Below, piece after piece: positions 1 through 64,000 of a stretch of 64,000 bases of DNA. A program made the position numbers and the translations under genes. The DNA comes from an uncultured Kiritimatiellota bacterium. Its GTDB lineage: Bacteria > Verrucomicrobiota > Kiritimatiellia > RFP12 > UBA1067. The notes under the pieces were generated by a model that was not told the DNA's origin, ran no database searches, and saw only the letters and a list, made by a program, of their open reading frames with translations. The DNA lies in the NCBI GenBank assembly GCA_934635385.1, contig CAKTZI010000011.1, forward strand, positions 20,488 to 84,487. Reading direction: 5' to 3'. Positions within the stretch are counted from its first letter, which is position 1; every line of letters starts with the position of its first letter.

Positions 1-456
1 CAGCGCCTCGATCGCGGCGGGCGGCGCGTAGAGCGACGTGTCGAGGCACGTGTGAAGCCCCGCCGCCTTGAACCGCCCGAACAGCTCCGCCGCCCACTCC
101 CAGAAGAACAGCGGCTCGCCGCCCGACAGCGTGACGCCGCCGCCCGTGCGGTCGTAGAACGGCCTGTCCTCCAGCGCCCGGACGACGAGCGCGTCCTGCG
201 TCCACGGCCTCCCGTAGAGCCTGAACGCCCGCGTCGGACACGTCGCCTCGTCATGCGTGCAGTGCGCACAACGGCGGCAGAGGTGCCGGAAGCGCGCCTC
301 CTGCGGCCTCGGGTCGATGGACTCCGGGTTGTGGCACCAGACGCAGCGGAGCGGACACCCCTTCACGAAGAACGTCGTGCGCAGCCCCGGCCCGTCGTAG
401 ACGGCCATGCGCTTGACGTCCAGCATCAGCGGCGTCCGATACGGCACTTCACTCAT
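1..456 (-). CDS. Glycyl-radical enzyme activating protein (radical SAM, PFL-AE family). Only the N-terminal 152 codons are present; the 3' end lies outside the window.
   Basis: Absent from the ORF track because it is open at the window edge. Translation from the ATG at 456-454 gives MSEVPYRTPLMLDVKRMAVYDGPGLRTTFFVKGCPLRCVWCHNPES. This contains the CxxxCxxC radical-SAM motif, followed by a Cys-rich ferredoxin-like stretch (CRRCAHCTHDEATCP) and GGGVTLSGGEP. The start overlaps the stop of the upstream gene (ATGA). Confidence 0.85.
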   Translation of the reverse strand, partial: MSEVPYRTPLMLDVKRMAVYDGPGLRTTFFVKGCPLRCVWCHNPESIDPRPQEARFRHLCRRCAHCTHDEATCPTRAFRLYGRPWTQDALVVRALEDRPFYDRTGGGVTLSGGEPLFFWEWAAELFGRFKAAGLHTCLDTSLYAPPAAIEAL

Positions 457-3400
457 TCCGCATGCCTCCAAGTCGAGAACCAGCGCCGCTTCGTCGGGCG
501 CTTCGAGAGGCCGCCGTCAAACCAGTCAGGGTAGGCTTTCAGCACGGCCCCGCCCAGCGGCGCGGCCTCGTATGCGAGATCGTCCGGCCCGGCGGCATCC
601 GCCTTCAGCAGCTCCGCCCACGTCGCCTCCGGCTCGAAGCGCGCGGCGTCGTAAGGCTCCGGGTCGGGCAGCCCCGCCCCGTCGCCGGGGATCAGGAAGC
701 CGGACTGCGTCGGCGCGAGGCGCTCCGGCGCGCGCGTCACGCGCCCCGTCGCCGGGTCGAGCCACTTGCCGTCCGCCGCCAGGGGCCTGGCCGTCCCGGA
801 CGCGTTGACGAGGAAGAAGACCGTCGTCCTCCCGTCCGTCCGCGCGACCTGCCCGAACGGGACGTCGAGCCGCGCCTCCGAGGGATCGCCCCACTGCAGG
901 ACGGCCTGGCACCGGTGGCAGTAGCCGAACCAGGCCTCCTCCGCCCTGCCCCAGACCTGGTTGCGCCCGAAGTGGACGCCCCACCGGCCCATCGTGACGC
1001 CGGGCTTCACGTCGTCGCCCCACGGCTGGTGGACGACCGAGTGGAGGACGAGCCGGTTGACGCCGCCGAGGTACGCGCCGTCCCCGCACCGCTTCAGCTG
1101 GGCCGGCGTCTCCGTGAAGGCGGTCGTCTCCGGCGCGCCCGTGAACGCCTCGGCCTCGATGACGTTGTGGCGCGTCCCGTCCAGGCGCCTCCAGCGCGCC
1201 CACGCGCGGCGGTCGACCTTCGCGGGCCTGTCCGGCGTGAACCAGAACTCGGTCATCAGCCGGTCGACGTGGGGCGCGGCCTCTGCCGTCTCGAACGGCC
1301 CCCCGTACGGCTCGCAGGAGAGCTCCAGCCCCTCCGCGCGCACGCGCCGCCCCACCTCGGCGAAGAGGACGTCTCGGTAGAGGTCCTTCACCGTCCGGTC
1401 GAAGTCGCGCCGGAACCTCGCCGCCTCGGCGGCCGTGTAGAGGTTCGTGTAGCCGCCGAGGACCGGCAGGTACGGCATCGGGTCGTAGCCGCGCCGGCGG
1501 CGGAACTCCTCCGGCATCTCCGGCGTCCACGTCGGCGTCCCGGCCTCGTAGCTGTCGAGGAGGATGTGCGTCAGGCCCGCCGCCCGCAGGTCGGGGCCGA
1601 GCCGCCGGTGCAGCTCGCCGAAGACGGCATCGAGATGGAATCGCACGGCCTCGCGGCTCATCTTGTCGCACTCGAGGCCCCGGTTCGCCCAGTCGCAGGG
1701 CTGCGTGAACGCGCCCATGGGGACGTGCCCGACGGGCACGCCGCGCACCGTGCCGAGGGGCACGTAGTCCGTCCGCCGCGCCGCGCAGTCCGGCTTCTCG
1801 TACCGGCCCGCGTCCTCGTTGTAGACGGGGAAGAGCGCGTTCGCCGCCAGCGGGATCTCGCCGACGTCGCGGACGCCGAAGACGAGCTCGCGCATCGCGA
1901 GGCGCGGGGGGATCCACGTGCCGCCCGTGTGCGTGTAGCCCGGGCAGTTGTGGAGCCCGATCCCGATGCCGCGCCGTTTCCCCTCGGCGCAGGCCCGCCT
2001 CACGCACGTCCACCAGGCGTCCGAGTAGGGCTGCCCGATTCCCGTCGGGACGTTCGCGATGCGCTTGGCCCACGGCACCGTCGCGTCCGCCAGCCCGAAG
2101 ATCGTCGCCGACGTCACGCCCCTGCTCGCCATCCAGTCGAGGTCCTTGACGATGCCCTCCTCGGTGACCTGCCGCCCCATCCAGTGCCACCAGACGCCAA
2201 CGTGCGCCTGCGGGGGTGGATTCGCGAACACCTCCTCCGGCGAGGGACGCTTCTCCGCCGCCGCGCGCACGGGCGCGAGGGACAGGTACCCGGAGACGGG
2301 ACAGGCCACGCGCCGGAGGCCATGTGCGAGGGCGACCGTGCCGGTCGCGCGCCCGAACACGTCATGCGCCGTCGCCTCGGCCGCCGCCGCGAGGTCGAGC
2401 GTGAGCGTCGCCTGCCGCGTCGCGTTGAGGACAAGGGTCGCGCGGTCGCCCGCACACGGCACGACCTGCCCCTCGGCGTAGACGGCCACGACGCGCTCCG
2501 TCGCGTCGGCGGACTCGACGAGCGGATACATCAGCTCCGGATGGTGCGCACGGAACGTCCCCTTGAGCAGCGCCGACCGGTGGCGCTTCGCAAAGCCGAT
2601 CCAGTGGCGAATGACGGCACAATGGCTCTCGGGCAGCGTCGCCAGCCGCATCGAGTACTGCACGACGCCGAAGATCGCGTTCAGGATGACGCGTCCCGCG
2701 TCTTCGGGCGTGTCGTCCGGGCTCCAGACGAGCATGTCGGAATGGACGGCCGTCTCGCCGGACGTCAGGCGCAGGTCCGCGATGCGGCGGCGGTTCCCGA
2801 CCAGGTCCGACGGGCAGTCGGTCGCGCGCAGGATGTTGCCGTACGGGCGGATGCCGGGGCCGATGTACTTCTGCCGGAACTCGACCAGCACGTCCGGCTT
2901 GACCGCGACAAGCGCCGCGCGCACGTCCGTCATCAGGCGCTCCACGCCCTCGGAGACCGTCCTGCAGTCGCGCCCCTTCCAGCCCTCGGCAAATGCAGGG
3001 TCGTTCGCATCCACGGAAAAGGCGTCGATGAAGTCGAGCTTGAGCCCGTCGAAGTCCCAGTCGCGTACGCAGCGGACATACGTGTCGACCAGGTACCGGC
3101 GCACCTCCGGGAAGCGCGGGTCGAGGACGCCGACGGTCTTGCCGCAGCGGAGGAACTTTCCCTCGAACCGCCTGTACGCGGCCGATTCCACGCCGACAAA
3201 CGGCACGGACAGCCAGAGAAGATACTTCTCGATGCCCGCCGCGTGGACGGCGTCGACGTGCGCGCGGAAGTCGGGGAAGCGGCCCTTCGCCGGCAGCCAG
3301 TCGCCCGTCGCGGAGTAGACGTCGCGCGACGTCTCCTTCTGCCAGCCGTCGTCGAGGATCATCGACTTCATGCCGAGTTCCGCCGCGAGGCGCGCCTCGC

Positions 3401-4094
3401 GTTCGAGATCGGCGGCGTGGACGTCCTGCCAGAACGCATACCAGCTCGAATAGAGCGGCTCGAACGCCGCCTCCGGCACGCGGCAGGGGGTCAGCCCCGC
3501 CGTCCGCTCGATCCAGCGCGTCGCCTCGGCGACGGCTTCGCCGAACGGCACGGGCCGGCGATCGACGAGGATCTTCACCTCGTAGGACGAACGCGGCGCC
3601 TCCGGCTGCGTGAAGAAGCGGAAGCGCCCTTCCAGCCGCGCGTCCGTCGAATGGCAGGTGATGGCGAACTTCACCGTCCGCCGGCACTCGGACGCGGCAA
3701 TCAGCAGATGGTTCTCGTCGCTTTCGTTGAAGACGCAGCTGATCGGCGGCATCTGCGCCAGCGCGGCGACGTGGCGCACCGTGCCCCATTCCGACGCGAA
3801 CAGGCGGCTGCGCTCGCTCTCCTCGGAGATGGGCACCCAGCAGTTGTGCGCATCCGCCCCGCTCGTCGTCAGGTAGGCGTCGAACACGGGCGGCGCCGCC
3901 GGGACGGGCGACGTCAGCGAGACGGTGAACACCTCGCGACCGACGGCGTCTTCGCCGCGCGTGACGTCAAACGTCCAGTCTCCCGGCTTCTCGCAGCTCG
4001 TCAGAAGCTCGACGGCCAGCGCCGCGCGGCAGGCGACGGCCGCAACCGCCGCCAGCGCAACCGCCCCTCTTCCCCCGGAAGCGGCGCGCGTCAT
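453..4094 (-). CDS. Two-module secreted glycoside hydrolase. The N-terminal half is GH36/GH27-like (alpha-galactosidase type); the C-terminal ~600 aa is an uncharacterised glycosidase-like module.
   Basis: 1213-aa ORF. It contains MILDDGWQ and DGLKLDFIDAF (KxD), motifs typical of the alpha-galactosidase clan. The C-terminal half begins VGVWWHWMGRQVTEEGIVKDLDWMASRGV, which resembles large Bacteroidota/PVC glycosidases. The N-terminus is hydrophobic and Ala-rich. There are ATGA overlaps at both ends. Confidence 0.7.
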   Translation of the reverse strand: MTRAASGGRGAVALAAVAAVACRAALAVELLTSCEKPGDWTFDVTRGEDAVGREVFTVSLTSPVPAAPPVFDAYLTTSGADAHNCWVPISEESERSRLFASEWGTVRHVAALAQMPPISCVFNESDENHLLIAASECRRTVKFAITCHSTDARLEGRFRFFTQPEAPRSSYEVKILVDRRPVPFGEAVAEATRWIERTAGLTPCRVPEAAFEPLYSSWYAFWQDVHAADLEREARLAAELGMKSMILDDGWQKETSRDVYSATGDWLPAKGRFPDFRAHVDAVHAAGIEKYLLWLSVPFVGVESAAYRRFEGKFLRCGKTVGVLDPRFPEVRRYLVDTYVRCVRDWDFDGLKLDFIDAFSVDANDPAFAEGWKGRDCRTVSEGVERLMTDVRAALVAVKPDVLVEFRQKYIGPGIRPYGNILRATDCPSDLVGNRRRIADLRLTSGETAVHSDMLVWSPDDTPEDAGRVILNAIFGVVQYSMRLATLPESHCAVIRHWIGFAKRHRSALLKGTFRAHHPELMYPLVESADATERVVAVYAEGQVVPCAGDRATLVLNATRQATLTLDLAAAAEATAHDVFGRATGTVALAHGLRRVACPVSGYLSLAPVRAAAEKRPSPEEVFANPPPQAHVGVWWHWMGRQVTEEGIVKDLDWMASRGVTSATIFGLADATVPWAKRIANVPTGIGQPYSDAWWTCVRRACAEGKRRGIGIGLHNCPGYTHTGGTWIPPRLAMRELVFGVRDVGEIPLAANALFPVYNEDAGRYEKPDCAARRTDYVPLGTVRGVPVGHVPMGAFTQPCDWANRGLECDKMSREAVRFHLDAVFGELHRRLGPDLRAAGLTHILLDSYEAGTPTWTPEMPEEFRRRRGYDPMPYLPVLGGYTNLYTAAEAARFRRDFDRTVKDLYRDVLFAEVGRRVRAEGLELSCEPYGGPFETAEAAPHVDRLMTEFWFTPDRPAKVDRRAWARWRRLDGTRHNVIEAEAFTGAPETTAFTETPAQLKRCGDGAYLGGVNRLVLHSVVHQPWGDDVKPGVTMGRWGVHFGRNQVWGRAEEAWFGYCHRCQAVLQWGDPSEARLDVPFGQVARTDGRTTVFFLVNASGTARPLAADGKWLDPATGRVTRAPERLAPTQSGFLIPGDGAGLPDPEPYDAARFEPEATWAELLKADAAGPDDLAYEAAPLGGAVLKAYPDWFDGGLSKRPTKRRWFSTWRHAE

Positions 4095-5284
4095 TTCCCG
4101 TCTCCCCGTCCGACCACACGCCTGACGGCATCGAGGTACGCACGGCCGTTGCGCGTGTCAGGCATGAGCCACGAGCCCTCGGTGTACTCGTTCCAGGCGT
4201 TGATGAGAATCGCGCCCGGCTTCTTGGGGTCTTCCGCCGCGCGCCGCAGCGCCGTGCGCAGCGCCCCCGCGAACTTCTCCGGCGTGGCGTTCGCGAAGAT
4301 GCCCATGTAGGGATAGTGGGACGCCCGCCAGGGGAACGGCTCCGCCGGATCGCAGCGCGCCGTGCAGTCCCATCCGCGCGGAACGATCGGGATGTGCATC
4401 GGCGACACCTCCGCGAGCCCGCAGTTCACCGCGTCAGCCGATTCCACGAGATCGTCGTATTCCATCACGAACTGGCGGCTCCGCTCCATGGCCGAGCCTT
4501 TCTTGGAATGGAAGCCGTTGATGGAGTAGACGGACGTCGAGTCGAAGCCCGCCTCGACCGCAGGGCCGGCGTTCCCCGCGTTGAAGACCATCGCGTTGAA
4601 GTGGACGGGCGGAAGTCCCTTCGCCCGCACGAGCGCCTGCGCCTTCGCCAACGTCTCCCGCGTCTTCGCAGGGCCGCCCATGTCCTTCACGAACCGGTCG
4701 CTCGAATACATCGAGAAGAAGATCTTCCCGTCCTTCCGGTAGTAGCCGGGATCGGCGAAATAGGTCTGCGCGCAGTAGGCGAACGCGGCGAGGAAGTCTT
4801 CCTCGGTGCGCGCGAGCTTCCAGAGCCAGTGCTTCTTCTCCTCGCCGAACTTCGACTGGAACGGCACGTCGCGATCATGGTAGGCCCACATCAGGGCGAA
4901 CTTCATGCGGCTGCGGTTCGCCGCCTTCATGAAGCCCCGCTCCAGACCCTCGTGCTGAATGGGCTTTCCGTTCGCCCAGTACCAGTCGTAGAGGAAGACG
5001 TCGATGCCGGCGTCCGCCGCGAGGTCGATCTCCTGCGCGGCGACCTTCGGGTCGCTTTCGTCGTAGAAGCCCATGAGGGGAATGACCGGCTGGTGGTGGC
5101 CGGGGAACTTCGCCACGGTGTTCGAGACGCACATCCATTCGGTCGTCCCCTTCCCGTAATACGCCTCCCATTCGGGGTAGACGTGCCATTCGGGGTAGTA
5201 GATGCACAGGACGTCGATCTTGTCGGGTTCGCCGCCCAGCGCCGTCAGGGCCAGCAGCGACAGCATCGGAATCAGTTTCTTCAT
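4091..5284 (-). CDS. WbsX-family (PF14307-like) glycosidase/glycosyltransferase-fold protein with a Sec signal peptide.
   Basis: MKKLIPMLSLLALTALGG signal. IYYPEWHVYPEWEAYYGKGTTEW...FPGHHQPVIPLMGFYDESDP...GIDVFLYDWYW matches the conserved WbsX N-terminal block. An AAGGAG Shine-Dalgarno sequence lies upstream. Confidence 0.75.
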   Translation of the reverse strand: MKKLIPMLSLLALTALGGEPDKIDVLCIYYPEWHVYPEWEAYYGKGTTEWMCVSNTVAKFPGHHQPVIPLMGFYDESDPKVAAQEIDLAADAGIDVFLYDWYWANGKPIQHEGLERGFMKAANRSRMKFALMWAYHDRDVPFQSKFGEEKKHWLWKLARTEEDFLAAFAYCAQTYFADPGYYRKDGKIFFSMYSSDRFVKDMGGPAKTRETLAKAQALVRAKGLPPVHFNAMVFNAGNAGPAVEAGFDSTSVYSINGFHSKKGSAMERSRQFVMEYDDLVESADAVNCGLAEVSPMHIPIVPRGWDCTARCDPAEPFPWRASHYPYMGIFANATPEKFAGALRTALRRAAEDPKKPGAILINAWNEYTEGSWLMPDTRNGRAYLDAVRRVVGRGDGK

Positions 5285-5329
5285 GTCTTTTCTCCTTTGT
5301 AGTTTCTCTTGTGAGGTTCGCCCGCGAAA

Positions 5330-7549
5330 TCACAGGCCTTCCTGCGCCTCGGCGGTCGCGAGGAAGTGCAGCTGCTCGGCGCGGGAGAGGTCGACCCAGC
5401 GCACGTTCCAGCCGCAGACGCGCACCTGCAGGTCGGGGTAGCGCTCCGGGTGCGCCATCGCGTCGCGCAGCGTCGCCGCGCGGAAGCAGTTGAAGTGGAT
5501 GCACTGCCCGCCCCGTTCGGCATACGCCGTGAGGAGCGCGACGAGATGCGCCGCCGCCTCCGGGTTCTCCGCGAGCGTCATCGGCACGATGACGTCCGAG
5601 ATGAACCCGTCCGCCGCCTCGGCCTGGTCGAGCTTCGTCTGCGAGAGGATGAGCGCGGTCGGGCCGCCCGTGCCGCAGCCCGCCGTCGCGGAATTGTTCC
5701 GCGAGAGCGTCTCGCCCGCCTTGCGGCCGTCCGGCGTCGCCGCCGTCTGCCGTCCGAGCAGGAGGTCGTTGTCGATCGACCAGAGCCCCATCTGGAACGT
5801 TCCGCCATGCCCGTTCGGCTCGCGGTTGAGGCGGCGCGCGAGAGCGTCGGACACCTGCCGCGCAAAGGCGTCCGCGCGGTCGTCGTTGTTGCCCCACTTG
5901 GGCGGCACGCGGCGCGCCCGGAGGCGCAGCGTCTCGTGTCCCGCCCAGTCGGCCTTCAGGATGTCGCGCAGTTCGGCCATCGTGACGGCCTTCGCCTCGT
6001 CGACGAGATACCGCACGGCGGCGAGCGCATCGACGACGGTCGCGAGCCCCGCGCACATGACGCCGGACTGGTTGTACTTGAGGCCGCCCGCACAGGCGTC
6101 GCGCGCGTTCGCCACCGCGTCGCGGAACGCGCCCGACATGAGCGGCGAGGGGTTGAGATCCGTCCAGCTCTCGGCGTAGACGCGCGCCGCCGCGCACGCC
6201 CGCGCCGCCACTGCGTCGAGCTGGCGCAGATAGGCGTCCAGAAAGCCGGCGGCGTCCGCCGGGAGCGGCAGGTCGGGGCCGAGTCGGAAGCCGTCGAACG
6301 TGCAGCCGGCGTTGAGCGCAAGCTCAAGCGGCTTGGCGAGGTTGATCCACGCGGTCATCGACGCAATGATCTCGCGGCCCTGGATGCCCGGCTCGTAGCA
6401 GCCGATCAGCACGGCGTCCGCCGCGTCGGCGGGATCCTTTCCGCGCCGCACGAACATCTCCTGCGCCACGTCGTCGTTGAGAAAGACGATCGAGCTGCGT
6501 CCGCGCGCGATGAGGCGGCAGACCTTCTGCAGCTGCTCCGGCGGCGTGCGGCGGCCGAAGCGGAACGTCAGCTTCGGGTTCACGCGGTTGAGTTCATCGT
6601 GCAGCTCAAAGGCGATCTCCGTCAGCTCGTTCCAGACGGGCGCGCCGTCGCGGTCGCAGCCGCCGAGGCCGACGTTCTTGTTGTTGACGAAGTTCTGGAT
6701 CCAGTACTTGTCGAAGGTCGCCCGCACGAGCGCCTTCGCGTCCGCGCGCGTCAGGCGTCCCGCCGCGAGGTCGTCGCGGTAGAAGCGGATGAAGAGGCGG
6801 TCGAAGAGCCCCTGCGTGCGCACGTACTCGCCCTCGGCCTCCTGGCAGCGGTCGTAGAGGAGCCACAGCTGCAGCGCCTCGCGGAACGTGCGTGGCGGAT
6901 GGGCCGCGATCTCGCGCAGCGTCGCCGCACAGGCCGTCGCGCCCCGCGCGTCGGCGACGTCCGCCCAGCGGCGGGCGAACGCGGACATCGCGTCGTAGAC
7001 TTCGGCGACGCAGTCGAGGAACAGGCGTTCCGCATCCGTCGCCGCCGTCTCGCGCCGCGTCCGCGCACGCGCGGCCAGTCCCGTCGGGCCGAGCGTCAGC
7101 ACCGACTCCCAGTCGGGACAGGTGTGGCTCGTGTCGAGACAAGCGTGGTAGGCGCCGTGCGTGTCGCCGCGCCGAACGTCCGTGCCGCCGCCCGTCGCGG
7201 CGAACTCGGGGCGTCCCCGCGCGAACGCCGCGACGCGCACGTCGCGCAGCTCCATCAGGAGCGTGTCGTCGGGACACCAATCGACGAACGTGTCGTCCGC
7301 GCGCACGGCGAGACGCGCGTGCGCAAAGAAGGCGACGAGCTGCTTCGTGCGCGTGACGACGAAGGGACAGCCCTTCGTCTCCTCGGCGATGCGCAGGAGA
7401 AGCGCGCGCAGGTCGGCGCGCGACAGCCCCGAACCGTCCACGATCTCGGCGGTGCGGTCAAAGGGGTTTGGCTTCTTCGCGGCCACCAGATTCGGCGGCA
7501 GGGCGGCAAGCGCCGCCGTGCCCACGACAAATTCCCGCCGGCTCATCAT
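5330..7549 (-). CDS. Glycyl-radical enzyme (PFL2 / dehydratase-lyase clade, divergent and short at 739 aa) with an N-terminal twin-arginine signal.
   Basis: The C-terminus HFNCFRAATLRDAMAHPERYPDLQVRVCGWNVRWVDL is the glycyl-radical fingerprint. LIGCYEPGIQGRE is the Cys-x-Glu thiyl loop. The N-terminus is MMSRREFVVGTAALAALPPNLVAAKK. A GGGGGAAGGA Shine-Dalgarno sequence precedes the start. Confidence 0.9.
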   Translation of the reverse strand: MMSRREFVVGTAALAALPPNLVAAKKPNPFDRTAEIVDGSGLSRADLRALLLRIAEETKGCPFVVTRTKQLVAFFAHARLAVRADDTFVDWCPDDTLLMELRDVRVAAFARGRPEFAATGGGTDVRRGDTHGAYHACLDTSHTCPDWESVLTLGPTGLAARARTRRETAATDAERLFLDCVAEVYDAMSAFARRWADVADARGATACAATLREIAAHPPRTFREALQLWLLYDRCQEAEGEYVRTQGLFDRLFIRFYRDDLAAGRLTRADAKALVRATFDKYWIQNFVNNKNVGLGGCDRDGAPVWNELTEIAFELHDELNRVNPKLTFRFGRRTPPEQLQKVCRLIARGRSSIVFLNDDVAQEMFVRRGKDPADAADAVLIGCYEPGIQGREIIASMTAWINLAKPLELALNAGCTFDGFRLGPDLPLPADAAGFLDAYLRQLDAVAARACAAARVYAESWTDLNPSPLMSGAFRDAVANARDACAGGLKYNQSGVMCAGLATVVDALAAVRYLVDEAKAVTMAELRDILKADWAGHETLRLRARRVPPKWGNNDDRADAFARQVSDALARRLNREPNGHGGTFQMGLWSIDNDLLLGRQTAATPDGRKAGETLSRNNSATAGCGTGGPTALILSQTKLDQAEAADGFISDVIVPMTLAENPEAAAHLVALLTAYAERGGQCIHFNCFRAATLRDAMAHPERYPDLQVRVCGWNVRWVDLSRAEQLHFLATAEAQEGL

Positions 7550-7565
7550 CGTCCGTCCTTCCCCC

Positions 7566-10500
7566 TTACCGGATGATGAGCAGCGCGCCGCCGCAGCGCA
7601 CCGTCAGCACGAGCGCCGTGTCCGTCCGCGTCAGGGAGAACATGCGCGAACCGGCCTTGTCCCGCGCGAGCGTGAACGTCGTCTGCGCGAGGCCGCTTCC
7701 GCAGGTGATGAGCGGATAGTCACCGGCCTTCAGCTTGTTCGGCTTGCCCGTCAGGTCGATTTCGCACGTGGCGGGCAGCGTGAGCGCGGACGCCTTGAGG
7801 TCGATCGCGTCAGCCACGCCGTCCGCCGAGCAGGCGAACGCCAGCGTCGTCTCGTCCGAAATCTCGACCGCGAGCGACGCACCGTCCGCAATCTGCGGCA
7901 GGCGGCGGAGCGACGACGCCCGCACCGTCCCTGCGCCCGTGAGCGTCGCCCCGTTCAGCGCCACGTAGCCGCTCGGCAACAGCCCCAGCCACTTCCAGGA
8001 GAGGTAGGCTTCGGCCGTCTTCAGCTCGGCTTCATCCAGCCGCCGGTTCCACATGAGGATCTCGCCCTGAACGGCCGCGCGCGTGTCCGCGCCGTAAAGG
8101 CGCTCGCTGTTGTAAAGGTACTCGAAGCAGACGGGCCCGTACGCGCCGTCCGGCTGGACGGTCAGGATCTCCGGACGACCGCGAAAGCCCTGCGCCGAGC
8201 CGTCCACCGTCTCGCCGTCGAGGCGCGTCACGCCCTTCGTCAGCACGTCCGCCGTGCCGGCCGGGTAGATGGGCGACGCGGCAGACTGCCCTTCGCGCAC
8301 CTTGTAAAGCGTCTGCGCCGCACCCGGCAGGACGCTGTTGCCGTCCACGAACGGCTGGCCGCCGCCGTACTTGGAGTCCTGTGCCATGACGAGCGTCTGG
8401 AATGCGTTCGTGACGACGTTCCCGGTCCAGGCGCCGTTCGCGGCGACGCGGAAGCGCAGCGTGTTGCCGTCGCTGGCCTGCGTCACGCCCTTCCAGTCGC
8501 TCGTCGTGACGTTCGAGTAGTCGAGCCACGCGCGCGCCGGGCCGAACCCGTGCGCCGACACGTCCTTCCACGGTGCGCGGTCGGTGGTCGTCGCCGTCAG
8601 GGCGAACGCGCCGTCCGTCGCCGTCGCGCCGAAGCGGCGGTCATGGAGCCACGTCACGCGCGACGCGGGCGACTTCGGCTTGGCCGTCGACGTGGTGTCC
8701 TGCTCGACAAGCGCACCTTCCGCGTCGGGGTCGAACCAGCCCGTCATGTCCTTCGTGTCAAGGGCGGTCGCGTCGGGCGGCGGCAGCGCGCCGTCGATCG
8801 TGAGCGTCGCCCCGTCGAGGTGGATCGTCCCCGAAAACGCGCCGGCGATCGCGGCGTCGGCCCGGACGTTCACCGTGCCGGTGCCGTAAAGGGCCGCGCG
8901 CGTCGTCGTGCCCGTCGGGCCTTTGTACTGCGCCGTCAGCCCCCACTTCGTCGCGAGATGCCACTCGATCTGCTGACGCTGCGCGTCCGTGAGTTCCCGG
9001 TCGAAGAGCAGCACTTCGGCATAGGCCTGTCCGCCGTTGTCCACGTTGTTCTTCGCCCCATAGCCCAACCCGGAGAAGCTGTTCGTCGTCGAGCCGAAGT
9101 CAATGGCGATGACCTGCCAGCCGCCGTTCAGCCCCGTCGTCGTCGGCTCGACCGCCTCGCCATCGACCCAGACGCGCGCACCGATCTCGTTGGCCTTCAG
9201 AATCGCGTCCTCCTTCGTGTGCGCGCCGACCTCGCCGCCGCGCAGGAAGTTCGCGTTGCCGCCGAGAAGCGCACCGCCGCCGCCCTGCTGCGATCCGTAG
9301 ACGAGAATCGCCGCGCGCGGCTTCAGGACGACATCCGCCGACACATCGTCTGCCGAGGACGTCTTGGTGAAGAAGATGCGCGGCAGGACCTGGTTGAGCG
9401 GTTCGCAGTCCCGCGCCTCCGTCTCGTCCGCGAAGGTCGCCCGGAAGCTGAGGCTGGGACGGTCGAACGACAGGTAGTCGTGTCCGTTCAGCCCGCCGCG
9501 CACACGGCGCGGATGGCAGAAGGTCATCACGTTGTGGTTCTCGTTGTAAAGCGCGTCGTAGCGACTGTTCCAGAGCCGCACGTCGCACGGCGTGGCGCGG
9601 CAGTCCGACCAGCCCTTGACGAAGGGATTGCCGTCCCTGTCGGAGATTGTCTGCCCGACCTGAAGCGGATTCACGCTCGCGTAGTTGGTGTAGGAGTTCT
9701 CGTAGGTGACGACCAGGTTGGAGATCGTCTCGCCCGCCGCCGCGTCCACCCACAGGAGCGGAAGCGCCGCCCATTCGGCCTGTCGTTCCAGCAGGTTGAT
9801 GGTCGAGCCGTCTTCGCCGCGAATCGGCATCTGCGCACCGTTGTCCGTCGCCGGCGCATAGTCGAGCGTCGCCCCGTTCCGCACGGTGATCTGCACGCGC
9901 GCGTTCACCGACGTCACGCACGCCGTCTCGCGCACGTCCATCGCCGCGCCGAGGCCCGGCGCCGTCGGTGTGCCGTCCGTCACGCGCAACGTCTTCGTGC
10001 CGTCGCCGTTGTCCGCAAACGACGCCGTCGCGAAATCCAGCGCCGCGCCGTCCGCCGCGTCGAGGCACACGAAGTCCGCCGCCGTCAGGGTGCAGGACGT
10101 GGGCACCGTCAGGATCGCCCGGTCGAAGCCGGACTTGGACGGCAGCAGAATGCGCACCGCCCCCGCCGTCTTCAGCGTGTCCGTCACGCGCGCCGTCCCG
10201 CAATCGGCATCCGTCGCGTCGAGAAAGCCGCCCGCGCGCACGTCGAGCGTGCCGATGACCGTCTGCGTACCCGCCGCGAGCTTCAGCGCGCCGCCTGCGT
10301 TCAGCTGGAGGGTGCCAAAGGTCGCCGTTTCGGACGCCGCCCACGCCGCGTTCCCCTTGCCGACCTCGACGATGCCCGCATACGGCGCGAAAAGCGCGAA
10401 TTCGGAAGCCGCTTTCGCGCCCGCCGCGAGGACAAGCCGTGCCGCGCTTTTCGAGCCGTCGCCCCGTCCGTTCCAGACGACACGCGCCGCCGCGTCGTTC

Positions 10501-11180
10501 CGCAGCGTGACGGTCGCGGACGCAGGAGCGTTCAGCGTCCAGTCGAGGCCGTAGACCGTCCGTGCGCCACTGGCCGTGCCGGCCTTGACCAGGAGTTCGG
10601 CGCCCTCCGCAAGCGTCAGCGTGCCGACCGTCTGCGGATCGGCCGAGCTGCGCGCGGCGAAGCTGTACTGATTGCCCGTGCCGACCACGCGCACGTCCGT
10701 TCCGAGATCGACGACGCTCGTGCCCTTCGAGCAGTGGGTGATCGTGCCGGACGAGAGCGTGAGCGACTTGCCGGGGAACGTGTAGCGCTCCGTCGCGCCC
10801 TCTTCGTTCGGCGTCGCCAGCGGCAGGTCTTTCCCCGACACCCAGTAGTCGTAGGAGGCGTTCGGCGGAAAGAAGCCCGTGGCCGTCGTGTCGGCCGCAC
10901 CGTTGCGGTAGAGCGTCCAGCGGTTGACCTTCGAGGAGGCCGTGAGCGAACTGCCGAAGAACCCTTTCCCGTAGTCCGCGTCAGACATGACGGTCGTCTT
11001 CGCGTCGCCGTTCAGCGTGTTCGCGTAGAGGCTGTCCGCATTGTAGTCCGACTTCGTCAGGACGGCATACGTCCCGTCGGACGGCAGGGCCGCAAAGCCC
11101 GCCAGCGACACAAGCCCCGCCGCAACGGCGACAAGTCCGTGACGGCACGTCTTTTTCTTTTGCGTGATTATCTTTTTCAT
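7566..11180 (-). CDS. Giant secreted surface protein with beta-helical/autotransporter-type repeats and at least two LamG (concanavalin-like) domains.
   Basis: 1204 aa with a signal peptide. Repeated GTLTLAEGAELLV- and TLQLNAGGALKLAAG-type strands. LamG domain ends are AEVLLFDRELTDAQRQQIEWHLATKWGL and GEILMWNRRLDEAELKTAEAYLSWKWLGL. An AAGGAG Shine-Dalgarno sequence is present. Only 16 nt separate it from the GRE gene. Confidence 0.85.
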   Translation of the reverse strand: MKKIITQKKKTCRHGLVAVAAGLVSLAGFAALPSDGTYAVLTKSDYNADSLYANTLNGDAKTTVMSDADYGKGFFGSSLTASSKVNRWTLYRNGAADTTATGFFPPNASYDYWVSGKDLPLATPNEEGATERYTFPGKSLTLSSGTITHCSKGTSVVDLGTDVRVVGTGNQYSFAARSSADPQTVGTLTLAEGAELLVKAGTASGARTVYGLDWTLNAPASATVTLRNDAAARVVWNGRGDGSKSAARLVLAAGAKAASEFALFAPYAGIVEVGKGNAAWAASETATFGTLQLNAGGALKLAAGTQTVIGTLDVRAGGFLDATDADCGTARVTDTLKTAGAVRILLPSKSGFDRAILTVPTSCTLTAADFVCLDAADGAALDFATASFADNGDGTKTLRVTDGTPTAPGLGAAMDVRETACVTSVNARVQITVRNGATLDYAPATDNGAQMPIRGEDGSTINLLERQAEWAALPLLWVDAAAGETISNLVVTYENSYTNYASVNPLQVGQTISDRDGNPFVKGWSDCRATPCDVRLWNSRYDALYNENHNVMTFCHPRRVRGGLNGHDYLSFDRPSLSFRATFADETEARDCEPLNQVLPRIFFTKTSSADDVSADVVLKPRAAILVYGSQQGGGGALLGGNANFLRGGEVGAHTKEDAILKANEIGARVWVDGEAVEPTTTGLNGGWQVIAIDFGSTTNSFSGLGYGAKNNVDNGGQAYAEVLLFDRELTDAQRQQIEWHLATKWGLTAQYKGPTGTTTRAALYGTGTVNVRADAAIAGAFSGTIHLDGATLTIDGALPPPDATALDTKDMTGWFDPDAEGALVEQDTTSTAKPKSPASRVTWLHDRRFGATATDGAFALTATTTDRAPWKDVSAHGFGPARAWLDYSNVTTSDWKGVTQASDGNTLRFRVAANGAWTGNVVTNAFQTLVMAQDSKYGGGQPFVDGNSVLPGAAQTLYKVREGQSAASPIYPAGTADVLTKGVTRLDGETVDGSAQGFRGRPEILTVQPDGAYGPVCFEYLYNSERLYGADTRAAVQGEILMWNRRLDEAELKTAEAYLSWKWLGLLPSGYVALNGATLTGAGTVRASSLRRLPQIADGASLAVEISDETTLAFACSADGVADAIDLKASALTLPATCEIDLTGKPNKLKAGDYPLITCGSGLAQTTFTLARDKAGSRMFSLTRTDTALVLTVRCGGALLIIR

Positions 11181-11213
11181 GTGTACTCCTTGTTAGCCGT
11201 TTTCAATTGTGAG

Positions 11214-11320
11214 CGTATTATCGCATAAATCTCCAGCGAATACTTGCACGATTGGGCTAAAAATGTGTATTATCAGACCATCACATTCAAATCGGGGATA
11301 CAATGTCCGCGTGGAGGCGC
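11214..11320 (-). promoter_or_regulatory. Conserved ~107-bp upstream module, copy 1. It contains the extended -10 TGCGATAAT (11217-11225, minus strand) and an upstream conserved block.
   Basis: Near-identical to 20691-20798. The shared core is gcgtattatcgcataa...cttgcacgattgggctaaaaa.gtgtat.atc. It lies directly upstream of the LamG gene. Confidence 0.55.
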
Positions 11321-11460
11321 GATAAGAACAAAGCTTCGCCTCCTCCTCGCTACTCAACACGGATGACGACGAATCCCCACGAGCCGAAGTCGAATGATCA
11401 AAAGCCGTGACGACGATGACGCCCTTGCAGCCGCTTGGCTTGACGGCGCGGTAGATGGTC

Positions 11461-12156
11461 TTAAAGGAGTGTCAGCATCTCGTCTGACGTCTTTCGCTCC
11501 CGCCTGTCTTGCAGTACTTCTTCCCTTGTCCGCATCGGTCGTCCCAAGAACGCTTCCACAAGAGCCTTTGCCCGTGTACGCTCCGCGTCTGTGGCATTGT
11601 AACGCTTGCAGTCGGAATCGAATATCCTTTCAAACGACGCCACATACGTCTCATATCGTCCCAGACAATATCGATAGGCGCGACGCCACGACTCGAATTT
11701 CTGGGGGTTATTCTTTCTCAACCGAACGGATTCGCCATTTGAGGCCATCGCTTTCCATCGGTCGAGTTCCCGTCTCATCCATCCGAATTGCCGAATTTTG
11801 GCTTTGCATTCGTCCTCAATCGTCCATCGCCCCGTCTCGCTCCACCGATAGGGCATCAGCCAACTCCAAACGTTTACGAACACACGGCATTGCCGTTCGT
11901 AGTCTTCGCCTTGAAGCTTGACGTCACACAATTTGTCGTCCAAAATCCGATAACAGGCCGCGCGAACGGCTCGGTTCGTCTCCGACAGGATCAGATCGCC
12001 CACGCGGTCGAGCGGGTCTCGCACATTCGGTTCGCCCAGCCGCCGAATGGCCCTGTCTGCCTTTTTCTCGACTTTGCGAAGGAAAGGGTCTTTTCCTCCG
12101 TCGCAGCCCACGACCGTCAGTGCTATCAGAATGCCGAATAAGATATGCCTTACCAT
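11461..12156 (-). CDS. Hypothetical lipoprotein.
   Basis: 231 aa. MVRHILFGILIALTVVGCDGG contains a lipobox. It overlaps the upstream gene by 7 nt (ATGGTAA). No recognisable family. Confidence 0.6.
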   Translation of the reverse strand: MVRHILFGILIALTVVGCDGGKDPFLRKVEKKADRAIRRLGEPNVRDPLDRVGDLILSETNRAVRAACYRILDDKLCDVKLQGEDYERQCRVFVNVWSWLMPYRWSETGRWTIEDECKAKIRQFGWMRRELDRWKAMASNGESVRLRKNNPQKFESWRRAYRYCLGRYETYVASFERIFDSDCKRYNATDAERTRAKALVEAFLGRPMRTREEVLQDRRERKTSDEMLTLL

Positions 12157-15100
12157 AGTTTCACCCCATCAAGATAAACAGATCCCAGCACCTCGCGGAC
12201 GGCCTCATGCCGCAGCTTGCGCACGCCCGCCGTGCCGAATTCGTCAATTGTGAACGTCTGCGTCTCGTCCGCCGCAAAGCACTTCCAAGGTTCCGCGCCG
12301 TCAGTCGTTTGGGGGACATTCCAGCCCAAGGGAATGCACCAGACGTTCTCCCCTGCAATCCATCCCACGGACAGGGATTCGGAGAGCTGTCCGCCCGGCG
12401 TCATGCGCGGATACGGTTGCGTACACGCCGCCGTGTCACGCGCATCAATGATGTTCTCGTCCAGGACGCGAAACCAGACTCCAGCACCATTCTCACGTGA
12501 GTGGCAGCGGTCTCCGTCAAAGTAGGAATGCGTGAAATAGCCGGTCTGAACGCCCATCGTCGATGGCACTTCCTCGACCCAGATCTCCTGGAACGAGACG
12601 TCCAGAGGAAGAACCTGTATGTCCAGCTGAAGTCCGATTCCGCCCGCGCTAAGCGACGAAAGCCCGTATGTGACTACGCCGGGATTGAGCGCGCGGACGC
12701 CTGACGGCTCCACGACCAGGATCGAGGGCGTATAGGAGACTCCGCCGCAAACGACTTCCAGCGGATTCGACTCGGCGTCAAGCGGGCATCGGTATGTTTT
12801 GTCCTTCTGCATCCTGCCACCGCCTTTCACATTCCACGAAACGTTCGCGACTTCTGGTTCAAAACCGCAGTCGATCAATTCATAAACGCCAAACTTATGT
12901 CGTCCTTCGCTTCCGTTTCCGCCTTCAATCTGAATCGGTCTAATTGTGACCTTGACCGCCGTCAGCGTCGCCTCGGACGTGATCTTCTCCCCGCTCTCCT
13001 CCTCGGTGAAGGTCGCGACGGCCTTGACGTCGCCCGCGCCGCCGCTCGCCGACTGCGCCCGGTACCTCACCTTGATCTTGAACGACTCGCCCGCCTCGAC
13101 CGTCCCCTCGCGCGGCAGGAACGAGCCGCCCACACGTTCGAGCCGTCCGCCGTCGCGCAGCTCGAAGGAATACGAGCCGCCCTTCGTCCCGCCGTAGACG
13201 CTGAACTCGGCTTCGGTCTCCGTCGAGCGCCGCGCGACCGTCTCGCCCGGCGCGTTCTCGTACTCGTCCTCGAAGATGATCGCGGACTCGGAGAACGTCG
13301 CCGAGACGGACAGCCCCTGCGGCTCGTGGTCAGGCTCGTCCTCATCGGGATACGTCGGCCTGTCGGGCGGCGACTCGTGCGAGCAGCCGCAGGGCCAGTC
13401 CGCGAACGACAGCTCGAAGCCCTCGAAGCGGCACGTGTACGTCCCGACCGCGCAGCCTCCGCAGCCGCAGTTCCCGTCGCAGCTGAACAGGGGCACGGTG
13501 AACGGCGGTGGCGGCGGCTCAAGGCAGCAGTAGTTGCCGTTCCACGACACGTCGGCGCCGTCGGGCGCGGGCGTGAAGCGCACGCGCCGTCCGCCTGACG
13601 CGGCGCGGGGCGCGACGGCGGACGCACGGAACGCGGCGACGGGCGAACCGTCCACGATCTCGCACCGGACAGGGCGGCAGACCGTCAGGTGTCCGTCCGC
13701 GTCTACGCCAATTTCGATGTCGGGATGGGATGCGCCGACGCAGACGAGCGTCAGCCGGCAATCGGCGGTGTAGGACTTGCCGAGCAGAAGGACGACGCGG
13801 TTCGTCTCGCCGGCCTTCGCGACGAACGATGGATCGGGCAGGTTCGACGCGCCGCTGCCCGTGAACGTCACGAGGGCGTTCGCGGCAGGGGCGACGAGAT
13901 CGACCCAGTAGTAGTTGTTGGAATGCGCGATGGAGGACAGGTCTTGGCGCGGGCCGAACTGCGGCTCGTCCGCCGCGACAAGCGGCGCGCCGTCCACGTC
14001 ATTCGGGATGCCGTCGTCGTCCCAGTCGTCAGGGTTGACGCGGCGATAGACGCGCTCGATGTCATTGGAGCGCGCGATGAAGTCGCCGTTCGGGAAGAGC
14101 TCGAGCTGCGCGTTGACGGCTGGATGGTCAACAACCTGTCTCTTGACCACGGAAGACACGGAAGCCACATTCGTGGACACAGAAAGGATTAGCGAAGAAT
14201 GCCCTTCGGGGTTCTCCAATCCGTTTTCTCCCAACATGTTCCCAGAAGTTGGGAGAACAGGGGTTGAGGAATCCCGAAGGGCTCCTTTCTCTAACCCATT
14301 CCGTGTCACCGGAGGCGTTTCATCTCTTTCCGTGGTTTGAGAAGAAGAAACGGACACTTCCGCTCTCTCATACGGGTTGCCGAGGAAGAAGTTCTCCCAC
14401 GTCAGCACGACCGAGCCGTTCGTGGTCGCCGCCGTCCAAAGATAGGACTGTCCGTGTCGCGCGAACATCGGCGCGCCGATGACGGCGATCTCGTTCGAGG
14501 CGTTCCGCAGCTGCGGGCGCACCTTGCCCCACGTGTGCGCCCAGAGCGACGTCACGACGTGGCGACCCAAAGGGAAAAGGAAGATGGAAGAAGGAAGAAG
14601 TGCGGAACGGTCCGCTTTCCTGTGCTGTCCGACGGCCTCGGATTCCGCAACAGAGGAGTTGTCCTCCGCACTTCTTCCTTTTCCCTTCTTCCCTTTTCCT
14701 TCCTCCCCCAACATCACCCATACACGCCCCCTGTAGGCGTCGGTGAGATGCCACGTGCTGACGAGCCGTGCGTTCGTCGGTCGCGTGTAGGAAACGGCCT
14801 TGTTCGTCCGCACCGCTTCGAGGCGGTAGCCCCGCACGACGTCGTTGGATGAGAGAGTGGGGTTGCTGTCGCCTAACGCGGAGTTGTAGGAGGAGGGGAG
14901 GCACGGAGTTTCTTTACTGTCTGTCGAAGTTTTGTCCACGGATTGACACGGATTATCACGGATTTGGATTTGTGTCGCTTCGTGTTGATTCGTGGATGAT
15001 CCTTCTCCCGATCCGTGTGAATCCGTGAAATCCGTGGATGCCTCTCCGTGCCTCCGCATCTCCTCATCCTCCGCATTAAGCGTCGCAGACCCCTCTGCGG

Positions 15101-15368
15101 ATGCCGCAGGCATCACTTCCTCAATTCGTGCCGATTCGTGAAGATTCGTGGCTACATTCGCCGGTTTCTGCGCGAAGACCGTCGCGACGACGACCGCCGT
15201 CACGAGGTCGGCCTTGCTGGACGGCGGCAGCCTAACGAACTGCTCCAACAACCCAAGCAGAAACTTTCGTGCGCACACAGCGGTCGCCGCCGCGAGGCAT
15301 CCGCCCGCAAGAGCCACGCAAGCCCACACGAAGTACGGTGTACGAAAGATTTCCGCAACTGTTCTCAT
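12150..15368 (-). CDS. Large membrane-anchored hypothetical protein (1072 aa) carrying several in-frame repeat-element insertions in its N-terminal third.
   Basis: Long ORF with an N-terminal TM helix (YFVWACVALAGGCLAAATAV) and the start preceded by TGATATAAT. The C-terminal two thirds have ordinary protein-like composition. No family recognised. Confidence 0.7.
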   Translation of the reverse strand: MRTVAEIFRTPYFVWACVALAGGCLAAATAVCARKFLLGLLEQFVRLPPSSKADLVTAVVVATVFAQKPANVATNLHESARIEEVMPAASAEGSATLNAEDEEMRRHGEASTDFTDSHGSGEGSSTNQHEATQIQIRDNPCQSVDKTSTDSKETPCLPSSYNSALGDSNPTLSSNDVVRGYRLEAVRTNKAVSYTRPTNARLVSTWHLTDAYRGRVWVMLGEEGKGKKGKGRSAEDNSSVAESEAVGQHRKADRSALLPSSIFLFPLGRHVVTSLWAHTWGKVRPQLRNASNEIAVIGAPMFARHGQSYLWTAATTNGSVVLTWENFFLGNPYERAEVSVSSSQTTERDETPPVTRNGLEKGALRDSSTPVLPTSGNMLGENGLENPEGHSSLILSVSTNVASVSSVVKRQVVDHPAVNAQLELFPNGDFIARSNDIERVYRRVNPDDWDDDGIPNDVDGAPLVAADEPQFGPRQDLSSIAHSNNYYWVDLVAPAANALVTFTGSGASNLPDPSFVAKAGETNRVVLLLGKSYTADCRLTLVCVGASHPDIEIGVDADGHLTVCRPVRCEIVDGSPVAAFRASAVAPRAASGGRRVRFTPAPDGADVSWNGNYCCLEPPPPPFTVPLFSCDGNCGCGGCAVGTYTCRFEGFELSFADWPCGCSHESPPDRPTYPDEDEPDHEPQGLSVSATFSESAIIFEDEYENAPGETVARRSTETEAEFSVYGGTKGGSYSFELRDGGRLERVGGSFLPREGTVEAGESFKIKVRYRAQSASGGAGDVKAVATFTEEESGEKITSEATLTAVKVTIRPIQIEGGNGSEGRHKFGVYELIDCGFEPEVANVSWNVKGGGRMQKDKTYRCPLDAESNPLEVVCGGVSYTPSILVVEPSGVRALNPGVVTYGLSSLSAGGIGLQLDIQVLPLDVSFQEIWVEEVPSTMGVQTGYFTHSYFDGDRCHSRENGAGVWFRVLDENIIDARDTAACTQPYPRMTPGGQLSESLSVGWIAGENVWCIPLGWNVPQTTDGAEPWKCFAADETQTFTIDEFGTAGVRKLRHEAVREVLGSVYLDGVKLW
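14197..14282. repeat. Imperfect inverted repeat (about 35-bp arms) inside a CDS.
   Basis: gcccttcggggttctccaatccgttttctcccaac pairs with gttgggagaacaggggttgaggaatcccgaagggc. Confidence 0.7.
14572..14707. repeat. Purine-rich/pyrimidine-rich inverted repeat element inside a CDS.
   Basis: gggaaaaggaagatggaagaaggaagaagtgcgga pairs with tccgcacttcttccttttcccttcttcccttttccttcctccc. Confidence 0.75.
14870..15152. repeat. Nested palindromic elements. The outer element is CGGAG-type (14870-15082), the inner is CACGGAT-type (14936-15037), and a CACGAAT-type tail follows.
   Basis: Outer arms are cgcctaacgcggagttgtaggaggaggggaggcacggag and ctccgtgcctccgcatctcctcatcctccgcattaagcg. Inner arms are ccacggattgacacggattatcacggattt and atccgtgtgaatccgtgaaatccgtgg. 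Confidence 0.8.
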
Positions 15369-15376
15369 TGGCTGGA

Positions 15377-15385
15377 ATTATATCA
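15377..15385 (-). promoter_or_regulatory. Extended -10 promoter TGATATAAT, 8 nt upstream of the ATG at 15368 (leaderless-type).
   Basis: The reverse complement of attatatca is tgatataat. The spacer to the ATG is tccagcca. Confidence 0.55.
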
Positions 15386-15468
15386 TGTTGGTGAGGATTC
15401 CCGCAAATGCTCACCTGTCCGAGACTTGTCGCGAAAAGAGGGAATCGTACGGGCTTTCTAAAGAAAGC

Positions 15469-15500
15469 GCATTCTCACTTTTTTAAAAAAGTGAGAATGC
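15469..15500. terminator. Perfect 32-bp palindrome, a putative bidirectional transcription terminator downstream of the LRR gene.
   Basis: gcattctcacttttttaaaaaagtgagaatgc lies 25 nt after the stop at 15525. Confidence 0.5.
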
Positions 15501-15524
15501 GATGCCCTGCTTTTTGCCCAGCGG

Positions 15525-18458
15525 CTACTTGCTGACGCGGATCAAATAGAAGCCGCTCGCGCCGCCCTTCACCGTCACCTTCGGCATCCACGGCGCGCCG
15601 TCGCCGACGGTCGAGGCCCCGGCCTTGAGCTCGCCCAGAGACGCTCCCTCGTAAAGCCGGTAGACGAGGCCGGGCCTCGTCTTGACGGTCTTCAGCACCG
15701 GGTCTTCCGCCGTCAGCCTGACTTCCGCGCCATTCGCCGTGTCGAGCGCTTCGTTCGCGTACTTCGCCTTCACCGTCGCCGCGCCGAGATCGATGACGCC
15801 ATTGACCGCCGCCGGGATGTCGAGATAGTCCGTGATGTCCGCCGCGTCGCGCACGATCCGCACCTTCGCGCCGTTCGGCGCGACCGACTTCACGTCGGGC
15901 GAAACTCTCACCGTCGCCACGTCCACACCGTCCGGAATCGTCACCTCCGCGACGGCTGCGGAGAACGAGAAGTCCGTCAAGGCGACGCATCCCCCGAAGA
16001 ACCCGTCGGGAATCTCCGTCACGTCCTCGCCCAACGCGACATGGGTCAGTTGTGCGTATGCCGACGGGAACAGGTCCTTCAGCGTGGTCGACTTTACGAC
16101 CGCCCCCGAATTCAACGCAACGCGAGCGAGGCTGCTGCAACCGTCGAACGCCTCGTCGCCGATGTTCGTCACGCCAGCGGGCAACGTCAACGACGTGAGA
16201 CTGCTGCATCCGTAGAATGCATAACTACCGATGCTCGCCACGCCATCGGGTATCGTCATCGACGTGAGGCCACTGCAGCCGCAGAACGCAAAGTTGCCGA
16301 TGCTCGTCACACTGTCGGGCATCGTCACCGACGTAAGGCCGCTGCATTCGAAGAACACGCTGCCGCTGATGTTCGTCACGCCGGCGGGTATCGTCGCCGA
16401 GGTATCGTCTCCAACATAGTCGTACAGAACTCCCCGTATGACAACAAACCCTTCGAGATCCGCAAGCCCGTCACAACACTTGAACGCGCTGTCGCCGATG
16501 CTCGTCACGCTATTGGGTAACCTTATCGACCTTAGGCCGCTGCAACCTCTAAACGCATCGTCGCCGATGCTCGTCACGCCGTCGGGTATCATCACCGAGG
16601 TGAGGCCTTTTCGATAGAAGAACACGCCGCCGCCGATGCTCGCCACGCCGGCGGGTATCGTCACCGAGGTATTGTCTCCGACATAGTCGCATAGAACCCC
16701 CTTTATGATAACAAAACCTTCGGAGTCCGCAAGCCCGTCACAGCCGGAGAACGCATAATCACCAATATTCGTCACGCTATCGGGTATCGTCACCGACGTG
16801 AGGCCGCTGCAGCCGGAGAACGCCCAGTCGCCGATCTCGAGCTTCGCTTCCGTCACGCCGTCGGTCTCGTAGACCTTGACGAACGCCACGCGCTGAAGCG
16901 TCTTGACGCCATGAAACGCGCTCTCGCCGATCATCTTGCAGTATTTCGCGAGTTTCAGCGTCGTCATGCCGCACGTCGAGTTCCCGAACGCGTCCTCCTT
17001 GATCTCCGTCACCGGGATGCCGTCGATCGTCTCCGGGATCACGAGTTCGGTCGATCCGAGCGCCTCGCCGCCGAGTCCGTCGATTCGCATCGTGCCGTCG
17101 GCCTTGACGGTCGCCCGGTAGTTGTGGACGAGCAGCGTGCCGTAGACCTGCGTGACGGCGTAGTTCGACGCGACCGTGCCCGCCGTGAACGCATAGGCGA
17201 AGGTGTTCTCGTAGGATCCGGGGGCGGTCACGGACGCGAAGTCCGAGAACGTCACGCCGTCCGCGCCGACGAACCCGTTGCCCGAAATGACAGGCGCCGT
17301 CTCGCGGGAATGCGCCGCGCCGTCCCACGCCCATTCGGCGTCCGCGCTCGTGAAGGTCAGTTCGCGCGGCGCGATCGCGAAGGTCGCCTCGACCGTGCCC
17401 CCGTAGTTGCCGACGCCCGTGACGGTGACCTTCGCCGTGCCCGCGTTCACGTTGGCGGCGTAGGCGATGGTGTAGTCGGACGACGAGAAGCTCGCGAGCG
17501 TGTCCGTGACGGAAACCGTCGGCGTCTTTGCCGTGCCGTCGTACTTGTAGCCCGCTTCGGGGATTCCGAGAAGCGTGAGCGTCGCGTTCGAGATTTGGCG
17601 CGGATTCACCGTGACGGTCGCCGCGTTCGTCACGCCCGCATAGCCGTCCGCGAGCGCACGATACCAGACTTTCGTTGCCGTGCAGACGTTCGTGAAGAGA
17701 ATCGCGTCCGCCTGCCAGGGGCCGTCCTTGGCGCGTGCGTATTCGACCGTCGCGCCGCTCGCCGGCGTCGTGACGGAAACGGAGATGCCGTGCCCCTCGC
17801 CGTCATAGCCGACATTCACGACCGCTGCCGTCGCACGGACGGTCGGATTCTCCGGGTCGGTTACGTCAACTTTCGTCAATGTTCCCTCCACGGTGTCGTC
17901 GCCATCTCTCAATTGCATCCTGAATGAGGACTTTCCGTCGTTGCAAGTGCATATAGTGTCTCGGAAGACGTAGGTCGCGTCAAACTCGTCGTCCTCCTCG
18001 TCATTCCAGCACCAGCACGTTGCGATGACGTGGCAGTCGCGACTCTCGATGATCTTCCATCCCTTGTTGTCGCTGTCGCTTTCGTCGGTCTCCCCGTCGT
18101 CGAAGATGTATTTCTCGTGTGACCCGATGGAGGTCAGCGTCAACTCATAGTTCCCCTTGTAGACTTCGGATGAGCCATCGTGCTCATATACGACATTCAC
18201 GACCGCTCCCGTCCACGTCCCCAAGACCCAACTCGGCCAGCCCTCGGTTGGAACCAAGTTGTCCGCATCAATCGTCGCCTGAAGCGTCTTCTTGGCGGAA
18301 GATGCCTCAAGGCCGGAATTCCCATTCCCTCCAGATGTTCCATTCTCGTACCATGTCGCCGTCCAGGCGTTGGCGGCGACGAGCAACGTGCCCACGAACA
18401 CGTAGGATCGTTTTACCACATGTCTAATCTTCAGTTGTTTCATGACTTTCCGATTCAT
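15525..18458 (-). CDS. BspA-type leucine-rich-repeat (LRR_5) cell-surface protein with Ig-like/MBG-type domains.
   Basis: Repeated IPDSVTNIGDYAFSGCDGL, IPDGVTSIGDDAFRGCSGL and LPNSVTSIGDSAFKCCDGL units. YDGTAKTPTVSVTD-type Ig modules. Signal peptide present. The track start at 18491 is a GTG; the first ATG (MNRKVMKQL) is at 18458. Confidence 0.85.
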   Translation of the reverse strand: MNRKVMKQLKIRHVVKRSYVFVGTLLVAANAWTATWYENGTSGGNGNSGLEASSAKKTLQATIDADNLVPTEGWPSWVLGTWTGAVVNVVYEHDGSSEVYKGNYELTLTSIGSHEKYIFDDGETDESDSDNKGWKIIESRDCHVIATCWCWNDEEDDEFDATYVFRDTICTCNDGKSSFRMQLRDGDDTVEGTLTKVDVTDPENPTVRATAAVVNVGYDGEGHGISVSVTTPASGATVEYARAKDGPWQADAILFTNVCTATKVWYRALADGYAGVTNAATVTVNPRQISNATLTLLGIPEAGYKYDGTAKTPTVSVTDTLASFSSSDYTIAYAANVNAGTAKVTVTGVGNYGGTVEATFAIAPRELTFTSADAEWAWDGAAHSRETAPVISGNGFVGADGVTFSDFASVTAPGSYENTFAYAFTAGTVASNYAVTQVYGTLLVHNYRATVKADGTMRIDGLGGEALGSTELVIPETIDGIPVTEIKEDAFGNSTCGMTTLKLAKYCKMIGESAFHGVKTLQRVAFVKVYETDGVTEAKLEIGDWAFSGCSGLTSVTIPDSVTNIGDYAFSGCDGLADSEGFVIIKGVLCDYVGDNTSVTIPAGVASIGGGVFFYRKGLTSVMIPDGVTSIGDDAFRGCSGLRSIRLPNSVTSIGDSAFKCCDGLADLEGFVVIRGVLYDYVGDDTSATIPAGVTNISGSVFFECSGLTSVTMPDSVTSIGNFAFCGCSGLTSMTIPDGVASIGSYAFYGCSSLTSLTLPAGVTNIGDEAFDGCSSLARVALNSGAVVKSTTLKDLFPSAYAQLTHVALGEDVTEIPDGFFGGCVALTDFSFSAAVAEVTIPDGVDVATVRVSPDVKSVAPNGAKVRIVRDAADITDYLDIPAAVNGVIDLGAATVKAKYANEALDTANGAEVRLTAEDPVLKTVKTRPGLVYRLYEGASLGELKAGASTVGDGAPWMPKVTVKGGASGFYLIRVSK

Positions 18459-18769
18459 AGGGTTCCGCACCCCAAGTTTTACGGAAGGCACAGTCGCCGG
18501 GCGCAGAAAAAGGAACGGCGTGCCTTCACATCATGTTCCACCTGAGGCACGACCAAGCGCCTTATCAAAAACACGGAATAGAAGACACGCCGCGTGTGAC
18601 CGACACGCGACGCATCTTACATATTCGGCTCTTGATTGAAGATTTGGTCGGTTTTCAGATGGAGCCAAATACGCAAGAATGCGTACGCCTCGCGGGCCTC
18701 GGATGGGTTTCCGCGAGTCCTTCTCCTTTCGGCCCCATTGGGCAACCGTAGGTAAAAGGTTTTGCCGCC

Positions 18770-18810
18770 CGAGTTTACAAAATCAGGTCAGACCTAAATT
18801 TGTAAACTCG
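18770..18810. promoter_or_regulatory. 41-bp near-perfect palindrome (12-bp perfect arms) in the long leader of the LRR gene. It could be an operator or an RNA hairpin.
   Basis: cgagtttacaaa-atcaggtcagacctaaa-tttgtaaactcg. Confidence 0.4.
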
Positions 18811-18915
18811 TTCAGCCGAGGGCTGACGTCGGTGCCCGTCAGCCGTTTCAAAGAGCCATCACGGTTTTGGCCGTGCGCCGGGCGAGGCACCTCCCGCCCG
18901 ACGAAACCTGCGCGA

Positions 18916-18924
18916 ATTATACCA
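18916..18924 (-). promoter_or_regulatory. Extended -10 promoter TGGTATAAT, about 455 nt upstream of the LRR gene ATG at 18458.
   Basis: The reverse complement of attatacca is tggtataat. The track shows no minus-strand ORF of 60 aa or more between it and 18491. Confidence 0.45.
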
Positions 18925-19158
18925 CGTTCCGCCAAACGCCGTCAAATCGGCAAGTCGCATGATCTTTTCCTGTGGTTTTGCGCTCGAACGGCAGTGCTTT
19001 TCTTTTCATATCACGCAAGCAGGGACAAGTACTTCTTGAACAGTGAAAACGGAGGATTCGTCACGACGATGTCGGCCTCCTTCAGCAGTTCGAGGCATTC
19101 GGGGCTTCAACGGTGGAGGCACCTTCCGAGCGCGCGGCAGGCATCGGAGCTTCCTCTT

Positions 19159-20685
19159 TCAGTACCGCTGCAGCAGCTCCAGCATCTTGCGGTCGATCCG
19201 ATGGCCCTGGAACGCCTCATAGTCCACGTCCGCGCGATTGCTGTCCAGCAGCCCGAACCCGCCGCGGAAGTTCCAGAACGCCCAGCCGATGTTGCGCGCC
19301 TTCAGCTCCTTCAGCAGGCTTTCGAGATAGGCGAGCGACACGTCGTGCGGCGTCCGGTTGAAGACGCCCGTCTCGCCGACCATGACGAACCGCCCCGCCG
19401 CGAGCGCGTCCTCCCAGGGGGCGAAGACGTTGTCGCGCAGGAAGTCCGCGCCCGTGTAGGCCGCTCCGTCCCGGTTCACGAGCGGCTGCGGCGCGTCCCA
19501 GCCCGCGAAGCGCACGGGCGTCCGCGCGGGCATCCACGGCAGCCGCCAGCGGTAGGACGGGACGACGCGCGCCGACCGCCCGTCCGCCGCGAACACGAGG
19601 GCGTCCACCTCCATCCAGTCGCCCTGACCCAAGCCGATCTCCAGCCGCGCGCACGCCGGCACGTCCACCGCAAACGGCGCCACGGGTACACCCGCCCACT
19701 CCTCGTTGGAGCGCGCCACAAGGTTCGTGTAGCCGTCCGCCCCCTTCTCCTGCGGGAAGAAACGCCGGCGACCGACTTCGCGGCCGTCGGCCTTCACGAC
19801 GAGTTCCGCGAGGCGGTTGACGCGACCCGGCACGACCGTCAGCCGGCAGGCGGGTACCCGCTCGATGACGATCGGCTCGTCCACCCCCTTCTTGCGCGAG
19901 CCGTAGAGCGGACTCGTCACGGGGACGGGCGGCCACTGCGGCGTCGGCCACGCGCCGTCGCGCCTGCACCAGGGCGCCTCGTAGTGCGTGATCTCCATCG
20001 GGTCGTACACGTGAAGGCTCAGGCCGACGGACGCGGGAATCTCGCCGCGCGGCGGCATCCGCGCCATCTGGAGGCCGTCCGCCACGACGAACCGCGCGGG
20101 CGACTCAGCGTGGATCGCCTGCTCGCAGGCGGCGATGAACGCCGCGTAGGCCGCCGCGTCGCAGTCGGCGCTCGGCTCGTTGAAGAGGTTGAAGGAGAGG
20201 GCGTCGCCCGGAACGTCGCGGTAGCGGCGCGCGAAGAACGTCCAGCAGGCGACGTTCGCGCGGATGAGCGCAGGGGCTTCGAGAATCGCCTTCTTCGAGC
20301 GGCTGACCGCATAGTCCACGCCCGGCGGAATCGAGAAGCAGAACTGGATGTGGATGTTGTGCTTCCGGCCCCAGCCAAGCATCTCGTCGATGGGCGGGAA
20401 GAGCGCGGGGTCCGGCTCGAACGTGCCGGGACGGCAGAAGTAGCGGTGGTCGATCATGACGCGCGCGAAGTTGAAGCCCCAGTCGCGCATGAGGATGAGG
20501 TCGCGCTCGTCCCACGTCCCGGAGAACATGCCCTTGATGGCCTTGCCGTCGATGTTGAAGCCGCGCCAGCGCACGGCGGGACGTCCCGGCGCGCCAGCGG
20601 GCGTCGCGTCCGCCGCGCACGCACCACCGAAGCAGACGCCGAAGCCGAGAATGAACAGGAGAGCAATCTGTGAGCCGTTTTTCAT
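19159..20685 (-). CDS. Glycoside hydrolase family 5 (cellulase/mannanase-type), secreted.
   Basis: MRDWGFNFARVMIDHRYF. FNLFNEPS carries the NEP acid/base Glu and MVGETGVFN the nucleophile Glu. Signal peptide MKNGSQIALLFILGFGVCFGGACAA. The true ATG is at 20685; the track ORF is extended to 20781. Confidence 0.85.
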   Translation of the reverse strand: MKNGSQIALLFILGFGVCFGGACAADATPAGAPGRPAVRWRGFNIDGKAIKGMFSGTWDERDLILMRDWGFNFARVMIDHRYFCRPGTFEPDPALFPPIDEMLGWGRKHNIHIQFCFSIPPGVDYAVSRSKKAILEAPALIRANVACWTFFARRYRDVPGDALSFNLFNEPSADCDAAAYAAFIAACEQAIHAESPARFVVADGLQMARMPPRGEIPASVGLSLHVYDPMEITHYEAPWCRRDGAWPTPQWPPVPVTSPLYGSRKKGVDEPIVIERVPACRLTVVPGRVNRLAELVVKADGREVGRRRFFPQEKGADGYTNLVARSNEEWAGVPVAPFAVDVPACARLEIGLGQGDWMEVDALVFAADGRSARVVPSYRWRLPWMPARTPVRFAGWDAPQPLVNRDGAAYTGADFLRDNVFAPWEDALAAGRFVMVGETGVFNRTPHDVSLAYLESLLKELKARNIGWAFWNFRGGFGLLDSNRADVDYEAFQGHRIDRKMLELLQRY

Positions 20686-20690
20686 GGTGT

Positions 20691-20798
20691 GCGTATTATC
20701 GCATAATCCGCCAGCAAATGCTTGCACGATTGGGCTAAAAAAGTGTATGATCGGCTCATCCCCTTCAAGGCGGGAATACAAGGGCGCGACAGGCGGAG
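20691..20798 (-). promoter_or_regulatory. Conserved ~107-bp upstream module, copy 2. Its extended -10 TGCGATAAT (20695-20703) lies 9 nt from the GH5 ATG.
   Basis: Aligns with 11214-11320. It lies between GH5 and the divergent AraC gene. Confidence 0.55.
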
Positions 20799-20855
20799 AC
20801 GCCTTGGCGCCGACCGTCCGGGCCGACGGCCCTCATCGCCGCGCGCCCCTGATTT

Positions 20856-20864
20856 TGCTATAAT
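20856..20864 (+). promoter_or_regulatory. Extended -10 promoter TGCTATAAT, 6 nt upstream of the AraC ATG (leaderless-type).
   Basis: gattttgctataattcccgcATG. Confidence 0.55.
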
Positions 20865-20870
20865 TCCCGC

Positions 20871-21812
20871 ATGACGAGATCTGACAAGACACAGGGGCAG
20901 GGCCGAAAGAACAGGACGCACAAGACGCAGAGGACGCACAAGACAGGCTTGGCGAACCCTGCGGCCTGTTCGCCTTGCGGGTCTTCTGCTTCAGCGTCCC
21001 CTGCGTCCTGTTCGTCCCGTGCGTCCTGTTTGCCCCCAGCCGGCACCACCGCCCTGACCGACCCGGAGAAGGAGGCTCTGCGCGCGGCATTCTTCGCCGC
21101 GCTCGGGCCGAACGCCGCCGTCTTCAAGGAACTGCTGGAGCGCGCCCCCGAGCTGTGCTTCTACATGAAGGACCGCGAGGGCCGCATCATGGCCCTGAAC
21201 CGCCGCAACTGCGAAGTCTGCAACATCCGCAGCGAATGGGACGCGATCGGCCGCACGTCACGCGACCTCTTTCCGCCGACGCTCGCCGACGACTACATGG
21301 AGCTGGATCACGAGGTCCTGAAGACGGGGCGCCCCGTCCTCCAGCGCGTCACCGCCCACCCCGCCGACTACTCCAACCGCCTGATGATCTCCGACGTCTA
21401 TCCGCTGCGCGACCGGCGCGGACGCCTCATCGGCACGGCCCGCGCCTACCGGCTCACGAGCCGCGACTCGTCCGAGGCGCGCAACTACAACGCCCTGCGC
21501 GCCGTCGCGACCGAGATCGACCGGCGCTATGCCGAACCCCTTTCGCTCGACGCCCTGGCCCAGCGGGCGGGCATGTCGAAGAGCACGTTCAAGCGCACGT
21601 TCACCCGGCTTTTCGAGGTCTCGCCCGGCCAGTACCTGCTGCGCGTGCGGCTCAACGCCGCGCGGCGGCTGCTGGAGACGACGGACAAGCTCATCTCCGA
21701 CGTCGCGCTCGACTGCGGCTTCTACGACCAAAGCCACTTCAGCCGCCTCTTCCGCCGCGCGCGCGGCCTCACGCCCGGCGCCTATCGCCGCGCCCACGCG
21801 CAGACGGGATAG
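20871..21812 (+). CDS. PAS-domain AraC/XylS-family transcriptional regulator.
   Basis: The C-terminus LSLDALAQRAGMSKSTFKRTFTRLFEVSPGQYLLRVRLNAARRLLETTDKLISDVALDCGFYDQSHFSRLFRRARGLTPGAYRR is the AraC HTH. A PAS-like block (FYMKDREGRIMALNRRNCEV) precedes it. The first ~55 codons are encoded by a palindromic repeat element. Confidence 0.8.
   Translation: MTRSDKTQGQGRKNRTHKTQRTHKTGLANPAACSPCGSSASASPASCSSRASCLPPAGTTALTDPEKEALRAAFFAALGPNAAVFKELLERAPELCFYMKDREGRIMALNRRNCEVCNIRSEWDAIGRTSRDLFPPTLADDYMELDHEVLKTGRPVLQRVTAHPADYSNRLMISDVYPLRDRRGRLIGTARAYRLTSRDSSEARNYNALRAVATEIDRRYAEPLSLDALAQRAGMSKSTFKRTFTRLFEVSPGQYLLRVRLNAARRLLETTDKLISDVALDCGFYDQSHFSRLFRRARGLTPGAYRRAHAQTG
20909..21031. repeat. 123-bp inverted-repeat element (GGACGCA-type) within the 5' end of the AraC ORF.
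   Basis: Arms are gaacaggacgcacaagacgcagaggacgcacaagacagg and cctgcgtcctgttcgtcccgtgcgtcctgttt. The centre contains a small hairpin, ggcgaac...gttcgcc. Confidence 0.75.
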
Positions 21813-21882
21813 GTCGCCTCGTCCTCGTTCCACCAGACGCCTGACAGGACTGGCTTCACGACGCTTCGCGCCCTGCAAGCCC

Positions 21883-22623
21883 TCAGACCCCCATCAGAAC
21901 AAAGGAGTAGTTGTCGGGGGCGCCGTGGCGGACGACATCCGCCGCGATGCGCGCCGCCGCTGCGTCCAGCGTCGGCGCGGCGGACACGAAAGCGGCGAGG
22001 CGTCCGGCCGAGACGACATCGTGCACGCCGTCCGTGCAAAGGAGAAACCGCGAGGAATCCGTCGACTCGAGTTCCGTCCATTCGACGCGCACCGTCTCCG
22101 CCGCGCCGATCGCGCGCGTGAGCGCATGGCTGCCGCCGCCGAGGCGGTGGTCATGCGTCAGCAGTTCCGGCATGCCGCGCCGGAAGCGGTAGATGCGGCT
22201 GTCGCCGACATTGCAGATCGCCGCATGGCGCGGATTCGCCGGATCGAGCACAAGCGCGGCGACCGTCGAGGCCACGAGCGGCACGCCCTTCTCGCGGGCG
22301 TAGGCGTACAGGGCCGCGTTCGCGTCCTCAATGGCCTTCTGCACCGCCGACGTGCGGGCCTTGAACGTGTCCGCCGCCGCATAGACGACCATCTTCAGGT
22401 TCGCGCACACGATCTCGCTCGCCCGCGCGCCTTCCGCGCCGCCGCCCACGCCGTCCGCGACGCAGTAGACGAGCCGTTCGTCATCGACAAAGAGGTGATC
22501 CTGGTTGTCGGCGCGCGCCAGCCCCGTTTCGCTCATCGCGGCGGAGCGGATCCGCGATGCCTCGGACGACGGCGCGGCATCCGCCGAGGACCTTTCCCTT
22601 TTGCGAAACCCGAAGAGAATCAT
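21883..22623 (-). CDS. PP2C-family Ser/Thr protein phosphatase.
   Basis: GLARADNQDH...VYCVADGVGGGAEGARASE...ICNVGDSRIY...LLCTDGVHDVV. The ATG is at 22623. The 639-aa track ORF (to 23802) is an artefactual extension running antisense to the next gene. Confidence 0.8.
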   Translation of the reverse strand: MILFGFRKRERSSADAAPSSEASRIRSAAMSETGLARADNQDHLFVDDERLVYCVADGVGGGAEGARASEIVCANLKMVVYAAADTFKARTSAVQKAIEDANAALYAYAREKGVPLVASTVAALVLDPANPRHAAICNVGDSRIYRFRRGMPELLTHDHRLGGGSHALTRAIGAAETVRVEWTELESTDSSRFLLCTDGVHDVVSAGRLAAFVSAAPTLDAAAARIAADVVRHGAPDNYSFVLMGV

Positions 22624-22634
22624 CGTCTCACGCC

Positions 22635-24416
22635 TTACTTGTCCAGCAGGGCCCAGTCCTGTGCCGCGACCGTCGCGCCGCCGACGCGGACGGGCGCGTC
22701 CGTGAAGTTGACGACGACCGACTCGCCGTTGGCGTAGCTCGTCTTGAACACGCCCGGCGCGACTTCCGCATGGTCGTCGATGAACTCCAGCTGCAGGTGC
22801 TTGAGCTTCTGGTAGACGTCGTAGCCTTCCTTGATCTTCGCGACCGACTGCCGCAGCTCCTCGTCCGTCGCACAGCCGAGGTCCTCGTTGCCCATCCAGT
22901 TGTTCCCGACCGTCAGGAACTTCGCGTAGAAGTAGAAGCACGGACGCGCCGCGAACTCGACGGCCTTGATCTGCGTGAGACGATCCTTGAGCGGCGCATT
23001 CATCGTCGTCGTGAACGGGTTGTTTGCGATGATGCCGTTGTAGACGACCTGCCAGATCGGCACGACGCGCTTCGCGAGGCCCTTGCCCGCCGCATAGTCG
23101 CGCGCAATCGCCTGCGGGTCGCCGAAATAGGCGTAGAGCGCGTAGTCGAGGTTGCCGGCGAACCAGTCGCCGCCGCTCTCGCTCGCGAAGCCGCCGAGGT
23201 CGCGCTGCGAGATCGCCGCGCACGCGCCCCAGAACTTCGCGCCGTCCGCCGGCGAGCAGGGATGCCGCCTGTCCGTGCAGGCGAGCGGCTCGCAGATGGA
23301 CACGACGTCGAAGTAGCCGAGGCCCGTGAAGCCGAACGCCGCCATGCGCGGGATGTCGCGCGTGCAGAACTTCTCGTAGGCGCGCTGCGGGCACATGTAG
23401 TAGGGGCGGCCGCCGCCCCACGTCACCTTCCCGTTGCGCGTCGGCCGCAGGAAGCCGTCCGCGTCCTTCAGCACCCACTCGCCGTCCCAGTCGGCGGAGA
23501 CAGTGTAGCCCTCGTAGAAGTTGCCGTGCGGCACGATGAGGTAGCCGGCGTCGCGCGCATGGCGGATCGCCGCCTTCAGCTTCGCGTCGCCGCCGAGCTT
23601 CGGCTCGGACGGGAAGACCTGCGGCCAGCGGCCGTCGTGCCCGCCGATGTTCCAGCCGACAAGGCAGAGCTCGGCGTCGCCCACGCCCTGCCGCTTGAGC
23701 TCGTCCACGATGTCGCGGACGCGGTCGAAGGTGACCATGGCCTTCACCTCCGGCTCGCTCTCCGGCGACTGGTGCGGCACGGGGCTCGGCACGGGCTTCC
23801 ACGCCTGGCGGATGCGGATCTCCGGCGCGAGAATCGCCTTCTCCAGCGTCGGGTTCGACGCGAAGCGCGTACGGAACGGCTTCACCGCGCCGCGCGCGAG
23901 CTGGTAGTCCCGGTAGATCTTCGCGAGCGCCGCATACGGCGTGCCCGGCGCGCGGCGGTGGTAGACGATCACGAGGTCTTCATAGGGGTCGCGGCAAAGC
24001 CCTTCCTCCAACGTCGCGGCGACCGTGTAAGCGCCCTTCTCCGCGCGCACCGTCTCGCGCACGAACCACTTGAGCGACGTCACGACCGCGAGACAGGCGC
24101 CGCGCGGATTCGACCATCCGAACATCGGCATCGACATGCGCTCCTCGCCGGCGAAGAACGTGCCGTCGTCACGGTCGTATTCGCCATAGACGCCGTAGGG
24201 CGTGAACCAGTAGCCCGCCTCGCCCCTCGTCGCGTGCGCGAAGTCGGGCACGACGTCCAGCCGCTTCGCCTTCATCGCGCGGATCCTCTCGCGGCTCACG
24301 GTCAGCGTCTCGCCGCCTTCGGTCGGCACGAGATCGACCGTCTCCGTCACGACGCGCCCGTCGCTCATCGTCCAGTTCAGCGCCGCCGTCGCGGCCAGCA
24401 CCAGCATCATCTGCAT
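22635..24416 (-). CDS. Hypothetical protein of 593 aa, possibly glycosidase-like with a TIM-barrel fold; function unknown.
   Basis: Long ORF with protein-like composition. It lies 11 nt upstream of the PP2C gene. A candidate TTGACG-18-TAGACT promoter is upstream. No confident family assignment. Confidence 0.65.
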   Translation of the reverse strand: MQMMLVLAATAALNWTMSDGRVVTETVDLVPTEGGETLTVSRERIRAMKAKRLDVVPDFAHATRGEAGYWFTPYGVYGEYDRDDGTFFAGEERMSMPMFGWSNPRGACLAVVTSLKWFVRETVRAEKGAYTVAATLEEGLCRDPYEDLVIVYHRRAPGTPYAALAKIYRDYQLARGAVKPFRTRFASNPTLEKAILAPEIRIRQAWKPVPSPVPHQSPESEPEVKAMVTFDRVRDIVDELKRQGVGDAELCLVGWNIGGHDGRWPQVFPSEPKLGGDAKLKAAIRHARDAGYLIVPHGNFYEGYTVSADWDGEWVLKDADGFLRPTRNGKVTWGGGRPYYMCPQRAYEKFCTRDIPRMAAFGFTGLGYFDVVSICEPLACTDRRHPCSPADGAKFWGACAAISQRDLGGFASESGGDWFAGNLDYALYAYFGDPQAIARDYAAGKGLAKRVVPIWQVVYNGIIANNPFTTTMNAPLKDRLTQIKAVEFAARPCFYFYAKFLTVGNNWMGNEDLGCATDEELRQSVAKIKEGYDVYQKLKHLQLEFIDDHAEVAPGVFKTSYANGESVVVNFTDAPVRVGGATVAAQDWALLDK

Positions 24417-24505
24417 ATCCGATTTGTCCTTTCTGTCTGTCTTGACTGCGTATGATTAGTTTCCTGTAGTCTATCAAACTTCCGTCCCGCACGTCAACGC
24501 CACGC

Positions 24506-24916
24506 CTAGTCGACGTCTGGCGGCGTCACCTTTCGCCGCAGGGCCTTGATCTCGGAATGGGCGTGCTTGGCGTCGAGCATCTTCTGCTTCTGACGGCGCG
24601 AACGGCGGCGTTTCTGGCGGCGGATCTTCTCGCGCTTCTGCCGCGCGTCGCTCTTGCGCTTGTGTTCGCGTTCGAGAATCGTCTCCGCCAGCGTCCGCCG
24701 CGCGAGCCAGCGGTTCGTCTCGCGGCTGCGCGTCTCGCCGCAGCGGACGGCCAGTCCGCTCGGCTCGTGTTCGAGGCGGACGACGTTCGACGTCTTGTTC
24801 GTCTTCTGTCCGCCCGGCCCGCCGCCGAGGATGAAACTCTCCTCCAGGTCCTCCTCGAAGACGGACGCCTCGGCCATCAGGGCCTTGATCTTCTCGATCG
24901 TCTCCGGCGAGATCAT
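24506..24916 (-). CDS. Class-I release-factor-domain (GGQ) protein, an ArfB/ICT1-like peptidyl-tRNA hydrolase.
   Basis: GGGPGGQKTNKTSNVVRLEH carries the GGQ motif, followed by a highly basic C-terminal tail. ATGA overlap with the upstream gene. Confidence 0.75.
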   Translation of the reverse strand: MISPETIEKIKALMAEASVFEEDLEESFILGGGPGGQKTNKTSNVVRLEHEPSGLAVRCGETRSRETNRWLARRTLAETILEREHKRKSDARQKREKIRRQKRRRSRRQKQKMLDAKHAHSEIKALRRKVTPPDVD

Positions 24917-25554
24917 TCGTCCTCCTTCAGATAGCGCAGAAGCTCATCGAACCGGCTGATGCGAACCGTGTAGCGGGTGTCGCCGAGCGAGCCGAAGCCG
25001 TAGGCGCAGAACGCGCTCTTCACGCCCGCGTTCGCCGCGCAGTCGAGATCCGTCCAGCTGTCGCCGACCATCCAGTCGCGGGACGAGAGGCGGTGTCCGC
25101 CGAGGCGCGCCGCACAGTCGCGGAGCGGCAAGGCGGACGGCTTCATTTCCGCGCAGTCGCCGCCCGCCACCACGGCCGAACCGAAGAGGCGGTCGAGGCC
25201 GAACTTCTCGAGGATCATCCGCGTCGCGAAATTCGGCTTGTTCGTGTTGACGCCCAGACGCCAGCCGCGCCGCGCGAGTTCCGTCAGCGTCTCGCGCACG
25301 CCGGGATAGAGCGTGACCGACTCGCAGCAGTGCTCGGCGTAGTGGCTGCGGAAGATCGCCGCAACGTCTTCGCCCGTCCGTTCGGGTATCGCGTGGTCGA
25401 GCAGGTAGCGCGCGCCACGTCCGACGAAGCCGATGACCGTCTCGACCGGCAGCTCCGCAAGCCCCAGGTCGCGCCGCGTGTGGTTGACCGTCGCCGCCAA
25501 GTCGGCCTTCGAGTCGATCAGCGTACCGTCCATGTCAAAGAAAACCGCATTCAT
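24913..25554 (-). CDS. HAD-superfamily hydrolase (phosphoglycolate phosphatase-like).
   Basis: MNAVFFDMDGTLIDS carries the DxDGT motif. NTNKP and a GDSWTDLDCA motif IV are present. Confidence 0.8.
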   Translation of the reverse strand: MNAVFFDMDGTLIDSKADLAATVNHTRRDLGLAELPVETVIGFVGRGARYLLDHAIPERTGEDVAAIFRSHYAEHCCESVTLYPGVRETLTELARRGWRLGVNTNKPNFATRMILEKFGLDRLFGSAVVAGGDCAEMKPSALPLRDCAARLGGHRLSSRDWMVGDSWTDLDCAANAGVKSAFCAYGFGSLGDTRYTVRISRFDELLRYLKEDE

Positions 25555-26111
25555 GCCCGTGTCTCCCGTTTCGAGAACTCGCAGCCGCAGTACGACTGCC
25601 GATAAAGCCCCAGTTCCGCCGCGCGGCGGACGGACAGCTTGAAGCCCTCCTTCTTCTTGAAATCAATCGTCAGGAACTGCGGCGCGCCCGGGCCGGACGC
25701 CACATCGGACATCGCCGCCTGCCCCGCCGCGAAGACGACGGCGCTCACCTTGTGCGGCGAGACGGTCAGCGACGTCGAGAACGTGTCGAGTCCGTTCGCC
25801 GCCGCGAACGCCGCCGCCTTCGCAAGGCTGTAGCGGAAGCACCGCGCACACCGCGCGCCCTTCTCCGGCGCGTCCTCGTAGCCGGCGGCGACTTCGCGCA
25901 GCCACTCGGCATGGTCATAGGGAAGCGCGGCGAAGGGGACGCCCTCGACACGCGCCAACCGCTCGGCGGCGACCCTGCGCCGCTCGAATTCCTCCGCCGT
26001 GTCGATGTTCGAGTTCGCGAAGAGCAGCGTGACGTCATACCCGACGTCCCGCAGACGCGGCACGCAGGCAGACGCGCACGGCCCGCAGCACGCATGAAGG
26101 ACAGCCGTCAT
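25551..26111 (-). CDS. queH: Epoxyqueuosine reductase QueH (DUF208).
   Basis: MTAVLHACCGPCASACVPRL...LLFANSNIDTAEEFERR...CGCEFS. The ATG at 26111 overlaps the murI stop (ATGA). The track start at 26144 is probably too far upstream. Confidence 0.8.
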   Translation of the reverse strand: MTAVLHACCGPCASACVPRLRDVGYDVTLLFANSNIDTAEEFERRRVAAERLARVEGVPFAALPYDHAEWLREVAAGYEDAPEKGARCARCFRYSLAKAAAFAAANGLDTFSTSLTVSPHKVSAVVFAAGQAAMSDVASGPGAPQFLTIDFKKKEGFKLSVRRAAELGLYRQSYCGCEFSKRETRA

Positions 26112-26788
26112 TTCATTCCTTTCAGGACACGCCGGATCTGCCACGCGACGGCGTCCGACGGATCAATCACCTCGGCGCGTCCCGCGCAGACCTTTTCGAT
26201 CACGGGCTTCAGGTGCGGAAAGTGCGTGCAGCCGAGGACGATGCGGTCGGCCCCCGCCTTCAGAAGCGGCTCGATCTTCGCACGGACGATCCGCTCGACC
26301 TCCAAACCATCCAAACCTCCCAAACCTTCCAAACCAGCCTTCTCAACTATCTCAACGAACTCGTCGGCGACGACGGCGAGCACCGTCACGTCCTGCGCAA
26401 ACCGCGCCTTCGTCTCGTTGTAAAGGCGACCGTGGAACGTGCCCGCCGTCGCGAGGACGCCGACGATGCCCGTCGCCGACTTGAGTGCGGCGGGCTTCAG
26501 CGCGGGCTCGATGCCGACGAACGGCACGTGCGGATAGTGCGCGCGCAGGTAATCGATCGCGGCGGCCGTCGCCGTGTTGCAGGCGACGACGACGAGGCCG
26601 CAGCCACGCCGCAGAAGCTCTTCGGTGTTCGCGACCGAGAGCCGGATGATATCCTCCGGCGGCCTGTTGCCGTAGGGACAGTTCTTCGAGTCGGCGAGGT
26701 ATTCCGTCGCGACGTCCGGGCAGAGCTTCTGAAACGCGCGCAGGATGCACGTGCCGCCGATGCCGCTGTCGAAAAAGCCGACCTTCAA
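26108..26788 (-). CDS. murI: Glutamate racemase.
   Basis: KVGFFDSGIGGTCIL, VVACNTATAAAIDYLR and LGCTHFPHLK. The start codon is TTG. It contains an in-frame CCAAACC repeat insertion. Confidence 0.85.
   Translation of the reverse strand: MKVGFFDSGIGGTCILRAFQKLCPDVATEYLADSKNCPYGNRPPEDIIRLSVANTEELLRRGCGLVVVACNTATAAAIDYLRAHYPHVPFVGIEPALKPAALKSATGIVGVLATAGTFHGRLYNETKARFAQDVTVLAVVADEFVEIVEKAGLEGLGGLDGLEVERIVRAKIEPLLKAGADRIVLGCTHFPHLKPVIEKVCAGRAEVIDPSDAVAWQIRRVLKGMK
26299..26339. repeat. Four tandem ~10-bp CCAAACC units inside murI.
   Basis: ctccaaaccatccaaacctcccaaaccttccaaaccagcc encodes GLEGLGGLDGLEV on the coding strand. Confidence 0.8.
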
Positions 26789-26792
26789 GACG

Positions 26793-27782
26793 TCAATTCT
26801 CGTCGCCCTTGTCGACGAGCGAATAGGTCGAGCCGTCGAAGCCGACGTCCACGCCCGCGCAGAGGAGCGCCGTCAGCTGCTCGTCCGAAAGTCCGCCGGA
26901 CGTGCGCGGCGCCAGCAGCTTCTCCGCATGCCCGTCGGCAAAGACGACGTGCGCGCACCAGCGCTTGCCGCTCTTGTGGTTGAAGGCAATCGCTTCCGCC
27001 TCGCCGCTCCAGTCGGAGTTGTAGCCCTTGCCGTTGACGTTTGCCTTGTACTGCAGCACACAGTCCGTCAGCGGATTTCCGTCGCCAACCGAATAGGAGT
27101 CCTGCTGCTTAGCGCTCATCTCGGTCGAAGGCACAGGCTCGCCGCTGATCGGCAGCTCGGCAAACAGGAGGCGGCGGTCAAGGCGCGAACTGCTGAAATG
27201 GATGCCTTCGCTGCCATCGCTCGTGCCGACGGCATCGCTTCCCTTCGTGAAGTCATAGCCAAAGGCGGCGTTCATCACATAGCTCCAACGCACCCGCACA
27301 TTCTTCTTGCCGGCGCGAAGGACATGCTCCGGGCACGTGTAGACCGCGCGTTCGCGACCAACAGCCGTCCACATCTTGCCGTTCGAGAGCGCGAAGTCTC
27401 CGTCTTCGTCCTGTCCGTTCGGACTGCAATAGGCACCGGGATTGTCGCAGTTGACGAAACTCGTCGGCTTCGAGCGCCCGCGCGTCCGCGTCCCATACTC
27501 GTCGTTCTTCGACAGCCAGCTGATCCAGCCGACCCTTTCGGTGTAGACGGTCTTTCCCTCGCTGTTGGCGCCGACCGTCGCATGGCTGCCGGCGTAAGGG
27601 AAGTAGCTTGTCTTCGATGCGACGCTGATCGCGCCCTGCGCCAGGTTGCGCATGTTCGAGAGGCATTTCGCCGCACGCGCCGATTCGGTCCCGCCGGAGA
27701 AGCTCGTGAGCAGAACGCCGGACAAGACGCCGATGATGGCAATGACGATGAGAAGTTCAATCAAGGAGAACGCTTTTTTCAT
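26793..27782 (-). CDS. Prepilin-type N-terminal cleavage/methylation protein, DUF1559 / H-X9-DG-like.
   Basis: MKKAFSLIELLIVIAIIGVLSGVLL. The C-terminus HVVFADGHAEKL is the DG-motif region. Confidence 0.8.
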   Translation of the reverse strand: MKKAFSLIELLIVIAIIGVLSGVLLTSFSGGTESARAAKCLSNMRNLAQGAISVASKTSYFPYAGSHATVGANSEGKTVYTERVGWISWLSKNDEYGTRTRGRSKPTSFVNCDNPGAYCSPNGQDEDGDFALSNGKMWTAVGRERAVYTCPEHVLRAGKKNVRVRWSYVMNAAFGYDFTKGSDAVGTSDGSEGIHFSSSRLDRRLLFAELPISGEPVPSTEMSAKQQDSYSVGDGNPLTDCVLQYKANVNGKGYNSDWSGEAEAIAFNHKSGKRWCAHVVFADGHAEKLLAPRTSGGLSDEQLTALLCAGVDVGFDGSTYSLVDKGDEN

Positions 27783-27791
27783 GTCTGGTCC

Positions 27792-30700
27792 TTATTCCTC
27801 AAACTGGTGGTAGAAGAGGACGCGGGTGCGATGGGGTGGACAGTTTTCCCTGACGTCCTTGATGTCCGAACGAACCGAGTCGCCCGTGCCGTCCGCGAGC
27901 GCCTGCCGCGTCTTGCGCTCACCCGACTGATAGCTCGGCACGGCCGGATCGCGCCAGACCAGCGCCACGGCCCGTCCGCCGAGCTGCGAGGACGGCATGG
28001 CCTTGCCGACGCTGCCGCCCGACGTCGACATCGGCTCGGCGCGCACGAACACGAGGAATAGCTGCTGGCGGTTCTCGAAGCATTCGCGCCAAAACGAGTA
28101 GAGGAACTTGCGGTCAACCTGATGGAGCGGGCTTTCACTCGCCGCCTCAAGGGGGTTGATACCCATGAACGCCTTGTTCTCGTCGTTCTTCTGGTTCGAG
28201 TCCAGCAGCTGCCATTCCATCTGGTCGAAGCCGCCCACCCAGTCGGCGACGACCGTCGCGTCCGAACTCTTCGCCCGCTCGCCGAAGACGCTGCGGAACT
28301 TATCCATGATCGACAGGAGGTCTTCCGCGCTCATCTTCGCGAGCGGGGCCTCGCCGAACGAGCATTGGCTGAGGCTCTTGCCCAGGTCCAGAGAATCGAT
28401 GAACTCGTTTTTCTTTCCGCCGTCCTGCCGCTGATTGCCGTTCGTCGAGGCGACATAGTAGTCGAACGGCGTCCCCACAAGCGCGGCGGAGAGGACGCGA
28501 TCATCGTCCGAATACGGGTTCACCTTGAAGTCGCCGACGCCCGCCTGGAAGCGAATCTCCCGCCCCTGATACGGCATGGCATAGATCGGATCCGTGCCGT
28601 CTCCGTTGTCATAGGCCGTATACGTGCGCCAGAAGCGGCCACCGTTGGCAAAGCTGCCGCCACTCGCGCTCGTCCTGTTCGCGAAACTGCCCCCGTTGAA
28701 ATCCGGCGAATAGTCGCCGCTCAAAAAGTTTTCGTTCCCTTCCATCAGGCCCATGACCGGCAGGAACTGGAGTTCGCCGATTGCCTGCAGATACTCCTGG
28801 TCGGAAACGAACATGAAGATGTCGCGATCGCGCCCGTTCTGTCCGAGAAGCGGGAAAATCTCACCCGTCCATTCGCTCTTCGACACCGCCGTGTTGGCGT
28901 TCTTCGCGAACCAGTCCTCCGGCGCAAAGTTGTAGCGCGGATCGACGGCATAGAGCGTCTTCCACAGGGAGTAAGACGCCGGAGCCTTCAAGTCGTCGGC
29001 AATCTTCTCCGTGAAAGTGACGTCGTAGTCGGCGCAAAAGCTGAGCAGCGGCGTCCCGTCGCCGCACTTGCGTGCCATGACGCCCTGCGGCACCGATCCG
29101 CTTGCATTCAAAAACTCCATGTCGTCCTTGTACGAAGCCGGCGCCATGTCCACGACGTTCCCATTTCCATCCATGACCTGCAGCCAAACAGCCGCATAGA
29201 GCTTATACGTGCCCGTGAAACCTGCAAACGAGTCGGAAAGGGCGGCCGCGCCGAGGTTCGCCGTATCCGTCATGAAATCAGCCTGAGGCTTCGCCGTAAG
29301 CTTATTCCACGTTCCATCGACGTTTCCGTCAGCCGTCAACGGACGGAACGTCGCGTCGTTCAGCTTGAGACCATCCAGCGTGAGGTAGGTCTTGTTGTTC
29401 TCGAAGCCATCCGGGCCCTTGCCGTTCGTGCATTCCTCGGTCACGACATACATGATCGGCATGTCAATCTCATTGCAGTCGAACGTCAGTTTCACCGAGT
29501 CGTCAATCGCGTCCTGGGTCTTCTCGATGTCCTTGTTGAAGGCGGATCCGGGGCTCGGTGACGCCGCCTCGCAAAAGAACGAGGCCACGCCATTCCGTAC
29601 GCGGCTCCCGCTCTGCCAGGCGTTTTGTTCCTGCTGCGACGGGTAGAGGTTGTTATTGCTGTCCGCCGGACGACAGCCCATGTTCGCCGGCGCAGCGAAG
29701 ACGCGCAGAACACCGCGCAACTTGAAATTCGAGTCGAATCGATCTGTTGTCTTCATGCGCTTGAAGGGATACGCCATCAGCACCTGCGTCTGCACGCGGT
29801 TGCCAAAGCCCGTAAACGTCAGCTTCGACCACGAACGCTTGATCTTCCATTTCTCTGGCTGAGAAGGGTCTTCCGGATCATAGTTCGGGTTGGGGATTTC
29901 AATGTCCAGGCTACCATTGTCGCGTGACTCGATTTCGGGCTGAAGCTGCGCCGGACAGCTGACGCCCGTAACCATCGGCACGGCCTCCACCGTCGGCAAG
30001 GCGAGGGAGATTGGCTTCTGGTCGCTGTCGAGGTAATCGTAGAGCGCGACCAGTCCAAGGCCGAGGTTCTTCTCGAAGATGTCACCGACATTGTCCTGCG
30101 TGTTGCGGCTCGTCAGCACCTGAGACCAATCCCTCGCGTCAAAATTCAGGAACGGCTGATGCGCACCGGCAAGATCGTAGGTGACGGATGCCGCAGACGT
30201 GCCCGACGAGCCAGAGGTGGAGGCGACCGACGTCGCGGCCGGGAACCACGTGTCGGTGATGAACAGCGCGTTCGCGGCATTGGCATCGCCGTTCTTCAGC
30301 AGTTTCGTCGATGTCTTGCCGATGTAGTTCATGAACGGCGTAAAGCCCGACGTTCCCGCGAGCAGATTGAAGTCGGCCAGCGACACGAACGGCGTATCGT
30401 AGCCGCTTGACGACCACTTCTGCTGCAGCGTGTCGAGCGTCGTCGCCATCCCCGTGTTGATGTCAAACGGGTCGCCCGCCGTCTGCGAACAGAGCGGCGC
30501 AAGCGTGATGCGGTTCGGGCCGGAGTCGCGCGGAGCGTCCGCGCGCAGGCGGTTCACGTCGAAGAGGTCGGAGACGTTGACCGCCGTGTAGGCATAGCGC
30601 CCCGCCTCATAGGGCAGCGAACGCCAGGCCGCCGTGCGCGTATAGCGGGAGAACTTGCGCACGTCGTCGATGAGCGCAGGCGGCAGGTAGGCGAGCGCCT

Positions 30701-31097
30701 CCAGCGTCAGCGTCGGCACCGTCGCCTCGGCATACTTCGTCGGGCCGAATGGCATGAACACGCGGCGGAACCAGAAGTCGCCGTCCGTATTGGCTTGGTC
30801 GTCACGCTTGTAGCCGCAGCCCGGATACGGATCGTCGTAGATGCCGTAGAAGCCCTTGCGGACATCCGTCTCGGACATCTCGTACTTGCCCCAGTTCTCG
30901 TCGTCGTTGTAGGCGCCGTCCAGCTCGTCGATCGCCCGCGCCAGCGCGGCACGCACCAGGTAGCGCGCCGCGATGTTGCGCCGGAGATAGCTCGACGGCA
31001 GTCGGCTCTGGCGCATGTAAATCGAGAAACTCACGGCGGAAACCACCATGAACGACAGAAGACCAAGCACGATCAACAGTGCAGAACCTTTTCTCAT
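27792..31097 (-). CDS. Giant GspK-like minor pseudopilin (1101 aa), comparable to Verru_Chthon cassette protein A-type proteins.
   Basis: MRKGSALLIVLGLLSFMVVSAVSFSIYMRQSRLPSSYLRRNIAARYLVRAALARAIDELDG is a GspK-type N-terminus. The ATG at 31097 overlaps the stop of the gspG-like gene (ATGA). The track ORF is extended to 31343. Confidence 0.7.
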   Translation of the reverse strand: MRKGSALLIVLGLLSFMVVSAVSFSIYMRQSRLPSSYLRRNIAARYLVRAALARAIDELDGAYNDDENWGKYEMSETDVRKGFYGIYDDPYPGCGYKRDDQANTDGDFWFRRVFMPFGPTKYAEATVPTLTLEALAYLPPALIDDVRKFSRYTRTAAWRSLPYEAGRYAYTAVNVSDLFDVNRLRADAPRDSGPNRITLAPLCSQTAGDPFDINTGMATTLDTLQQKWSSSGYDTPFVSLADFNLLAGTSGFTPFMNYIGKTSTKLLKNGDANAANALFITDTWFPAATSVASTSGSSGTSAASVTYDLAGAHQPFLNFDARDWSQVLTSRNTQDNVGDIFEKNLGLGLVALYDYLDSDQKPISLALPTVEAVPMVTGVSCPAQLQPEIESRDNGSLDIEIPNPNYDPEDPSQPEKWKIKRSWSKLTFTGFGNRVQTQVLMAYPFKRMKTTDRFDSNFKLRGVLRVFAAPANMGCRPADSNNNLYPSQQEQNAWQSGSRVRNGVASFFCEAASPSPGSAFNKDIEKTQDAIDDSVKLTFDCNEIDMPIMYVVTEECTNGKGPDGFENNKTYLTLDGLKLNDATFRPLTADGNVDGTWNKLTAKPQADFMTDTANLGAAALSDSFAGFTGTYKLYAAVWLQVMDGNGNVVDMAPASYKDDMEFLNASGSVPQGVMARKCGDGTPLLSFCADYDVTFTEKIADDLKAPASYSLWKTLYAVDPRYNFAPEDWFAKNANTAVSKSEWTGEIFPLLGQNGRDRDIFMFVSDQEYLQAIGELQFLPVMGLMEGNENFLSGDYSPDFNGGSFANRTSASGGSFANGGRFWRTYTAYDNGDGTDPIYAMPYQGREIRFQAGVGDFKVNPYSDDDRVLSAALVGTPFDYYVASTNGNQRQDGGKKNEFIDSLDLGKSLSQCSFGEAPLAKMSAEDLLSIMDKFRSVFGERAKSSDATVVADWVGGFDQMEWQLLDSNQKNDENKAFMGINPLEAASESPLHQVDRKFLYSFWRECFENRQQLFLVFVRAEPMSTSGGSVGKAMPSSQLGGRAVALVWRDPAVPSYQSGERKTRQALADGTGDSVRSDIKDVRENCPPHRTRVLFYHQFEE

Positions 31098-31552
31098 TGA
31101 CGCTCCTCGTCCGTCAGCCGGTAGAAGTTTGGCAGGTTGGGGGCGCGCGTGAACGTGGTCGATCCCGACGTCTCGCTCTCGCCATTCAACTTGCGGATGC
31201 AAAACCTGTACGTCTGTCCCCACGGATCGACGACCTGTCCGCCGCGCAGCTGGGCGTTGTAGAGAACCGGCACGTCGTCGCCGCTTTCGGACTTCTCGTT
31301 GCCGAGAATCATGCCGAGGTTGCCCTCGGTCGCGTCTTTCCATCCGCCGGTGTCATAGTCCACCAGCGAACGGTTCTTGGCATAGTTGCGGAAGCCAAGA
31401 ATCGCGTTCGTGATCTCCTTCGCGTCCTGCGTCGCCTTGGCGATCTTCGCGCGCCGCCGCGCCTGGCCCATGCTCGACCCGACAGCTCCGACGAGAACCG
31501 CGATCATCCCGATCACGACAAGAAGCTCCAACAGCGTAAAGGCCCGTCTCAT
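31094..31552 (-). CDS. GspG-like (major-type) pseudopilin.
   Basis: MRRAFTLLELLVVIGMIAVLVG, plus a DPWGQTYRF motif (DPWGxxY, typical of GspG). Confidence 0.75.
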   Translation of the reverse strand: MRRAFTLLELLVVIGMIAVLVGAVGSSMGQARRRAKIAKATQDAKEITNAILGFRNYAKNRSLVDYDTGGWKDATEGNLGMILGNEKSESGDDVPVLYNAQLRGGQVVDPWGQTYRFCIRKLNGESETSGSTTFTRAPNLPNFYRLTDEERQ

Positions 31553-32064
31553 CAGTTCACCTCCTCCGGGAACGTGTTGACGTCATCCGACGTGCCCCAC
31601 TTCCGGTCCGGGCCGGCGCTCCACACGCCGACCACGACCCCGCCTTCGCGGTTCGGGTGGCGCGCGCTCGACCCCGACGTCTGCGCCGTGCCGTTCAGCG
31701 CGCTCCTGATGTCCGTCACCTTCGTGGACACCTGCCCCCAGTTCACGGTGTCGAACGCGCGCTTGCCCTGGCGCAGCGTGTTGACCGAGCCTTTCTGCCA
31801 GATCGAGACCGTGCGGTACTGAAGGTCGCGATTGTCCGAACTGCCGCCGTGCGCGTTCTTCTGGGTGATGCCGGGCAGAAGGTCGTCCTCCACGTCATGG
31901 TAGGTGCCGAGCGACATCCGCTCCTCGCTCAGGTCCGAAACGCTCGCCAGCCCCGACGTCCAGGCGACGGACGACTGGTTGAAGAGCATCGTCAGGATCG
32001 TCACGAGCATCGACAAGAGCAGCGACGCCACGAGAAGCTCAAGTATGGTAAAGCCGCGTTTCAC
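31552..32064 (-). CDS. Pseudopilin, GspJ-like.
   Basis: KRGFTILELLVASLLLSMLVTILTMLF. GTG start overlapping the upstream stop (GTGA). Confidence 0.65.
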   Translation of the reverse strand: MKRGFTILELLVASLLLSMLVTILTMLFNQSSVAWTSGLASVSDLSEERMSLGTYHDVEDDLLPGITQKNAHGGSSDNRDLQYRTVSIWQKGSVNTLRQGKRAFDTVNWGQVSTKVTDIRSALNGTAQTSGSSARHPNREGGVVVGVWSAGPDRKWGTSDDVNTFPEEVN

Positions 32065-32651
32065 TTGTCATCCCTCCCCTGATAGCGGACCTCCGTATAG
32101 TAGACGGGCTGGCTCATCAGGGCGTCCCGCCGACGCGCAGCCCGGAACGCGAGCGAAATGGTCGCCCCCTTGCGCGTCGCCACCAGTCCGTAGAAATACT
32201 CGCTCGGCAAGGCCGACGGCCACGTGATCGACAGGCTCGGGCTGCCGTCCATCTGGGCCCCGGCAATTTCCTGAAACGCCTGCTTGGCCTTCGCCGTGCA
32301 GCCGGAATCGACACGGTAAAGCCCGGAGGCGTCGGAGCCGACCTTCTGGACGTAATCCGCCCAGCCCTTGCCGCTTTGCGTGATGCCGTCGCAGACCTTG
32401 GAACCTTCGCCCTGCGGTTCGCTGCCGATCGACGTCCAGCCCTGCCACGTCAGGTTGGTCGCCGACAGCTTCGCGACAAGCGGCGCGAAGACCGCATCCG
32501 CATAGCCGGCGACGGCCACGTCCTCCGTCGACTGGCGGCTTTCGCGCATGCCAAGCGAATAGAGGGACACCATCGCGAGGACGCCCGTCGCCATGATGAA
32601 GATGGCGAGGTTGACCTCGATGAGCGTAAAGCCCTTTTTCACAGCCGTCAT
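32061..32651 (-). CDS. Pseudopilin, GspI-like.
   Basis: MTAVKKGFTLIEVNLAIFIMATGVLAMVSLY. ATGA overlap. Confidence 0.65.
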   Translation of the reverse strand: MTAVKKGFTLIEVNLAIFIMATGVLAMVSLYSLGMRESRQSTEDVAVAGYADAVFAPLVAKLSATNLTWQGWTSIGSEPQGEGSKVCDGITQSGKGWADYVQKVGSDASGLYRVDSGCTAKAKQAFQEIAGAQMDGSPSLSITWPSALPSEYFYGLVATRKGATISLAFRAARRRDALMSQPVYYTEVRYQGRDDK

Positions 32652-33559
32652 ATCGTCGCATCCTCCTTGCTCGTCGCCGTGCCGGCCTTGTGGTCAGGCT
32701 TGGGGTTGCCGCCGGAATCCGGGCGGCAGAAATACACGTCGATCGATTTGTCGCTATCCGGCGAATCCGGGTCGAAATAAAGCGCCTTGACGAAGCTGAC
32801 GTCGCCGACTTGGCTCGGCACGTTCCCGCTGCCGAACGTGAAGTCGTTCGGCAGAGAGACGGTCGCGAACTCGAAGCCATAGCCGTCGCCGACCGTCCAC
32901 TGGGACGGTTCGTACGCGCTCGTCCCCTTGTTGACGAACGCATAGACCCGGATGTTCAGCTCGCCCTCCCCGGACTCGGATCGCGCAAACTTGAAGTCCT
33001 GCATATCCTCCGGGCCGGAGATGGTCTGGCCGGAAGCCGTCTGGCTCGACTCGTCCGCATTGTTGGCCCACCCGCGATACGTCGTGCCGTTGACGTCGAG
33101 CATCAGCACCGCATCGGCGACGACCGAATACTTCATGGCGCTGATCTGATTGTCGTCAAAGCGCCAGAGCTTCATGCCCTTGCCCTCCTTGGCCTCGTTC
33201 TCGTCCGTCACCACGTCGTAGCTGTTGGCGAGGTCGGCGAACTCGTCGGCGATGAGGTCGCCCTGTGCCCTCGTCACGCGCCCCGCGCGGCGCACCGCGA
33301 CCGCCTCGCCGACGACGATGGCGTTCTCGTCATCCGTCGCCGCGCGCACGAGCCGGTTGTAGCAATAGACCACGGTCGGCGAGCGGTCGATCATCGCCCG
33401 TTCCTTTGCCGCCTGGAGGAGGGATGTCACGACCGCCGTCGCGCCGCGCTCCGACATGCCGCGCTGCAGCGCGTTATAGCCGCTGACCGCCGCGACGCCG
33501 AGGAACGACATGATCCCCACGACGACCATCAGCTCCATCAATGTGAACGCTTTTCTCAT
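32648..33559 (-). CDS. Pseudopilin, GspH/FimT-like.
   Basis: MRKAFTLMELMVVVGIMSFLGVAAVSGYNALQRG...LLQAAKERAMIDRSPTVV. Confidence 0.65.
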   Translation of the reverse strand: MRKAFTLMELMVVVGIMSFLGVAAVSGYNALQRGMSERGATAVVTSLLQAAKERAMIDRSPTVVYCYNRLVRAATDDENAIVVGEAVAVRRAGRVTRAQGDLIADEFADLANSYDVVTDENEAKEGKGMKLWRFDDNQISAMKYSVVADAVLMLDVNGTTYRGWANNADESSQTASGQTISGPEDMQDFKFARSESGEGELNIRVYAFVNKGTSAYEPSQWTVGDGYGFEFATVSLPNDFTFGSGNVPSQVGDVSFVKALYFDPDSPDSDKSIDVYFCRPDSGGNPKPDHKAGTATSKEDATI

Positions 33560-33562
33560 CGC

Positions 33563-34195
33563 TCATTCCCAGTCTTCGGGATACTGCCTGCCCGGATTCT
33601 GCCGCGACACGCTTACGGAATCGGTGCGCCCGTTGTAGGTGATCCAGAACCGGCAGAACTTGCCGGCCCGCGTGCCCTGATAGCCGAACGCCATGTCGTT
33701 GACCGAGAGGCGGTTCTTCGCCCCCGCGCGCGTCGCCGACGCGAAGTCCTGACCGTTGACGCAGTGCTTGTCGCCGCAGTAGGAGTCGTACGTCTTGTCG
33801 TCGTGGTTGTCGTAGCATCCCTCGTTGTTGTTCTTCACCTTGTTCGCCTCCGCGACGAACAGCGCCTGCGCGTCCACGAGCTGCATCGTCGCGCCCGAAC
33901 CGACCGACTTCTTGACAATCTCGCGGAACACGCTGTCGGCTTCGCTGGCCGTCAGCGTGACCGTCTCCTTCTCGCCCATGTTCTGCGCATGGGCCTCGAT
34001 CGCCGACGGCCATTCGCCCTTCTGCGCATAGTAGGACGAAATCGCCTGGCTGAGGACGCTGGCCATCGCGGACGCGCGCTTGGCGCGCCCGTTGCGGATG
34101 GAGCCGACCGTCGCCGTCGAGACAATGCCCAGCAGGATGCCGATGATGGCCACGACGACCAGCAGCTCGACAATCGTAAAACCCTTCTTCATCAT
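33563..34195 (-). CDS. Prepilin-type N-terminal protein (pseudopilin).
   Basis: MMKKGFTIVELLVVVAIIGILLGIV. A GGGAGG Shine-Dalgarno sequence is upstream. The track ORF is extended to 34291. Confidence 0.7.
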   Translation of the reverse strand: MMKKGFTIVELLVVVAIIGILLGIVSTATVGSIRNGRAKRASAMASVLSQAISSYYAQKGEWPSAIEAHAQNMGEKETVTLTASEADSVFREIVKKSVGSGATMQLVDAQALFVAEANKVKNNNEGCYDNHDDKTYDSYCGDKHCVNGQDFASATRAGAKNRLSVNDMAFGYQGTRAGKFCRFWITYNGRTDSVSVSRQNPGRQYPEDWE

Positions 34196-34208
34196 TTCGC
34201 CTCCCTGA

Positions 34209-34829
34209 TTATTCCTTGACCTGTTCACGGCCCCAGCTGTAGATGTCGTCCTTGCGAAGGCCAACCTTGTACTTCTCGAACTTGCCGTCATAGCCGGCGC
34301 ACCAGACCGCGACCGACCCGCGAATCGTGACGGACTCGCCCTCGACGTTCGCCGTCACGAAGCCGCGCCCGTCCGTATCGACGGCGTAGCGCAGGCGATG
34401 CGTCTTGATCGTGCCGCCGGACGGGACTTTCGTTCCCTCGCTCACGCCCTGCCCCTTCATGCGGCGAATCACGTCCTGCGCCCACGGCGAGACGACGCCG
34501 CACTGGTCAAGGGCCGTCGTCTCCTTCTTCGTGTCGTCATACGAAAGCGAAAGACCGTTGTGCTTGGCGATCGTGTAGGCGATCTTCTCGTCGATGCCGT
34601 TTTCGTTGTTGCTGCCGGTGAGAATTCGGCGTGGCCACGAACCCTCTTCCTGGTAGATCTTCTCAAGGGCGGTGGCCACGTTGTGCACGAGTTCCTGTCC
34701 TTTCGCCTTCTGCGCCTTCTTCGTCGATGACGTGAACGCCGCCAGGCTGGCGCCGATCAGCACCGCGAGAATGCCGAGAACCACCAGCATTTCAATGAGG
34801 GTAAAGCCCTTTCTCCCGTTGTTCATCAT
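34209..34829 (-). CDS. Prepilin-type N-terminal protein (pseudopilin).
   Basis: MMNNGRKGFTLIEMLVVLGILAVLIGASLAAF. Confidence 0.7.
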   Translation of the reverse strand: MMNNGRKGFTLIEMLVVLGILAVLIGASLAAFTSSTKKAQKAKGQELVHNVATALEKIYQEEGSWPRRILTGSNNENGIDEKIAYTIAKHNGLSLSYDDTKKETTALDQCGVVSPWAQDVIRRMKGQGVSEGTKVPSGGTIKTHRLRYAVDTDGRGFVTANVEGESVTIRGSVAVWCAGYDGKFEKYKVGLRKDDIYSWGREQVKE

Positions 34830-34842
34830 TCTTCTGCCTTTC

Positions 34843-36033
34843 TCAATGGCTCATCTTGACGATGTCGTCGCCTTTCCATTCCATCACCGTCGCCTGGTCG
34901 GCGGTGTTGAGCTTGCGGATTTCCTCGTCCGACACCCACTGGGGGAAGGACTTTCCGTTCTTGCCCGCGCTCCAGAGGATGTAGCTCTGATGCGGCGGCG
35001 GCGAATAGTAGTAGAACTCGTTTCCCCAGCCGTCCACGACCGTCAGGTCATCCAGGACGTACTGGTCGCCGCTGTTGCTGTCCTTGCCGCCCTGCGACTC
35101 GGTCGAATACAGCACCGGATGCGGATTGTTGGCCGAGATGTTCGAGAATGCCTCGTCAGAATCCTGCAGCTGGACGCCATAGATCTCAAGGGGATACTGC
35201 ATGCGAAGCGTCCGTTCGAGATTCGGCAGCCAACGCGCGCAGACGGCCTGCGACGACAGGGCGGCGATCTTCCACTTGTAGCGGCGCACGTCTTCGTTCA
35301 CATCACTCCATTCCTCATACTGCACGCCGTCTTCGAAACGGCAGGGCAGTCGGTTGTTGGCCGTCCACGACTTCTGGTTCTGGTAGAGCGTGTCCATGTT
35401 CGACCCGCCGCCCAGCATGATGAGGTAGCGCGGCAGCAGATAGCTGAGGACGCCGAACTTGAAGATCTGCACGTCCGTCCAGTCTTCGTCGTCTCGCTTC
35501 GACGACAGCATGCCCTCGTCCGTAATCGCGCGAAAGCCCTTGGCCAACACCGGATTGTTCTTGAACTCCTTGTCTTTCGGATCGTCCGACTGCGACCGCT
35601 TGATCAGCATGTCCGAAACCTTCTTGATATAGTCCGCAATGCCCGGCTTCGTAAACGGGTAGGCCATGCCGATTGGCTGTGACTTGCAGGCCGCCTCCAC
35701 CCGTTCCCAGCTGATTTCCGTCGCCCGCGACGCGCTGCCCGCCGACGCACTGTCGCCCTTCAGGCCCGGATTTTTCTTGCCGACCTGCTGGATGCCATGC
35801 CCATCGACGTCGACCATGTAGTCGCGGCTGCCGTGAAGGCGAACGGGCGGATAGCACCCGTAGGCCGCGTAGTAGCCGGAGAGGCAGTTTTCCAGTCGCT
35901 GCATACGGTTGACAGTCTTGTTGCGCGCCGAGGAATCGCCCCCCGCTCCCGTGATGCGAAACGAAATCGTCATCAGCGTGACGATCACGACGACGACAAT
36001 CAACAGTTCGACGAGTGTAAAGCCCTTTTTCAT
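34843..36033 (-). CDS. Prepilin-type N-terminal protein with a large C-terminal domain; first gene of the pseudopilin operon.
   Basis: MKKGFTLVELLIVVVVIVTLMTISF. The ATG at 36033 lies 9 nt after TGGTATAAT. Confidence 0.7.
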   Translation of the reverse strand: MKKGFTLVELLIVVVVIVTLMTISFRITGAGGDSSARNKTVNRMQRLENCLSGYYAAYGCYPPVRLHGSRDYMVDVDGHGIQQVGKKNPGLKGDSASAGSASRATEISWERVEAACKSQPIGMAYPFTKPGIADYIKKVSDMLIKRSQSDDPKDKEFKNNPVLAKGFRAITDEGMLSSKRDDEDWTDVQIFKFGVLSYLLPRYLIMLGGGSNMDTLYQNQKSWTANNRLPCRFEDGVQYEEWSDVNEDVRRYKWKIAALSSQAVCARWLPNLERTLRMQYPLEIYGVQLQDSDEAFSNISANNPHPVLYSTESQGGKDSNSGDQYVLDDLTVVDGWGNEFYYYSPPPHQSYILWSAGKNGKSFPQWVSDEEIRKLNTADQATVMEWKGDDIVKMSH

Positions 36034-36042
36034 TCTTGGAGA

Positions 36043-36051
36043 ATTATACCA
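36043..36051 (-). promoter_or_regulatory. Extended -10 promoter TGGTATAAT, 9 nt upstream of the ATG at 36033 (leaderless-type).
   Basis: The reverse complement of attatacca is tggtataat. Confidence 0.55.
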
Positions 36052-36087
36052 CATCCCCTCAGAATCCCGCAAGCGGTCACGTGAAAT

Positions 36088-37506
36088 TCACTTGCCGACG
36101 CAGAAGCGCGAAAAGAGGCTGTCGAGCAGGTCGGACGAGTAGGTCGCGCCGACGAGCGCGCCAAGCGATTCGGCGGCCGCACGCACCGCGTTCCCCGCCA
36201 AAACAAGGTCAAGCGGCACATTTTGCAGGAGGGGCGTGAGGTGCGCGCGCGCCGCACACAGGGCCGACAACGCCCGGTCGTCAGGGGCGTCGGACGCCCC
36301 CTCCGACGCGGCGGACGCCGCCCGCCGTTCGAGCGCGGCCACAATCGCCCGCCTGAGTTCGCCCAGCCCCTCGCCCGTCTTCGCCGAGACGTTCAGCCCT
36401 TCGCCGCGCCCCAAATCGCACTTGGGATGGATGGGGAGGAGAGTGGGAGAAGCAGTCTCGGACGTGAGTGATGTGAGGGACGCGGGGGACGTGAGAGCCG
36501 AAAGAGACGCGAGGGACGCAGTGGAGCGAACGCTCGGTTCGCCTGACAAGTCAATCACAATGTCGGCTTCGGCGATCAACTTTTCGGCACGCTTCACGCC
36601 GGCGGCTTCGAGCGCGTCCTCCGTCTCGCGCAGCCCCGCCGTGTCAACGAGCCGAATCGGCCAGCCGTCCAAGTCCAGCCACGCCTCGACCGAGTCGCGC
36701 GTCGTGCCCGGCACATCGCTCACGAGCGCGCGGTTCTCCTCCAAGAGCGCATTCAGGAGCGAACTCTTGCCGGCGTTCGGCGGCCCCGCGAGAACGACCC
36801 GCGCGCCGTCGCGCAGGATGCGTCCCGCACGGACGCGCGTCGCCGCCGTGCCGAGCGCCGCGTCGAGCGCGGCGAGCGACGTGCGTAGCGACGCGAAGAA
36901 GCTGTCGGGCAGTTCGCCCTCGTCGATGTCGAGCGCGTGCTCCAGTTCGGACGACAGGTCGAGCGCGCGGTCATAGAGCGCGCGGTGCGCACGCGCGCGG
37001 CGTCCGGCCAGGCCGTCCAGCGCGGCGTCCGCCGCGCGCGCGGTCTTCGCCTGAATGAGGTCAAGAACGCTTTCCGCCTGGTCATAGTCGAGCTTGCCGT
37101 TCAGAAACGCGCGCTCGGTGAACTCGCCGCGCCGCGCGAGCCGCGCCCCGGCGGCGAAGCAGGCCTCCAGCACACGGCGCGGCGTGACCGCCCCGCCGTG
37201 GCACTGGAACTCGACGACGTCTTCGCCCGTGTAGGAATGGGGCGCGCGAAAGGCGAGAACGACGGCGGTGTCGAGGGGGGGGAGGTTTGGGAGGTTTGGG
37301 GGTTTGGAAAGTTTGGGGGGTTGGGAGGTTGGAAACAGGGCGCAGACGCGCGCGCACGGCAAGCCACCGGACGGAGGCGCGAAGCGGCCGCGCGTCAGGC
37401 GCGTGGCGACGGCGAACGCCTCAGGCCCCGAAACGCGCACGACCGCGACCCCGGCAGGGCCGGGCGCGGTCGCAATCGCTGCGATGGTCTCATTCTGATT
37501 CAGCAT
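36088..37506 (-). CDS. mnmE: tRNA modification GTPase MnmE (TrmE).
   Basis: TIAAIATAPGPAGVAVVRVSG, YTGEDVVEFQCHGG, GPPNAGKSSLLNAL, and the C-terminal FCVGK. It carries two low-complexity in-frame insertions. Confidence 0.9.
   Translation of the reverse strand: MLNQNETIAAIATAPGPAGVAVVRVSGPEAFAVATRLTRGRFAPPSGGLPCARVCALFPTSQPPKLSKPPNLPNLPPLDTAVVLAFRAPHSYTGEDVVEFQCHGGAVTPRRVLEACFAAGARLARRGEFTERAFLNGKLDYDQAESVLDLIQAKTARAADAALDGLAGRRARAHRALYDRALDLSSELEHALDIDEGELPDSFFASLRTSLAALDAALGTAATRVRAGRILRDGARVVLAGPPNAGKSSLLNALLEENRALVSDVPGTTRDSVEAWLDLDGWPIRLVDTAGLRETEDALEAAGVKRAEKLIAEADIVIDLSGEPSVRSTASLASLSALTSPASLTSLTSETASPTLLPIHPKCDLGRGEGLNVSAKTGEGLGELRRAIVAALERRAASAASEGASDAPDDRALSALCAARAHLTPLLQNVPLDLVLAGNAVRAAAESLGALVGATYSSDLLDSLFSRFCVGK
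36459..36525. repeat. GGGACGYGAG-type short tandem repeats inside mnmE.
   Basis: gacgtgagtgatgtgagggacgcgggggacgtgagagccgaaagagacgcgagggacgc encodes SLASLSALTSPASLTSLTS. Confidence 0.65.
37281..37336. repeat. GGTTTGG (CCAAACC) ~10-bp tandem units inside mnmE, in the opposite orientation to the murI copy relative to the coding strand.
   Basis: ggaggtttgggaggtttgggggtttggaaagtttggggggttgggaggttggaaac encodes QPPKLSKPPNLPNLPP. Confidence 0.8.
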
Positions 37507-37520
37507 CGCCGCACGTGATT

Positions 37521-37548
37521 TCTCCGTGCCTCCGTGTCTCCGTGTGAG
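37521..37548. repeat. Solo half-arm of the CGGAG-type element in the mnmE/antiporter intergenic spacer.
   Basis: tctccgtgcctccgtgtctccgtgtgag is nearly identical to 52546-52573. Confidence 0.7.
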
Positions 37549-37554
37549 AACGCC

Positions 37555-39858
37555 CTACTTGACGCTCTTGAAGAACTTGCGCATCTCCTCCGCCGTCGTG
37601 CACTGCGCGAGCTTCTCGTAGCCGTTGTCGCCACGCAGGGCCTTCGAGATGAAGCTCATCAGCTGCAGGTACGGCGTCTGCGTCGAGTCGTTCGCGATCG
37701 TGAGGACGATGATCGACAGCGGCGAGTTGTCGATCGTCTCGTAGTCCGGGATGCAGCCGTTCGCCGTGCCCGAATTGTCGAGAATCGCGACCGCGCCGAC
37801 GATGCCCTCCACCTCGGCGCACCGGCCGTGCGGCACGGCGATGCCGTGGTCGAGGCCGGTCGGCATCGACGCCTCGCGCCGGAGAACCGCCGCCGTCGCC
37901 TCCTTGACGTCCTTCACGTGCGACGGACACGCCGCCGCGATCTCGGCGACCATCTTCTCGATCGCCTCCTTCTTCGACGCCGCCTTGAACTTCGGCAGCA
38001 TCACGAAATGCTGGAGATGGCGGCCGACGTTCGTGTGGCGCGGCTTCGCGGCGGACGGCCCGTCCGCCAGCATCCGGTCGACGTCCTCGCGGCGGATGGG
38101 CTTCGCGATCTGGCGCGCGAGGTCGTTCATCTCGGAGGCGACCTCCATCCACGCCGTCATGACGATCGCCTCCTCCGCCGGCGTGCACGAGACCTTGATC
38201 ACGTTCCCCGAACGCTCGACCGACAGCTCCATGTTGTCCATCGCGATCTCCCAGATGCTGTCCTCCTTCGACAGGAGCGACGTGAAGAAGCCCTCCTCGC
38301 GGAACTCCGCGACGAGCTTCTCCAGGACGAGCGAGGCGACTTCTGGCGTCGAGAGCTCGAAGACGACGGGACGCGAGTTGTCGTGGCTCTGCTTCGGATG
38401 CCGCACGCCCCGGCGCTTCGGCGCGAACAGCCCGACGAGCGCGGGCGGCGCGACGACCGTCGTGACGAGCGTCATCAGGATGCCGATGCCGAAGATCTCC
38501 TGCGTGAGGAAGCCGCTCGACAGGCCGAGACCCGCGATGATGAGCGCGACCTCGCCGCGCGGCACCATGCCCGCGCCGATGCGGAGGCCGCCCAGCAGGT
38601 TGAAGCCGCAGCAGAGCGACGGCAGCATGCAGCCGATCACCTTCGCCGCGACGGCGAGCGCCGTGTAGATGCCGCCGAAGATCAGCACCGGCTTCGAGCA
38701 GAGCGCCGTGACGTCGACCATCATGCCCATCGAGCAGAAGAAGACGGGCACGAGGAACGTGTAGACGGGCGTCAGCATCTCCTGGATCGGATGCTTCAGG
38801 TCGGTGCGCGAGAGCGCGAGGCCCATCACGTACGCGCCGATGATCATCGCAAGACCCATGAACTCGAAGAAGCCCGCGAGGACAAGCGCGAGGCCGAAGG
38901 CCATCGTCGCGATGACAACGGGGCTCTTGAACGCCGCCTTCAGGAACTTCGCGATGTAGCGCGCCGCCAGGAGGCCGATCGCCGTCGCGCCGAGCCAGAC
39001 GCCGAACGCCTTCAGGGCGACGAGGCCGATCGCGCCCCAGTCCATCGCGCCCGCCGCGCCGCCAGCCTTCGCCGCCGCATGGTTCGCAACGATGATGCCG
39101 TTGCCGATCGCCAGCACGATGAGACCCAGGACGTCGTCGATCACGGCGCCCGCCATGATCGTCACACCCTCCTCGGAATCCATCTGCTTCTTCTCGGAGA
39201 GGATGCGCGCCGTGATGCCAACCGACGTCGCCGTGGACATGATGCCCATGTAAAGCGGCGCCTCCTTCGTCATCGCCTCCGCAAGCGGCACACCCTTCAG
39301 GTAGGCGAAGTGCTCGAAGAACTCCGGCAGCAGGTAGACCGCGCAGAGGTCGCCGAACAGGAACGAGACGATCACGCCGCCGAGGCCGACCATGAGACCG
39401 ACGAACGAGTAACGCAGGAAGAGCTTCAGGTTCGTCTCGAGGCCCGACAGGAACAGGAGAATCACCGAGGCCAGCGTCGCGATGCCGTAGAGCGCAGGCG
39501 ACGTCGCGTCGAACATGTGGCCCGTCTCCTTCGCGATCGCGCGCAGCTCCGCGCCATGGAAAAGGCCGGACGCGAACAGACCGTCGCCGAAGCCGATGCC
39601 GCCGAGGGCCCACGGGCCGATAACGATGCCGGCCGCGAGTTCGCCGAGAATGGACGGCAGCTTCAGGCAGGAGGCCAACGCGCCGCCCACGCGCGCCGCG
39701 AAGATGATGAGGCCGATCTGCAGGACGAGGAACATCATCTCTTCCACGCGGGGCAGGCCGAAGTTCGGATAGGGCGGGGGTCCGCCCTCATGCGCCGCAA
39801 AAACACCCGCCGCACACATCACTGTGGCGGCCACCAAAAACATTTTCTTGTTTTTCAT
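37555..39858 (-). CDS. CPA2-family cation:proton antiporter fused to a C-terminal PTS EIIA type-2 (PtsN-like) domain.
   Basis: The N-terminus is a multi-TM Na_H_exchanger-type domain (LPSILGELAAGIVIGP). The C-terminus REASMPTGLDHGIAVPHGRCAEVEGIVGAVAIL is the EIIA-2 active-site region. Confidence 0.85.
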   Translation of the reverse strand: MKNKKMFLVAATVMCAAGVFAAHEGGPPPYPNFGLPRVEEMMFLVLQIGLIIFAARVGGALASCLKLPSILGELAAGIVIGPWALGGIGFGDGLFASGLFHGAELRAIAKETGHMFDATSPALYGIATLASVILLFLSGLETNLKLFLRYSFVGLMVGLGGVIVSFLFGDLCAVYLLPEFFEHFAYLKGVPLAEAMTKEAPLYMGIMSTATSVGITARILSEKKQMDSEEGVTIMAGAVIDDVLGLIVLAIGNGIIVANHAAAKAGGAAGAMDWGAIGLVALKAFGVWLGATAIGLLAARYIAKFLKAAFKSPVVIATMAFGLALVLAGFFEFMGLAMIIGAYVMGLALSRTDLKHPIQEMLTPVYTFLVPVFFCSMGMMVDVTALCSKPVLIFGGIYTALAVAAKVIGCMLPSLCCGFNLLGGLRIGAGMVPRGEVALIIAGLGLSSGFLTQEIFGIGILMTLVTTVVAPPALVGLFAPKRRGVRHPKQSHDNSRPVVFELSTPEVASLVLEKLVAEFREEGFFTSLLSKEDSIWEIAMDNMELSVERSGNVIKVSCTPAEEAIVMTAWMEVASEMNDLARQIAKPIRREDVDRMLADGPSAAKPRHTNVGRHLQHFVMLPKFKAASKKEAIEKMVAEIAAACPSHVKDVKEATAAVLRREASMPTGLDHGIAVPHGRCAEVEGIVGAVAILDNSGTANGCIPDYETIDNSPLSIIVLTIANDSTQTPYLQLMSFISKALRGDNGYEKLAQCTTAEEMRKFFKSVK

Positions 39859-39868
39859 ATGGGTGTGT

Positions 39869-39877
39869 AGTATATCA
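39869..39877 (-). promoter_or_regulatory. Extended -10 promoter TGATATACT, 10 nt upstream of the antiporter ATG.
   Basis: The reverse complement of agtatatca is tgatatact. Confidence 0.5.
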
Positions 39878-39921
39878 CAAATCGCCGCTCGGCTGTAATA
39901 TACCCGTCACTGGACGACTGG

Positions 39922-40401
39922 TCACTGGACAACGACTGTCCGCTGCTCATAGTGTCCGGGCTGCCAAATGCGGACGACCGTGCCGTTCGCCTGAACCTGG
40001 TCGACGTAACGGCCCTCCACCCAGAAGTTCTGAACCTGCGTGACAGGCGTGACAACCGTCGGCTGAACGACCACGGGCGTCGTGACGACGGCCGGCGTCG
40101 TCACCACCGTCGGTGTCGTGACGACCACGGGCGCAGGTTCGACAACCGCACGGGAAACCACGCCACCAACCACGCCACCGACGAATCCCGGCCAGAAGTT
40201 GCGCCCGCCACGGCCCCAGAAGCCGTCGTTCGGACGATGATGCGGGGCACCATGACGCGGAGGAGGCGGCTGACGGACACCCGGACCGCCCGGACGGCCA
40301 CCTCCATGACCACCGGGGCCCGGACCGCCTGGACGCGCCAAGCAGACGCCTGTGCAGAGAATCGCCGCAACGGCGACAACGACTGTATTCTTGATGTTCA
40401 T
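39922..40401 (-). CDS. Small secreted Gly/Pro-rich protein with VVTTP repeats (hypothetical).
   Basis: MNIKNTVVVAVAAILCTGVCLA signal. AAGGAAAGGAAAAG lies upstream. The track ORF is extended to 40482. Confidence 0.55.
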   Translation of the reverse strand: MNIKNTVVVAVAAILCTGVCLARPGGPGPGGHGGGRPGGPGVRQPPPPRHGAPHHRPNDGFWGRGGRNFWPGFVGGVVGGVVSRAVVEPAPVVVTTPTVVTTPAVVTTPVVVQPTVVTPVTQVQNFWVEGRYVDQVQANGTVVRIWQPGHYEQRTVVVQ

Positions 40402-40488
40402 CTTTCTTTTCCTTTCCTTTGTTTTTTCAGGCTGATCTGCCTGACAAGAGAGACAGGAGACCAACCTTTTGCTTTCTGACAAAAAAAA

Positions 40489-41856
40489 TCAGTTTTTGAA
40501 CGAGTGGATCGGCGCGGGGATGCGGCCCGTGCGGGCGATGAACTTGTCGCACGCGAACGGCGAGACGCGCATCACCGGCGCGTGGCCGAGGAGTCCGCCG
40601 AACTCAACCGTGTCGCCGACCGTCTTGTCCGCGACGGGAATGACCCTGACGGCCGTCGTCTTCTGGTTGACCATGCCGATCGCCGCCTCGTCCGCGATGA
40701 TGCCCGAAATCGAACTCGCCGGCGTGTCGCCGGGAATCGCGATCATGTCGAGGCCGACCGAGCAGACGCACGTCATCGCCTCCAGCTTCTCGATCGTGAG
40801 CGCGCCCGCGTTCACCGCGTCGATCATGCCCTGGTCTTCAGAGACGGGGATGAACGCGCCGGAGAGTCCGCCGACGTAGGAGCTCGCCATGACGCCGCCC
40901 TTCTTCACCTGGTCGTTCAGGAGCGCGAGCGCGGCGGTCGTCCCCGGCGCGCCCGGATGCTCCAGGCCGATCTCCTTCAGGATGTCCGCCACCGAGTCGC
41001 CGACGGCCGGCGTCGGCGCGAGCGACAGGTCGATGATGCCGAACGGCACGCCGAGCCGCTTCGACGCCTCCTGCGCGACGAGCTGGCCAACGCGCGTGAT
41101 CTTGAACGCCGTGCGCTTGATCGTCTCGCACAGTGTCTCGAACGACGCGCCGCGACACGTGTGCTTCAGGACGTGGTTGACGACGCCCGGCCCGGACACG
41201 CCGACGTTGATGACCGCGTCCCCTTCCGTCACGCCGTGGAACGCGCCGGCCATGAACGGATTGTCGTCCGGCGCGTTGCAGAGCACGACGAGCTTCGCGC
41301 AACCGAGCGAATCGCGCGCCTTCGTCTTCGCCGCCGTCTCCTTGATGATCTCGCCCATAAGCCGCACGGCGTCCATGTCGAGGCCCGTCTTCGTCGAGCC
41401 GACGTTGACGGACGCGCAGATGTGGTCGGTCACGGCCAGCGCCTCCGGAATCGAGCGGATCAGCAACTCGTCCGCCCGCGTCATGCCCTTCGAGACGACC
41501 GCCGAATAGCCGCCGATGAAATTGACGCCGAGCTTCTTCGCCGCGCGGTCAAGCGTCTTCGCGAGACGCACGAAGTCCTTCGGCTTCCGGCAGCACGCCG
41601 CGCCCACAAGCGCGATCGGCGTGATGGAAATGCGCTTGTTGACGATCGGCACGCCGAATTCGCGCCCGATCTCGTCGCCCGTCTTCACGAGATCCTTCGC
41701 GTAGCGGAGCAGCTTCGCGTACACGTTGTCGCACGTCTTCGCGAGCGAGGCGTCCGCGCAGTCCAAGAGCGAGAGGCCCATCGTGATGGTCCGAACGTCG
41801 AGATTCTCCTCGAGAATCATCTTGTTCGTCTCAAGAACTTCCGAAAGGTTGATCAT
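40489..41856 (-). CDS. UPF0210 / DUF711 (PFL-like fold) protein.
   Basis: [35 protein letters not shown] matches the conserved UPF0210 N-terminus. It has the typical partner gene (ACT) upstream. The track ORF runs on through the intergenic repeats to 42069. Confidence 0.85.
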
Positions 41857-41860
41857 GGGA

Positions 41861-41944
41861 AAATAATCGAATAATCGAATTGGAGAATAATCGAATAATC
41901 GAATAATCGAATTGAAGAATTGGAGAATTGGAGAATTGGAGAAT
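41861..41944. repeat. Two adjacent 9-bp tandem arrays: AATAATCGA (about 5 units) and GAATTGGAG (about 4 units).
   Basis: aaataatcgaataatcgaattggagaataatcgaataatcgaataatcgaattgaagaattggagaattggagaattggagaatt fills the ACT-UPF0210 spacer. Confidence 0.85.
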
Positions 41945-42217
41945 TTAGATGCGGTGCATCTTCTCGAAGATCTCGGACTTCTGGCAGCGGATGTGCAGCC
42001 CCAGTTCGAGGCCGAGCTTCGAGAGTTCCGCACCCACCTTGTCGAAGGTCTTCCGGCACTTCGCGCCATCGACGATCATCATCATGTTGAAGTAGCCGCC
42101 CACGACGGTCTGCGAAATGTCGAGAATGTTGATTTCGTTCTTGGCGAGGTAGGCGCTCGTCTTCGCGATGATGCCAACGGTATCCTTGCCGACGACGGTG
42201 ATGATGACTTTTTTCAC
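41945..42217 (-). CDS. ACT-domain protein (UPF0237).
   Basis: [39 protein letters not shown] start with a strong AAGGAG Shine-Dalgarno sequence. Confidence 0.85.
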
Positions 42218-42226
42218 GTTTTCTCC

Positions 42227-42721
42227 TTATGAAACGACAGTCGCAACGTAGGGGTCGCCGCAGAGCGAGCAGATCGCGCCGTCGTGTACGGGCGCGCCGC
42301 AGTTCGGGCAACGCTTCTCCAGAACCTCGCCGCAGAACGCACAGAACTTGCCGCCCACGGGATCGGCCTTCGTGCGGTCGGGCAGAAGATACGACCGACC
42401 CTCGACTTCATACGGACGGTTCGACGGACAGTGCGGATTCGGACAGAACCCGCGCGGCGCGTGTTCCATCTGCGGCGAAAAGGCGAAAGACGACGCAAGC
42501 GGACGCATCGGCGGTTCGCTCTTCGCCGTCAAGTCAACGCCGAACTTCTGCGCGAGCTTCTTAATGACCTCGTCGTTCAGCTTCGTCCCGTCCCCCTGCT
42601 CGAACATCGACAGGGCGGACTGCTTGCAGCCGACTTCAAGCGCCACGACGCTCTGCGAAAGTTTCGCGGCGCGTCGTGCCTCCTTGATCTTCAGGCAAAT
42701 CTCTGGACTAAGTTCCGTCAC
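42227..42721 (-). CDS. XRE-family HTH regulator with a C-terminal zinc-ribbon.
   Basis: LSQSVVALEVGCKQSALSMFEQG is the HTH. CPNCGAPVHDGAICSLCGDP is the zinc-ribbon. GTG start. Confidence 0.7.
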   Translation of the reverse strand: MTELSPEICLKIKEARRAAKLSQSVVALEVGCKQSALSMFEQGDGTKLNDEVIKKLAQKFGVDLTAKSEPPMRPLASSFAFSPQMEHAPRGFCPNPHCPSNRPYEVEGRSYLLPDRTKADPVGGKFCAFCGEVLEKRCPNCGAPVHDGAICSLCGDPYVATVVS

Positions 42722-42744
42722 GGGTGGATATTATGGACTTTATT

Positions 42745-42849
42745 TTATCAACTGACAAGGGGGCTGTTATCAACACTATCAACAAGAATATCAACTTATC
42801 TACAAAATTATAAACTTATGAATGTTGATTTGTTGATAATTTATCAATA
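42745..42849. promoter_or_regulatory. Cluster of at least seven DnaA-box-like 9-mers (TTATCAACA variant) in an AT-rich spacer; a candidate oriC element or DnaA-controlled site.
   Basis: ttatcaact 42745, ttatcaaca 42767, ctatcaaca 42776, atatcaact 42788, ttatctaca 42796, tgttgataa 42831, ttatcaata 42841. Confidence 0.5.
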
Positions 42850-43494
42850 AACGCGCGCGACGATTTCGGACGGCAGAAGGTATTCTTCGCCCTTTTTATG
42901 CGAAATGCCGCGTTTTTCGAGTTCTTTGATCACAATACCGTTGATGAGGTTCGCGTTGTCCGCAAACAGCTTCTCCAGCTCGGCGCGACGTTTCGCCAGT
43001 TCTCCGTGCGGCTCGTTGGCAACCAGCACACTTTCCAGAATCTGCGCCCGACGGATGCGCCCGGCCTTCTCGGCGGTGTCCCGCGCCTCGCGCAGCACTT
43101 CGATCACGTGATCGCGCGTCTCGCCTTCAAAGCGGTCGTCCAACTCGATGTTGCGCTCCAGGAGCGCCACCTTGTTCGACAGCATGCCTTCCGCATTCTT
43201 CGCGAGAACGTCGCCGACCCTGTCGAGTTCGAGCTGAAGCTGCTGCACTTTCCGGCGAAGCGTATTCGCTTCGGACTGCAGCGCGGCGTTATTCGCGCGC
43301 AGGGAGCCGATCTTGATCTCCTGTTCGGCCTTGCTTTGCTTCAGGAACGAAATCATCTCGTCCTGCTCAGCCTTGTCGGCCGCCAGCGATTCGACGACGG
43401 CTTTCTGGACGTCGATTTCCTCCGGCTCTTCCTCGACCAACTCCTCTTCCGGCTCCTCGACGGGCGCGCGGTTGAGAAACTCACTGATGTCCAT
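42844..43494 (-). CDS. Coiled-coil hypothetical protein.
   Basis: 216 aa, Glu/Leu/Lys-rich with a heptad-like sequence. It overlaps the downstream methyltransferase gene by 14 nt. Confidence 0.6.
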   Translation of the reverse strand: MDISEFLNRAPVEEPEEELVEEEPEEIDVQKAVVESLAADKAEQDEMISFLKQSKAEQEIKIGSLRANNAALQSEANTLRRKVQQLQLELDRVGDVLAKNAEGMLSNKVALLERNIELDDRFEGETRDHVIEVLREARDTAEKAGRIRRAQILESVLVANEPHGELAKRRAELEKLFADNANLINGIVIKELEKRGISHKKGEEYLLPSEIVARVY

Positions 43495-44722
43495 TGACGT
43501 GTTCTCCTTTCAGTTCGCACCCCTCGTAGAGAAAGAGGCGGCAGTCAATCGGCCCGTTGAAAAACGGAATCCGCGTACGATAGTAAAGATTCACAAGATG
43601 GGAAAGCTCCGGATTGCCCGTGATGAGACCGCCCATATAGCCACGGCACTTCTCGTGCAGGAACGTGCCGATGCGCTCATAGACGGGCGCAAGCTCCTTC
43701 GGGTCGCCGAGACGGATGCCGTATTCGGGATTGAAAAAGATGCAGCCCTTCTGCTCAGGAATCGGCGTGTCGGCGAAGTCACACGCCTTGAACGTGATGT
43801 AGGGCGCGACACCGGCCGCAATCGCGTTTGAGTGCGCGTTCTCGATGGCTTCGGGCGAAATGTCCGTTGCGATGATCGGCGGCAGGTTTTCCGTCGTCTC
43901 CTTCGACTTCGCTTCCAGAATCATTTCCTTCCACAGCTGCTCCGGCGTGGCGCCGGCACGTTGGCGCGGCGCAATGTTCGGGGCCGATTCGCCGGGGATG
44001 ATGCGGTCGTAGCCCTTGATGGACTGAAACGCGAAGTGCCCCTTCAGCGAACCGGGCGCCTTGTTCATCGTCATCATCGCGGCCTCGATGGCGGGCGTTC
44101 CGCTGCCGCACATCGGCGAGAGGAACGGCGTGTTCGTCTTCCAGCCGAGCGCCATGATGCAGGCCGCCGCAAGCGTTTCCTGCATGGGGGCCGACCCCGG
44201 AATCTTGCGGTAGCCGCGCTTGGACAGTGGTTCGCCGGACGTGTCGAGATAGATGATCACCTCGTCCTGTTCCCAGTAGACGAACACCGCCGCGCCGATG
44301 TTCTCGCCGCCAGAATCGGGACGCCGCTGGCACTTGTCGCGCATGCGGTCGGCAATCGCGTCCTTCGTGTAGAGGGACGGAATGCGCGTGTCGCGAATCG
44401 TGTAGTTGTGGACAATCGACGAAACGGAAAAATAGCCGTCCGCGTCGAGCAGGTTCTCCCAGTCGATCGAATACGCCGCCTGGTAGAGGTCGCGGATGCT
44501 GCGGCAGGTCGTGCGCAGCAGCGGCACGAGAACGCGGTGCGCCGTCCGCAACTGTAGGTTGAGGCGCATGACGTCGCGCATCGCGCCGCGCACGACGACG
44601 GTATTTTCCGTCACTTCAATGGGCTTGTAGCCCATGTCGCGAACCTCGATCTCCGTCCAGCACGAAAGTTCCTTCGCGCAGGAGATGATGATCGGATAGT
44701 TCTTGTCCGTCCAGATTTTCAT
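43481..44722 (-). CDS. THUMP-domain class I SAM-dependent RNA methyltransferase (RlmL/UPF0020-like).
   Basis: SPMCGSGTPAIEAAMM is the SAM motif I. FFNPEYGIRLG is an NPPY-like motif IV. The N-terminal region is THUMP-like. Confidence 0.75.
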   Translation of the reverse strand: MKIWTDKNYPIIISCAKELSCWTEIEVRDMGYKPIEVTENTVVVRGAMRDVMRLNLQLRTAHRVLVPLLRTTCRSIRDLYQAAYSIDWENLLDADGYFSVSSIVHNYTIRDTRIPSLYTKDAIADRMRDKCQRRPDSGGENIGAAVFVYWEQDEVIIYLDTSGEPLSKRGYRKIPGSAPMQETLAAACIMALGWKTNTPFLSPMCGSGTPAIEAAMMTMNKAPGSLKGHFAFQSIKGYDRIIPGESAPNIAPRQRAGATPEQLWKEMILEAKSKETTENLPPIIATDISPEAIENAHSNAIAAGVAPYITFKACDFADTPIPEQKGCIFFNPEYGIRLGDPKELAPVYERIGTFLHEKCRGYMGGLITGNPELSHLVNLYYRTRIPFFNGPIDCRLFLYEGCELKGEHVNGHQ

Positions 44723-44764
44723 TTCGGTTTACCCTTTGACCTTAAAACGTGCCTCGCGGTTTGC

Positions 44765-45859
44765 TCAGCTGATGCGGAGCGGCATCAGGACGTAGAGGAA
44801 CGGAATCGAGCACTTGATCACCGCCGGCGAATGTCCGTCGGAGAGGTTCATAATCACCTCATCGTCGTCAATCGACTTCAGGCAGTCCATCACATACGAT
44901 GGATTGAACATGATCTCGATCTTCTCGCCCGCGTACTTGATCGGAACCTCGTCCTTCGCCTCGCCGATGTCGGACGCGGCAGACGTCACGGTCAGCTTGC
45001 CCTCGGAGAAGATGAGCTTCGTCGAGTGAGCCTCGTCCATCGTCATGACGCTCGCGCGGTCAAGCGCGTCCAGAAGCAGCTGGCGATCGACCTCAATGTG
45101 CTCCTTCGTGTCGACGGGAATCACCTGACGGTAGTTCGGGTAGGCATCGTCCATCAGCTTCGAGTAAATCATCAGGTTGTCGAGCTTGAAGCAGATCTGC
45201 GACTTCTGAACCATCATCGAGAGTTCCGTGTCGCCGTTCAGCGAACGCTGAAGTTCGCCCACGGCCTTGGACGGCAGAACGATGTCCTTCTCGGCATCCT
45301 TCGGGAACTCGACTTCCTGCTCGACGAGCGCGAGACGGCGACCGTCCGTCGCGACCATCGTGAGCTTCGCGTCCTTGAAGCTCAGGAGAACGCCCTTCAG
45401 CGTCCGGCGCGTGTCGTCCTGGCTCGCCGCGTAGGAGACCTTGCGCAGCATGTCGCGGAACGTCGCCTGCTGAATCGCGTAGGCGAACGCCTCCTCGTCC
45501 TTCGGCAGCTTCGGAAACTCGGATTCAGGCAGCCCGGCGAACTTGAACTTCGCGTTGCCCGCGCAGATCGTCGCGCGGTCTTTCGCGTCCGTCTCGACTT
45601 CGACCTCACCTTCGGCGACCTTCGAGATCGCGTTGAAGAGAAGCTTCACGGGAATCGTCGTCGCCCCTTCTTCCGCAACTTCGCACGGACAGACCGCCTT
45701 GATGGAAATGTCGAGGTCTGTCGTCGTCATGGTGAGCTCTGCGCCGCGCGCCTCCAAAAGGACGTTCTGGAGAATCGGCAACGAGCCCTTGCCGGCGACG
45801 ATGTTCTGGACGGACTTCAGTCCTTCGAGAAACTTGGAGCGGACGATCTTGAATTTCAT
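44765..45859 (-). CDS. dnaN: DNA polymerase III beta sliding clamp.
   Basis: MKFKIVRSKFLEGLKSVQNIVAGKGSLPILQNVLLEA...LMPLRIS. 364 aa, located immediately downstream of dnaA. Confidence 0.92.
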   Translation of the reverse strand: MKFKIVRSKFLEGLKSVQNIVAGKGSLPILQNVLLEARGAELTMTTTDLDISIKAVCPCEVAEEGATTIPVKLLFNAISKVAEGEVEVETDAKDRATICAGNAKFKFAGLPESEFPKLPKDEEAFAYAIQQATFRDMLRKVSYAASQDDTRRTLKGVLLSFKDAKLTMVATDGRRLALVEQEVEFPKDAEKDIVLPSKAVGELQRSLNGDTELSMMVQKSQICFKLDNLMIYSKLMDDAYPNYRQVIPVDTKEHIEVDRQLLLDALDRASVMTMDEAHSTKLIFSEGKLTVTSAASDIGEAKDEVPIKYAGEKIEIMFNPSYVMDCLKSIDDDEVIMNLSDGHSPAVIKCSIPFLYVLMPLRIS

Positions 45860-45892
45860 GGTTTGTTCCTTCTTAAATGTGCGTGTACGTGA

Positions 45893-45901
45893 ATTGTATC
45901 A
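45893..45901 (-). promoter_or_regulatory. Extended -10 TGATACAAT upstream of dnaN.
   Basis: The reverse complement of attgtatca is tgatacaat. An AAGGAA Shine-Dalgarno sequence follows. Confidence 0.4.
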
Positions 45902-45955
45902 AATAATACTAATTGAGGATAGAGTGTTTTCTATTTCTAATAGTTTTGTCGATAA

Positions 45956-45964
45956 TGTGGATAA
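45956..45964 (-). promoter_or_regulatory. Perfect consensus DnaA box TTATCCACA in the dnaA-dnaN spacer.
   Basis: tgtggataa on the plus strand, within an AT-rich 266-bp spacer. A second, weaker box (tgttgattg) is at 46009. Confidence 0.6.
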
Positions 45965-46125
45965 CTCGTCGAAAGCCTTGTTTTATTGGTGTTCATGCTC
46001 TTTTGCCCTGTTGATTGAAAATTTGACAAGGTGAAGAGCGAAGTTGACTGTGCTGCGCCGCTGTTCATGTCTGTTCATATTCCGCCGAGTTGTCTTCAGC
46101 CTGTCGTCAGTTCCTCTTCGGCTTG

Positions 46126-47544
46126 TCAATTGAAGTTGTCCTTGATGGAACAGCCGAATTCGGCAAGGATTTCGTTCAGTTCGGATTTGAGTTCGGGTTC
46201 GACATCGAACCGTTTTTCGATGTTCCGTACGCCATGGAGGATTGTGGCATGCGTTTTCTTGAAGGACTGCGCAATCTCCGGCAGGCTCTTCGTCGTGTAC
46301 TTGCGCGAGATGTACATGGCCATCTGGCGTGGCGTCACGAGCGACTGCGTCCGCTCGGCAGACAGGATCTGCTCGATCGAGACGTCGTATTTTTTCGCGA
46401 CGGACTGCTGGATTTCCTTGATCGTCAGGCTTCGAAGCGATTTCTCCTTCTCGATGTATTCCTTGAGAATGTGCGTCAGAACATCGTTCGTCAGCGGTGT
46501 CGTCGGTTCGACCTGGCGGAAGATGTGGATTCTGTTCAAGGCCCCTTCCATCGCGCGCACGTGGCTCTTGATCGTGTCGGCGATGAACTCTAGTGCGTTG
46601 TCGGGGATGCTCGGCACCATCGACTCGGACTTCTTCTTCAGAATCGCGAGACGCGTCTCGTAGTTTGGCGACTCGATTTCCTGCACCATGCCGCCCTCGA
46701 AGCGCGAAATGAGGCGCGCCTCGATGGAAGGCAGGTTCTTCGGCGCGACGTCGGACGTCATGACGATCTGGCTGTGCGCCTGCTGAAGGACGTTGAACGT
46801 GTTGAAGAACTCCTCCTGGCATTGCTTGCCCTTTTGAAGGAACTGCACGTCATCGACCATCAGCAGATCCATCTTTCGGTAGCGGTTGCGGAAACTCTCC
46901 ATGGTTCCGTTCTGCAAGGAGTTTACGTATTCGTTCAGGAATGTCGCGGCCGTCAGGTAGCAGATGTTGAGCGACGGGTTCTTCTTTTTCAGCTCGTTGC
47001 CGATCGCCTGCATGAGATGCGTCTTTCCGAGCCCGGTGCCGCCATGGATGAACAGCGGATTGTAGACGCTCTTGCCGGGATTCGCGACGACGCCCTGCGC
47101 GGCGGCAAGTGCCCAGCTGTTCGACGAGCCGCGCACGAAATTGTCGAACGTGTAGTCTTCGTTGAGCGGCATCGTCGAGATCAGTGCCGCTTTTGGATGG
47201 GCTTTCGGGACTGATTCTGTGCTGGACACCGCCGGTTCTGTCGGGATGACGACTGGCGGCTTGGCCCTTTCGCTGGAGCGGAATTCAATGCCGACTGGGG
47301 TGTCTGATGAAACGAGTTCAAGGCATTTCTTCAGCTTGTCCGAATACTTGTCGCGCAGGAAGTCCGCCGTGTAGGCGTTCGTGAGCGTGATGACGAAGAG
47401 GCCGTTTTCGCGCGTGACGGACGTAATCGTGGAAAAGTAGCGTTCGACTTGGCCGCGCTCTTCGGCAGAAAACAACGTGGAAAGGTAAGTCTGCTTGGCC
47501 CTTTCCCATGTCTCTTTCGATTTGATGTCAATCGTTTCGTTCAT
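46126..47544 (-). CDS. dnaA: Chromosomal replication initiator DnaA.
   Basis: FIHGGTGLGKTHLMQAIGN carries the Walker A motif. Also MVDDVQFL, and the C-terminal HTH domain ARQMAMYISRKYTTKSLPEIAQSFKKTHATILHGV. Confidence 0.95.
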   Translation of the reverse strand: MNETIDIKSKETWERAKQTYLSTLFSAEERGQVERYFSTITSVTRENGLFVITLTNAYTADFLRDKYSDKLKKCLELVSSDTPVGIEFRSSERAKPPVVIPTEPAVSSTESVPKAHPKAALISTMPLNEDYTFDNFVRGSSNSWALAAAQGVVANPGKSVYNPLFIHGGTGLGKTHLMQAIGNELKKKNPSLNICYLTAATFLNEYVNSLQNGTMESFRNRYRKMDLLMVDDVQFLQKGKQCQEEFFNTFNVLQQAHSQIVMTSDVAPKNLPSIEARLISRFEGGMVQEIESPNYETRLAILKKKSESMVPSIPDNALEFIADTIKSHVRAMEGALNRIHIFRQVEPTTPLTNDVLTHILKEYIEKEKSLRSLTIKEIQQSVAKKYDVSIEQILSAERTQSLVTPRQMAMYISRKYTTKSLPEIAQSFKKTHATILHGVRNIEKRFDVEPELKSELNEILAEFGCSIKDNFN

Positions 47545-47573
47545 CTCTTTTTCTCTTCGACTTCAAGTTGCTC

Positions 47574-47582
47574 ATAATACCA
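47574..47582 (-). promoter_or_regulatory. Extended -10 TGGTATTAT upstream of dnaA.
   Basis: The reverse complement of ataatacca is tggtattat, about 30 nt upstream of the ATG. Confidence 0.45.
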
Positions 47583-47630
47583 TAAAAATGGCGAAGTGTG
47601 GGAAAATAGAAATCAACGCGTGTCTTCAAG

Positions 47631-47653
47631 TTATCAACATTTTGTGTTGATAA
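47631..47653. promoter_or_regulatory. Inverted pair of TTATCAACA DnaA-box variants upstream of the dnaA promoter.
   Basis: ttatcaaca-ttttg-tgttgataa. Confidence 0.55.
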
Positions 47654-47674
47654 GTGTTGTGGTGAAATGAAAAG

Positions 47675-47702
47675 CCCCGGTCCGGAACGTCCGGAACCGG
47701 GG
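47675..47702 (-). terminator. Intrinsic terminator of the outer-membrane protein gene.
   Basis: GC-rich hairpin ccccggtccggaacgtccggaaccgggg, followed on the minus strand by cttttcattt. Confidence 0.65.
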
Positions 47703-47763
47703 ACCCGCTGTAACCACCAACAGGATTTTTCCCTCGGATCATGTGTGCGTGTGACCGAGAAAA

Positions 47764-48678
47764 TCAGAACGCGATGGCAATCGAGACGCCTGTGACGAAG
47801 TTATAGCTCTCCGAATAGGCTTCCGTGCCTTCATAAGCCGACGCGGCATCACGTGCCGACGAATCGAAGAGGTAGTCGTAGTAGGCGAGATAGGCGCCGA
47901 GCGAAACGCCGTCCGTGATGTTCCACGTCAGTTCGCCCTTGAGGCAGGTGTCCATCAGGCACGCCTCGTCGTAGCCGTCGCCGGCCTCGCCGAGGTAGGC
48001 CGTCACGCGGCGCTGGTCGCCCCAGCCCTGCGCGAGGGAGACGCGGAACGAGAGAATGTCGTCATCGCCCTCTTCCTTTCCTTCGACAACCGAGAACGTG
48101 TGGCCGATTTCGAGGTTGAGGTAGGTGCCCTCGTCGCGGTCGATGTCGCGCTCGTAGGAGAACGTCGGCTCGAACCAGAGGTCAGGCAGTCCGATCGAGA
48201 ACGTGAGGAACTGCGTGTCGTCATCGACGATCCTAGGATGCTGCTCATACGTGTAGCCGAGCTCGAACTCGATCGTCGTCGGCAGCCCTTCGTCCGGCCC
48301 GAACGCATGGCCGATCGCCACGCCAGGGTCGAGTTCCTGATAGCGGAAGGCATGATCGCGGTAGCCGGCCTTTTCGCCGTAGCGCGTGGTGTCGAAGATC
48401 GACTCGACGCTGAACGTCACCCAGTCGAAGAACGTGAGCGCCGCCGAGGGGGTGAGGATCGGGTCGTTGTTGTCCACGAGACCGTAGCTCATGAACTTCG
48501 AGTCGAACGCGAGGCCGACTTCCGCCGAGACGATTGAGGTCTCGCCGAACGTCACCCCTTCGCCCATGGCCCAGCTGAGGCCCTGCTCTTCGTTTTCCTT
48601 CGCTTCCGTTTCCGCCCGAACGCTGCCGCAGAACGCGGCTGCACAGGCGATCGTTGTCATGATGTGCTTTGAGTTCAT
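47764..48678 (-). CDS. Outer-membrane beta-barrel protein (putative porin).
   Basis: Signal peptide MNSKHIMTTIACAAAFCGSVRA. Alternating amphipathic strands. C-terminal ...GVSIAIAF with a terminal Phe. Confidence 0.7.
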   Translation of the reverse strand: MNSKHIMTTIACAAAFCGSVRAETEAKENEEQGLSWAMGEGVTFGETSIVSAEVGLAFDSKFMSYGLVDNNDPILTPSAALTFFDWVTFSVESIFDTTRYGEKAGYRDHAFRYQELDPGVAIGHAFGPDEGLPTTIEFELGYTYEQHPRIVDDDTQFLTFSIGLPDLWFEPTFSYERDIDRDEGTYLNLEIGHTFSVVEGKEEGDDDILSFRVSLAQGWGDQRRVTAYLGEAGDGYDEACLMDTCLKGELTWNITDGVSLGAYLAYYDYLFDSSARDAASAYEGTEAYSESYNFVTGVSIAIAF

Positions 48679-48763
48679 TGTTAGTTTTGACTTATTTTAT
48701 TAGTCTTATCTTAGTTTTTGTTTGTTTTTTGGCTTTGCCAAATCGAAGATTTTTATTGCTTCC

Positions 48764-48919
48764 CTACTTCTTGCCCTTGTCCTTGCAGTGGCAGTGGCCG
48801 CCGCAGAGCTTTCGGCTGCCGCCGCACTCGCACGGCGCCCCCTTCTTCCACGCCCGCCAGACGGCGAGCGCGGCAAGGGCGAGGACAAGCGCGAGGACGG
48901 CGACGGAGCCCGCGTTCAT
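48764..48919 (-). CDS. FeoB-associated Cys-rich membrane protein.
   Basis: MNAGSVAVLALVLALAALAVWRAWKKGAPCECGGSRKLCGGHCHCKDKGKK. The ATG overlaps the feoB stop (ATGA). Confidence 0.75.
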   Translation of the reverse strand: MNAGSVAVLALVLALAALAVWRAWKKGAPCECGGSRKLCGGHCHCKDKGKK

Positions 48920-51333
48920 GCCAACGCCTCCTTGGGAGCCGGACGGAAGATCGCCCAGAGAACGGCGGCATCGACCGCCAGCGTCACGGCTGTCCAGAAT
49001 CCGAAGCCGCCGCCGCAGGCCAAGATGCCGATCTGGTAGGCCGAGAGCGCGATCACGTAGCCGACCGCGAGCTGGAAGGCCATCGCGAACCAGCCCCACT
49101 TCTGCGAGCCCATCTCGCGGAAGGTCGTCGCGATCGCCACCATGCACGGCGGGACGAACAGGTTGAACACCATGAAGGAGAAAGCCGCAAGCTTCGGGAA
49201 GTCGCTCATCGAGCCGAAGAGGGCCGCAATGTTCGAGGCCGTCGTCGCGCCGTCAAAGCCGGAGGACACGAGGCCCAGCGTCGCCGTCGCCTGCTCCTTG
49301 GCGATCTCCGCCGAGACCGTTGCCGCCGCGCCCTGCCACGTGCCGAAGCCGAGCGGCGCGAAGATCCAGGCGATCCAGCTGCCGAGGTCATGCAGGATCG
49401 AACGCTCGATCTCCTCGTCCGCCAGCAGGTTCAGAGACCAGTCGAAGTGCATGATGAACCAAAGGAACACGCACGCCGGGAAGATGATCACGCCCGCCTT
49501 GAGCATGTAGCCCTTCACGCGCTGCCACGTGTGGATGAGGATGCCGCGCACGGTCGGCAGGTGGTAGGCCGGAAGCTCCATCACGAACGGGGCCGCTTCG
49601 CCCGCGAACGCCTTGGACTTCTTGAGCGCGATGCCGCCCAGCACGATGATGGCGATGCCGATGACGTCCATGAGCGGCGCCACGTACCACATCTCGCGGA
49701 AGAAGATCGCCGTGAACATCGCGATGATCACCGTCTTCGCGCCGCACGGGATGAACGTCGCGAGGATGATCGTCATGCGGCGGTCACGCTCGTTCTCGAT
49801 CGTCCGCGCCGCCATGACGGCCGGTACGCCGCAGCCCTTGCCGACGATCATCGGGATGAACGACTTGCCCGACAGGCCGAACTTTCGGAAGAGCCGGTCC
49901 ATGATGAACGCGACGCGCGCCATGTACCCGCAGTCCTCCAGGAACGCGAGGAACAGGAACACGATCGTGATCACCGGCACGAAGCCGAGCACCGTCGCGA
50001 CGCCGCCCCACGCGCCGTCGTTGACGAGCGAGGAAACCATGTCGGACGCCCCGACCTTCTCCAGCGCCTCGGAAATGAGCGCGCCGATGCCCGGAATCCA
50101 CACGCCGTAGTCGGACGGGTTCGGCTCCTCGACCTCCTTGGCGGCGTTGTAGGCCGCCTCGTCGATCGGCCATTCCTCCGCCGTCTCGCCGGTCTCCTCG
50201 TCCTCGATGGACGCCTCCTTCTCGCCGGCCTCCCACGCCGCGACCGTCGCCTCCGCCTTCGCGAAGTCTTCGCAGGCCGTGTCGTAGTCCTTGCCGTTGA
50301 CCTCGTGCATCGTAAACGGCAGGTGCCAGCCGTCGCCGAGGAACCCGTCGTTCGCCCAGTCGGTGAGCTTCGTGCCGGGGCCGCAGTCCGAAACCGCGAG
50401 GAACCACATCACGCAGAGCGAGACGATGAAGATCGGCAGCGCGAGGATCTTGTTCGTGACGATCTTGTCGATCTTGTCCGACAGCGTCAGCGTCTTCGCG
50501 CCGCGCTTCTTCGCCACAGCCTTGCCGACCAGTGTCTTGATGAAGTCGTAGCGCTGGTTCGTGATGATCGACTCGGCGTCGTCGTCAAGTTCCTTCTCGC
50601 AGTCGCGGACGTGCGCGTCGAGGTGCTGGCGCGTCTTCTCGTCGAGGCCGAGCATGTCGATGATCTCGGTGTCGCGCTCGAAGACCTTGACGGCGAACCA
50701 GCGGATGGCGCGCGCATCGACCTTGCCCTGGATCGTCTCCTCGATGTGGGCAATCGCGTGCTCGACGGGGCCGGTGAAGACGTGAGGGACTTCGCCCTTC
50801 TTGCCTTCACGCGCGAGCTTCGCGGCCAGCTCCGCCGCCTCGACGCCACCCTCGTTGTGCTGGGCGCTGATGCCGACGACCTCGCAGCCGAGCGACTCGG
50901 CGATGCGCTTCATGTCGATCTTGTCGCCGTTCTTGCGCACGAGATCCATCATGTTGACCGCGACCACCATCGGCAGGCCCAGCTCGGCGAGCTGCGTCGT
51001 CAGGTAGAGGTTGCGCTCGATGTTCGTGCCGTCCACGATGTTCAGGATCGCCGACGGCGAGTCCTCGACGAGATACCGCCGCGAGACCTTCTCCTCCAGC
51101 GAATAGGGCGAGAGCGAGTAGATGCCCGGCAGGTCCTGAATGACGACCGACTTGTCGCCCTTGAGGAGGCCGTCCTTCTTCTCGACCGTGACGCCCGGCC
51201 AGTTGCCGACGTACTGGTTCGAGCCCGTGAGCGCGTTGAAGAGCGTCGTCTTGCCGCAGTTCGGGTTGCCCGCGAGCGCGATCTTCACCGCACCCGACGC
51301 CGGCACTTTCCCTTCGTTAACTTTATTAGACAT
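48916..51333 (-). CDS. feoB: Ferrous iron transporter FeoB.
   Basis: IALAGNPNCGKTTLFNALTG is the G1 motif. A multi-TM C-terminal domain follows. A GAGGGAAG Shine-Dalgarno sequence precedes the ATG at 51333. Confidence 0.9.
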   Translation of the reverse strand: MSNKVNEGKVPASGAVKIALAGNPNCGKTTLFNALTGSNQYVGNWPGVTVEKKDGLLKGDKSVVIQDLPGIYSLSPYSLEEKVSRRYLVEDSPSAILNIVDGTNIERNLYLTTQLAELGLPMVVAVNMMDLVRKNGDKIDMKRIAESLGCEVVGISAQHNEGGVEAAELAAKLAREGKKGEVPHVFTGPVEHAIAHIEETIQGKVDARAIRWFAVKVFERDTEIIDMLGLDEKTRQHLDAHVRDCEKELDDDAESIITNQRYDFIKTLVGKAVAKKRGAKTLTLSDKIDKIVTNKILALPIFIVSLCVMWFLAVSDCGPGTKLTDWANDGFLGDGWHLPFTMHEVNGKDYDTACEDFAKAEATVAAWEAGEKEASIEDEETGETAEEWPIDEAAYNAAKEVEEPNPSDYGVWIPGIGALISEALEKVGASDMVSSLVNDGAWGGVATVLGFVPVITIVFLFLAFLEDCGYMARVAFIMDRLFRKFGLSGKSFIPMIVGKGCGVPAVMAARTIENERDRRMTIILATFIPCGAKTVIIAMFTAIFFREMWYVAPLMDVIGIAIIVLGGIALKKSKAFAGEAAPFVMELPAYHLPTVRGILIHTWQRVKGYMLKAGVIIFPACVFLWFIMHFDWSLNLLADEEIERSILHDLGSWIAWIFAPLGFGTWQGAAATVSAEIAKEQATATLGLVSSGFDGATTASNIAALFGSMSDFPKLAAFSFMVFNLFVPPCMVAIATTFREMGSQKWGWFAMAFQLAVGYVIALSAYQIGILACGGGFGFWTAVTLAVDAAVLWAIFRPAPKEALA

Positions 51334-51360
51334 AACTAATTCTTCCCTCAAAAAAAAATT

Positions 51361-51582
51361 TCACTCGACCTCGATCAGCGCCGCCTCGCCCTTGCGGATC
51401 GAGAGCTCGTAGCCGCGCACGGTCAGCTCGATGGGATCGCCGAGCGGCGCGACCTTGCGCACGGAGACCTCGGCCCCCTTCGTGATGCCCATGTCCATGA
51501 TGCGCCGCTTGACGGCGCCTTCCCCGTGAAGACGGACGACGCGCGTCGTCGCCCCGACGGGAATGTCATTCAATGTCTTCAT
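51361..51582 (-). CDS. feoA: FeoA-domain protein.
   Basis: MKTLNDIPVGATTRVVRLHGEGAVKRRIMDMGITKGAEVSVRKVAPLGDPIEL. Confidence 0.8.
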   Translation of the reverse strand: MKTLNDIPVGATTRVVRLHGEGAVKRRIMDMGITKGAEVSVRKVAPLGDPIELTVRGYELSIRKGEAALIEVE

Positions 51583-51693
51583 TCGTATTTTTCCTTGTTC
51601 GTGGTTGCAGACTTCTCTTTCAGATGTTCTGCCTGACAAATTTTTCAGCGCCTCGCTCTTCTCAACCTCTCACCTTCTCAACCTCACAACCCC

Positions 51694-51912
51694 TCATACC
51701 GGCGCGCATTCGATGCGCCGCGCGAGCTCGTCGTTGAGGGCGAGGCGGCTGTCGTGGATGCCGACGATCTTGCCGCCCTCCGTGTCTTCGATGACGCGGA
51801 CGACCGTCCCGGCCGAGAAGCCGAGACTCCCCAGATGCTTGCGCGTGGCGTCTGCCCCGCCCACGCGCATCACGCGCGCCGACTCACCGGCCTTGAAGAA
51901 CGACAATGGCAT
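51694..51912 (-). CDS. feoA: FeoA-domain protein (second copy).
   Basis: MPLSFFKAGESARVMRVGGADATRKHLGSLGFSAGTVVRVIEDTEGGKIVGIHDSRLAL. Confidence 0.75.
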   Translation of the reverse strand: MPLSFFKAGESARVMRVGGADATRKHLGSLGFSAGTVVRVIEDTEGGKIVGIHDSRLALNDELARRIECAPV

Positions 51913-51972
51913 TCAGAATTCCTTTCTCAGTTCCGCCCCCTGTTAGAGGGCACTAACTTCCAACAGGCGCGA

Positions 51973-52002
51973 AGTTTACCAAATCTAACTCGCGGCTGTC
52001 AA
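51973..52002 (-). promoter_or_regulatory. Candidate sigma-70 promoter of the feo operon: TTGACA, 18-nt spacer, TGgTAAACT.
   Basis: Minus strand reads ccTTGACAgccgcgagttagatttggTAAACT. Confidence 0.45.
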
Positions 52003-52050
52003 GGGGATGCCCGACACAGGTCCAGGGCTTCAGCATGAAAAGAGAATCCT

Positions 52051-52069
52051 CTCACTGTCACGCAGTGAG
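52051..52069 (-). terminator. Putative terminator hairpin after mnmG.
   Basis: ctcactg-cgtga-cagtgag, followed by a T-rich tract on the minus strand (aggattctctttt). Confidence 0.45.
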
Positions 52070-52084
52070 CAAAGGACAAGAGAA

Positions 52085-54592
52085 TCACTTGTTCAATGTC
52101 GTGTGGCTGCCGCGTTTGATCAAGACGGCGAGGACGGCGATGTCGGCTGGGTTCACGCCGGGTATGCGGCTTGCCTGTGCGAGCGTTTCGGGACGGAATT
52201 TCTTCAGTTTCTCACGGCTCTCATAGCGCACAGCCAAGCACTTGTCATAGTCGAGCCATTTCGGAATGACGAGTGCTTCGTCCTTCTTGGCTCGTTCAGC
52301 CGCTTTCTCCTCCTGCTCAATGTACGGTGCATAATGACGCATAATCATAACTTCTCGGTCAATTCGAGAAAGGCCGTTGAGATTGGTTGGCGTGAAAGGA
52401 GTTGTAATGGGATGGCTCACACGGAGGCACGGAGACACGGAGGTTTTTAACATTGAAGACACGAAAACGTCACTTGCGGGCACGAATTTCGTGTCTGAAT
52501 GTCCGTTTCTTCTATTTTCGTGTTTATCACATTCTCTTACAAAATTCTCCGTGCCTCCGTGCCTCCGTGTGAGGCTTTCATTTTTATTGAGCCTTGTCAA
52601 AATCTCCTGATACTCTTCTTCTATCGCATCAAGCGTTTCCTTCGACAGAATGCCAATGCGCTTGGCCGCAGACAGCAATCGATAGTAGGCATTGTCCTGA
52701 CGCAGGATGAGACGTCGTTCGGCACGGCTCGTGAACATACGGTACGGCTCGTCCGTGCCCTTCGTGACAAGATCGTCAATCATGACGCCAATGTAGGCAT
52801 CCTGTCGGCTGAGAACGAGCGGCTCTTCGCCTTTGACCTTCAATGCGGCATTGATGCCCGCCATGAGGCCCTGCGCGGCCGCTTCTTCGTAGCCCGTCGT
52901 GCCGTTGATCTGTCCGGCGAAGAAAAGACTGGGAATGCGCTTCGATTCGAGCGTGTGTGTCAGCTCGCGTGCATCGATGCTGTCGTATTCGATGGCATAG
53001 GCGTAGGCGAGAAAATCGGCATGTTCAAGTCCGGCAATCGAATGCACCATCTCTTCCTGTACCTTTTCGGGTAGCGAACAGCTCAAGCCGTTCGGATAGA
53101 TGACCGTGCCGTCCTTGTCCTCAGGTTCGAGAATGACGTGGTGCTGATGGGCTTCGGCGAAGCGTACGATCTTGTCCTCAATGCTCGGACAGTACCGAAC
53201 ACCCGTTCCGACGATTTTTCCGCTATAGAGAGCCGAAACCGCGAGGTGGTCACGGATGATTTGGTGTGTCTTGTCGTTTGTATGTGTCATCCAACACGGC
53301 AACTCCGGCAAATTGTTCCACGTGGAACAACTTGGGAATGCCTGCGGCGCTGAACGCGGAGAAGACGGAGAGGCGGAGACGCGGAGTTTCAGTTCAGATA
53401 CACTCTCCAAATCATCTCCGTGTCTCTCATTCTCCATTCCCTCCGCGTTAAGCGACAGCAACCCGGTCGAACAGGGAGAAGCCTGCGGCGCTGAACACGG
53501 AGAAAACGAAGAGGCAGAGGTGCGGAGTCTCGGATCTGGTGCTTCATCCTTTAAAGAAACTTCATCTCTTCCATTCTCCTTTATCTTCGTGTTAAGCGTC
53601 GCAGACCTCTCTCGCTCTCCCTCGCTCCGTGTCAATCCGTGATAATCCGTGGCCAACTCACACGGAGGCACGGAGGCACGGAGGTTTGTCGGGTTGTCTA
53701 CAGTTTCTCCGTGCCTTCCATTCTCCCTCACCTCCGTGTTCAGCGTCGCAGACATCTCTCCCTCGCTCTCAATCCGTGCCAATCCGTGATAATCCGTGGC
53801 TAAAAAAGTGTGTTCCACGTGGAACAATGGGCGAGGGGTGGCGCCATCTTGTCGCTGGCAGACGCTGAAATCACAGCTTGAAGCCTTGAGACGCGGTGGC
53901 GTACCTGTCTTCAGGCGAATCAGCTCGAAACCAAGAGCTGAAAGGCTCTCTGAAAGCTGATTGACGGCGGGGCGTCCGTCGCCGCCGCTTTCGCGGCACT
54001 GGTCGCCGATCCAAACGCGGCCGCGCAGGGCCGTGCCGCTCGTAATGACGACGGTTCGCGCGGTGAGTGTGCCGTGACATTCCGTTTTCACGGAATGCAC
54101 GGGATAGAGAACTGGTGTTAAATCAGCGTTTAGTTTGGCTGACGATTGGCTGGTTTGAAATGAATCAGCGTTTTGTCTAATGAGTTTTGAAGGCTGCCCG
54201 ACTTCAATACCGATCACGGCATCTTCGAGAACGGTCAGGTTGGGTTGCGCGGCGATGACGGCTTGCATACGCGCGGCGTATTCCCTCTTTGCGCATTGGC
54301 AGCGCGTCGCCCAGACGGCGGGGCCTCGGCTCAGGTTGAGAATCTTCGCCTGAAGGGCGGTGGCATCCGCGTTCTTGCCCATTTCGCCGCCCAGCGCGTC
54401 GAGCTCGCAGACGAGGTGGCTCTTGGCCAAGCCGCCGATGGACGGGTTGCAGGGCATGCGCGCAATGGCATCTGCACGGGAGGTGACGAGAAGAGTCGAC
54501 ACGTTCATGCGCGCCGCCGCAAGGGCGGCTTCGGCGCCGGCATGTCCGCCGCCCACGACAATGACGTCAAACTGTGACTGTAAAAAAGACAT
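52085..54592 (-). CDS. mnmG: tRNA uridine-5-carboxymethylaminomethyl modification enzyme MnmG (GidA). At 835 aa it is enlarged by three in-frame insertions.
   Basis: [66 protein letters not shown] and [15 protein letters not shown]. Typical MnmG proteins are about 620-630 aa. The ATG at 54592 lies 6 nt after TGCTATAAT. Confidence 0.9.
52416..52573. repeat. CGGAG-type palindromic element with a nested CACGAA-type core, inside the mnmG 3' region.
   Basis: Arms are ctcacacggaggcacggagacacggagg and tctccgtgcctccgtgcctccgtgtgag. Confidence 0.85.
53313..53827. repeat. Composite of three palindromic repeat units inside mnmG, bracketed by two copies of the palindrome TTGTTCCACGTGGAACAA.
   Basis: Palindromes at 53313-53330 and 53811-53827. 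Units at 53340-53462, 53481-53652 and 53653-53800. The unit ends (gcctgcggcgctgaac... and ...gttaagcgacagcaac) are shared with 60042-60167 and 61047-61316. Confidence 0.85.
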
Positions 54593-54598
54593 GGTGAA

Positions 54599-54607
54599 AT
54601 TATAGCA
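54599..54607 (-). promoter_or_regulatory. Extended -10 TGCTATAAT, 6 nt upstream of the mnmG ATG (leaderless-type).
   Basis: The reverse complement of attatagca is tgctataat. The spacer is ttcacc. Confidence 0.55.
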
Positions 54608-54740
54608 CACTTGACGCTGATTTGTGAACAGAAAATATTTTAATGTTATGAGACGTTGAAAATTCATTTTTACGTGATTTTAGTTAAAAACATCAATTTT
54701 TGAAAGATAACCGTTTTGTCAAGAGGAAAGATGTAAAATC

Positions 54741-55679
54741 ATGTCTACACTTATTGAAAAGTTATCAACATTCACGACCAACTTGCCCATTTTCACCGAT
54801 TTATGCTATACTTCTTCACACTTGAAAGTCATCTTCCTATTTATTGATGGTGTCGGCCTCGCCCGACCTTCGCCGGAGAACCCGCTGAACGCAGAGGTTT
54901 GTCCGACGCTGTGGCGTTTGATCAAATGCCATGGCAAGCCGATTGACGCCTGTTTGGGCGTGGAAGGCGTGCCGCAGTCCGCGACGGGTCAGGCGACGAT
55001 GTTCACGGGTGTCAACTGCGCGCAGGCGATGGGACGGCACTGCGAGGGCTTTCCCGGTCTCGAGCTGCGAAAGATCGTCACGCGCGACAACCTCTTCCTC
55101 GAACTGGCGAAGCGCGGGCGGCGCGTGAAGTTCGCCGATGCCTATCTCGTCGATTCGGCGGACGAGCTGGCGGATCGCCGCTTCAAGTCGGTGACGACCG
55201 TGATGGCCCTCACGCGGTCGGAGTCGATCTCGACGGTCGGCGACCTCATGAACGACAACGCGGTGCTGCAGGACCTGACGCGCGAGACCATCCAGGATCG
55301 CTACCCCGACATCCCGGTCATTCCGCCGCAGCGCGCGGCCGAGCATCTGTTCCGCCTCGCGCGCGCGAACGACCTCACGCTCTACGAGTTCTTCCAGACG
55401 GACGTGTCGGGCCATTCGATGGACTACGCGCGCGCGTGTGCGGTGCTGCGTACCTACGACCGCTTCCTCGCCGCGCTCGTGCGCTGCACGGAGGCGGCGG
55501 GCCTCACGCTCGTGATGACGGCGGATCACGGGAACATCGAGGCCCTCGGCGAACGCGGCCACACGCGCAACCCCGTGCCGTTCATCGCCTACGGCCCGCG
55601 CGAGAAGTTTCTGCGCGACCGCGTCGCGTCGCTCATTGACGTGACCCCGGCCCTGCTTGCGGCCTTCGACAGTTTGTGA
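54741..55679 (+). CDS. Alkaline-phosphatase-superfamily metalloenzyme (cofactor-independent phosphoglycerate mutase / phosphopentomutase-like).
   Basis: IFLFIDGVGLA...ATGQATMFTG...LVMTADHGNIE. A GAGGA sequence lies 13 nt upstream. The first ~25 codons lie in AT-rich DNA, so the start is uncertain. Confidence 0.6.
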   Translation: MSTLIEKLSTFTTNLPIFTDLCYTSSHLKVIFLFIDGVGLARPSPENPLNAEVCPTLWRLIKCHGKPIDACLGVEGVPQSATGQATMFTGVNCAQAMGRHCEGFPGLELRKIVTRDNLFLELAKRGRRVKFADAYLVDSADELADRRFKSVTTVMALTRSESISTVGDLMNDNAVLQDLTRETIQDRYPDIPVIPPQRAAEHLFRLARANDLTLYEFFQTDVSGHSMDYARACAVLRTYDRFLAALVRCTEAAGLTLVMTADHGNIEALGERGHTRNPVPFIAYGPREKFLRDRVASLIDVTPALLAAFDSL

Positions 55680-55685
55680 TACAAT
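55677..55685 (+). promoter_or_regulatory. Extended -10 TGATACAAT upstream of the ROK gene.
   Basis: ttgTGATACAATgcc. It is followed by an ~80-nt A-rich leader with an AAGGAAAA Shine-Dalgarno sequence. Confidence 0.4.
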
Positions 55686-55767
55686 GCCGCTGATGTCCTT
55701 TTACCGTTTACGACTCGACAAGACAACCCAAAACAACAAAACACAAAGAAAGTAAGGAAAACTGAAT

Positions 55768-57201
55768 ATGGCCTGTTCCTGTGGCAAGAATCATTGCGGT
55801 GGCGAGGGCGGTTGCGCGTGCGACCACTCCGCGTTCCTGGCGCCGATGAGCGCGCTCTGGCAAATCTACGACGGCATTGACTCGAAGGCGAACGCCCAGG
55901 TCGTCGCCATCGCGTGGGAGCGCGAGGACGGCAAGGTGTTCCGCTACGACCTGCCGATCCCGAAGCGGCTCGACCCGCAGGCGACGCAGTTCGTCTCGCA
56001 TGTCGTCGAGCGCATCGCGAAGTTCATCGTCTGGTCGGCCGGCGGCTGGAAGCTCTACCTCGCCGGCCCCGACGCGATCGTGAAGCCCGTCGCGAAAGCC
56101 TACACGAAGAAGGGCGCGCGCGCGTTCGACTACGACTTCTTCACGTCCATCTACGGGCGTCCCGTCGAGGCGGTCATCGTGCCGCTCGCGAAGATGCCGG
56201 AGTTTCACGAGAAGACGTCCGTCGTCAAGACGGTGGCGGACGGTTGCCGCATTGGCTTTGACCTCGGCGCGTCCGACTTCAAGATCTCCGCGCTCAACAG
56301 GGGCAAGGTCGTCTTCTCGAAGGAGTTCCCGTGGGATCCGCGCAACAATGCCGACCCCGAATACCACTACGCGATGCTGACGAACGGCCTCAAGGAGGCG
56401 GCCGCGTCGCTGCCGCGCGTCGATGCGATCGGCGGCTCGACGGCCGGCGTCCTCGTCGGCCAGAAGCTCGGCATCTCCTCGCTCCTGCGCGCGGTCAAGG
56501 AGAAGAACCCGAAGAAGTTCTCGGAGGCGCAGAACCTGTTCTTCCGCATCGAGAAGGACTGGGGCGTGCCGTTCGCGATCTATAACGACGGCGACGTGAC
56601 CGCGCTCGCCGGCATGATCACGATGAACAGGAAGGGCATCCTCGGCGTCGCGATGGGCTCGTCGGAGGCCGTCGGCTACGTCGACCCGAAGGGCGCGATG
56701 ACGGGGCGCATCAGCGAGCTCGCGTTCGCGCCGGTCGACTTCAACCCATGCGCGCCGAGGGACGAGTGGTCGGGCGACGCGGGCGTCGGCGCGATGGCGT
56801 TCTCTCAGCAGGCCGTCAACGGACTCGCCGAGAAGCACGGCTTCAAGTTCCCGAAGGCGATGAAGCTGCCGGAGCGCCTGAAGGTCGTGCAGGCCGCGAT
56901 GGAGAAAGGCGACGCGAAGGCCCTCAAGGTCTACGTCCAGATCGGCCGCTTCCTCGCGCACGCGATTCCGTGGTACAACGAGTTCTACGACTACGAGAAC
57001 ATGATGATCCTCGGCCGCGTGACCTCCGGCCTCGGCGGCGAGATCATCCTCGAGACGGCGAAGGCGCTGCTGAAGGACGTCTACCCCGAATGGGACGAGA
57101 AGATCGACATCTTCATGCCCGACGAGAAGGCGCGCCGCCTCGGACAGTCCGTCGCCGCCGCGCAGATTCCCGTCATCAAGAAGGGCGGGAAGCGGAAGTG
57201 A
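55768..57201 (+). CDS. ROK-family sugar kinase/regulator-like protein with a Cys-rich N-terminal extension.
   Basis: IGFDLGASDFKISAL, AIGGSTAGVLV and IYNDGDVTALAG are ROK/ASKHA motifs. The N-terminus is MACSCGKNHCGGEGGCACDH. Confidence 0.75.
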   Translation: MACSCGKNHCGGEGGCACDHSAFLAPMSALWQIYDGIDSKANAQVVAIAWEREDGKVFRYDLPIPKRLDPQATQFVSHVVERIAKFIVWSAGGWKLYLAGPDAIVKPVAKAYTKKGARAFDYDFFTSIYGRPVEAVIVPLAKMPEFHEKTSVVKTVADGCRIGFDLGASDFKISALNRGKVVFSKEFPWDPRNNADPEYHYAMLTNGLKEAAASLPRVDAIGGSTAGVLVGQKLGISSLLRAVKEKNPKKFSEAQNLFFRIEKDWGVPFAIYNDGDVTALAGMITMNRKGILGVAMGSSEAVGYVDPKGAMTGRISELAFAPVDFNPCAPRDEWSGDAGVGAMAFSQQAVNGLAEKHGFKFPKAMKLPERLKVVQAAMEKGDAKALKVYVQIGRFLAHAIPWYNEFYDYENMMILGRVTSGLGGEIILETAKALLKDVYPEWDEKIDIFMPDEKARRLGQSVAAAQIPVIKKGGKRK

Positions 57202-57713
57202 GTCGCGGCGCGGCGAATGCGTGCCGCATTGAGCTCGCGGGATCCCTGCCGTGTGCGCTGGGCTTGGCAAAAGCCGATCTTCGGCGTGCGGCGGCGTTCT
57301 TCGCCGCGCGAAGCGCGTCGCGCCTCGGTGTGCCGTTTCGCGCGGTCACGGTGATTTTGCAGGACGATGCGTCTTCCGCCGAAGTCCACTTGGCGATCAA
57401 CGGCGTGGCGGGTGCGACGGACGTCGTCACGCAGCGCTACGATGCGCTGCCGGGCGAGGCGCCGGGCGTCTATGGCGAGCTTTACGTCAACGCCGACCAG
57501 GCCCTGCGCGCCGCGCCGCGCCGTCGCGGCTGGAGCGCGGCGAAGGAGCTGCTGCTCTACGTCGCGCACGGCATGGATCACCTGTCGGGCGCGGACGACG
57601 CGGAGCCGGCGGACTATGCGCGCATGCGCCGCCGCGAGCTGGCGTGGCTGAAGGCGATTCGCGTGACCGCTCCACGCTCGACTGCCACGCACAGCGGCGC
57701 GTTTTTGGTATAA
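57198..57713 (+). CDS. ybeY: rRNA maturation endoribonuclease YbeY.
   Basis: GATDVVTQRYD resembles the conserved TDVLSF block. LLLYVAHGMDHLSGADD resembles the HGxLHLxGxDH zinc motif. GTG start overlapping the ROK stop (GTGA). Confidence 0.65.
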   Translation: MSRGAANACRIELAGSLPCALGLAKADLRRAAAFFAARSASRLGVPFRAVTVILQDDASSAEVHLAINGVAGATDVVTQRYDALPGEAPGVYGELYVNADQALRAAPRRRGWSAAKELLLYVAHGMDHLSGADDAEPADYARMRRRELAWLKAIRVTAPRSTATHSGAFLV

Positions 57714-57714
57714 T
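57706..57714 (+). promoter_or_regulatory. Extended -10 TGGTATAAT driving the glycine riboswitch and symporter transcript.
   Basis: gtttttGGTATAATatgc overlaps the ybeY stop codon. Confidence 0.55.
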
Positions 57715-57733
57715 ATGCAGAATTATCGCGCAA

Positions 57734-57823
57734 GCGGGTCCGGAGAAGCTTCGCAACGGTGCGAAGTGCCGAAGGTGTAACTCCCCGAAAGGGTCGGGGA
57801 CGATCTCTCAGGCAAAAGGACGG
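57734..57823 (+). ncRNA. Glycine riboswitch (single aptamer).
   Basis: cGGAGAAg, P2 hairpin gcttcgca/tgcgaagt, GCCGAAGGTGTAA, P3 hairpin tcccc/gggga, then CTCTCAGGCAAAAGGAC. This matches the conserved glycine-aptamer core. It lies upstream of an AGCS symporter, a known genomic context for this riboswitch. Confidence 0.8.
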
Positions 57824-57840
57824 AAAGGCAAGACAAAACA

Positions 57841-59376
57841 ATGATGCAGGCGGCCACATGGCTGGATACGTTCACGGACTACGTGAACTTGGTTGACGAC
57901 AAGGTCTGGGGAACTTCGTTCGAGATCGGCGGGTTTCCGGTTCCCCTCCTGATTATCCTGATCCTCTTCGGCGGAATCTGGCTCACGGTCCGCCTCGGCG
58001 GCATGCAGTTCGTCCAGCTGCCGCGCGCGCTCAAGTACATGTTCCGGAACGAGAAGGTCGAGCATGGCGCGAAGGGCGAGGTCACGAGCTTCGGCGCGCT
58101 CTGCACCGCGCTCTCGGCGACGATCGGCACGGGCAACATCGTCGGCGTCGCGACGGCCTACGTCGCGGGCGGACCCGGCGCGATCTTCTGGATGTGGCTC
58201 GCTGCGCTCTTCGGCATGGCGACGAAGTACTCCGAGGGCCTCCTGGCCGTCAAGTACCGCGAGCACGACGAGGCGACCGGCCACGTGCTCGGCGGGCCGT
58301 TCTACTACATCGAGCGCGGCATGGGCCCGAAGTGGAAGTGGCTCGCGTGCGTGTTCGCGTTCTTCGGCTGCTGCGTCGGCCTCTTCGGCATCGGCACGTT
58401 CTCGCAGGTGAACTCGATCTGCGGCTCGTTCAACACGTTCTTCAAGAGCTACATCGACACGGCGGACGTCCATAACTTCACGGTGTTCGGCAACAGCTAC
58501 TCGTGTGCGACGATATTCGGCTCGATCCTGCTGGCGTTCATGGTCGGCATGGTCGTGATCGGGGGCCTGAAGCGCATCGCGAAGGTGAGCGAGAAGGTGA
58601 TTCCGCTCATGGTCATCCTCTACGTCGCGTTCTCGCTCCTCCTCGTCTTCTGCAACCTCGGCAAGATCCCGTCGGCGATCGCGACGATCGTGCAGTCGGC
58701 GTTCGGCCTTCAGGCGGCGGCGGGCGGCGCGCTCGGCGCGATCATCGCGGCGATGCAGAAGGGCATCGCGCGCGGCATCTTCTCGAACGAGGCGGGCCTC
58801 GGCTCCGCCCCGATCGCGGCGGCGGCCGCGCAGACGAAGGAACCCGTGCGCCAGGGCCTCGTCTCGATGACGGGAACCTTCCTCGACACGATCATCGTCT
58901 GCTCGATGACGGGCCTCGCCCTCACGATGACGAACCAGCCGATCTCGGCCGAGTCGTTCAAGGGCGTGTCCGAGCTCTACTGCGCGAGCGCCGCGACCGG
59001 CGCCGAGGCCACGATGAAGGCATTCGCCGTCGGCATCCCGTTCCTGCCGGCGATCGTGACGGACGCGCTCGTGATGGTCTCGCTCGTCCTCTTCGGCTTC
59101 ACGACGATCCTCGGCTGGGACTACTACTCGGAGCGCTGCCTCGAATACCTGACGAACGGCCGGATGGGCCCCGTCTACGTCTACCGCTGGCTCTACATCC
59201 TCGCCGTCTTCATCGGGCCGTACATGACGATCTCGGCGGTGTGGGGCATTGCGGACATCTTCAACGGCCTCATGGCCGTGCCGAACATGATCGCGCTGCT
59301 CGCGCTTTCGGGCGTCGTCGCGGCGGAGACGAAGATCTACTTCAAGCGGCTCAAGGCCGGCGAGATCACGGAATAG
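57841..59376 (+). CDS. Sodium:alanine/glycine symporter (AGCS family).
   Basis: GEVTSFGALCTALSATIGTGNIVGVATA and ARGIFSNEAGLGSAPIAAAAAQT are signature AGCS blocks. Confidence 0.9.
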   Translation: MMQAATWLDTFTDYVNLVDDKVWGTSFEIGGFPVPLLIILILFGGIWLTVRLGGMQFVQLPRALKYMFRNEKVEHGAKGEVTSFGALCTALSATIGTGNIVGVATAYVAGGPGAIFWMWLAALFGMATKYSEGLLAVKYREHDEATGHVLGGPFYYIERGMGPKWKWLACVFAFFGCCVGLFGIGTFSQVNSICGSFNTFFKSYIDTADVHNFTVFGNSYSCATIFGSILLAFMVGMVVIGGLKRIAKVSEKVIPLMVILYVAFSLLLVFCNLGKIPSAIATIVQSAFGLQAAAGGALGAIIAAMQKGIARGIFSNEAGLGSAPIAAAAAQTKEPVRQGLVSMTGTFLDTIIVCSMTGLALTMTNQPISAESFKGVSELYCASAATGAEATMKAFAVGIPFLPAIVTDALVMVSLVLFGFTTILGWDYYSERCLEYLTNGRMGPVYVYRWLYILAVFIGPYMTISAVWGIADIFNGLMAVPNMIALLALSGVVAAETKIYFKRLKAGEITE

Positions 59377-59388
59377 GCCCGGCAGGCG

Positions 59389-59859
59389 ATGACCGTTGCG
59401 GACAGACTGGTCGCGCTCCTGAAGGCGCAGGGACTGACGTGCGCGACGGCCGAAAGCTGCACAGGCGGCGGCGTGGGGGCGGCGATCACCGCCGTCCCCG
59501 GCTCCAGCGCGGTCTTCCTCGGCGGCGTCATCTCCTACGCGAACGCGGTCAAGCGGGACGTCCTCGGCGTGTCGCCGGCGACGCTGGAGACGGTCGGCGC
59601 GGTCTCGCCCGAAACGGCCGCGCAGATGGCGGACGGTGCGCGACGGCTCCTGAAGGCGGATCTCGCCGTTTCCGTGACGGGCATCGCCGGGCCGGACGGC
59701 GGGAGCGCGGCGAAGCCGGTCGGCCTCGTCTGGTTCGGCCTCGCGACGAGGGACGGCGTGCGCACGGAGAAGGCGATCTTCGCGGGCGACCGCGCGGCCG
59801 TGCGCGTTCAGTCCGTCACGCACGCGCTCGGCATGCTGACGGTGGGAGCGTCCGCATGA
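59389..59859 (+). CDS. CinA C-terminal domain / nicotinamide-nucleotide amidohydrolase PncC-like.
   Basis: TCATAESCTGGGVGAAITAVPGSSAVFLGGVISYANAVKRDVLGV...GIAGPDGG. Confidence 0.85.
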   Translation: MTVADRLVALLKAQGLTCATAESCTGGGVGAAITAVPGSSAVFLGGVISYANAVKRDVLGVSPATLETVGAVSPETAAQMADGARRLLKADLAVSVTGIAGPDGGSAAKPVGLVWFGLATRDGVRTEKAIFAGDRAAVRVQSVTHALGMLTVGASA

Positions 59860-61355
59860 TGAGGCGCACCGTCATTCTCGCGGCGGGGGATTTTCCGCCG
59901 CGCGGCTCGGAGCCCGAACGGCTCCTGCTGTCGGCGGCGCGTGTCGTCGCCTGCGATTCGGCGGCAGCGACGTATCGGCAGCGCTTCGGCCGATGGCCGG
60001 ATGTCATCATCGGGGATCTGGACAGTTTCTTGCCAAAAGACGCCTGCGGCGCTGAACACGGAGGAGACGGAGAGGCGGAGACGCGGAGAGTCGAGCCACA
60101 CGCCCTATCCTTCCAAAGAACTCCGTGCCTCCCTTCCTCCATCACCTCCGTGTTAAGCGAAAGCAACAAAGACGCCTGCGGCGCTGAACACGGAGAAACG
60201 GAGGCACGGCGGAGGGTTGTGCGGATTGATGATGATGAGACGAACGACCTGGACAAGGCGATTGCCTATTGCCGGACGCAGGGGTGGGCGGATTTGGTCA
60301 TCGTCGGCGCGACGGGCAGGCGCACGGATCACGCGATCGGCAACGTCTATCGTGCGCTCGCGGCGGAAGTCCCGATCGTCGAGGCCGAGGGCGCTTTCCT
60401 GCCCGTGCGCGGCAAGCTGACGTTTCGGACGTGGAAGGACGCGGGCGTGTCCGTCTTCGCGCCTGATCCGGCGACGCGGATGACGTCGCGTGGCTTGCGC
60501 TGGAAGCTGGACGGCGTGCGGTTCGCGAACCCGTACTGCGCGACGCTGAACCGCGCATCATCCGAAACGGTGACGGTCACGAGTACGCATCCGGCGTTCG
60601 TCTACGCGGCGCGCAATCCCGCCGCCGTGCGGGCGGTTGTCGCGCTCGGCTCGAACGTCGGTGCGCGCGCGACGTATCTGAAGCGGGCGCTCGCGGCGCT
60701 CGCGGCGCTGCCCGAGACGCGGCTGCTGGACGTGAGCGCGGTGCGCGAAACGGAGCCGGTGGACGTCCCGGCGGAATTTGCCGCGCAGAAGTTCCTCAAC
60801 CAGGCGGCGGTCTTCGAGACGACGCTTGCGCCACTTGCCTTCTCGCGCGCGATGCACGCGGTCGAGGATCGGCTGGGGCGTGTCCGCACGGTGCGGAATG
60901 GCCCGCGCACGATTGATCTCGACCTGATTCTCTTCGGCGACGTGCGCCTGGACACGTCGGAACTGACCCTGCCCCATCCGCGTGCGCAGGAACGCGCCTT
61001 TGTCCTCGATCCTCTCAACGAACTCGGCATCAGACTTCCTCTTGTGGCCTGCGGCGCTGAACGCGGAGGTGACGGAGCGTCGGAGACGCGGAGCCCCGTA
61101 CCGAGTGTCCCATCCCCCACAGAACCTCCGTGTCTCCCATCCTCCGCTATCTCCGTGTTAAGCGAAAGCAACTCGGTCGTGCGGGAAGAGGCCTATGGCG
61201 TTCAACGCGGAGGAGGCGGAGAGTCGGAGACGCGGAGTTCCGTGTCGGGCGCCCCATCTCCAAAACAACCTCCGTGTCTCCCCTCCTCCATCACCTCCGT
61301 GTTAAGCGACAGCAACCCGGTCGGACAGGAAGATGCCTACGGCGTTCAACGGTAA
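59856..61355 (+). CDS. Fusion of thiamine pyrophosphokinase (N-terminal) and HPPK/FolK (C-terminal), interrupted and extended by in-frame repeat elements.
   Basis: TPK part: IIGDLDS, DDDETNDLDKAI and GATGRRTDHAIGN. HPPK part: VVALGSNVG, RNGPRTIDLDLILFG and LTLPHPRAQERAFVLDPL. No stop separates the two halves. The ATG overlaps the upstream stop (ATGA). Confidence 0.8.
   Translation: MMRRTVILAAGDFPPRGSEPERLLLSAARVVACDSAAATYRQRFGRWPDVIIGDLDSFLPKDACGAEHGGDGEAETRRVEPHALSFQRTPCLPSSITSVLSESNKDACGAEHGETEARRRVVRIDDDETNDLDKAIAYCRTQGWADLVIVGATGRRTDHAIGNVYRALAAEVPIVEAEGAFLPVRGKLTFRTWKDAGVSVFAPDPATRMTSRGLRWKLDGVRFANPYCATLNRASSETVTVTSTHPAFVYAARNPAAVRAVVALGSNVGARATYLKRALAALAALPETRLLDVSAVRETEPVDVPAEFAAQKFLNQAAVFETTLAPLAFSRAMHAVEDRLGRVRTVRNGPRTIDLDLILFGDVRLDTSELTLPHPRAQERAFVLDPLNELGIRLPLVACGAERGGDGASETRSPVPSVPSPTEPPCLPSSAISVLSESNSVVREEAYGVQRGGGGESETRSSVSGAPSPKQPPCLPSSITSVLSDSNPVGQEDAYGVQR
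60042..60216. repeat. One complete 126-bp CGGAG-type unit plus a truncated second unit inside the TPK domain.
   Basis: gcctgcggcgctgaacacggag...ctccgtgcctcccttcctccatcacctccgtgttaagcgaaagcaac. The direct repeat aaagacgcctgcggcgctgaacacggag occurs at both ends. Confidence 0.85.
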
Positions 61356-61366
61356 GCGAAAGCAAC
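61047..61366. repeat. Two tandem 144-bp units (126-bp palindromic element plus 18-bp linker) and a collapsed unit in which the two termini are joined directly. Together they form the 3' tail of the TPK-HPPK ORF.
   Basis: Units start at 61047, 61191 and 61335. The third is gcctacggcgttcaacgg|taagcgaaagcaac and contains the stop codon. Confidence 0.85.
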
Positions 61367-61395
61367 CTAGAAAACGGCAAATAAGGAACGAAACG

Positions 61396-61965
61396 ATGAA
61401 TGACTATGCGAAGACAATTGCGGCGCTGAAGCGCCGCGGATACGAGGCGACGGCGGTCGCGACCAAGGAGGAGGCCTCCACCCTCATCCTGAAAGAGGCC
61501 GAGGCGGCTCAGTCCGTCGGCTGGGGCGGGTCGGAGAGCGTGAAGGCGCTCGGCGTGCGCGAGGCGCTCGCGGCGGCGGGCAAGGAGATCCGCGACCACC
61601 AGACGCAGATGGATCTCTTTCTCCTCTCGGCGAACGCGCTGACCGAGGACGGCGTGATCGTCAACATCGACGGCACGGGCAACCGCATCGCGGCGTCCAT
61701 CTACGGGCCGAAGCGCGTCGTCTACGTCATCGGGCGAAACAAGCTCGTCGCGGGCGGCGTGCTGGAGGCGATCGCGCGTGCGAAGAAATTCGCCTGCGGG
61801 CCGAACTGCCGCCGGCTCGGCAAGAAGACGCCGTGCGCCGAGAAGAACCTCTGCGCCGACTGCGACTCGCCCGACCGCATCTGCAAGGTGACGGCTGTCT
61901 TCGACCGCTGTCCGTCGCACACCTCGACCCTCGTCATCCTCGTCGACGAGCCCCTCGGCTACTGA
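61396..61965 (+). CDS. LUD-domain (lactate-utilisation YkgG/DUF162-like) protein with a C-terminal Cys cluster.
   Basis: DLFLLSANALTEDGVIVNIDGTGNRIAASIYGPKRVVYVIGRNKL. An AAGGAA Shine-Dalgarno sequence precedes the ATG at 61396. The track ORF starts inside the repeat, at 61333. Confidence 0.7.
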   Translation: MNDYAKTIAALKRRGYEATAVATKEEASTLILKEAEAAQSVGWGGSESVKALGVREALAAAGKEIRDHQTQMDLFLLSANALTEDGVIVNIDGTGNRIAASIYGPKRVVYVIGRNKLVAGGVLEAIARAKKFACGPNCRRLGKKTPCAEKNLCADCDSPDRICKVTAVFDRCPSHTSTLVILVDEPLGY

Positions 61966-61987
61966 GAAAAATTTCTCAATGCCCCCC

Positions 61988-62017
61988 TTGACACCCAAAT
62001 GGGTAATATGGTATAGT
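61988..62017 (+). promoter_or_regulatory. Strong sigma-70 promoter: TTGACA, 18-nt spacer, TGgTATAGT.
   Basis: cTTGACAcccaaatgggtaatatggTATAGT, about 70 nt upstream of the ATG at 62087. Confidence 0.6.
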
Positions 62018-62086
62018 TCGCATCGTGAGGCCGAAAAGACACCCGAACGGGTGACAATTTGCCAACAACCAAAAAGGAAAACACAC

Positions 62087-64000
62087 ATGAAAAAACTACT
62101 GACAATGCTTTCCGCAGCTGCGACGGCCCTTGGCCTTCAGGCGGCGGATCTGTATCCGAGCGGCACGTCGTTCGACGGCGATTATTGGGGTGAATCGGAA
62201 CAGGCGCTGTGGTCTTCGTTGGAAGGTCTCAGCATTTCGGAAACGCCGTTTGACTATTCTGGTGATCTCCCCGTTCAGTTTCAAGACGACGATAACGGCA
62301 ATAACCTTCATATCGAGCGGAAGTTGACGGATGCGACTTTCCGTGCAATCGTGGCGGGAGGGGCCAAGCAGACTATTCCGAGCAACGGTCTTTGCGTCGA
62401 TACGCTGATTAAGTTCACGGCGTTCGACCAGGAGGACGTGGCGAGCATTGATGGCATGGATGCCAAGTTTGCGGTCTGGGTCAAGGAGATTGAGGGTGCT
62501 GAAGGTGAAGCCTCGACTTTTCAGTTGATGGTGACGGCTGGTCAGTGGGACAGCGATCAGGATACGCTTGTTCGTAAAGACTATGCGTGTTCGAGTGTGA
62601 TTACGGACATGGATAAATGGTATCGCTTGACAGTCAAGGTCATCTCGGACATCACGAACGGCAGCAATATTCCGGGCTATGTCGTGTGTGTCAATGGCGA
62701 GGTCGTGACATCGGGTGAGGCGCAGAGGGATGTCGCGAAGCTTTCGCTTTCATCAGAGGGTTCTGGCTGGAACGCGAATGGCGCGGTCTTCCCTGCCCTC
62801 GTCACCGATGACTTGACGATGAGCCATGTTGGCTTTGCGGGTACGGGCTGGATTGACGACCTTTCCATCACAGACAAGATTCCTGATTTTGTTGAGGCAA
62901 AGGAAGTTTTCACGGTTAGAGGAAGCGATTTTGTCAAGAGCTTCAAGTACAATGGCCAAATCTGGAATGCGGGCGATGCGGCGTTGATTGTCGCTTCGTC
63001 GAATGAGGCTGCTGAGTCGGCGACGGACATTGTGTACATTGATGGTTACTTTGGCCCGATGGTGCAGACCGTGAATCGTGAGGCAAATTCCGAGAACATC
63101 ATTGGTGCGGATGCCAAGGTTGAAGTGGCGACTGTCACGATTGACGGCGTGAAGACCTCGTATGCGACAGGCGATGGCGCACTTACCGCTGTCAATGCGG
63201 CGGTGTCTGCTGTGACCCTGAAGCTTGGCGCGGATTGCTCAACCGAACTTCTGTTTGAGAATGCGAATGGTGCAGAAATCACGCTTGATCTCGCGGGCAA
63301 GACCGTGTCGCACAATATTTACGCGGCGACCAAGGTGATCATTATTGACACGGTCGGCAAAGGAAAGGTCGATGGCAAGGTCGAATTTGAGTCCGAATGC
63401 CTTGAAATCAGGGGCGGAAAGTTCCTTGTCTCGAAGAACGCGAATGGCATCGACGCCACTCTGCTGGACGGCATGAAGTGGGGCAAGGATGAAGATGGTG
63501 CGTATTGGATGCTCGTCGAAAAGGGTGAAGGCGTGACCTTCGCGGTGGCGGCTGGTGCACATACAACCGTGACGGTTGAGATTGACGGCGAAGTTTTGGA
63601 GACGATTCCTGAAACGCTGATTGCGGGCCAGACGTACAGGGTGACGTTTACTGCGGCTAATGGCTATGCATTCGCCGAGGATGCCCAGACGGTCTTTGAA
63701 GGCACGGTGGCTGATGCTGACGTGACCATTGAAGGTCCGGCTGTCACGGCGATCGCGTATGCGATTACGTATAAGTGGACGGGCGTGGAAGAGGCGGATC
63801 TTGAAAACATCCAGAACATCAATCCGGAGACTTACACGATTGAGTCCGAGACGATTACGTTTGCCGCTCCGACCTGCGAAGGCTACACTTTCAAGAGCTT
63901 TGACCCGGCGGAGATTGCGATGGGTTCCACGGGTGACGTGACGGTCACGGGCACGTTTGAAAAGAGCGGCTCGACCAAGCCCACGACGTGGGACGAGGTG
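62087..64000 (+). CDS. Large secreted surface protein; only the N-terminal 638 codons are present and the 3' end is outside the window.
   Basis: Absent from the ORF track because there is no stop before the window edge. I translated the frame by hand and found it open from the ATG at 62087 to 64000. Signal peptide MKKLLTMLSAAATALGLQAADL. AAAAGGAAAA Shine-Dalgarno sequence. The C-terminal part, EGYTFKSFDPAEIAMGSTGDVTVTGTFE, resembles Listeria-Bacteroides (Flg_new) repeats. Confidence 0.8.
   Translation, partial: MKKLLTMLSAAATALGLQAADLYPSGTSFDGDYWGESEQALWSSLEGLSISETPFDYSGDLPVQFQDDDNGNNLHIERKLTDATFRAIVAGGAKQTIPSNGLCVDTLIKFTAFDQEDVASIDGMDAKFAVWVKEIEGAEGEASTFQLMVTAGQWDSDQDTLVRKDYACSSVITDMDKWYRLTVKVISDITNGSNIPGYVVCVNGEVVTSGEAQRDVAKLSLSSEGSGWNANGAVFPALVTDDLTMSHVGFAGTGWIDDLSITDKIPDFVEAKEVFTVRGSDFVKSFKYNGQIWNAGDAALIVASSNEAAESATDIVYIDGYFGPMVQTVNREANSENIIGADAKVEVATVTIDGVKTSYATGDGALTAVNAAVSAVTLKLGADCSTELLFENANGAEITLDLAGKTVSHNIYAATKVIIIDTVGKGKVDGKVEFESECLEIRGGKFLVSKNANGIDATLLDGMKWGKDEDGAYWMLVEKGEGVTFAVAAGAHTTVTVEIDGEVLETIPETLIAGQTYRVTFTAANGYAFAEDAQTVFEGTVADADVTIEGPAVTAIAYAITYKWTGVEEADLENIQNINPETYTIESETITFAAPTCEGYTFKSFDPAEIAMGSTGDVTVTGTFEKSGSTKPTTWDEV

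What the first reader, a model, noticed from the sequence alone, without database searches (positions are those of the whole stretch)
1..7549. GRE and its activase bracket two secreted glycosidase-like proteins in one translationally coupled operon
Gene order on the minus strand is GRE (7549-5330), WbsX-family protein (5284-4091), GH36-like two-module glycosidase (4094-453) and GRE activase (456 onward). The last three junctions are ATGA start/stop overlaps. The GRE follows the giant LamG protein after only 16 nt, with no terminator. Characterised GRE loci normally place the activase next to the enzyme, together with microcompartment, transporter or dehydrogenase genes, not glycoside hydrolases. 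The GRE has the Cys-x-Glu loop of the 1,2-eliminase (dehydratase/lyase) clade. One speculative reading is that a glycoside is hydrolysed and the released polyol or modified sugar is then processed by radical chemistry. For example, an alpha-galactosyl-glycerol-type substrate would yield glycerol for a glycerol-dehydratase-like GRE. The substrate cannot be determined from the sequence.
Basis: partly seen in the sequence, partly recalled or inferred. Interest (0 to 1): 0.7.

Follow-up and report, generated by a model that had tools for sequence, protein, structure and literature searches.

The report
Exported glycyl radical enzyme among glycosidases
A gut Kiritimatiellae operon encodes an oxygen-sensitive radical enzyme that, unlike any described relative, carries an export signal and sits among secreted sugar-cutting enzymes, which suggests radical chemistry on plant or host glycans outside the cytoplasm.

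Summary
The operon exists at the stated coordinates, with corrections. Only two junctions are ATGA overlaps. The large glycosidase is a weak GH36-like module fused to a strong GH106 alpha-L-rhamnosidase-like module. "WbsX" has a GH99-like fold. "LamG" is not supported for the giant protein.

The GRE starts with a twin-arginine-type signal (MMSRREFVVGTAALAALPPNLVAA|KK). About 110 of 119 homologues (55-96% identity, gut and rumen Kiritimatiellae) carry Tat-like or Sec-like signal peptides. They keep GCYEP and RVCGWN invariant. More distant relatives in Lentisphaeria and Clostridia have no signal.

The GRE-WbsX-GH-AE order occurs only in near-identical relatives. Normally the activase directly follows the GRE. 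The link to CAZymes recurs in other forms:
- GH106, GH36-like, GH28, GH2, GH43 and GH92 neighbours.
- Natural fusions of signal peptide + GH78 rhamnosidase, GH2 or CE7 esterase + GRE.

Signal types are complementary. Tat-type GREs pair with plain activases, as here. Sec-type GREs pair with activases carrying a conserved Tat-like extension, seen in all 120 listed clusters of that activase clade.

Best reading: an uncharacterised, exported 1,2-eliminase-type GRE acting on glycan-derived sugars, activated before Tat export. The substrate is unknown. Nothing has been tested experimentally, and I found no literature on it.

The parts
7566..11180 (-). Giant secreted protein (1204 aa) of unknown function. 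It has an N-terminal signal peptide and ends in the C-terminal tag ...GGALLIIR. It is the first gene of the unit and ends 16 nt before the GRE.
   Evidence: ORF. No Pfam hit even at E<0.1 and no PDB sequence hit. Homologues sit directly upstream of GRE homologues in L001, L002, L047 (4-nt overlap), L048 and L049.
5330..7549 (-). Glycyl radical enzyme, 739 aa. It is a divergent PFL2-type enzyme of the 1,2-eliminase type.
   Evidence: PF02901 and PF01228. The AF2 model has pLDDT 91.3, and its TM-score is about 0.8 to PFL2, GDH, CutC and PD at 22-25% identity. It falls below every NCBIfam equivalog cut-off.
7478..7549 (-). Predicted Tat-type signal peptide of the GRE, residues 1-24: MMSRREFVVGTAALAALPPNLVAA|KK.
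   Evidence: The S-R-R-x-F motif is visible in the sequence. PF10518 TAT_signal scores 18.9 bits (E 0.0014), below the gathering score of 22.7. Residues 1-29 of the AF2 model have low confidence. About 110 of 119 homologues carry Tat-like or Sec-like signals.
7124..7126 (-). His142, within the motif D-x-S-H-T-C-P-D-W. It aligns with GDH His164 and CutC Asp216.
   Evidence: Alignments. Invariant in 26 of 26 sequences and in 123 of 123 representatives.
6389..6403 (-). Cys loop G383-C384-Y385-E386-P387, carrying the thiyl-radical Cys and the general-base Glu.
   Evidence: Aligned to GDH C433/E435 and to the CutC GCVEP loop. Invariant in the family.
5405..5422 (-). Glycyl radical motif R710-V-C-G713-W-N715.
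   Evidence: PF01228 match. R710, C712, G713, W714 and N715 are invariant. G713 and R710 are conserved in 123 of 123 representatives.
5285..5329 (-). 45-nt spacer between the GRE and the WbsX-like gene, with the Shine-Dalgarno-like sequence AAAGGAG. This junction is not an overlap.
4091..5284 (-). Secreted WbsX-family (PF14307) protein, 397 aa, with a GH99-like TIM-barrel fold. It is a probable glycoside hydrolase rather than a glycosyltransferase.
   Evidence: PF14307 E 2e-48. NCBI names homologues 'GH99-like domain-containing protein'. The AF2 model has pLDDT 90.7, and the top Foldseek hits are GH99 endo-alpha-mannosidases at TM 0.6-0.68. N362, W364, N365, E366, T368, E369 and G370 are invariant.
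2235..4094 (-). N-terminal half of the 1213-aa fusion protein: a signal peptide followed by a weak GH36/clan-D-like (Melibiase) module.
   Evidence: PF02065 scores 39 bits over residues 215-311. PDB GH36 alpha-galactosidases match at E 3e-9 and weaker. It is 33-36% identical to two cytoplasmic Melibiase-like genes directly upstream of GRE-AE in L023.
453..2234 (-). C-terminal half of the fusion protein: a GH106 alpha-L-rhamnosidase-like module. Its start lies in an ATGA overlap with the WbsX stop, and its stop lies in an ATGA overlap with the activase start.
   Evidence: PF17132 E 9e-81. PDB 5mqm/5mwk at E 1e-54 and the GH family protein 6q2f at E 6.5e-49. That 5mqm/5mwk is BT0986, the GH106 rhamnosidase, is from my recollection. 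Overlaps are shown.
1..456 (-). GRE-activating radical SAM enzyme. The first 152 of 257 aa lie in the window. It has no signal peptide, a CX3CX2C motif and one auxiliary-cluster motif.
   Evidence: The full length from the identical contig L039:11685-12458 scores 222 bits on TIGR02494 against a cut-off of 174. No in-frame N-terminal extension is possible.

Best explanation
The unit is one operon from a gut Kiritimatiellae bacterium. Every product except the activase is exported: a giant protein of unknown function, a glycyl radical enzyme, a GH99-like hydrolase and a GH36-like/GH106 rhamnosidase-like fusion.

The GRE belongs to a large, uncharacterised, sugar-associated branch of the PFL2-type 1,2-eliminases. 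The branch is marked by GCYE, RVCGWN and an invariant His.

Proposed mechanism (inferred, not shown):
1. The GRE folds in the cytoplasm.
2. The cytoplasmic activase, encoded last in the operon, uses SAM to install the glycyl radical on Gly713.
3. The folded, radical-bearing enzyme is moved across the inner membrane by the Tat pathway, directed by its SRREF signal.
4. In the periplasm it performs radical C-O bond cleavage, that is dehydration or elimination next to a hydroxyl-bearing carbon. The substrate would be a sugar or oligosaccharide made accessible by the co-encoded glycosidases, probably from rhamnose-containing pectic or host glycans.

Relatives with Sec-type signals cannot be activated before export. 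They appear to rely instead on an activase that carries its own Tat-like signal.
For: Shown by the sequence:
- Operon structure and coupling.
- Intact GRE fold and radical residues.
- A genuine activase that passes its curated cut-off.
- An SRREF Tat-like N-terminus preceded by a Shine-Dalgarno-like sequence.

Family evidence for export:
- Among the 111 of 119 homologues scored, 29 have RR-type and 82 have Sec-like N-termini. Eye inspection adds several more, giving about 110. Only P0114 and P0115 clearly lack a signal.
- RR-type h-regions are less hydrophobic than non-RR ones (2.00 against 2.74, p 5e-9). Cytoplasmic relatives score 0.70.
- Two RR-type GRE N-termini pass TIGR01409: homologue P0016 (23.6 bits) and the second, unrelated GRE type of L045 (22.9 bits), against a cut-off of 16.7.
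- Relatives in Lentisphaeria and Clostridia at 32-47% identity lack the extension.

Fusions:
- Signal peptide + GH78 rhamnosidase + GRE (P0241, 56% identical to the window GRE).
- Signal peptide + GH2 + GRE (three full-length members on separate contigs).
- Signal peptide + CE7 + GRE (two independent proteins).
- Signal peptide + nucleoside-hydrolase-like + GRE.
- GCYE is present in all eleven proteins checked. RVCGWN (RVTGWN in P0330) was found in ten; the script found no such motif in P0338, although PF01228 matches that protein.

Complementary signals:
- Tat-type GRE with a plain activase in three lineages and at least 12 loci.
- Sec-type GRE with a Tat-like activase in six loci.
- No signal on either in L042 and in the distant clades.
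- 120 clusters of that activase clade are listed. 117 carry the extension M..TR[KR]xF..S.AAFAVSPM..A.GR. The other three start part-way through it at an internal Met. The extension's hydrophobicity is 2.02.

Link to sugars and glycans:
- CAZyme neighbours in nearly every exported locus: GH106, GH28, GH2, GH43, GH92, GH109-like, AXE1 and SASA.
- A Gfo/Idh/MocA oxidoreductase beside the cytoplasmic relatives in four of four loci examined.
- In L023, GH36-like genes, the GRE and the activase all lack signals.
Against: - No experiment supports any step, and no dedicated signal-peptide predictor was available.
- The window GRE's own Tat HMM score is below Pfam's gathering score (18.9 against 22.7), and TIGR01409 does not hit it.
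- Export of a radical-bearing GRE has no precedent that I know of or could find.
- About two thirds of the family have Sec-type signals, so activation before export cannot be the general solution.
- The alternative, activation in the periplasm, needs SAM and a reductant outside the cytoplasm, which is also unprecedented.
- RR variants of the activase extension score only 13-15 bits on TIGR01409 (cut-off 16.7), and RK variants give no hit.
- Many exported GRE genes have no activase within 6-10 kb.
- The substrate is unknown. The specificity-lining positions differ from those of every characterised GRE.
Confidence: 0.55

Rival explanations
1. The GRE is cytoplasmic after all. The N-terminal segment would not be used for export, or would only tether the enzyme. 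The GRE and activase would process a small molecule imported after the secreted glycosidases release it, for example a rhamnose- or fucose-derived diol.
For: All characterised GREs are cytoplasmic (my recollection). Relatives at 32-47% identity have no signal, and their activase is adjacent. The window's Tat HMM score is below threshold. GH106 releases L-rhamnose, and the catabolism of L-rhamnose is known to feed a GRE, propanediol dehydratase (established knowledge).
Against: Signal peptides occur on about 110 of 119 homologues, with switches between Tat and Sec types and class-typical hydrophobicity. GRE domains are fused behind Sec signal peptides and secreted CAZyme domains. The enzyme is not close to PD or GDH: about 23% identity, with GDH Asp447 aligning to Met398. 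No Pfam microcompartment shell family or aldehyde dehydrogenase appears among the neighbours listed.
Confidence: 0.17
2. The exported GRE homologue no longer uses a glycyl radical. It would be a periplasmic non-radical enzyme or a binding protein built on the GRE barrel, and the activase would serve another, cytoplasmic GRE.
For: Sec export is incompatible with prior activation. Many exported paralogues lack a nearby activase. No periplasmic SAM chemistry is known (my recollection).
Against: G713, R710, C384 and H142 are invariant, and E386 nearly so, across exported and cytoplasmic members. In the window the activase is translationally coupled into an operon whose only GRE is the exported one. 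Activases next to Sec-type GREs have themselves acquired a conserved Tat-like extension.
Confidence: 0.13
3. Both the enzyme and its activation are extracytoplasmic across the whole family, including here. The activase would travel with the Tat-targeted GRE as a hitchhiker, or a second Tat-type activase would be encoded elsewhere in the genome. The radical would then be generated in the periplasm.
For: A clade of activases with a conserved Tat-like extension is paired with Sec-type GREs in six loci. Fusions behind Sec signals must fold outside the cytoplasm.
Against: The window's activase has no extension and no room for one. The requirement for SAM and a reductant outside the cytoplasm is unexplained. 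The extension scores below threshold on Tat HMMs.
Confidence: 0.12

Closest known systems
B12-independent glycerol dehydratase and 1,2-propanediol dehydratase (GRE 1,2-eliminases; PDB 1r8w, 5i2g)
   Same: The fold matches at TM about 0.8. They share the Gly radical motif, a Cys loop with Glu two residues after Cys, the His aligned to GDH His164, and a dedicated TIGR02494-type activase.
   Different: Identity is only about 23%. The window GRE is below the PFL2-3 subfamily cut-off (284 against 678 bits). Its loop is GCYE rather than GCVE, and GDH Asp447 aligns to Met398. The mature protein is about 50-60 residues shorter at the N-terminus. It carries a signal peptide and sits in CAZyme loci rather than diol or microcompartment loci.
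YbiW / PflD 1,5-anhydroglucitol- and 1,5-anhydromannitol-6-phosphate-binding GREs (PDB 8id7, 8id0, 8yjo)
   Same: These are GREs of the same superfamily solved with sugar-derived ligands. Their fold is similar.
   Different: Sequence scores are only 155-183 bits. They act on phosphorylated substrates, which implies a cytoplasmic location, and they have no signal peptide. The reaction they catalyse is from my recollection and was not tested here.
Choline TMA-lyase CutC and hydroxyproline dehydratase HypD
   Same: These are among the best sequence and fold matches, and they share the Cys-x-Glu eliminase architecture.
   Different: CutC Asp216 is replaced by His142. The window GRE scores 212 and 240 bits against equivalog cut-offs of 1050 and 1100. 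The genomic context is different and neither is exported.
Tat-exported cofactor enzymes, for example Tat-signal GH109-like Gfo/Idh/MocA oxidoreductases in the same kind of locus (L092)
   Same: They have an S/T-R-R-x-F N-terminal motif with a mildly hydrophobic h-region. The logic is the same: fold and load in the cytoplasm, then export.
   Different: Here the 'cofactor' would be a protein-based glycyl radical, which has never been shown to pass through Tat.
Anaerobic sulfatase-maturating enzymes (radical SAM maturases of exported sulfatases)
   Same: A cytoplasmic radical SAM enzyme prepares a protein that then works outside the cytoplasm in glycan degradation. This is a comparison from established knowledge.
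   Different: anSME makes a stable covalent formylglycine on an unfolded chain before Sec export. A glycyl radical needs a folded barrel to survive.

Membership tests
Glycyl radical enzyme superfamily (PFL-like) | PFL-like ten-stranded barrel domain | tested here: met
   PF02901 E 2e-90. AF2 pLDDT 91.3, with TM about 0.8 to 2f3o, 1r8w and 5fau.
Glycyl radical enzyme superfamily (PFL-like) | C-terminal glycine radical domain with an RVxG motif | tested here: met
   PF01228 E 1e-16. R710-V-C-G713-W is invariant.
Glycyl radical enzyme superfamily (PFL-like) | Catalytic Cys on the Cys loop | tested here: met
   C384 aligns with GDH C433 and the CutC catalytic Cys. Conserved in 123 of 123 representatives.
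Glycyl radical enzyme superfamily (PFL-like) | Cognate radical SAM activase | tested here: met
   The last gene of the operon scores 222 bits on TIGR02494 against a cut-off of 174.
Glycyl radical enzyme superfamily (PFL-like) | Formation of a stable glycyl radical | not testable with these tools
   Requires EPR on anaerobically activated protein.
GRE 1,2-eliminase (dehydratase/lyase) clade | Glu two residues after the catalytic Cys (GCxE) | tested here: met
   G383-C384-Y385-E386. E386 is invariant in the 26-sequence alignment A1 and conserved in 117 of 123 representatives.
GRE 1,2-eliminase (dehydratase/lyase) clade | His at the GDH His164 position, the proton donor to the leaving group in dehydratases | tested here: met
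   H142 aligns with GDH H164 and with CutC Asp216. Conserved in 123 of 123 representatives. The role of this residue is from the literature as I recall it.
GRE 1,2-eliminase (dehydratase/lyase) clade | Membership of a characterised equivalog (GDH/PD, HypD, CutC, HpsG/HpfG, IslA) | tested here: not met
   Best scores are HypD 240 against 1100, HpfG 238 against 1000, CutC 212 against 1050, and the PFL2-3 subfamily 284 against 678. GDH Asp447 aligns to Met398.
Tat (twin-arginine) export substrates | S/T-R-R-x-F-[LV] motif in the n-region | tested here: met
   S3-R4-R5-E6-F7-V8. The RR motif is conserved in 29 homologues.
Tat (twin-arginine) export substrates | Match to curated Tat signal models | tested here: inconclusive
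   The window GRE scores 18.9 bits on PF10518 against a gathering score of 22.7, with no TIGR01409 hit. Homologue P0016 (23.6 bits) and the unrelated second GRE type of L045 (22.9 bits) pass the TIGR01409 cut-off of 16.7.
Tat (twin-arginine) export substrates | h-region less hydrophobic than in Sec signals | tested here: met
   The window GRE scores 2.14. The RR class averages 2.00 and the non-RR class 2.74 (p 5e-9).
Tat (twin-arginine) export substrates | Tat-dependent translocation | not testable with these tools
   Needs reporter fusions in tat+ and tat- hosts, or cell fractionation.
GH106 alpha-L-rhamnosidase (C-module of the 1213-aa protein) | Match to the family model and to solved members | tested here: met
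   PF17132 scores 273 bits against 29. PDB 5mqm (BT0986 by recollection) at E 1e-54. Catalytic residues were not checked.
GH36 alpha-galactosidase (N-module) | Full-length match to the catalytic domain | tested here: inconclusive
   PF02065 scores 39 bits but covers only 96 of 347 profile positions. PDB GH36 matches are at E 3e-9 and weaker.
GH99 endo-alpha-mannosidase (WbsX-like protein) | Sequence membership of GH99 | tested here: not met
   PF16317 scores 21.4 bits against 33, and there is no PDB sequence hit. Only the fold resembles GH99, at TM 0.6-0.68 and 17-18% identity. The invariant N-E-x-x-E-G resembles the GH99 catalytic motif as I recall it.
GRE-associated microcompartment loci | Shell protein genes next to the GRE | tested here: not met
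   No Pfam microcompartment shell family appears among the Pfam families of neighbours in 14 annotated loci.

The most novel reading that the evidence does not exclude
Gut and rumen Kiritimatiellae run a complete glycyl-radical system outside the cytoplasm. GRE domains are exported alone by Tat or Sec, or fused behind secreted rhamnosidase, GH2 or esterase domains. They are activated either before Tat export, as in this window, or in the periplasm by a radical SAM activase that carries its own Tat signal. They then cleave C-O bonds in glycans by radical elimination. In effect this would be a new, non-hydrolytic class of carbohydrate-active enzyme, and the first extracytoplasmic radical SAM/GRE pair.
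Probability: 0.4. Interest if true: 0.95.

Novelty: new variant of a known kind. Interest (0 to 1): 0.85.

Why it matters
GREs are regarded as strictly cytoplasmic enzymes acting on small metabolites. An exported GRE embedded in polysaccharide-degradation loci, and in some relatives fused to glycosidases, would extend radical enzymology to the periplasm. It would add a new chemical strategy for anaerobic glycan breakdown in the gut and rumen.

It also raises a sharp mechanistic question: how is a protein radical, or the SAM-dependent machinery that makes it, moved across a membrane? The two complementary signal arrangements found here make that question directly testable. The family is large, with hundreds of clusters in human, Hadza, goat, yak and horse gut metagenomes, and it is entirely uncharacterised.

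Tried and rejected
- Nine literature searches combined 'glycyl radical' with Kiritimatiellae, Lentisphaerae, signal peptide/periplasm, twin-arginine, Tat signal, polysaccharide utilisation, rhamnosidase and PF14307. None found a description of exported or CAZyme-linked GREs. One further search failed on term syntax.
- 'LamG' for the giant protein is rejected. It has no Pfam hit at E<0.1 and no PDB hit.
- A conserved GRE-WbsX-GH-AE order is rejected. It occurs only in relatives 96-100% identical.
- A conserved homologous 'giant partner' in all loci is rejected. Only some upstream giants are homologous (L047, L049, L002, L048). Others share only a C-terminal tag.
- An alternative internal start that would remove the signal peptide is rejected. 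The next Met is residue 99, inside the conserved core, and a Shine-Dalgarno-like sequence precedes Met1/Met2.
- An N-terminal extension on the window's own activase is rejected. An in-frame stop lies 20 codons upstream and the intervening sequence is not signal-like.
- A second GRE or activase in the window was not found.
- The PDB sequence search for the WbsX-like protein found nothing. Only the fold search was informative.
- My first automatic signal-peptide classifier missed the Tat-type signals, which are less hydrophobic. I reclassified by eye and with a second script.

Full report
**1. Observation**

They are a 1204-aa giant protein (7566-11180), a 739-aa GRE (5330-7549), a 397-aa WbsX-family protein (4091-5284), a 1213-aa glycosidase-like protein (453-4094), and a radical SAM activase that starts at 456 and runs off the window.

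- Pfam and NCBIfam confirm PFL-like plus Gly_radical for the GRE, PF14307 for the WbsX protein, and a TIGR02494-type activase.
- An identical contig from a Hadza gut metagenome supplies the full 257-aa activase. It scores 222 bits against a cut-off of 174.
- The giant gene stops 16 nt before the GRE start, and the spacer is Shine-Dalgarno-like.
- The GRE/WbsX junction is a 45-nt spacer containing AAAGGAG.
- Only the WbsX/GH and GH/AE junctions are ATGA overlaps.
- The consensus scan found no terminator-like site at any gene junction. Its only minus-strand hit lies inside the activase gene.
- The large glycosidase is a two-module protein. Its N-module matches Melibiase/GH36 weakly and partially. 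Its C-module is a strong GH106 alpha-L-rhamnosidase match (PF17132 E 9e-81; PDB 5mqm E 1e-54). That 5mqm is BT0986 is my recollection.
- The giant protein has no LamG match at any threshold tried and no PDB relative.

**2.

The GRE begins MMSRREFVVGTAALAALPPNLVAA|KKPNPF. This has an S-R-R-x-F twin-arginine motif, a mildly hydrophobic core and a V-A-A cleavage-type site.

- Pfam's TAT_signal model hits residues 1-17 at 18.9 bits. This is below its gathering score of 22.7, so on its own it is only suggestive.
- The AF2 model is confident (pLDDT 91.3) from residue 30 onward and poor for residues 1-29.
- No downstream start could remove the segment. The next Met is residue 99, inside the conserved core.

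**3. The family**

A search of 5.8 billion proteins returned 219 relatives, of which the best 120 are listed, at 55-96% identity. The few that carry a source name are from Kiritimatiellia or Verrucomicrobiae MAGs.

- Nearly all start with a signal peptide. Among the 111 that scored as signal-bearing, 29 are RR-type and 82 are Sec-like. Eye inspection adds several more, giving about 110 of 119. A few short gene calls are truncated, and only P0114 and P0115 clearly lack a signal.
- The two classes differ as genuine Tat and Sec signals do. The maximum 9-residue hydropathy is 2.00 for the RR class and 2.74 for the non-RR class (p 5e-9). Cytoplasmic relatives score 0.70.
- Homologue P0016 and the second, unrelated GRE type of L045 pass the curated TIGR01409 cut-off.
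- The radical machinery is intact throughout. G383-C384-Y385-E386-P387 and R710-V-C-G713-W-N are invariant.
- Scans of genome and metagenome collections gave 80 further loci.
- The clade at 52% identity and above (mostly Kiritimatiellae MAGs) carries signals. Relatives at 32-47% identity in Lentisphaeria, Victivallales and Clostridia start with a short cytoplasmic helix (W.TF...R..LE.QY) and have no signal.
- A profile search of 1.84 billion cluster representatives found 7726 proteins at E up to 0.001, of which 2156 at E up to 1e-30. In my script's classification of the best 150 (348 bits or more), 139 have no signal peptide. H142, C384, G713 and R710 are conserved in 123 of 123 full-length representatives.
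- The export signal is therefore a derived feature of one clade within a large, uncharacterised GRE family.

**4. Gene order**

The GRE-WbsX-GH-AE order is found only in L001 and L039, which are 96-100% identical to the window.

- In relatives at 84% identity the GRE is followed by WbsX (L002) or by unrelated genes on the opposite strand (L040), with no activase in reach.
- In most other lineages where an activase is seen, it directly follows the GRE, often with overlapping stop and start codons.
- The homologue of the giant protein directly upstream of the GRE is conserved further: L002, L047 (4-nt overlap), L048 and L049.

**5. The link to glycan degradation is nevertheless strong**

- Exported GRE genes sit among secreted CAZymes: GH92 and a pectate-lyase-like protein (L040), GH43 with GDSL (L044), GH5 (L047), GH106 (L016, L090), GH28 (L091, L092), GH2, a GH109-like protein, SASA, AXE1 and Melibiase (L092, L093), and a GtaA-type hairpin GH (L094).
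- In L023 (Victivallales), two Melibiase-like genes 33-36% identical to the window's N-module directly precede the GRE and activase. None of the four genes has a signal peptide. The same association therefore exists in a cytoplasmic version.
- Cytoplasmic relatives are flanked by a Gfo/Idh/MocA oxidoreductase in four of four loci examined. Other neighbours include NAD-epimerase, fucose-isomerase-like, SIS/CBS, BNR and DHDPS-family genes.
- Natural fusions exist. The N-terminal domains found fused to the GRE domain are a GH78 rhamnosidase (P0241, 1509 aa, 56% identical to the window GRE), a GH2 mannosidase-like protein (P0338, with three full-length members on separate contigs), a CE7 acetyl esterase (P0366 and P0343, independent of each other), and a nucleoside-hydrolase-like domain (P0037, three members).
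- My script classed P0241, P0338, P0366 and P0343 as Sec-like at the N-terminus. The P0037 N-terminus looks Sec-like by eye.
- GCYE is present in all eleven proteins checked. RVCGWN (RVTGWN in P0330) was found in ten. The script found no such motif in P0338, although PF01228 matches that protein.

**6. The activase story**

- The window's activase has no signal and no room for one.
- Wherever a Sec-type GRE has an adjacent activase, the activase ORF carries a conserved N-terminal extension. This holds in six loci (L045/L065, L071, L090, L092, L093, L094) covering two GRE subfamilies. The extension reads M..T-R-[KR]-x-F-[IVM]..S..A-A-F-A-V-S-P-M..A.G-R, followed by the normal KTPLMLD start.
- A database search shows this is a clade. 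120 clusters are listed, at 82-100% identity and 269-288 aa. 117 carry the extension. The other three start part-way through it at an internal Met. Most have RK, and about 18 have a true RR.
- The hydropathy of the extension (2.02) equals that of the Tat class.
- RR variants reach only 13-15 bits on TIGR01409 (cut-off 16.7), and RK variants give no hit. The assignment is therefore suggestive, not established.
- The pattern across loci is complementary:
  - Tat-type GRE with a plain activase, in three lineages and at least 12 loci, including the window.
  - Sec-type GRE with a Tat-like activase, in six loci.
  - No signal on either partner, in L042 and the distant clades.
- This is what one expects if the signals are functional and the radical must be installed on a folded protein.

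**7. Mechanism (inferred)**

- For the window, the GRE folds and is activated in the cytoplasm by the co-translated activase. It is then exported by Tat and acts in the periplasm beside the GH99-like and GH36-like/GH106 enzymes and the giant protein.
- The chemistry is most likely radical 1,2-elimination or dehydration. The residues involved would be thiyl C384, base E386 and proton donor H142. The substrate would be a hydroxyl-bearing sugar carbon.
- The repeated rhamnosidase (GH106, GH78) and GH28 partners suggest a rhamnose-containing pectic or host glycan.
- The enzyme is not a known GRE. It is about 23% identical to GDH, PD, CutC, HypD and PFL2, it is below every equivalog cut-off, and GDH Asp447 aligns to Met398.
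- The WbsX-like protein has a GH99-like TIM-barrel fold (TM 0.6-0.68) with an invariant N-E-x-x-E-G motif. NCBI names its homologues GH99-like.

**8. Rivals**

- A cytoplasmic GRE using an imported product.
- An exported but non-radical pseudo-GRE.
- Fully periplasmic activation here too.

The first rival is disfavoured by the breadth and class structure of the signals and by the fusions. The second is disfavoured by the invariant radical residues and by the coupled or Tat-tagged activases. The third is disfavoured, for this window only, by the plain activase.

**9. Novelty**

Nine full-text searches found no description of exported or CAZyme-fused GREs. I rate this a new variant of a known kind. 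Interest is high, but everything rests on sequence inference. No signal-peptide predictor, genome-wide Tat inventory or experiment was available.

Noticed in passing
L045:12241-13065, L071, L090-L094 (10001-10831/10837); proteins P0121-P0240: A large clade of GRE-activating radical SAM enzymes carries a conserved N-terminal Tat-like extension, M..TR[KR]xF..S.AAFAVSPM..A.GR. The activase is always seen next to a Sec-type exported GRE. It would be the first radical SAM activase predicted to be exported.
   Followed up: partly
P0241, P0338 (+P0390, P0392), P0366, P0343, P0037 (+P0393, P0394), P0061, P0362, P0351, P0330: Natural fusion proteins consist of an N-terminal signal-peptide-like segment, a CAZyme or unknown domain, and a C-terminal GRE domain. 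The Pfam-identified domains are GH78 rhamnosidase, GH2, CE7 esterase and nucleoside-hydrolase-like. P0351 and P0330 were not run through Pfam. GCYE is intact in all; an RV[CT]GWN motif was found in all except P0338.
   Followed up: partly
L045:13503-15869: A second, unrelated GRE type (788 aa, 27% identical to the window GRE) has a clear Tat signal, MTRRNFIGGSAALMGAAVAG, which passes TIGR01409. My motif script did not find a GCxE Cys loop in it. Its glycine motif is RVCGF. It lies downstream of the first GRE/activase pair and a 55-aa ferredoxin-like gene.
   Followed up: partly
L090:7719-10004, L091:1451-3814, L092:7739-9985, L093:7671-10004, L094:7695-9992; P0341: A third exported GRE subfamily is 30-33% identical to the window GRE, where this was measured (L090-L092). 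Its motifs are GC[YF]E and RV[CA]GWN. Most members have Sec-type signals, and one representative (P0341) has a Tat-type signal. It sits in GH106/GH28/GH2/GH109-like loci.
   Followed up: partly
window 7566-7590 (C-terminus of the giant protein); L040, L042, L045, L046, L047 neighbours: Large secreted proteins beside exported GREs end in a common tag of 4-6 hydrophobic residues followed by a terminal Arg or Lys. Examples are ALLIIR, LYIILK, FVIAVR, FTIVVR, MFIVR, VLIYR and VMILFR. This may be an unrecognised C-terminal sorting signal.
   Followed up: no
window 20871-21812 (+): A PAS_4 + AraC-type regulator lies here. The same architecture lies next to GRE loci in L047 (3923-4675) and L093 (6710-7450), so it is a candidate regulator of these operons.
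   Followed up: no
window 15525-18491 (-): A 988-aa protein with BspA-type leucine-rich repeats (PF13306 E 1e-73) lies upstream of the unit. LRR proteins also occur in L046 and L092.
   Followed up: no
L039:16222-16811; L091:5233-6573: FGE-sulfatase (PF03781) domain proteins lie near the GRE loci, in the window's own contig downstream of the activase and in L091. Their role is unknown.
   Followed up: no
L092:12141-13601 and 13776-18002: A GH109-like Gfo/Idh/MocA oxidoreductase and one FAD oxidoreductase with RR-type Tat-like N-termini follow the GRE/activase pair. A second FAD oxidoreductase has a Sec-like N-terminus. This mirrors the Gfo/Idh/MocA genes beside the cytoplasmic GRE relatives.
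   Followed up: partly
L037:10061-11953: The GRE homologue in a long-read Lentisphaeria chromosome is split into three separate match segments, with an in-frame stop just upstream of the middle one. It is either a pseudogene or the result of assembly indels.
   Followed up: no
L042:7709-12166 (P0115) and P0114: One Kiritimatiellae subclade (57% identity) has lost, or never had, the signal peptide. It keeps an overlapping, plain activase, and its gene abuts a 763-aa secreted protein with no gap.
   Followed up: partly

What the first reader, a model, noticed from the sequence alone, without database searches (positions are those of the whole stretch)
7460..7549. Glycyl-radical enzyme with a textbook twin-arginine (Tat) export signal
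The GRE begins MMSRREFVVGTAALAALPPNLVAAKKP. This has an S-R-R-x-F twin-arginine motif, a mildly hydrophobic h-region of about 13 residues and a V-A-A cleavage-type c-region. The start is well anchored by GGGGGAAGGA 6-8 nt upstream and by the preceding gene's stop codon 16 nt upstream. GREs are regarded as cytoplasmic, oxygen-sensitive enzymes that are activated post-translationally by a cytoplasmic radical-SAM activase, and I am not aware of a described exported GRE. Tat transports folded proteins, so activation followed by export is conceivable. The downstream WbsX-like protein has a Sec-type signal peptide and the two-module glycosidase a hydrophobic signal-like N-terminus, which would fit an extracytoplasmic pathway.
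Basis: partly seen in the sequence, partly recalled or inferred. Interest (0 to 1): 0.8.

Follow-up and report, generated by a model that had tools for sequence, protein, structure and literature searches.

The report
Exported glycyl-radical enzyme system in Kiritimatiellae
A glycyl-radical enzyme, a type of oxygen-sensitive enzyme always described as working inside the cell, here carries a conserved export signal, and in related gut and rumen bacteria its activating enzyme does too, so these bacteria may run radical chemistry outside the cytoplasm to break down complex sugars.

Summary
The gene at 5330-7549 (minus strand) encodes a 739-aa glycyl-radical enzyme (GRE). It begins MMSRREFVVGTAALAALPPNLVAAKKP, has a strong ribosome-binding site, and keeps the catalytic Cys-x-Glu loop and the RVCGW glycine loop.

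The leader is real. It is an add-on of about 27 residues in front of the N-terminus that cytoplasmic cousins still have. It is disordered in the AlphaFold model and conserved in orthologues. The whole Kiritimatiellae clade (120 of 120 keep Gly and Cys) carries signal peptides, about 30 Tat-type and about 80 Sec-type.

It lies at 1-456 at the end of the same operon and has no leader.

A large sister group of Kiritimatiellae activases does carry conserved Tat-like leaders (TR[RK]xF). Leader-bearing activases sit next to Sec-type GREs. Leaderless ones sit only next to Tat-type or signal-less GREs (0 of 8 versus 15-16 of 20; Fisher p about 2-4e-4, not corrected for phylogeny). A related genome has tatB and tatC beside such a locus.

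The best reading is cytoplasmic activation followed by Tat export into a periplasmic glycan-degrading pathway. Export itself is untested: the Tat HMM scores are below threshold and no dedicated predictor could be run. No paper in the searched library describes an exported GRE.

The parts
7478..7549 (-). Predicted Tat-type signal peptide of the GRE, residues 1-24. The n-region is MMSRRE, the h-region is FVVGTAALAALPPNLVAA, and the predicted cleavage is after VAA, before KKP.
   Evidence: Translation. pLDDT is below 50 for residues 1-30 while the rest of the model averages above 90. The segment is absent from cytoplasmic cousins and conserved in orthologues. PF10518 scores 19.0 bits and TIGR01409 13.7 bits, both below threshold. 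The maximum 10-residue h-region hydrophobicity is 2.21, within the range of the clade's RR-type leaders.
7526..7543 (-). Twin-arginine motif S3-R4-R5-E6-F7-V8.
   Evidence: RRxF is kept in orthologues from 60% to 96% identity.
7556..7565 (-). Shine-Dalgarno-like GGGGGAAGGA, ending 6 nt before the ATG. The upstream gene's TAA stop is at 7566-7568.
5330..7549 (-). Glycyl-radical enzyme of the 1,2-eliminase class, 739 aa.
   Evidence: Pfam PFL-like and Gly_radical. PDB sequence hits to CutC, PFL2 and glycerol dehydratase. AlphaFold pLDDT 91.6 and Foldseek TM 0.82.
6389..6403 (-). Cys loop G383-C384-Y385-E386-P387, holding the thiyl-radical Cys and the general-base Glu.
   Evidence: Aligned to GCVEP of CutC. 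Invariant in 120 of 120 homologues.
5408..5422 (-). Glycyl-radical loop R710-V-C-G713-W714.
   Evidence: Aligned to RVAGY/RVAGW of CutC and PFL2. G713 and C712 are invariant in 120 of 120.
1..456 (-). GRE-activating radical-SAM enzyme, N-terminal 152 aa only because the window start cuts the gene. It begins [45 protein letters not shown] and has no signal peptide. Its ATG overlaps the stop of the preceding gene (ATGA).
   Evidence: tblastn. TIGR02494 1.3e-43. Translation. The full 257-aa gene is seen in the identical operon in L088.
453..4094 (-). Two-module glycosidase (melibiase-like plus GH106 alpha-L-rhamnosidase) with a signal-like N-terminus, in the same operon.
4091..5284 (-). WbsX-like (PF14307) protein with a Sec-type signal peptide, in the same operon.
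7566..11180 (-). 1204-aa secreted protein with no Pfam hit, encoded immediately upstream of the GRE. It is 50% identical to the protein upstream of a Sec-type GRE in L171.

Best explanation
The gene encodes a functional glycyl-radical enzyme of the 1,2-eliminase class that is sent to the periplasm by the Tat pathway. It belongs to a five-gene operon: a 1204-aa secreted protein, the GRE, a WbsX-like protein, a melibiase/GH106 rhamnosidase, and the activase. Every product except the activase carries an N-terminal export signal. The leaderless radical-SAM activase most likely installs the glycyl radical on the folded enzyme in the cytoplasm, where SAM and reduced flavodoxin or ferredoxin are available. 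Tat then carries the folded, radical-bearing protein across the membrane. In the anoxic periplasm of this gut anaerobe the enzyme would act on a glycan-derived substrate released by the co-encoded glycosidases. The following are shown here: the anatomy, conservation and add-on nature of the leader; the intact catalytic residues; the co-operonic activase; the family-wide signal peptides; and the matching of activase leader type to GRE signal type. The following are inferred: actual export, the order of activation and export, and the substrate.
For: The leader is real and must be translated. It has a strong ribosome-binding site, the upstream stop lies 16 nt away, and the next Met is near residue 99.

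The leader is an addition to an ancestral N-terminus. Relatives at 35-47% identity in Lentisphaeria, Armatimonadia and Clostridia start at MWNTFDR, have no signal, and have the activase immediately downstream.

The AlphaFold model has pLDDT below 50 for residues 1-30 and above 90 from residue 31.

In the Kiritimatiellae clade of 120 homologues at 55% identity or more, about 30 carry RR-type leaders and about 80 carry Sec-type leaders. RR-type leaders have less hydrophobic h-regions (2.05 against 2.65, Mann-Whitney p 9e-7). They also have more basic residues after the h-region (1.36 against 0.68). Both are the known Tat-versus-Sec differences.

Gly713, Cys384 and Glu386 are invariant in 120 of 120.

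The activase is in the same operon and is translationally coupled. The same layout is found in UBA1629 (L008).

There is independent evidence that the clade places GRE chemistry outside the cytoplasm. All 120 closest homologues of the L091 activase carry a conserved M..TR[RK]xF..AAFAVSPM.SAAGR leader. In 30 of 38 distinct loci the canonical start position holds a non-start codon. In 31 of 38 there is a Shine-Dalgarno motif before the leader ATG.

Adjacent pairs sort by topology. Leader-bearing activases sit next to 15-16 Sec-type, 4-5 Tat-type and 2 signal-less GREs. Leaderless activases sit next to 0 Sec-type, 8 Tat-type and 2 signal-less GREs. Fisher p is 1.6e-4 to 4e-4. The pattern is seen in at least two different GRE families.

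Tat genes are present in Kiritimatiella glycovorans (PMC5148204). A tatA/B-like gene and tatC lie two genes downstream of a leader-bearing activase in UMGS1035, whose GRE is 88% identical to this one.
Against: No export experiment exists. The leader scores below the curated cut-offs of both generic Tat HMMs, and no dedicated predictor could be run. No tat gene lies in the 64-kb window, so Tat in this exact genome is inferred from relatives.

The clade mixes Tat and Sec leaders, and the basal lineages are Sec-type. In other protein families that usually means cytoplasmic folding is not obligatory.

It has never been shown that a glycyl radical survives Tat transit.

The closest relative, UBA1629, also has a second, leader-bearing activase (L208). 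Periplasmic activation of this GRE therefore cannot be excluded.

The Fisher test ignores phylogenetic relatedness. Signal classes were assigned by my own heuristic and by eye.
Confidence: 0.58

Rival explanations
1. The GRE is exported by Tat without its radical and is activated, or re-activated, in the periplasm by a second activase that carries a Tat leader, as proposed for the Sec-type GREs of related genomes. The operon's leaderless activase would then be redundant, would travel with the GRE as a hitchhiker, or would serve another GRE.
For: UBA1629, whose GRE is 96% identical to this one, encodes both a leaderless activase in this operon (L209) and a leader-bearing RR activase elsewhere (L208). 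Four or five Tat-type GREs sit directly next to leader-bearing activases. Sec-type GREs cannot be activated before export, so a periplasmic activation route must exist somewhere in the clade if those proteins are active.
Against: No source of SAM or of a reducing electron outside the cytoplasm is known. No conserved exported electron carrier or transporter lies near 38 leader-bearing activase genes. Leaderless activases pair only with Tat-type or signal-less GREs, which is what cytoplasmic activation predicts.
Confidence: 0.2
2. The protein stays in the cytoplasm. The RR leader is not used for export. It would be a vestigial or chaperone-binding peptide like the remnant twin-arginine motif of NarG, or a membrane tether.
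For: The Tat HMM scores are below threshold. GREs are otherwise known only as cytoplasmic or microcompartment enzymes, and the activase is cytoplasmic. One subclade (P0114, P0115) has lost the leader and keeps an adjacent activase.
Against: The leader was acquired, not inherited. In sister lineages it has been swapped for classical Sec signal peptides with AxA sites, which have no cytoplasmic role. All other non-activase products of the operon are secreted. Activases in the clade have gained Tat leaders in a pattern matched to GRE signal type. No Tat-proofreading chaperone gene lies in the operon.
Confidence: 0.12
3. The protein is exported but no longer uses a radical. It would be a GRE-fold protein with a non-radical or purely structural or binding role in glycan breakdown.
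For: Most clade members have Sec-type signals and no activase within 10 kb (L006, L007, L019-L021, L170, L171). At 55% identity or more, invariance of Gly and Cys carries limited information, because more than 100 columns are invariant.
Against: G713, C384 and E386 are kept in 120 of 120 homologues and also in the 35-47% cousins that have adjacent activases. This operon ends with a translationally coupled activase. A Sec-type member has an overlapping activase gene (L169). Exported-type activases are widespread in the same genomes.
Confidence: 0.07

Closest known systems
Glycyl-radical 1,2-eliminases: choline TMA-lyase CutC, B12-independent glycerol dehydratase, 1,2-propanediol dehydratase, hydroxyproline dehydratase HypD
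   Same: Same ten-stranded barrel fold (Foldseek TM about 0.82). It has a G-C-x-E-P Cys loop with the general-base Glu, an RVxG[WY] glycine loop, and a dedicated radical-SAM activase with CX3CX2C plus a ferredoxin-like Cys cluster.
   Different: Identity is only 22-25%. The protein is 739 aa rather than about 790-850. The loops read GCYEP and RVCGW, with an invariant Cys before the radical Gly. It carries an N-terminal export signal, whereas all characterised members are cytoplasmic or enclosed in microcompartments. It is encoded among secreted glycosidases rather than with aldehyde-handling enzymes. The substrate is unknown.
Tat-exported cofactor enzymes (TorA, DmsAB, periplasmic hydrogenases, formate dehydrogenases)
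   Same: The logic is to assemble or mature the enzyme in the cytoplasm and then export it folded. The leader has an S/T-R-R-x-F motif, a weakly hydrophobic h-region and basic residues after it. For the leader-bearing activases, Tat is the only known route for exporting a protein with its Fe-S clusters already inserted.
   Different: What is matured is a protein-based radical, not a bound metal cofactor. No dedicated proofreading chaperone is seen. The same family also uses Sec signals in sister lineages.
Sulfatases matured by anaerobic sulfatase-maturating enzymes (anSME, AtsB)
   Same: A cytoplasmic radical-SAM enzyme modifies one residue of a glycan-degrading enzyme that is then exported. 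These systems are abundant in the same phylum.
   Different: That product is a stable formylglycine made on the unfolded chain and is compatible with Sec. Here the product is a radical that needs the folded barrel. Moreover, many of the maturases here carry export signals themselves.
GRE-associated bacterial microcompartments (GRM loci)
   Same: An N-terminal extension on the GRE directs it to a compartment that is separated from the cytoplasm.
   Different: Encapsulation peptides are short amphipathic helices, not RR, h-region and AxA signals. No shell-protein gene was found in the window or in any of the roughly 220 fetched loci (tblastn with PduA).

Membership tests
Glycyl-radical enzyme (PFL-like superfamily) | PFL-like ten-stranded alpha/beta barrel | tested here: met
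   PF02901 2.2e-90. AlphaFold pLDDT 91.6. Foldseek TM 0.82 to 2f3o, 1r8w, 5i2g and 5a0u.
Glycyl-radical enzyme (PFL-like superfamily) | C-terminal glycine-radical domain with an RVxG[FWY] loop | tested here: met
   PF01228 1.4e-16. RVCGW aligns with RVAGY/RVAGW. G713 is present in 120 of 120 homologues.
Glycyl-radical enzyme (PFL-like superfamily) | Catalytic Cys on the Cys loop at the barrel centre | tested here: met
   GCYEP aligns with GCVEP of CutC. C384 is present in 120 of 120.
Glycyl-radical enzyme (PFL-like superfamily) | Cognate radical-SAM activating enzyme | tested here: met
   Window 1-456, TIGR02494 1.3e-43, motif CPLRCVWC, same operon.
Glycyl-radical enzyme (PFL-like superfamily) | Stable glycyl radical detectable by EPR, and oxygen-dependent cleavage at Gly | not testable with these tools
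   Needs purified protein.
GRE 1,2-eliminase / dehydratase subclass | Glu two residues after the catalytic Cys (C-x-E) | tested here: met
   C384-Y-E386, invariant. The best NCBIfam hit, TIGR01774, and all equivalog models score far below their cut-offs, so the protein belongs to no named equivalog.
Tat substrate | Twin-arginine consensus (S/T)-R-R-x-F-L-K near the N-terminus | tested here: met
   S-R-R-E-F-V-V at residues 3-9.
Tat substrate | Weakly hydrophobic h-region, AxA-type c-region and basic 'Sec-avoidance' residues | tested here: met
   The h-region scores 2.21. The clade's RR-type leaders average 2.05 and the non-RR leaders 2.65. VAA is followed by KK.
Tat substrate | Recognition by curated Tat-signal models or predictors | tested here: inconclusive
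   PF10518 gives 19.0 bits against a gathering score of 22.7. TIGR01409 gives 13.7 against 16.7. Other leaders of the clade pass: P0016 scores 24.0 and the family-2 GREs score 23.3 and 17.2. TatP, SignalP 6 and PRED-TAT were unavailable.
Tat substrate | tatA and tatC present in the same genome | tested here: inconclusive
   None in the window. Present in a MAG whose GRE is 88% identical (L202) and in K. glycovorans (PMC5148204).
Tat substrate | Tat-dependent export and leader cleavage | not testable with these tools
   Experimental.
Microcompartment-targeted GRE | BMC shell genes in the locus and an amphipathic encapsulation peptide | tested here: not met
   No PduA-like hit in the window or in any fetched locus. 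The leader has signal-peptide architecture.

The most novel reading that the evidence does not exclude
Kiritimatiellae run complete glycyl-radical systems outside the cytoplasm, solved in two ways. In the first, seen in this window, a Tat-leader GRE is activated by a cytoplasmic activase and exported folded. In the second, a Sec-leader GRE folds in the periplasm and is activated there by a radical-SAM activase that is itself exported by Tat with its Fe-S clusters. That activase might leave the cytoplasm already loaded with SAM and a reduced cluster and act once. This would be the first extracytoplasmic GRE and the first exported radical-SAM enzyme. It would also put radical C-O cleavage chemistry among the tools anaerobes use to break down polysaccharides in the periplasm.
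Probability: 0.4. Interest if true: 0.95.

Novelty: new variant of a known kind. Interest (0 to 1): 0.85.

Why it matters
GREs and their radical-SAM activases are treated as strictly intracellular. That assumption shapes how GRE genes are annotated, how their substrates are guessed (small cytoplasmic metabolites), and how Tat substrates are catalogued (metal-cofactor enzymes).

A periplasmic GRE encoded among secreted glycosidases would mean that gut and rumen anaerobes apply radical elimination chemistry directly to glycans or oligosaccharides. This may explain how Kiritimatiellae attack linkages that hydrolases cannot.

The matched signals lead to experiments. Can a protein radical survive Tat transport? 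Can a radical-SAM enzyme work without cytoplasmic SAM and reductant? Both could be approached with reporter fusions and in-vitro single-turnover assays.

The family is large. The family-motif scan matched more than 560 loci in species-representative genomes across several phyla (the signal-bearing clade is a subset). Hundreds of metagenomic proteins match the exported clades.

Tried and rejected
1. Wrong start codon. Rejected: there is a strong ribosome-binding site, the upstream stop is 16 nt away, there is no nearby alternative Met, and the leader is conserved at the protein level.

2. Chance RR motif. Rejected: it is the only such N-terminus on a codon-biased ORF in the window, and it is conserved in orthologues.

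3. Microcompartment targeting peptide. Rejected: no shell genes anywhere.

4. No activase nearby. My first scan for CX3CX2C in called ORFs found none, because the gene is cut by the window edge. tblastn then found it at 1-456.

5. tat genes in the window. None found.

6. Conserved exported electron donor or SAM transporter next to leader-bearing activases. None found; only GREs recur. The 55-aa Fer4-like ORF in L169 looks like a fragment.

7. A conserved protein partner upstream of the GRE. The upstream genes are diverse. Only L171 shares the 1204-aa protein, and that protein has no informative PDB or Pfam hit.

8. The one apparent pairing of a leaderless activase with a Sec-type GRE (L197). 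It turned out to have a GTG start that gives MPKTTRRMFIGG, which is Tat-type.

9. Eight literature searches for exported or periplasmic GREs or radical-SAM enzymes. They returned nothing relevant (one search was used for the Tat genes of K. glycovorans).

It was repeated with a single-protein query.
Full report
**What is at the coordinates.** The finding lies on the minus strand. ORF 5330-7549 encodes 739 aa beginning MMSRREFVVGTAALAALPPNLVAAKKPNPFDR. The upstream gene ends with TAA at 7566-7568. GGGGGAAGGA occupies 7556-7565, six bases before the ATG. GC3 is 0.92 against 0.64 for the window as a whole, so this is a real gene. Pfam finds PFL-like (2.2e-90, residues 140-599) and Gly_radical (1.4e-16). 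The nearest solved structures by sequence are CutC, A. fulgidus PFL2 and B12-independent glycerol dehydratase (E about 1e-60). The alignments place GCYEP on GCVEP and RVCGW on RVAGY/RVAGW. An AlphaFold model built from a 30-sequence alignment has mean pLDDT 91.6 and pTM 0.90. Foldseek gives TM about 0.82 to the GRE eliminases. Residues 1-30 are the only long segment with pLDDT below 50. The one qualification is that the generic Tat-signal HMMs score the leader below their cut-offs. PF10518 gives 19.0 bits against 22.7, and TIGR01409 gives 13.7 against 16.7. No dedicated predictor was available.

The same-strand genes are tightly packed. They are a 1204-aa protein with a Sec-type signal and no Pfam hit (7566-11180), the GRE, a WbsX-like protein with a signal peptide (4091-5284), and a melibiase plus GH106 rhamnosidase with a signal-like N-terminus (453-4094). 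My first look for a CX3CX2C protein found nothing. tblastn with an activase from a related locus then hit window 435-1. The gene starts at 456 with an ATGA overlap onto the GH106 stop and runs off the window. It reads [45 protein letters not shown] and matches TIGR02494 (GRE activase) at 1.3e-43. The identical five-gene operon, with the full 257-aa activase, is present in a Hadza human-gut metagenome contig (L088). It is also present in MAG UBA1629 (L008, GRE 96% identical). The activase has no signal peptide. Every other product of the operon does.

**The leader is an acquired add-on and is conserved.** A search of 5.8 billion proteins returned 219 homologues. The 120 best (55-100% identical, about 730 aa) come from Kiritimatiellia and Verrucomicrobia-labelled metagenomes. 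A scan of species-representative genomes with the family motifs L[IV]GCYEP[GA]I and LQVRVCGW matched more than 560 loci. Relatives at 35-47% identity (Lentisphaeria, Victivallales, Armatimonadia, Clostridia and others) start M-W-N-T-F-D-x-V-R..L-E-x-Q-Y. They have no hydrophobic leader and almost always have an activase immediately downstream. In alignment, their first residues (MWNTFDR) sit on NPFDR at residues 28-32 of the window protein. The 27-residue leader therefore lies in front of the ancestral N-terminus. Within the Kiritimatiellae clade nearly every full-length member has a signal peptide. By a simple heuristic plus inspection, about 30 are RR-type and about 80 are Sec-type, for example MNRSAVLLVAFTLCIRPALG-YGPWLEW. 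The window's own subclade is RR-type. The few 'none' calls are truncated gene models. The exception is P0114 and P0115, which truly lack a leader because an in-frame stop abuts the ATG. RR-type leaders have less hydrophobic h-regions (2.05 against 2.65, p 9e-7) and more basic residues after the h-region. These are the established Tat-versus-Sec differences. A neighbour-joining tree rooted on the cytoplasmic cousins makes the signal-bearing clade monophyletic, with several Tat-Sec switches and Sec-type basal lineages.

**The radical machinery is intact.** G383, C384, Y385, E386, P387, C712 and G713 are invariant in 120 of 120 homologues, Sec-type members included. At this level of identity that is only moderate evidence, because more than 100 columns are invariant. 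However, the motifs are also the ones that define the distant activase-linked cousins.

**The unexpected part: exported-type activases.** One Sec-type family member (P0109 in L169) has an overlapping activase gene. Its product starts MTRKDFIGSAVAFSVVPMSAADGRK and then continues with the usual MKTPLMLD. It is followed by a second, different GRE that starts MTRRNFIGGSAALMGAAVAGQVATQGA, a leader that passes TIGR01409 at 23.3 bits. Looking at all Kiritimatiellae-type activases already fetched showed the same kind of leader in L089, L090, L091 and L094. A protein search with the L091 activase found that all 120 best hits (73-98% identical, 270-290 aa) carry M..T-R-[KR]-x-F..AAFA[VI]SPM.SAAGR in front of KTPLMLD. 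Of these, 88 are RK and about 28 are RR. A genome scan gave 54 loci, all from gut or rumen Kiritimatiellae-type MAGs. About 38 are leader-bearing and about 20 leaderless. In 30 of 38 distinct leader-bearing genes the codon at the canonical start is not a start codon. In 31 of 38 a Shine-Dalgarno motif precedes the leader ATG. The leader is therefore translated. Its hydrophobicity (2.06) matches the Tat-type GRE leaders. The RR versions get weak PF10518 hits of about 16 bits, and the RK versions get none. RK and KR pairs are known but less efficient Tat motifs (from my own knowledge).

**Signals are matched between enzyme and activase.** I took each activase together with the GRE directly beside it, after removing duplicates. 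Leader-bearing activases sit next to 15-16 Sec-type, 4-5 Tat-type and 2 signal-less GREs. Leaderless activases sit next to 0 Sec-type, 8 Tat-type and 2 signal-less GREs. The single apparent exception, L197, has a GTG start that gives MPKTTRRMFIGG. Fisher's exact p is 1.6e-4 to 4e-4. This is not corrected for phylogeny, but the pattern recurs in the window's family and in a second family that is 30-35% identical to it. Nine distinct orphan activases, each with no GRE in the flanking sequence fetched, are leader-bearing. They lie among housekeeping genes. The Sec-type GREs of the window's family mostly lack a nearby activase. Per MAG, the Sec-type GREs in JAGCMU01 and JAKSOW01 co-occur with leader-bearing activases (L210, L206). 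In UBA1731 only a leaderless one was recovered, but that MAG is incomplete, so this is no refutation. UBA1629, the window's closest relative, has both kinds (L209 and L208).

**Tat machinery.** There is no tat gene in the window. [quoted passage not shown] In MAG UMGS1035, whose GRE fragment is 88% identical to this one (L011), a TatA/B-like gene (11621-12175) and tatC (12172-12969) lie two genes downstream of a leader-bearing activase and a Tat-type GRE (L202).

**Mechanism proposed.** For this window, the leaderless activase makes the Gly713 radical on the folded enzyme in the cytoplasm. Tat exports the folded, radical-bearing protein. In the anoxic periplasm it carries out Cys384- and Glu386-dependent radical elimination on a glycan-derived substrate supplied by the co-encoded secreted enzymes. 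Shown here are the anatomy, the conservation, the operon and the signal matching. Inferred are export, the order of events and the substrate. For the sister systems (Sec-type GRE with Tat-leader activase), activation would have to occur outside the cytoplasm. The unsolved problem is the supply of SAM and an electron. No conserved exported carrier or transporter accompanies these activases. One possibility is an activase exported already holding SAM and a reduced cluster, acting once per GRE monomer. This is consistent with published single-turnover behaviour of PFL activase (from my own knowledge) and is untested here.

**Comparison and novelty.** The protein meets every sequence-testable criterion for a GRE of the eliminase class, but it fits no named equivalog. 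It works like a Tat-exported cofactor enzyme, except that the 'cofactor' is a protein radical. It is not a microcompartment enzyme. Eight full-text searches found no report of an exported or periplasmic GRE or radical-SAM activase (one search was used for the Tat genes). I rate it a new variant of a known kind, with high interest. The most novel reading, a complete extracytoplasmic GRE and radical-SAM system with two topological solutions, remains open.

Noticed in passing
L169 13503-15869; L208 1489-3879; L202 7601-9973; L175 7492-9867: A second, distinct GRE family of about 790 aa. Its Cys loop is IGCGCWNG, with no Glu two residues after the Cys, and its Gly loop is RVCGFSARF. It also carries Tat-type leaders (MTRRNFIGG..., MNVSRRQFFGF...), which pass TIGR01409. 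It sits next to leader-bearing activases.
   Followed up: partly
L094 3659-5926; L181 3671-5917; L190 7809-10001; L194 1471-3717 and 7710-9974: A third group of GREs, 30-35% identical to the window enzyme and about 730-760 aa. They have Sec-type leaders followed by GRGESWMPKPP or AAFEDDLPYLKSKWR, and lie directly upstream of leader-bearing activases. Some loci hold two copies.
   Followed up: partly
L089 6585-8915; L179 1800-4001: GREs with no signal peptide directly next to leader-bearing activases, with overlapping stop and start in L089. This could be hitchhiker co-export or a cytoplasmic use of the same activase.
   Followed up: no
P0037 (1073 aa); P0061 (1104 aa); L196 6420-9554 (1044 aa): GREs of these clades fused to extra N-terminal domains behind a Sec signal. 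In P0037 the extra domain is an inosine-uridine nucleoside hydrolase-like domain (PF01156).
   Followed up: no
window 52085-54667 (-): The MnmG/GidA homologue is 860 aa, about 230 aa longer than usual, and the Pfam GIDA match is split into two stretches. This suggests a large insertion.
   Followed up: no
window 26793-27782 and 31094-36072 (-): A run of seven consecutive genes (31094-36072) plus one further gene (26793-27782) with prepilin-type N-termini (MKKGFTLIELLVV), on either side of a 1183-aa protein (27792-31343) with no Pfam hit. This is typical of the PVC group and likely encodes type II secretion pseudopilins.
   Followed up: no
window 37555-39858 (-): A Na+/H+ exchanger domain fused to a PTS EIIA-2 domain in one 767-aa protein.
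   Followed up: no
window 15525-18491, 19159-20781, 20871-21812, 22635-24416: More glycan-related genes near the operon: a BspA-type LRR_5 surface protein, a GH5, an AraC/PAS regulator and a DUF5696/DUF6259 protein. DUF6259 also occurs beside a Sec-type GRE in L169.
   Followed up: no
38 leader-bearing activase loci (L089-L219): Eight of the 38 keep ATG, GTG or TTG at the canonical leaderless start position, so one gene could give both an exported and a cytoplasmic isoform.
   Followed up: partly

What the first reader, a model, noticed from the sequence alone, without database searches (positions are those of the whole stretch)
14197..15152. Three different hairpin-forming elements, one nested inside another, lie in frame in the 1072-aa ORF
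Between codons ~75 and ~390 the ORF crosses three elements. The first is an inverted repeat at 14197-14282. The second is a purine/pyrimidine inverted repeat at 14572-14707. The third is a 213-bp CGGAG-type palindrome at 14870-15082. Its loop holds a complete 102-bp CACGGAT-type palindrome (14936-15037), and a CACGAAT-type half element follows it. None introduces a stop codon. The encoded peptides (for example NAEDEEMRRHGEASTDFTDSHGSGEGS and GKGKKGKGRSAEDNSS) are low-complexity and unlike the rest of the protein. Nesting indicates successive insertion events.
Basis: seen in the sequence. Interest (0 to 1): 0.7.

Follow-up and report, generated by a model that had tools for sequence, protein, structure and literature searches.

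The report
Mobile palindromic repeats translated inside genes
A gut-type Kiritimatiellia bacterium carries families of hairpin-forming repeat DNA sitting in frame inside intact genes, including the conserved tRNA-modification enzyme MnmG; this resembles the palindromic elements of Rickettsia, but in a new lineage and with a modular, nested build.

Summary
The 1072-aa ORF (12150-15368, minus strand) crosses strongly hairpin-forming inverted repeats at the stated places, with DNA fold z-scores of -5.6 to -10.4 against -1.1 and +1.3 for control stretches of the same ORF. None has a stop in the host frame.

They are members of repeat families, not native protein sequence:
- Copies lie in frame in other genes of the window: MnmG (860 aa against about 600-630), a thiamin pyrophosphokinase-like gene and the 3' end of the HPPK ORF.
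- Orthologues from independent samples lack them, shorten them or carry a different family at the same codon.
- Two MnmG alleles that are 98% identical differ only at the insertion site.
- Inside the elements, GC1=GC2=GC3 and substitutions ignore codon position.

The whole nested 241-bp composite recurs as one unit in an unrelated gene of another sample. Nested palindromes are also typical of the class, including copies on phage contigs.

Best reading: MITE/REP-like palindromic repeats of non-coding origin, tolerated in frame in permissive loops, as with Rickettsia RPEs. No transposase, target duplication or expression evidence was obtained.

The parts
12150..15368 (-). Host ORF, 1072 aa. It has an N-terminal membrane anchor, then about 340 aa holding the elements between conserved blocks, then beta-rich domains. 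No Pfam family.
15124..15150 (-). Solo half element: ATTCGTG x3 on the + strand, CACGAAT x3 on the coding strand, period 10. Encodes TNLHES. Present in all aligned orthologues.
14856..15096 (-). Composite palindrome. Outer arms (14856-14908 / 15044-15096) are of the GYCTGCGRCGCTKAACRCGGAG family ('fam1').
14936..15037 (-). Inner 102-bp palindrome, CACGGAT x3 / ATCCGTG x3, period 10.
14967..14994 (-). Degenerate CACGAAT-type triple array in the loop of the inner palindrome. It is an alternative pairing partner of the right arm.
14570..14707 (-). Purine/pyrimidine palindrome ('E2'): 37-nt arms and a 58-nt loop. Absent in two orthologues and loop-less in others. A second full-length copy lies elsewhere in the P0023 gene.
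14176..14307 (-). Inverted repeat 'E1': 60-nt arms, 12-nt loop. No other copy was found in the data held.
14147..14335 (-). Decayed CACGGAA-type palindrome (arms about 14147-14178 / 14298-14335) that encloses E1.
53330..53810 (-). 481-nt block in MnmG, 468 nt longer than the 13-nt loop of the empty allele L159. It holds three fam1 palindromes, CACGGAT arms and a CACGGAG x3 arm, and lies between two copies of TGTTCCACGTGGAACA (53314-53329, 53811-53826).
52416..52573 (-). CTCACACGGAGG-type palindrome (CACGGAG x3 arms) in frame in the C-terminal linker of MnmG.
60036..60214 (+). fam1 copy plus a half copy, in frame; it splits the TPK_catalytic domain.
61046..61351 (+). 2.1 tandem units (144 bp) of fam1 that form the 3' tail of the HPPK ORF.
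37521..37545 (.). Solo CTCCGTG x3 arm in an intergenic gap.

Best explanation
The segments are copies of several families of small, non-coding, palindromic repeat elements, MITE/REP-like. Their arms are built from two to four phased 8-10-nt units with a CAC(G/A)G-type core. They have spread within and between genomes of a Kiritimatiellia-like lineage and related DNA.

Copies that land in a gene survive only if three conditions hold: the added length is a multiple of three, the host frame through them has no stop, and the site is a permissive loop or linker. The element is then simply read through and adds a low-complexity peptide, as in the Rickettsia palindromic elements.

Shown:
- repeat-family membership;
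- presence/absence and replacement polymorphism at fixed sites;
- intact host frames with conserved coding blocks on both sides;
- no coding signature inside the elements;
- arms that stay complementary through parallel changes.

Inferred:
- that the elements are translated;
- that new material enters preferentially at the centre of an existing hairpin;
- that complementarity is kept by intra-element correction or copying.

The enzyme that moves them is unknown.
For: Repeat families.
- The fam1 terminus gives 8 matches in the window against 0.00 expected.
- Self-BLAST links 14860-15096 to copies in MnmG, the TPK-like gene and the HPPK ORF.
- 23 metagenome loci carry the same 22-mer.
- E2 has a second full-length copy at another site of an orthologue.
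- The whole E3 composite recurs in an unrelated gene. Its peptide recurs in 12 protein clusters, including an MnmG fragment.

Insertions rather than native sequence.
- Alignments of the 1072-aa orthologues have three variable sites between near-invariant blocks.
- At DNA level E2 is absent in two orthologues, about 63 nt in one and about 120 nt here.
- Site 3 holds CACGAAT-, CACGGAT- or CACGGAA-type palindromes in different orthologues.

MnmG.
- The best 120 relatives span 587-909 aa and share three hot spots.
- Against PDB 2ZXH, query residues 157-192, 284-453 and 691-768 are unaligned.
- Filled alleles exceed the empty one by 174 nt and 468 nt, both multiples of 3.
- Alleles 98% identical differ only at the hot spot.

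Non-coding origin.
- GC1/2/3 is 0.55/0.52/0.54 inside the elements against 0.63/0.50/0.80 in the rest of the ORF.
- Variable sites by codon position are 0.28/0.30/0.39 in elements (p = 0.2). In host blocks they are 0.17/0.11/0.39 (p = 8e-11).

Read-through.
- Blocks with a coding substitution pattern lie on both sides of each element in one frame.
- The host frame is always stop-free, while most elements have stops in several other frames.

Hairpin maintenance.
- Fold z-scores are -3.1 to -10.4.
- The right inner arm is ATCCGTG x3 here and ATTCGTG x3 in L165. Each pairs perfectly with one of two alternative left arms.
Against: - No transposase, target-site duplication or autonomous partner was found. 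Boundaries read show no clear duplication.
- In the 98%-identical MnmG pair, all sequence between the bracket palindromes differs. This looks like replacement rather than simple insertion.
- E1 has no second copy in the data held.
- There is no expression or proteomic evidence of translation.
- The structure model of the host protein is too poor to place the inserts on a surface (mean pLDDT 41.7; residues 21-482 below 50).
- In other metagenome loci most fam1 copies are not inside long ORFs: 22% against 75% for control positions. Heavy in-gene carriage may therefore be peculiar to this lineage or to this window.
- The organism is assigned only from the source names of two homologues at 39-41% identity.
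Confidence: 0.75

Rival explanations
1. Hairpin-targeted cassette exchange. A dedicated recombinase or single-strand transposase inserts or swaps modules specifically at the apex of existing hairpins. The conserved arms would act like attachment sites, and the system would generate loop diversity even in essential proteins.
For: - Added material sits at the centre of an older palindrome in several cases. E1 lies inside CACGGAA arms. The MnmG inserts lie between two TGTTCCACGTGGAACA copies that are 13 nt apart in empty alleles.
- The sequence between those copies is wholly replaced in alleles that are 98% identical.
- Different families occupy one codon position in different orthologues.
- An 81-nt module always sits at the same point of fam1 arms.
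- From my own knowledge: IS1397 and ISKpn1 target the loops of REP palindromes.
Against: - No recombinase gene was found.
- The composite E3 moves as a unit, so at least some nests are inherited and not made on site.
- Tolerance alone predicts that second insertions survive best inside earlier ones.
- Ordinary homologous recombination between strains could also replace a hot-spot allele.
Confidence: 0.2
2. The segments are native, fast-evolving low-complexity linkers of the proteins that grow by slippage or duplication. Their palindromy would be incidental.
For: - They lie in regions of low model confidence and at length-variable loops.
- Short-period arrays are frequent in the window.
Against: - The same DNA, spacers included, occurs in unrelated genes and samples.
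- The arms are complementary far beyond chance.
- There is no codon-position signature.
- With a 10-nt period, the three repeats of an arm are read in three different frames, so the conservation is at DNA level.
Confidence: 0.03
3. The hairpins act at RNA level: as intervening sequences that are removed or bypassed, or as mRNA stability or termination signals. On this view the open frame is not needed for protein function.
For: - The predicted hairpins are very stable.
- Related copies on phage contigs and in other genomes sit between genes, where terminator or stabiliser roles are plausible.
Against: - No Rfam family reaches threshold; only sub-threshold matches to generic miRNA hairpins appear.
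- No intein or intron signature was seen.
- Every in-gene copy keeps the host frame open and adds a multiple of three bases, while most carry stops in several other frames. That is expected only if ribosomes read through.
Confidence: 0.07
4. Assembly or amplification artefact: chimeric fold-back sequences.
For: Palindromes are a known product of some amplification chemistries (my own knowledge).
Against: The same sites carry related elements in contigs from independent samples and assemblers. The elements always preserve the frame.
Confidence: 0.01

Closest known systems
Rickettsia palindromic elements (RPE; Ogata et al. 2000, as summarised in PMC10969869 and PMC3733652)
   Same: Families of palindromic repeats of about 100-150 bp, inserted in frame in unrelated and often housekeeping genes. 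The ORFs stay intact and the elements add a peptide.
   Different: - The lineage is unrelated: a GC-rich Kiritimatiellia-like organism rather than an AT-rich obligate intracellular alphaproteobacterium.
- The sequences are unrelated.
- The arms are made of phased 8-10-nt sub-repeats.
- Modules are nested and tandem, and hot spots hold different families in different orthologues.
- The peptides are not conserved, whereas RPEs were reported to encode conserved peptides.
REP/BIME and REPIN-RAYT systems, including REP copies inside ORFs of several bacteria such as the verrucomicrobium Opitutus terrae (PMC3733652; PMC3116915)
   Same: Short palindromic repeats that form hairpins, occur as inverted doublets and mosaics, form evolving intragenomic populations and are occasionally carried in frame in genes.
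   Different: - The termini read GYCTGCG...; there is no 5' GTAG or CGTC tag.
- The units are longer.
- In this window most copies are intragenic.
- No RAYT gene was seen.
Bacterial MITEs (review PMC10969869)
   Same: Small size, terminal inverted repeats, no coding capacity of their own, multiple dispersed copies and in-frame fusions on integration.
   Different: No target-site duplication and no parent insertion sequence were identified. The interior is highly variable behind conserved arms.
Coding palindromes in Nematomorpha mitochondrial genes (PMC6649704)
   Same: Long inverted repeats embedded in protein-coding genes, with both arms translated.
   Different: Those are organellar and locus-specific. 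Here they are dispersed multi-copy families shared between genes and genomes.

Membership tests
Rickettsia palindromic elements (RPE) | Multi-copy families of palindromic elements of about 100-150 bp | tested here: met
   fam1 gives 8 matches against 0 expected. Copies are linked by self-BLAST, and fold z-scores are -3 to -10.
Rickettsia palindromic elements (RPE) | Inserted in frame in protein-coding genes that stay intact | tested here: met
   The 1072-aa ORF, MnmG, the TPK-like gene and the HPPK ORF are all open through the elements. Pfam domains lie on both sides in MnmG and the TPK-like gene.
Rickettsia palindromic elements (RPE) | Sequence homology to RPE families, with a conserved encoded peptide | not tested
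   No RPE consensus library was on hand. Peptides here are not conserved (flat codon-position variability), and the host is a different phylum. I therefore do not file these as RPE members.
MITE | Small, non-coding, with terminal inverted repeats | tested here: met
MITE | Target-site duplication flanking each copy | tested here: inconclusive
   Filled and empty sites were compared. No consistent duplication appeared. AAAGAC flanks one fam1 copy at 60036-60173, but this may be part of a tandem unit.
MITE | A related autonomous element with the same ends and a transposase | not testable with these tools
None of the 15 window ORFs scanned with Pfam is a transposase.
REP / REPIN-RAYT | 20-40-nt imperfect palindrome tagged by a 5' GTAG or CGTC | tested here: not met
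   The termini read GCCTGCGGCGCTGAAC... / ...GTTMAGCGYCGCAGRC. The tag criterion is from PMC3733652.
REP / REPIN-RAYT | Extragenic location | tested here: not met
   Most copies in the window are inside ORFs. Elsewhere they are mostly outside long ORFs.
REP / REPIN-RAYT | Single-copy RAYT gene flanked by the repeats | not testable with these tools
   The whole genome is not available.
Inteins / self-splicing introns | Intein domains, or group I/II intron RNA structure | tested here: not met
   Pfam finds no family in the 1072-aa ORF, and in MnmG only host domains. Rfam finds nothing at gathering threshold, and only generic hairpin noise below it.

The most novel reading that the evidence does not exclude
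A widespread and undescribed class of modular palindromes, with arms of phased CAC(G/A)G-core units, found in bacterial and phage contigs of GC 47-70%. On this reading it is propagated by a hairpin-apex-specific insertion or replacement mechanism, and arm complementarity is actively restored. In this Kiritimatiellia lineage it would operate freely inside essential genes and remodel protein loops.
Probability: 0.2. Interest if true: 0.8.

Novelty: new variant of a known kind. Interest (0 to 1): 0.6.

Why it matters
In-frame carriage of selfish palindromic DNA in housekeeping genes has been treated mainly as a Rickettsia curiosity, with scattered REP cases. Here a free-living, GC-rich gut-type PVC bacterium shows it at high density. 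MnmG is enlarged by about a third, and MnmE, the TPK-like gene and the HPPK ORF are also hit.

Related strains differ only at the insertion site. This gives a natural system for two questions: how proteins tolerate and perhaps recruit such inserts, and how hairpin repeats choose targets.

It also matters for annotation. These elements inflate protein lengths, split domain hits and create spurious low-complexity 'hypothetical' peptides in metagenome catalogues.

Tried and rejected
It returned 120 stretches, nearly all chance hits in unrelated taxa; only L098 looked element-like. No taxonomic distribution was obtained.
- A protein search with the 155-aa MnmG insert peptide gave nothing at E <= 0.001.
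- Cluster look-up returned no organism names.
- Rfam gave nothing real.
- The structure prediction of the host protein was too poor to map the inserts.
- E1 has no other copy in the loci held or in viral contigs.
- A full-text search for the exact repeat sequences, and for Kiritimatiellia plus palindrome or MITE, found no description.
- The search for target-site duplications was inconclusive.
- I considered that TGTTCCACGTGGAACA flanking the MnmG block was a target duplication. I rejected this because both copies exist, 13 nt apart, in empty alleles and encode conserved residues.
- A phage contig with three CACGGAG x3 arms (L169) encodes structural proteins and no transposase.
Full report
**Observation**

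The repeat finder reports three inverted repeats inside it:
- arms 14176-14235 / 14248-14307 (60 nt, 77% complementary);
- arms 14570-14606 / 14665-14701 (37 nt, 86%; purine against pyrimidine);
- arms 14856-14908 / 15044-15096 (53 nt, 72%).

Inside the last one, CACGGAT occurs three times at 14937, 14947 and 14957, and ATCCGTG at 15011, 15021 and 15030. ATTCGTG occurs three times at 15124, 15134 and 15144.

Folded as single-stranded DNA, the z-scores are:

| Segment | z-score |
|---|---|
| 241-nt composite | -10.4 |
| First inverted repeat | -7.1 |
| Purine/pyrimidine palindrome | -6.5 |
| 102-bp inner palindrome | -5.6 |
| Control 132-nt stretches of the same ORF | -1.1 and +1.3 |

The minimum-energy structure of the composite is the nested one.

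- The first inverted repeat is enclosed by a decayed CACGGAA-type palindrome, at about 14147-14178 / 14298-14335.
- The loop of the 102-bp palindrome holds a degenerate CACGAAT-type array at 14967-14994.

**The same families elsewhere in the window**

A window-wide scan for inverted repeats and a self-BLAST tie the composite to copies at these positions:
- 52416-52573
- 53334-53464
- 53474-53600
- 53657-53803
- 60036-60167
- 60168-60214
- 61046-61351

The common terminus GCTGAACRCGGAGRAGACGGAG has 8 matches against 0.00 expected.

These copies are also inside ORFs:
- ORF 52085-54667 (minus) is MnmG/GidA at 860 aa. Its GIDA domain hit is split into two stretches.
- The ORF ending at 61355 has a split TPK_catalytic domain and an HPPK domain followed by a 109-aa tail made of 2.1 tandem 144-bp units.

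Every in-gene element has no stop in the host frame. Most carry 1-5 stops in several other frames. The purine/pyrimidine palindrome is open in all six frames, and the first inverted repeat is open in four.

**Orthologues of the 1072-aa protein**

There are 222 homologues. All are unnamed metagenomic proteins, except two labelled Kiritimatiellia/Kiritimatiellae bacterium at 39-41% identity.

An alignment of 14 of them shows near-invariant blocks separated by three variable sites, exactly where the elements lie. DNA of three orthologues from independent samples was aligned with the window.

- The purine/pyrimidine element is absent in two orthologues. One has about 63 nt (a hairpin without the 58-nt loop), and the window has about 120 nt.
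- The third site holds a perfect CACGAAT x3 / ATTCGTG x3 palindrome in one orthologue. Two others have CACGGAT-type arms around remnants of fam1 termini, complete on both sides in one and left-sided only in the other. The window has the CACGGAA-type arms with E1.
- The first site has composite elements in all four. The window has an extra CACGGAT x3 arm.

A second full-length copy of the purine/pyrimidine element sits about 1 kb away in the gene for P0023, from a Hadza gut sample.

**MnmG as a calibrated case**

- The best 120 relatives range from 587 to 909 aa. An alignment shows three hot spots.
- Against Aquifex MnmG (2ZXH), query residues 157-192, 284-453 and 691-768 are unaligned insertions.
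- At the main hot spot, empty alleles read TGTTCCACGTGGAACA, then 13 nt, then TGTTCCACGTGGAACA. This encodes the conserved FHVE and STWN in two different frames.
- A relative has 174 nt more between these two copies, and the window has 468 nt more. Both are multiples of three.
- Two MnmG alleles that are 98% identical differ only there. One has 113 nt holding a 74-nt CTCACACGGAG...CTCCGTGTGAG palindrome; the other has 21 nt. The short flanks inside the brackets differ too.

This indicates recent turnover, and it looks more like replacement than plain insertion.

**Nature of the sequence**

Inside the elements of the 1072-aa ORF, GC1/GC2/GC3 are 0.55/0.52/0.54. In the rest of the ORF they are 0.63/0.50/0.80. 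MnmG and the TPK/HPPK ORF behave alike.

Across three orthologues, variable sites by codon position are as follows:

| Region | Position 1 | Position 2 | Position 3 | p (pos. 3 vs. pos. 1+2) |
|---|---|---|---|---|
| Host blocks | 0.17 | 0.11 | 0.39 | 8e-11 |
| Element blocks | 0.28 | 0.30 | 0.39 | 0.2 |

The host blocks on both sides of each element are therefore translated. The elements have no coding history or constraint.

With a 10-nt period, the three repeats of an arm are read in three different frames, yet the heptamer cores are conserved while the 2-3-nt spacers vary. The constraint is on the DNA or RNA, not on the peptide.

**Nesting**

The complete composite at 14856-15096 aligns with a copy in an unrelated gene from another sample (L165). 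Identity is about 85% outside two stretches found only in that copy, and the loop and spacer sequences align as well.

An 81-nt module is added at a fixed point of the left arm in that copy. The same module appears at the same point in several MnmG and orthologue copies.

The right inner arm is ATCCGTG x3 in the window and ATTCGTG x3 in L165. These are three parallel changes. Each version pairs perfectly with one of the two alternative left arms, CACGGAT x3 or CACGAAT x3.

CACGGAG x3 arms occur in 20 IMG/VR stretches of GC 47-70%. Where both arms are present, the palindromes have variable loops, some holding another triple-repeat palindrome. CACGGAT x3 arms occur in 12 stretches, mostly as solo intergenic arms.

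The nest in this ORF is therefore inherited with the element and is typical of the class. It does not record successive hits at this locus. Nested additions do occur elsewhere: the MnmG loop, and E1 within CACGGAA arms.

**Distribution**

The fam1 22-mer is in 23 metagenome loci of GC 45-66% and in no viral contig. There, only 22% of copies lie in an open frame of at least 150 aa, against 75% of control positions.

In the window the proportion is the reverse. About 13 modules are inside ORFs, and only three sites are clearly intergenic: 37521-37545, 41858-41950 and 51640-51700. The sample is small.

**Comparison and verdict**

The behaviour matches Rickettsia palindromic elements and the REP copies reported inside ORFs of several bacteria, including Opitutus terrae. 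It differs in several respects:
- the termini lack the GTAG/CGTC tag of REPs;
- no transposase, RAYT or target duplication was found;
- the sequence families and the phased sub-repeat architecture are not described in any paper I could find.

I rate it a new variant of a known kind. Translation of the inserts, the insertion mechanism and the apparent correction of the arms are inferences that need expression data and whole-genome censuses.

Noticed in passing
window 53314-53329 and 53811-53826; L159 1063-1107: Two copies of the perfect palindrome TGTTCCACGTGGAACA bracket the MnmG hot spot. They encode conserved FHVE and STWN in two different frames, even in insert-free alleles, where they lie 13 nt apart. 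In more distant relatives (P0219, P0212) the site is filled with HVEHVE/STCST repeats. From the repeated HVE peptide I infer tandem CACGTGGAA units; their DNA was not fetched.
   Followed up: partly
window 36088-37506 (array 37280-37335): MnmE/TrmE, the partner of MnmG, carries a GGGAGGTTT x6 array in frame inside its N-terminal domain.
   Followed up: partly
window 52085-54667: Outside the elements, MnmG has GC3 of only 0.64, whereas neighbouring genes have 0.8-0.94. Two other ORFs (11461-12156, 61979-64000) also have GC3 near 0.62.
   Followed up: no
window 41858-41950 and 51640-51700: Non-palindromic short-period arrays fill intergenic gaps: AATAATCG x6 with GAATTGGA x4.6, and TCTCAACC x4.6. 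The first lies between ACT-domain and DUF711 genes, which overlap by 4 nt in the relative L160.
   Followed up: partly
window 20894-21036: A palindrome of a further type (arms of ACAAGACGC / GCGTCCTGT units, period 9) lies at the 5' end of the AraC/PAS regulator ORF. It may be in the leader and not in the protein.
   Followed up: no
window 11191-11303 and 20669-20781: A 113-bp stretch, 82% identical, lies immediately upstream of the start codons of two large genes (7566-11180 and the GH5-like 19159-20781). It is probably a shared promoter or leader.
   Followed up: partly
window 57730-57833 (+): A glycine riboswitch aptamer (47.6 bits against a gathering score of 32) lies upstream of the ORF 57841-59376.
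   Followed up: no
window 15468-15501: A perfect 34-bp palindrome that includes T/A runs lies between the BspA-type LRR gene and the start of the 1072-aa ORF. It looks like a terminator.
   Followed up: no
L165 2281-2361; also P0006, P0122, P0124, P0127: An 81-nt module encoding CA(A/E)ETQSVSEGRSQSDSERSELPARARE, which contains the small hairpins GAAACGCAAAGCGTTTC and GTCGCAAAGCGAC, is always inserted at the same point of fam1 left arms.
   Followed up: partly
L169 (IMGVR_UViG_3300005764_001273): A phage contig with capsid-like and portal-like ORFs has three CACGGAG x3 arms. Two of them lie immediately upstream of near-identical short sequences ending in ...GGGGCGATGGTCATATCTCA.
   Followed up: partly
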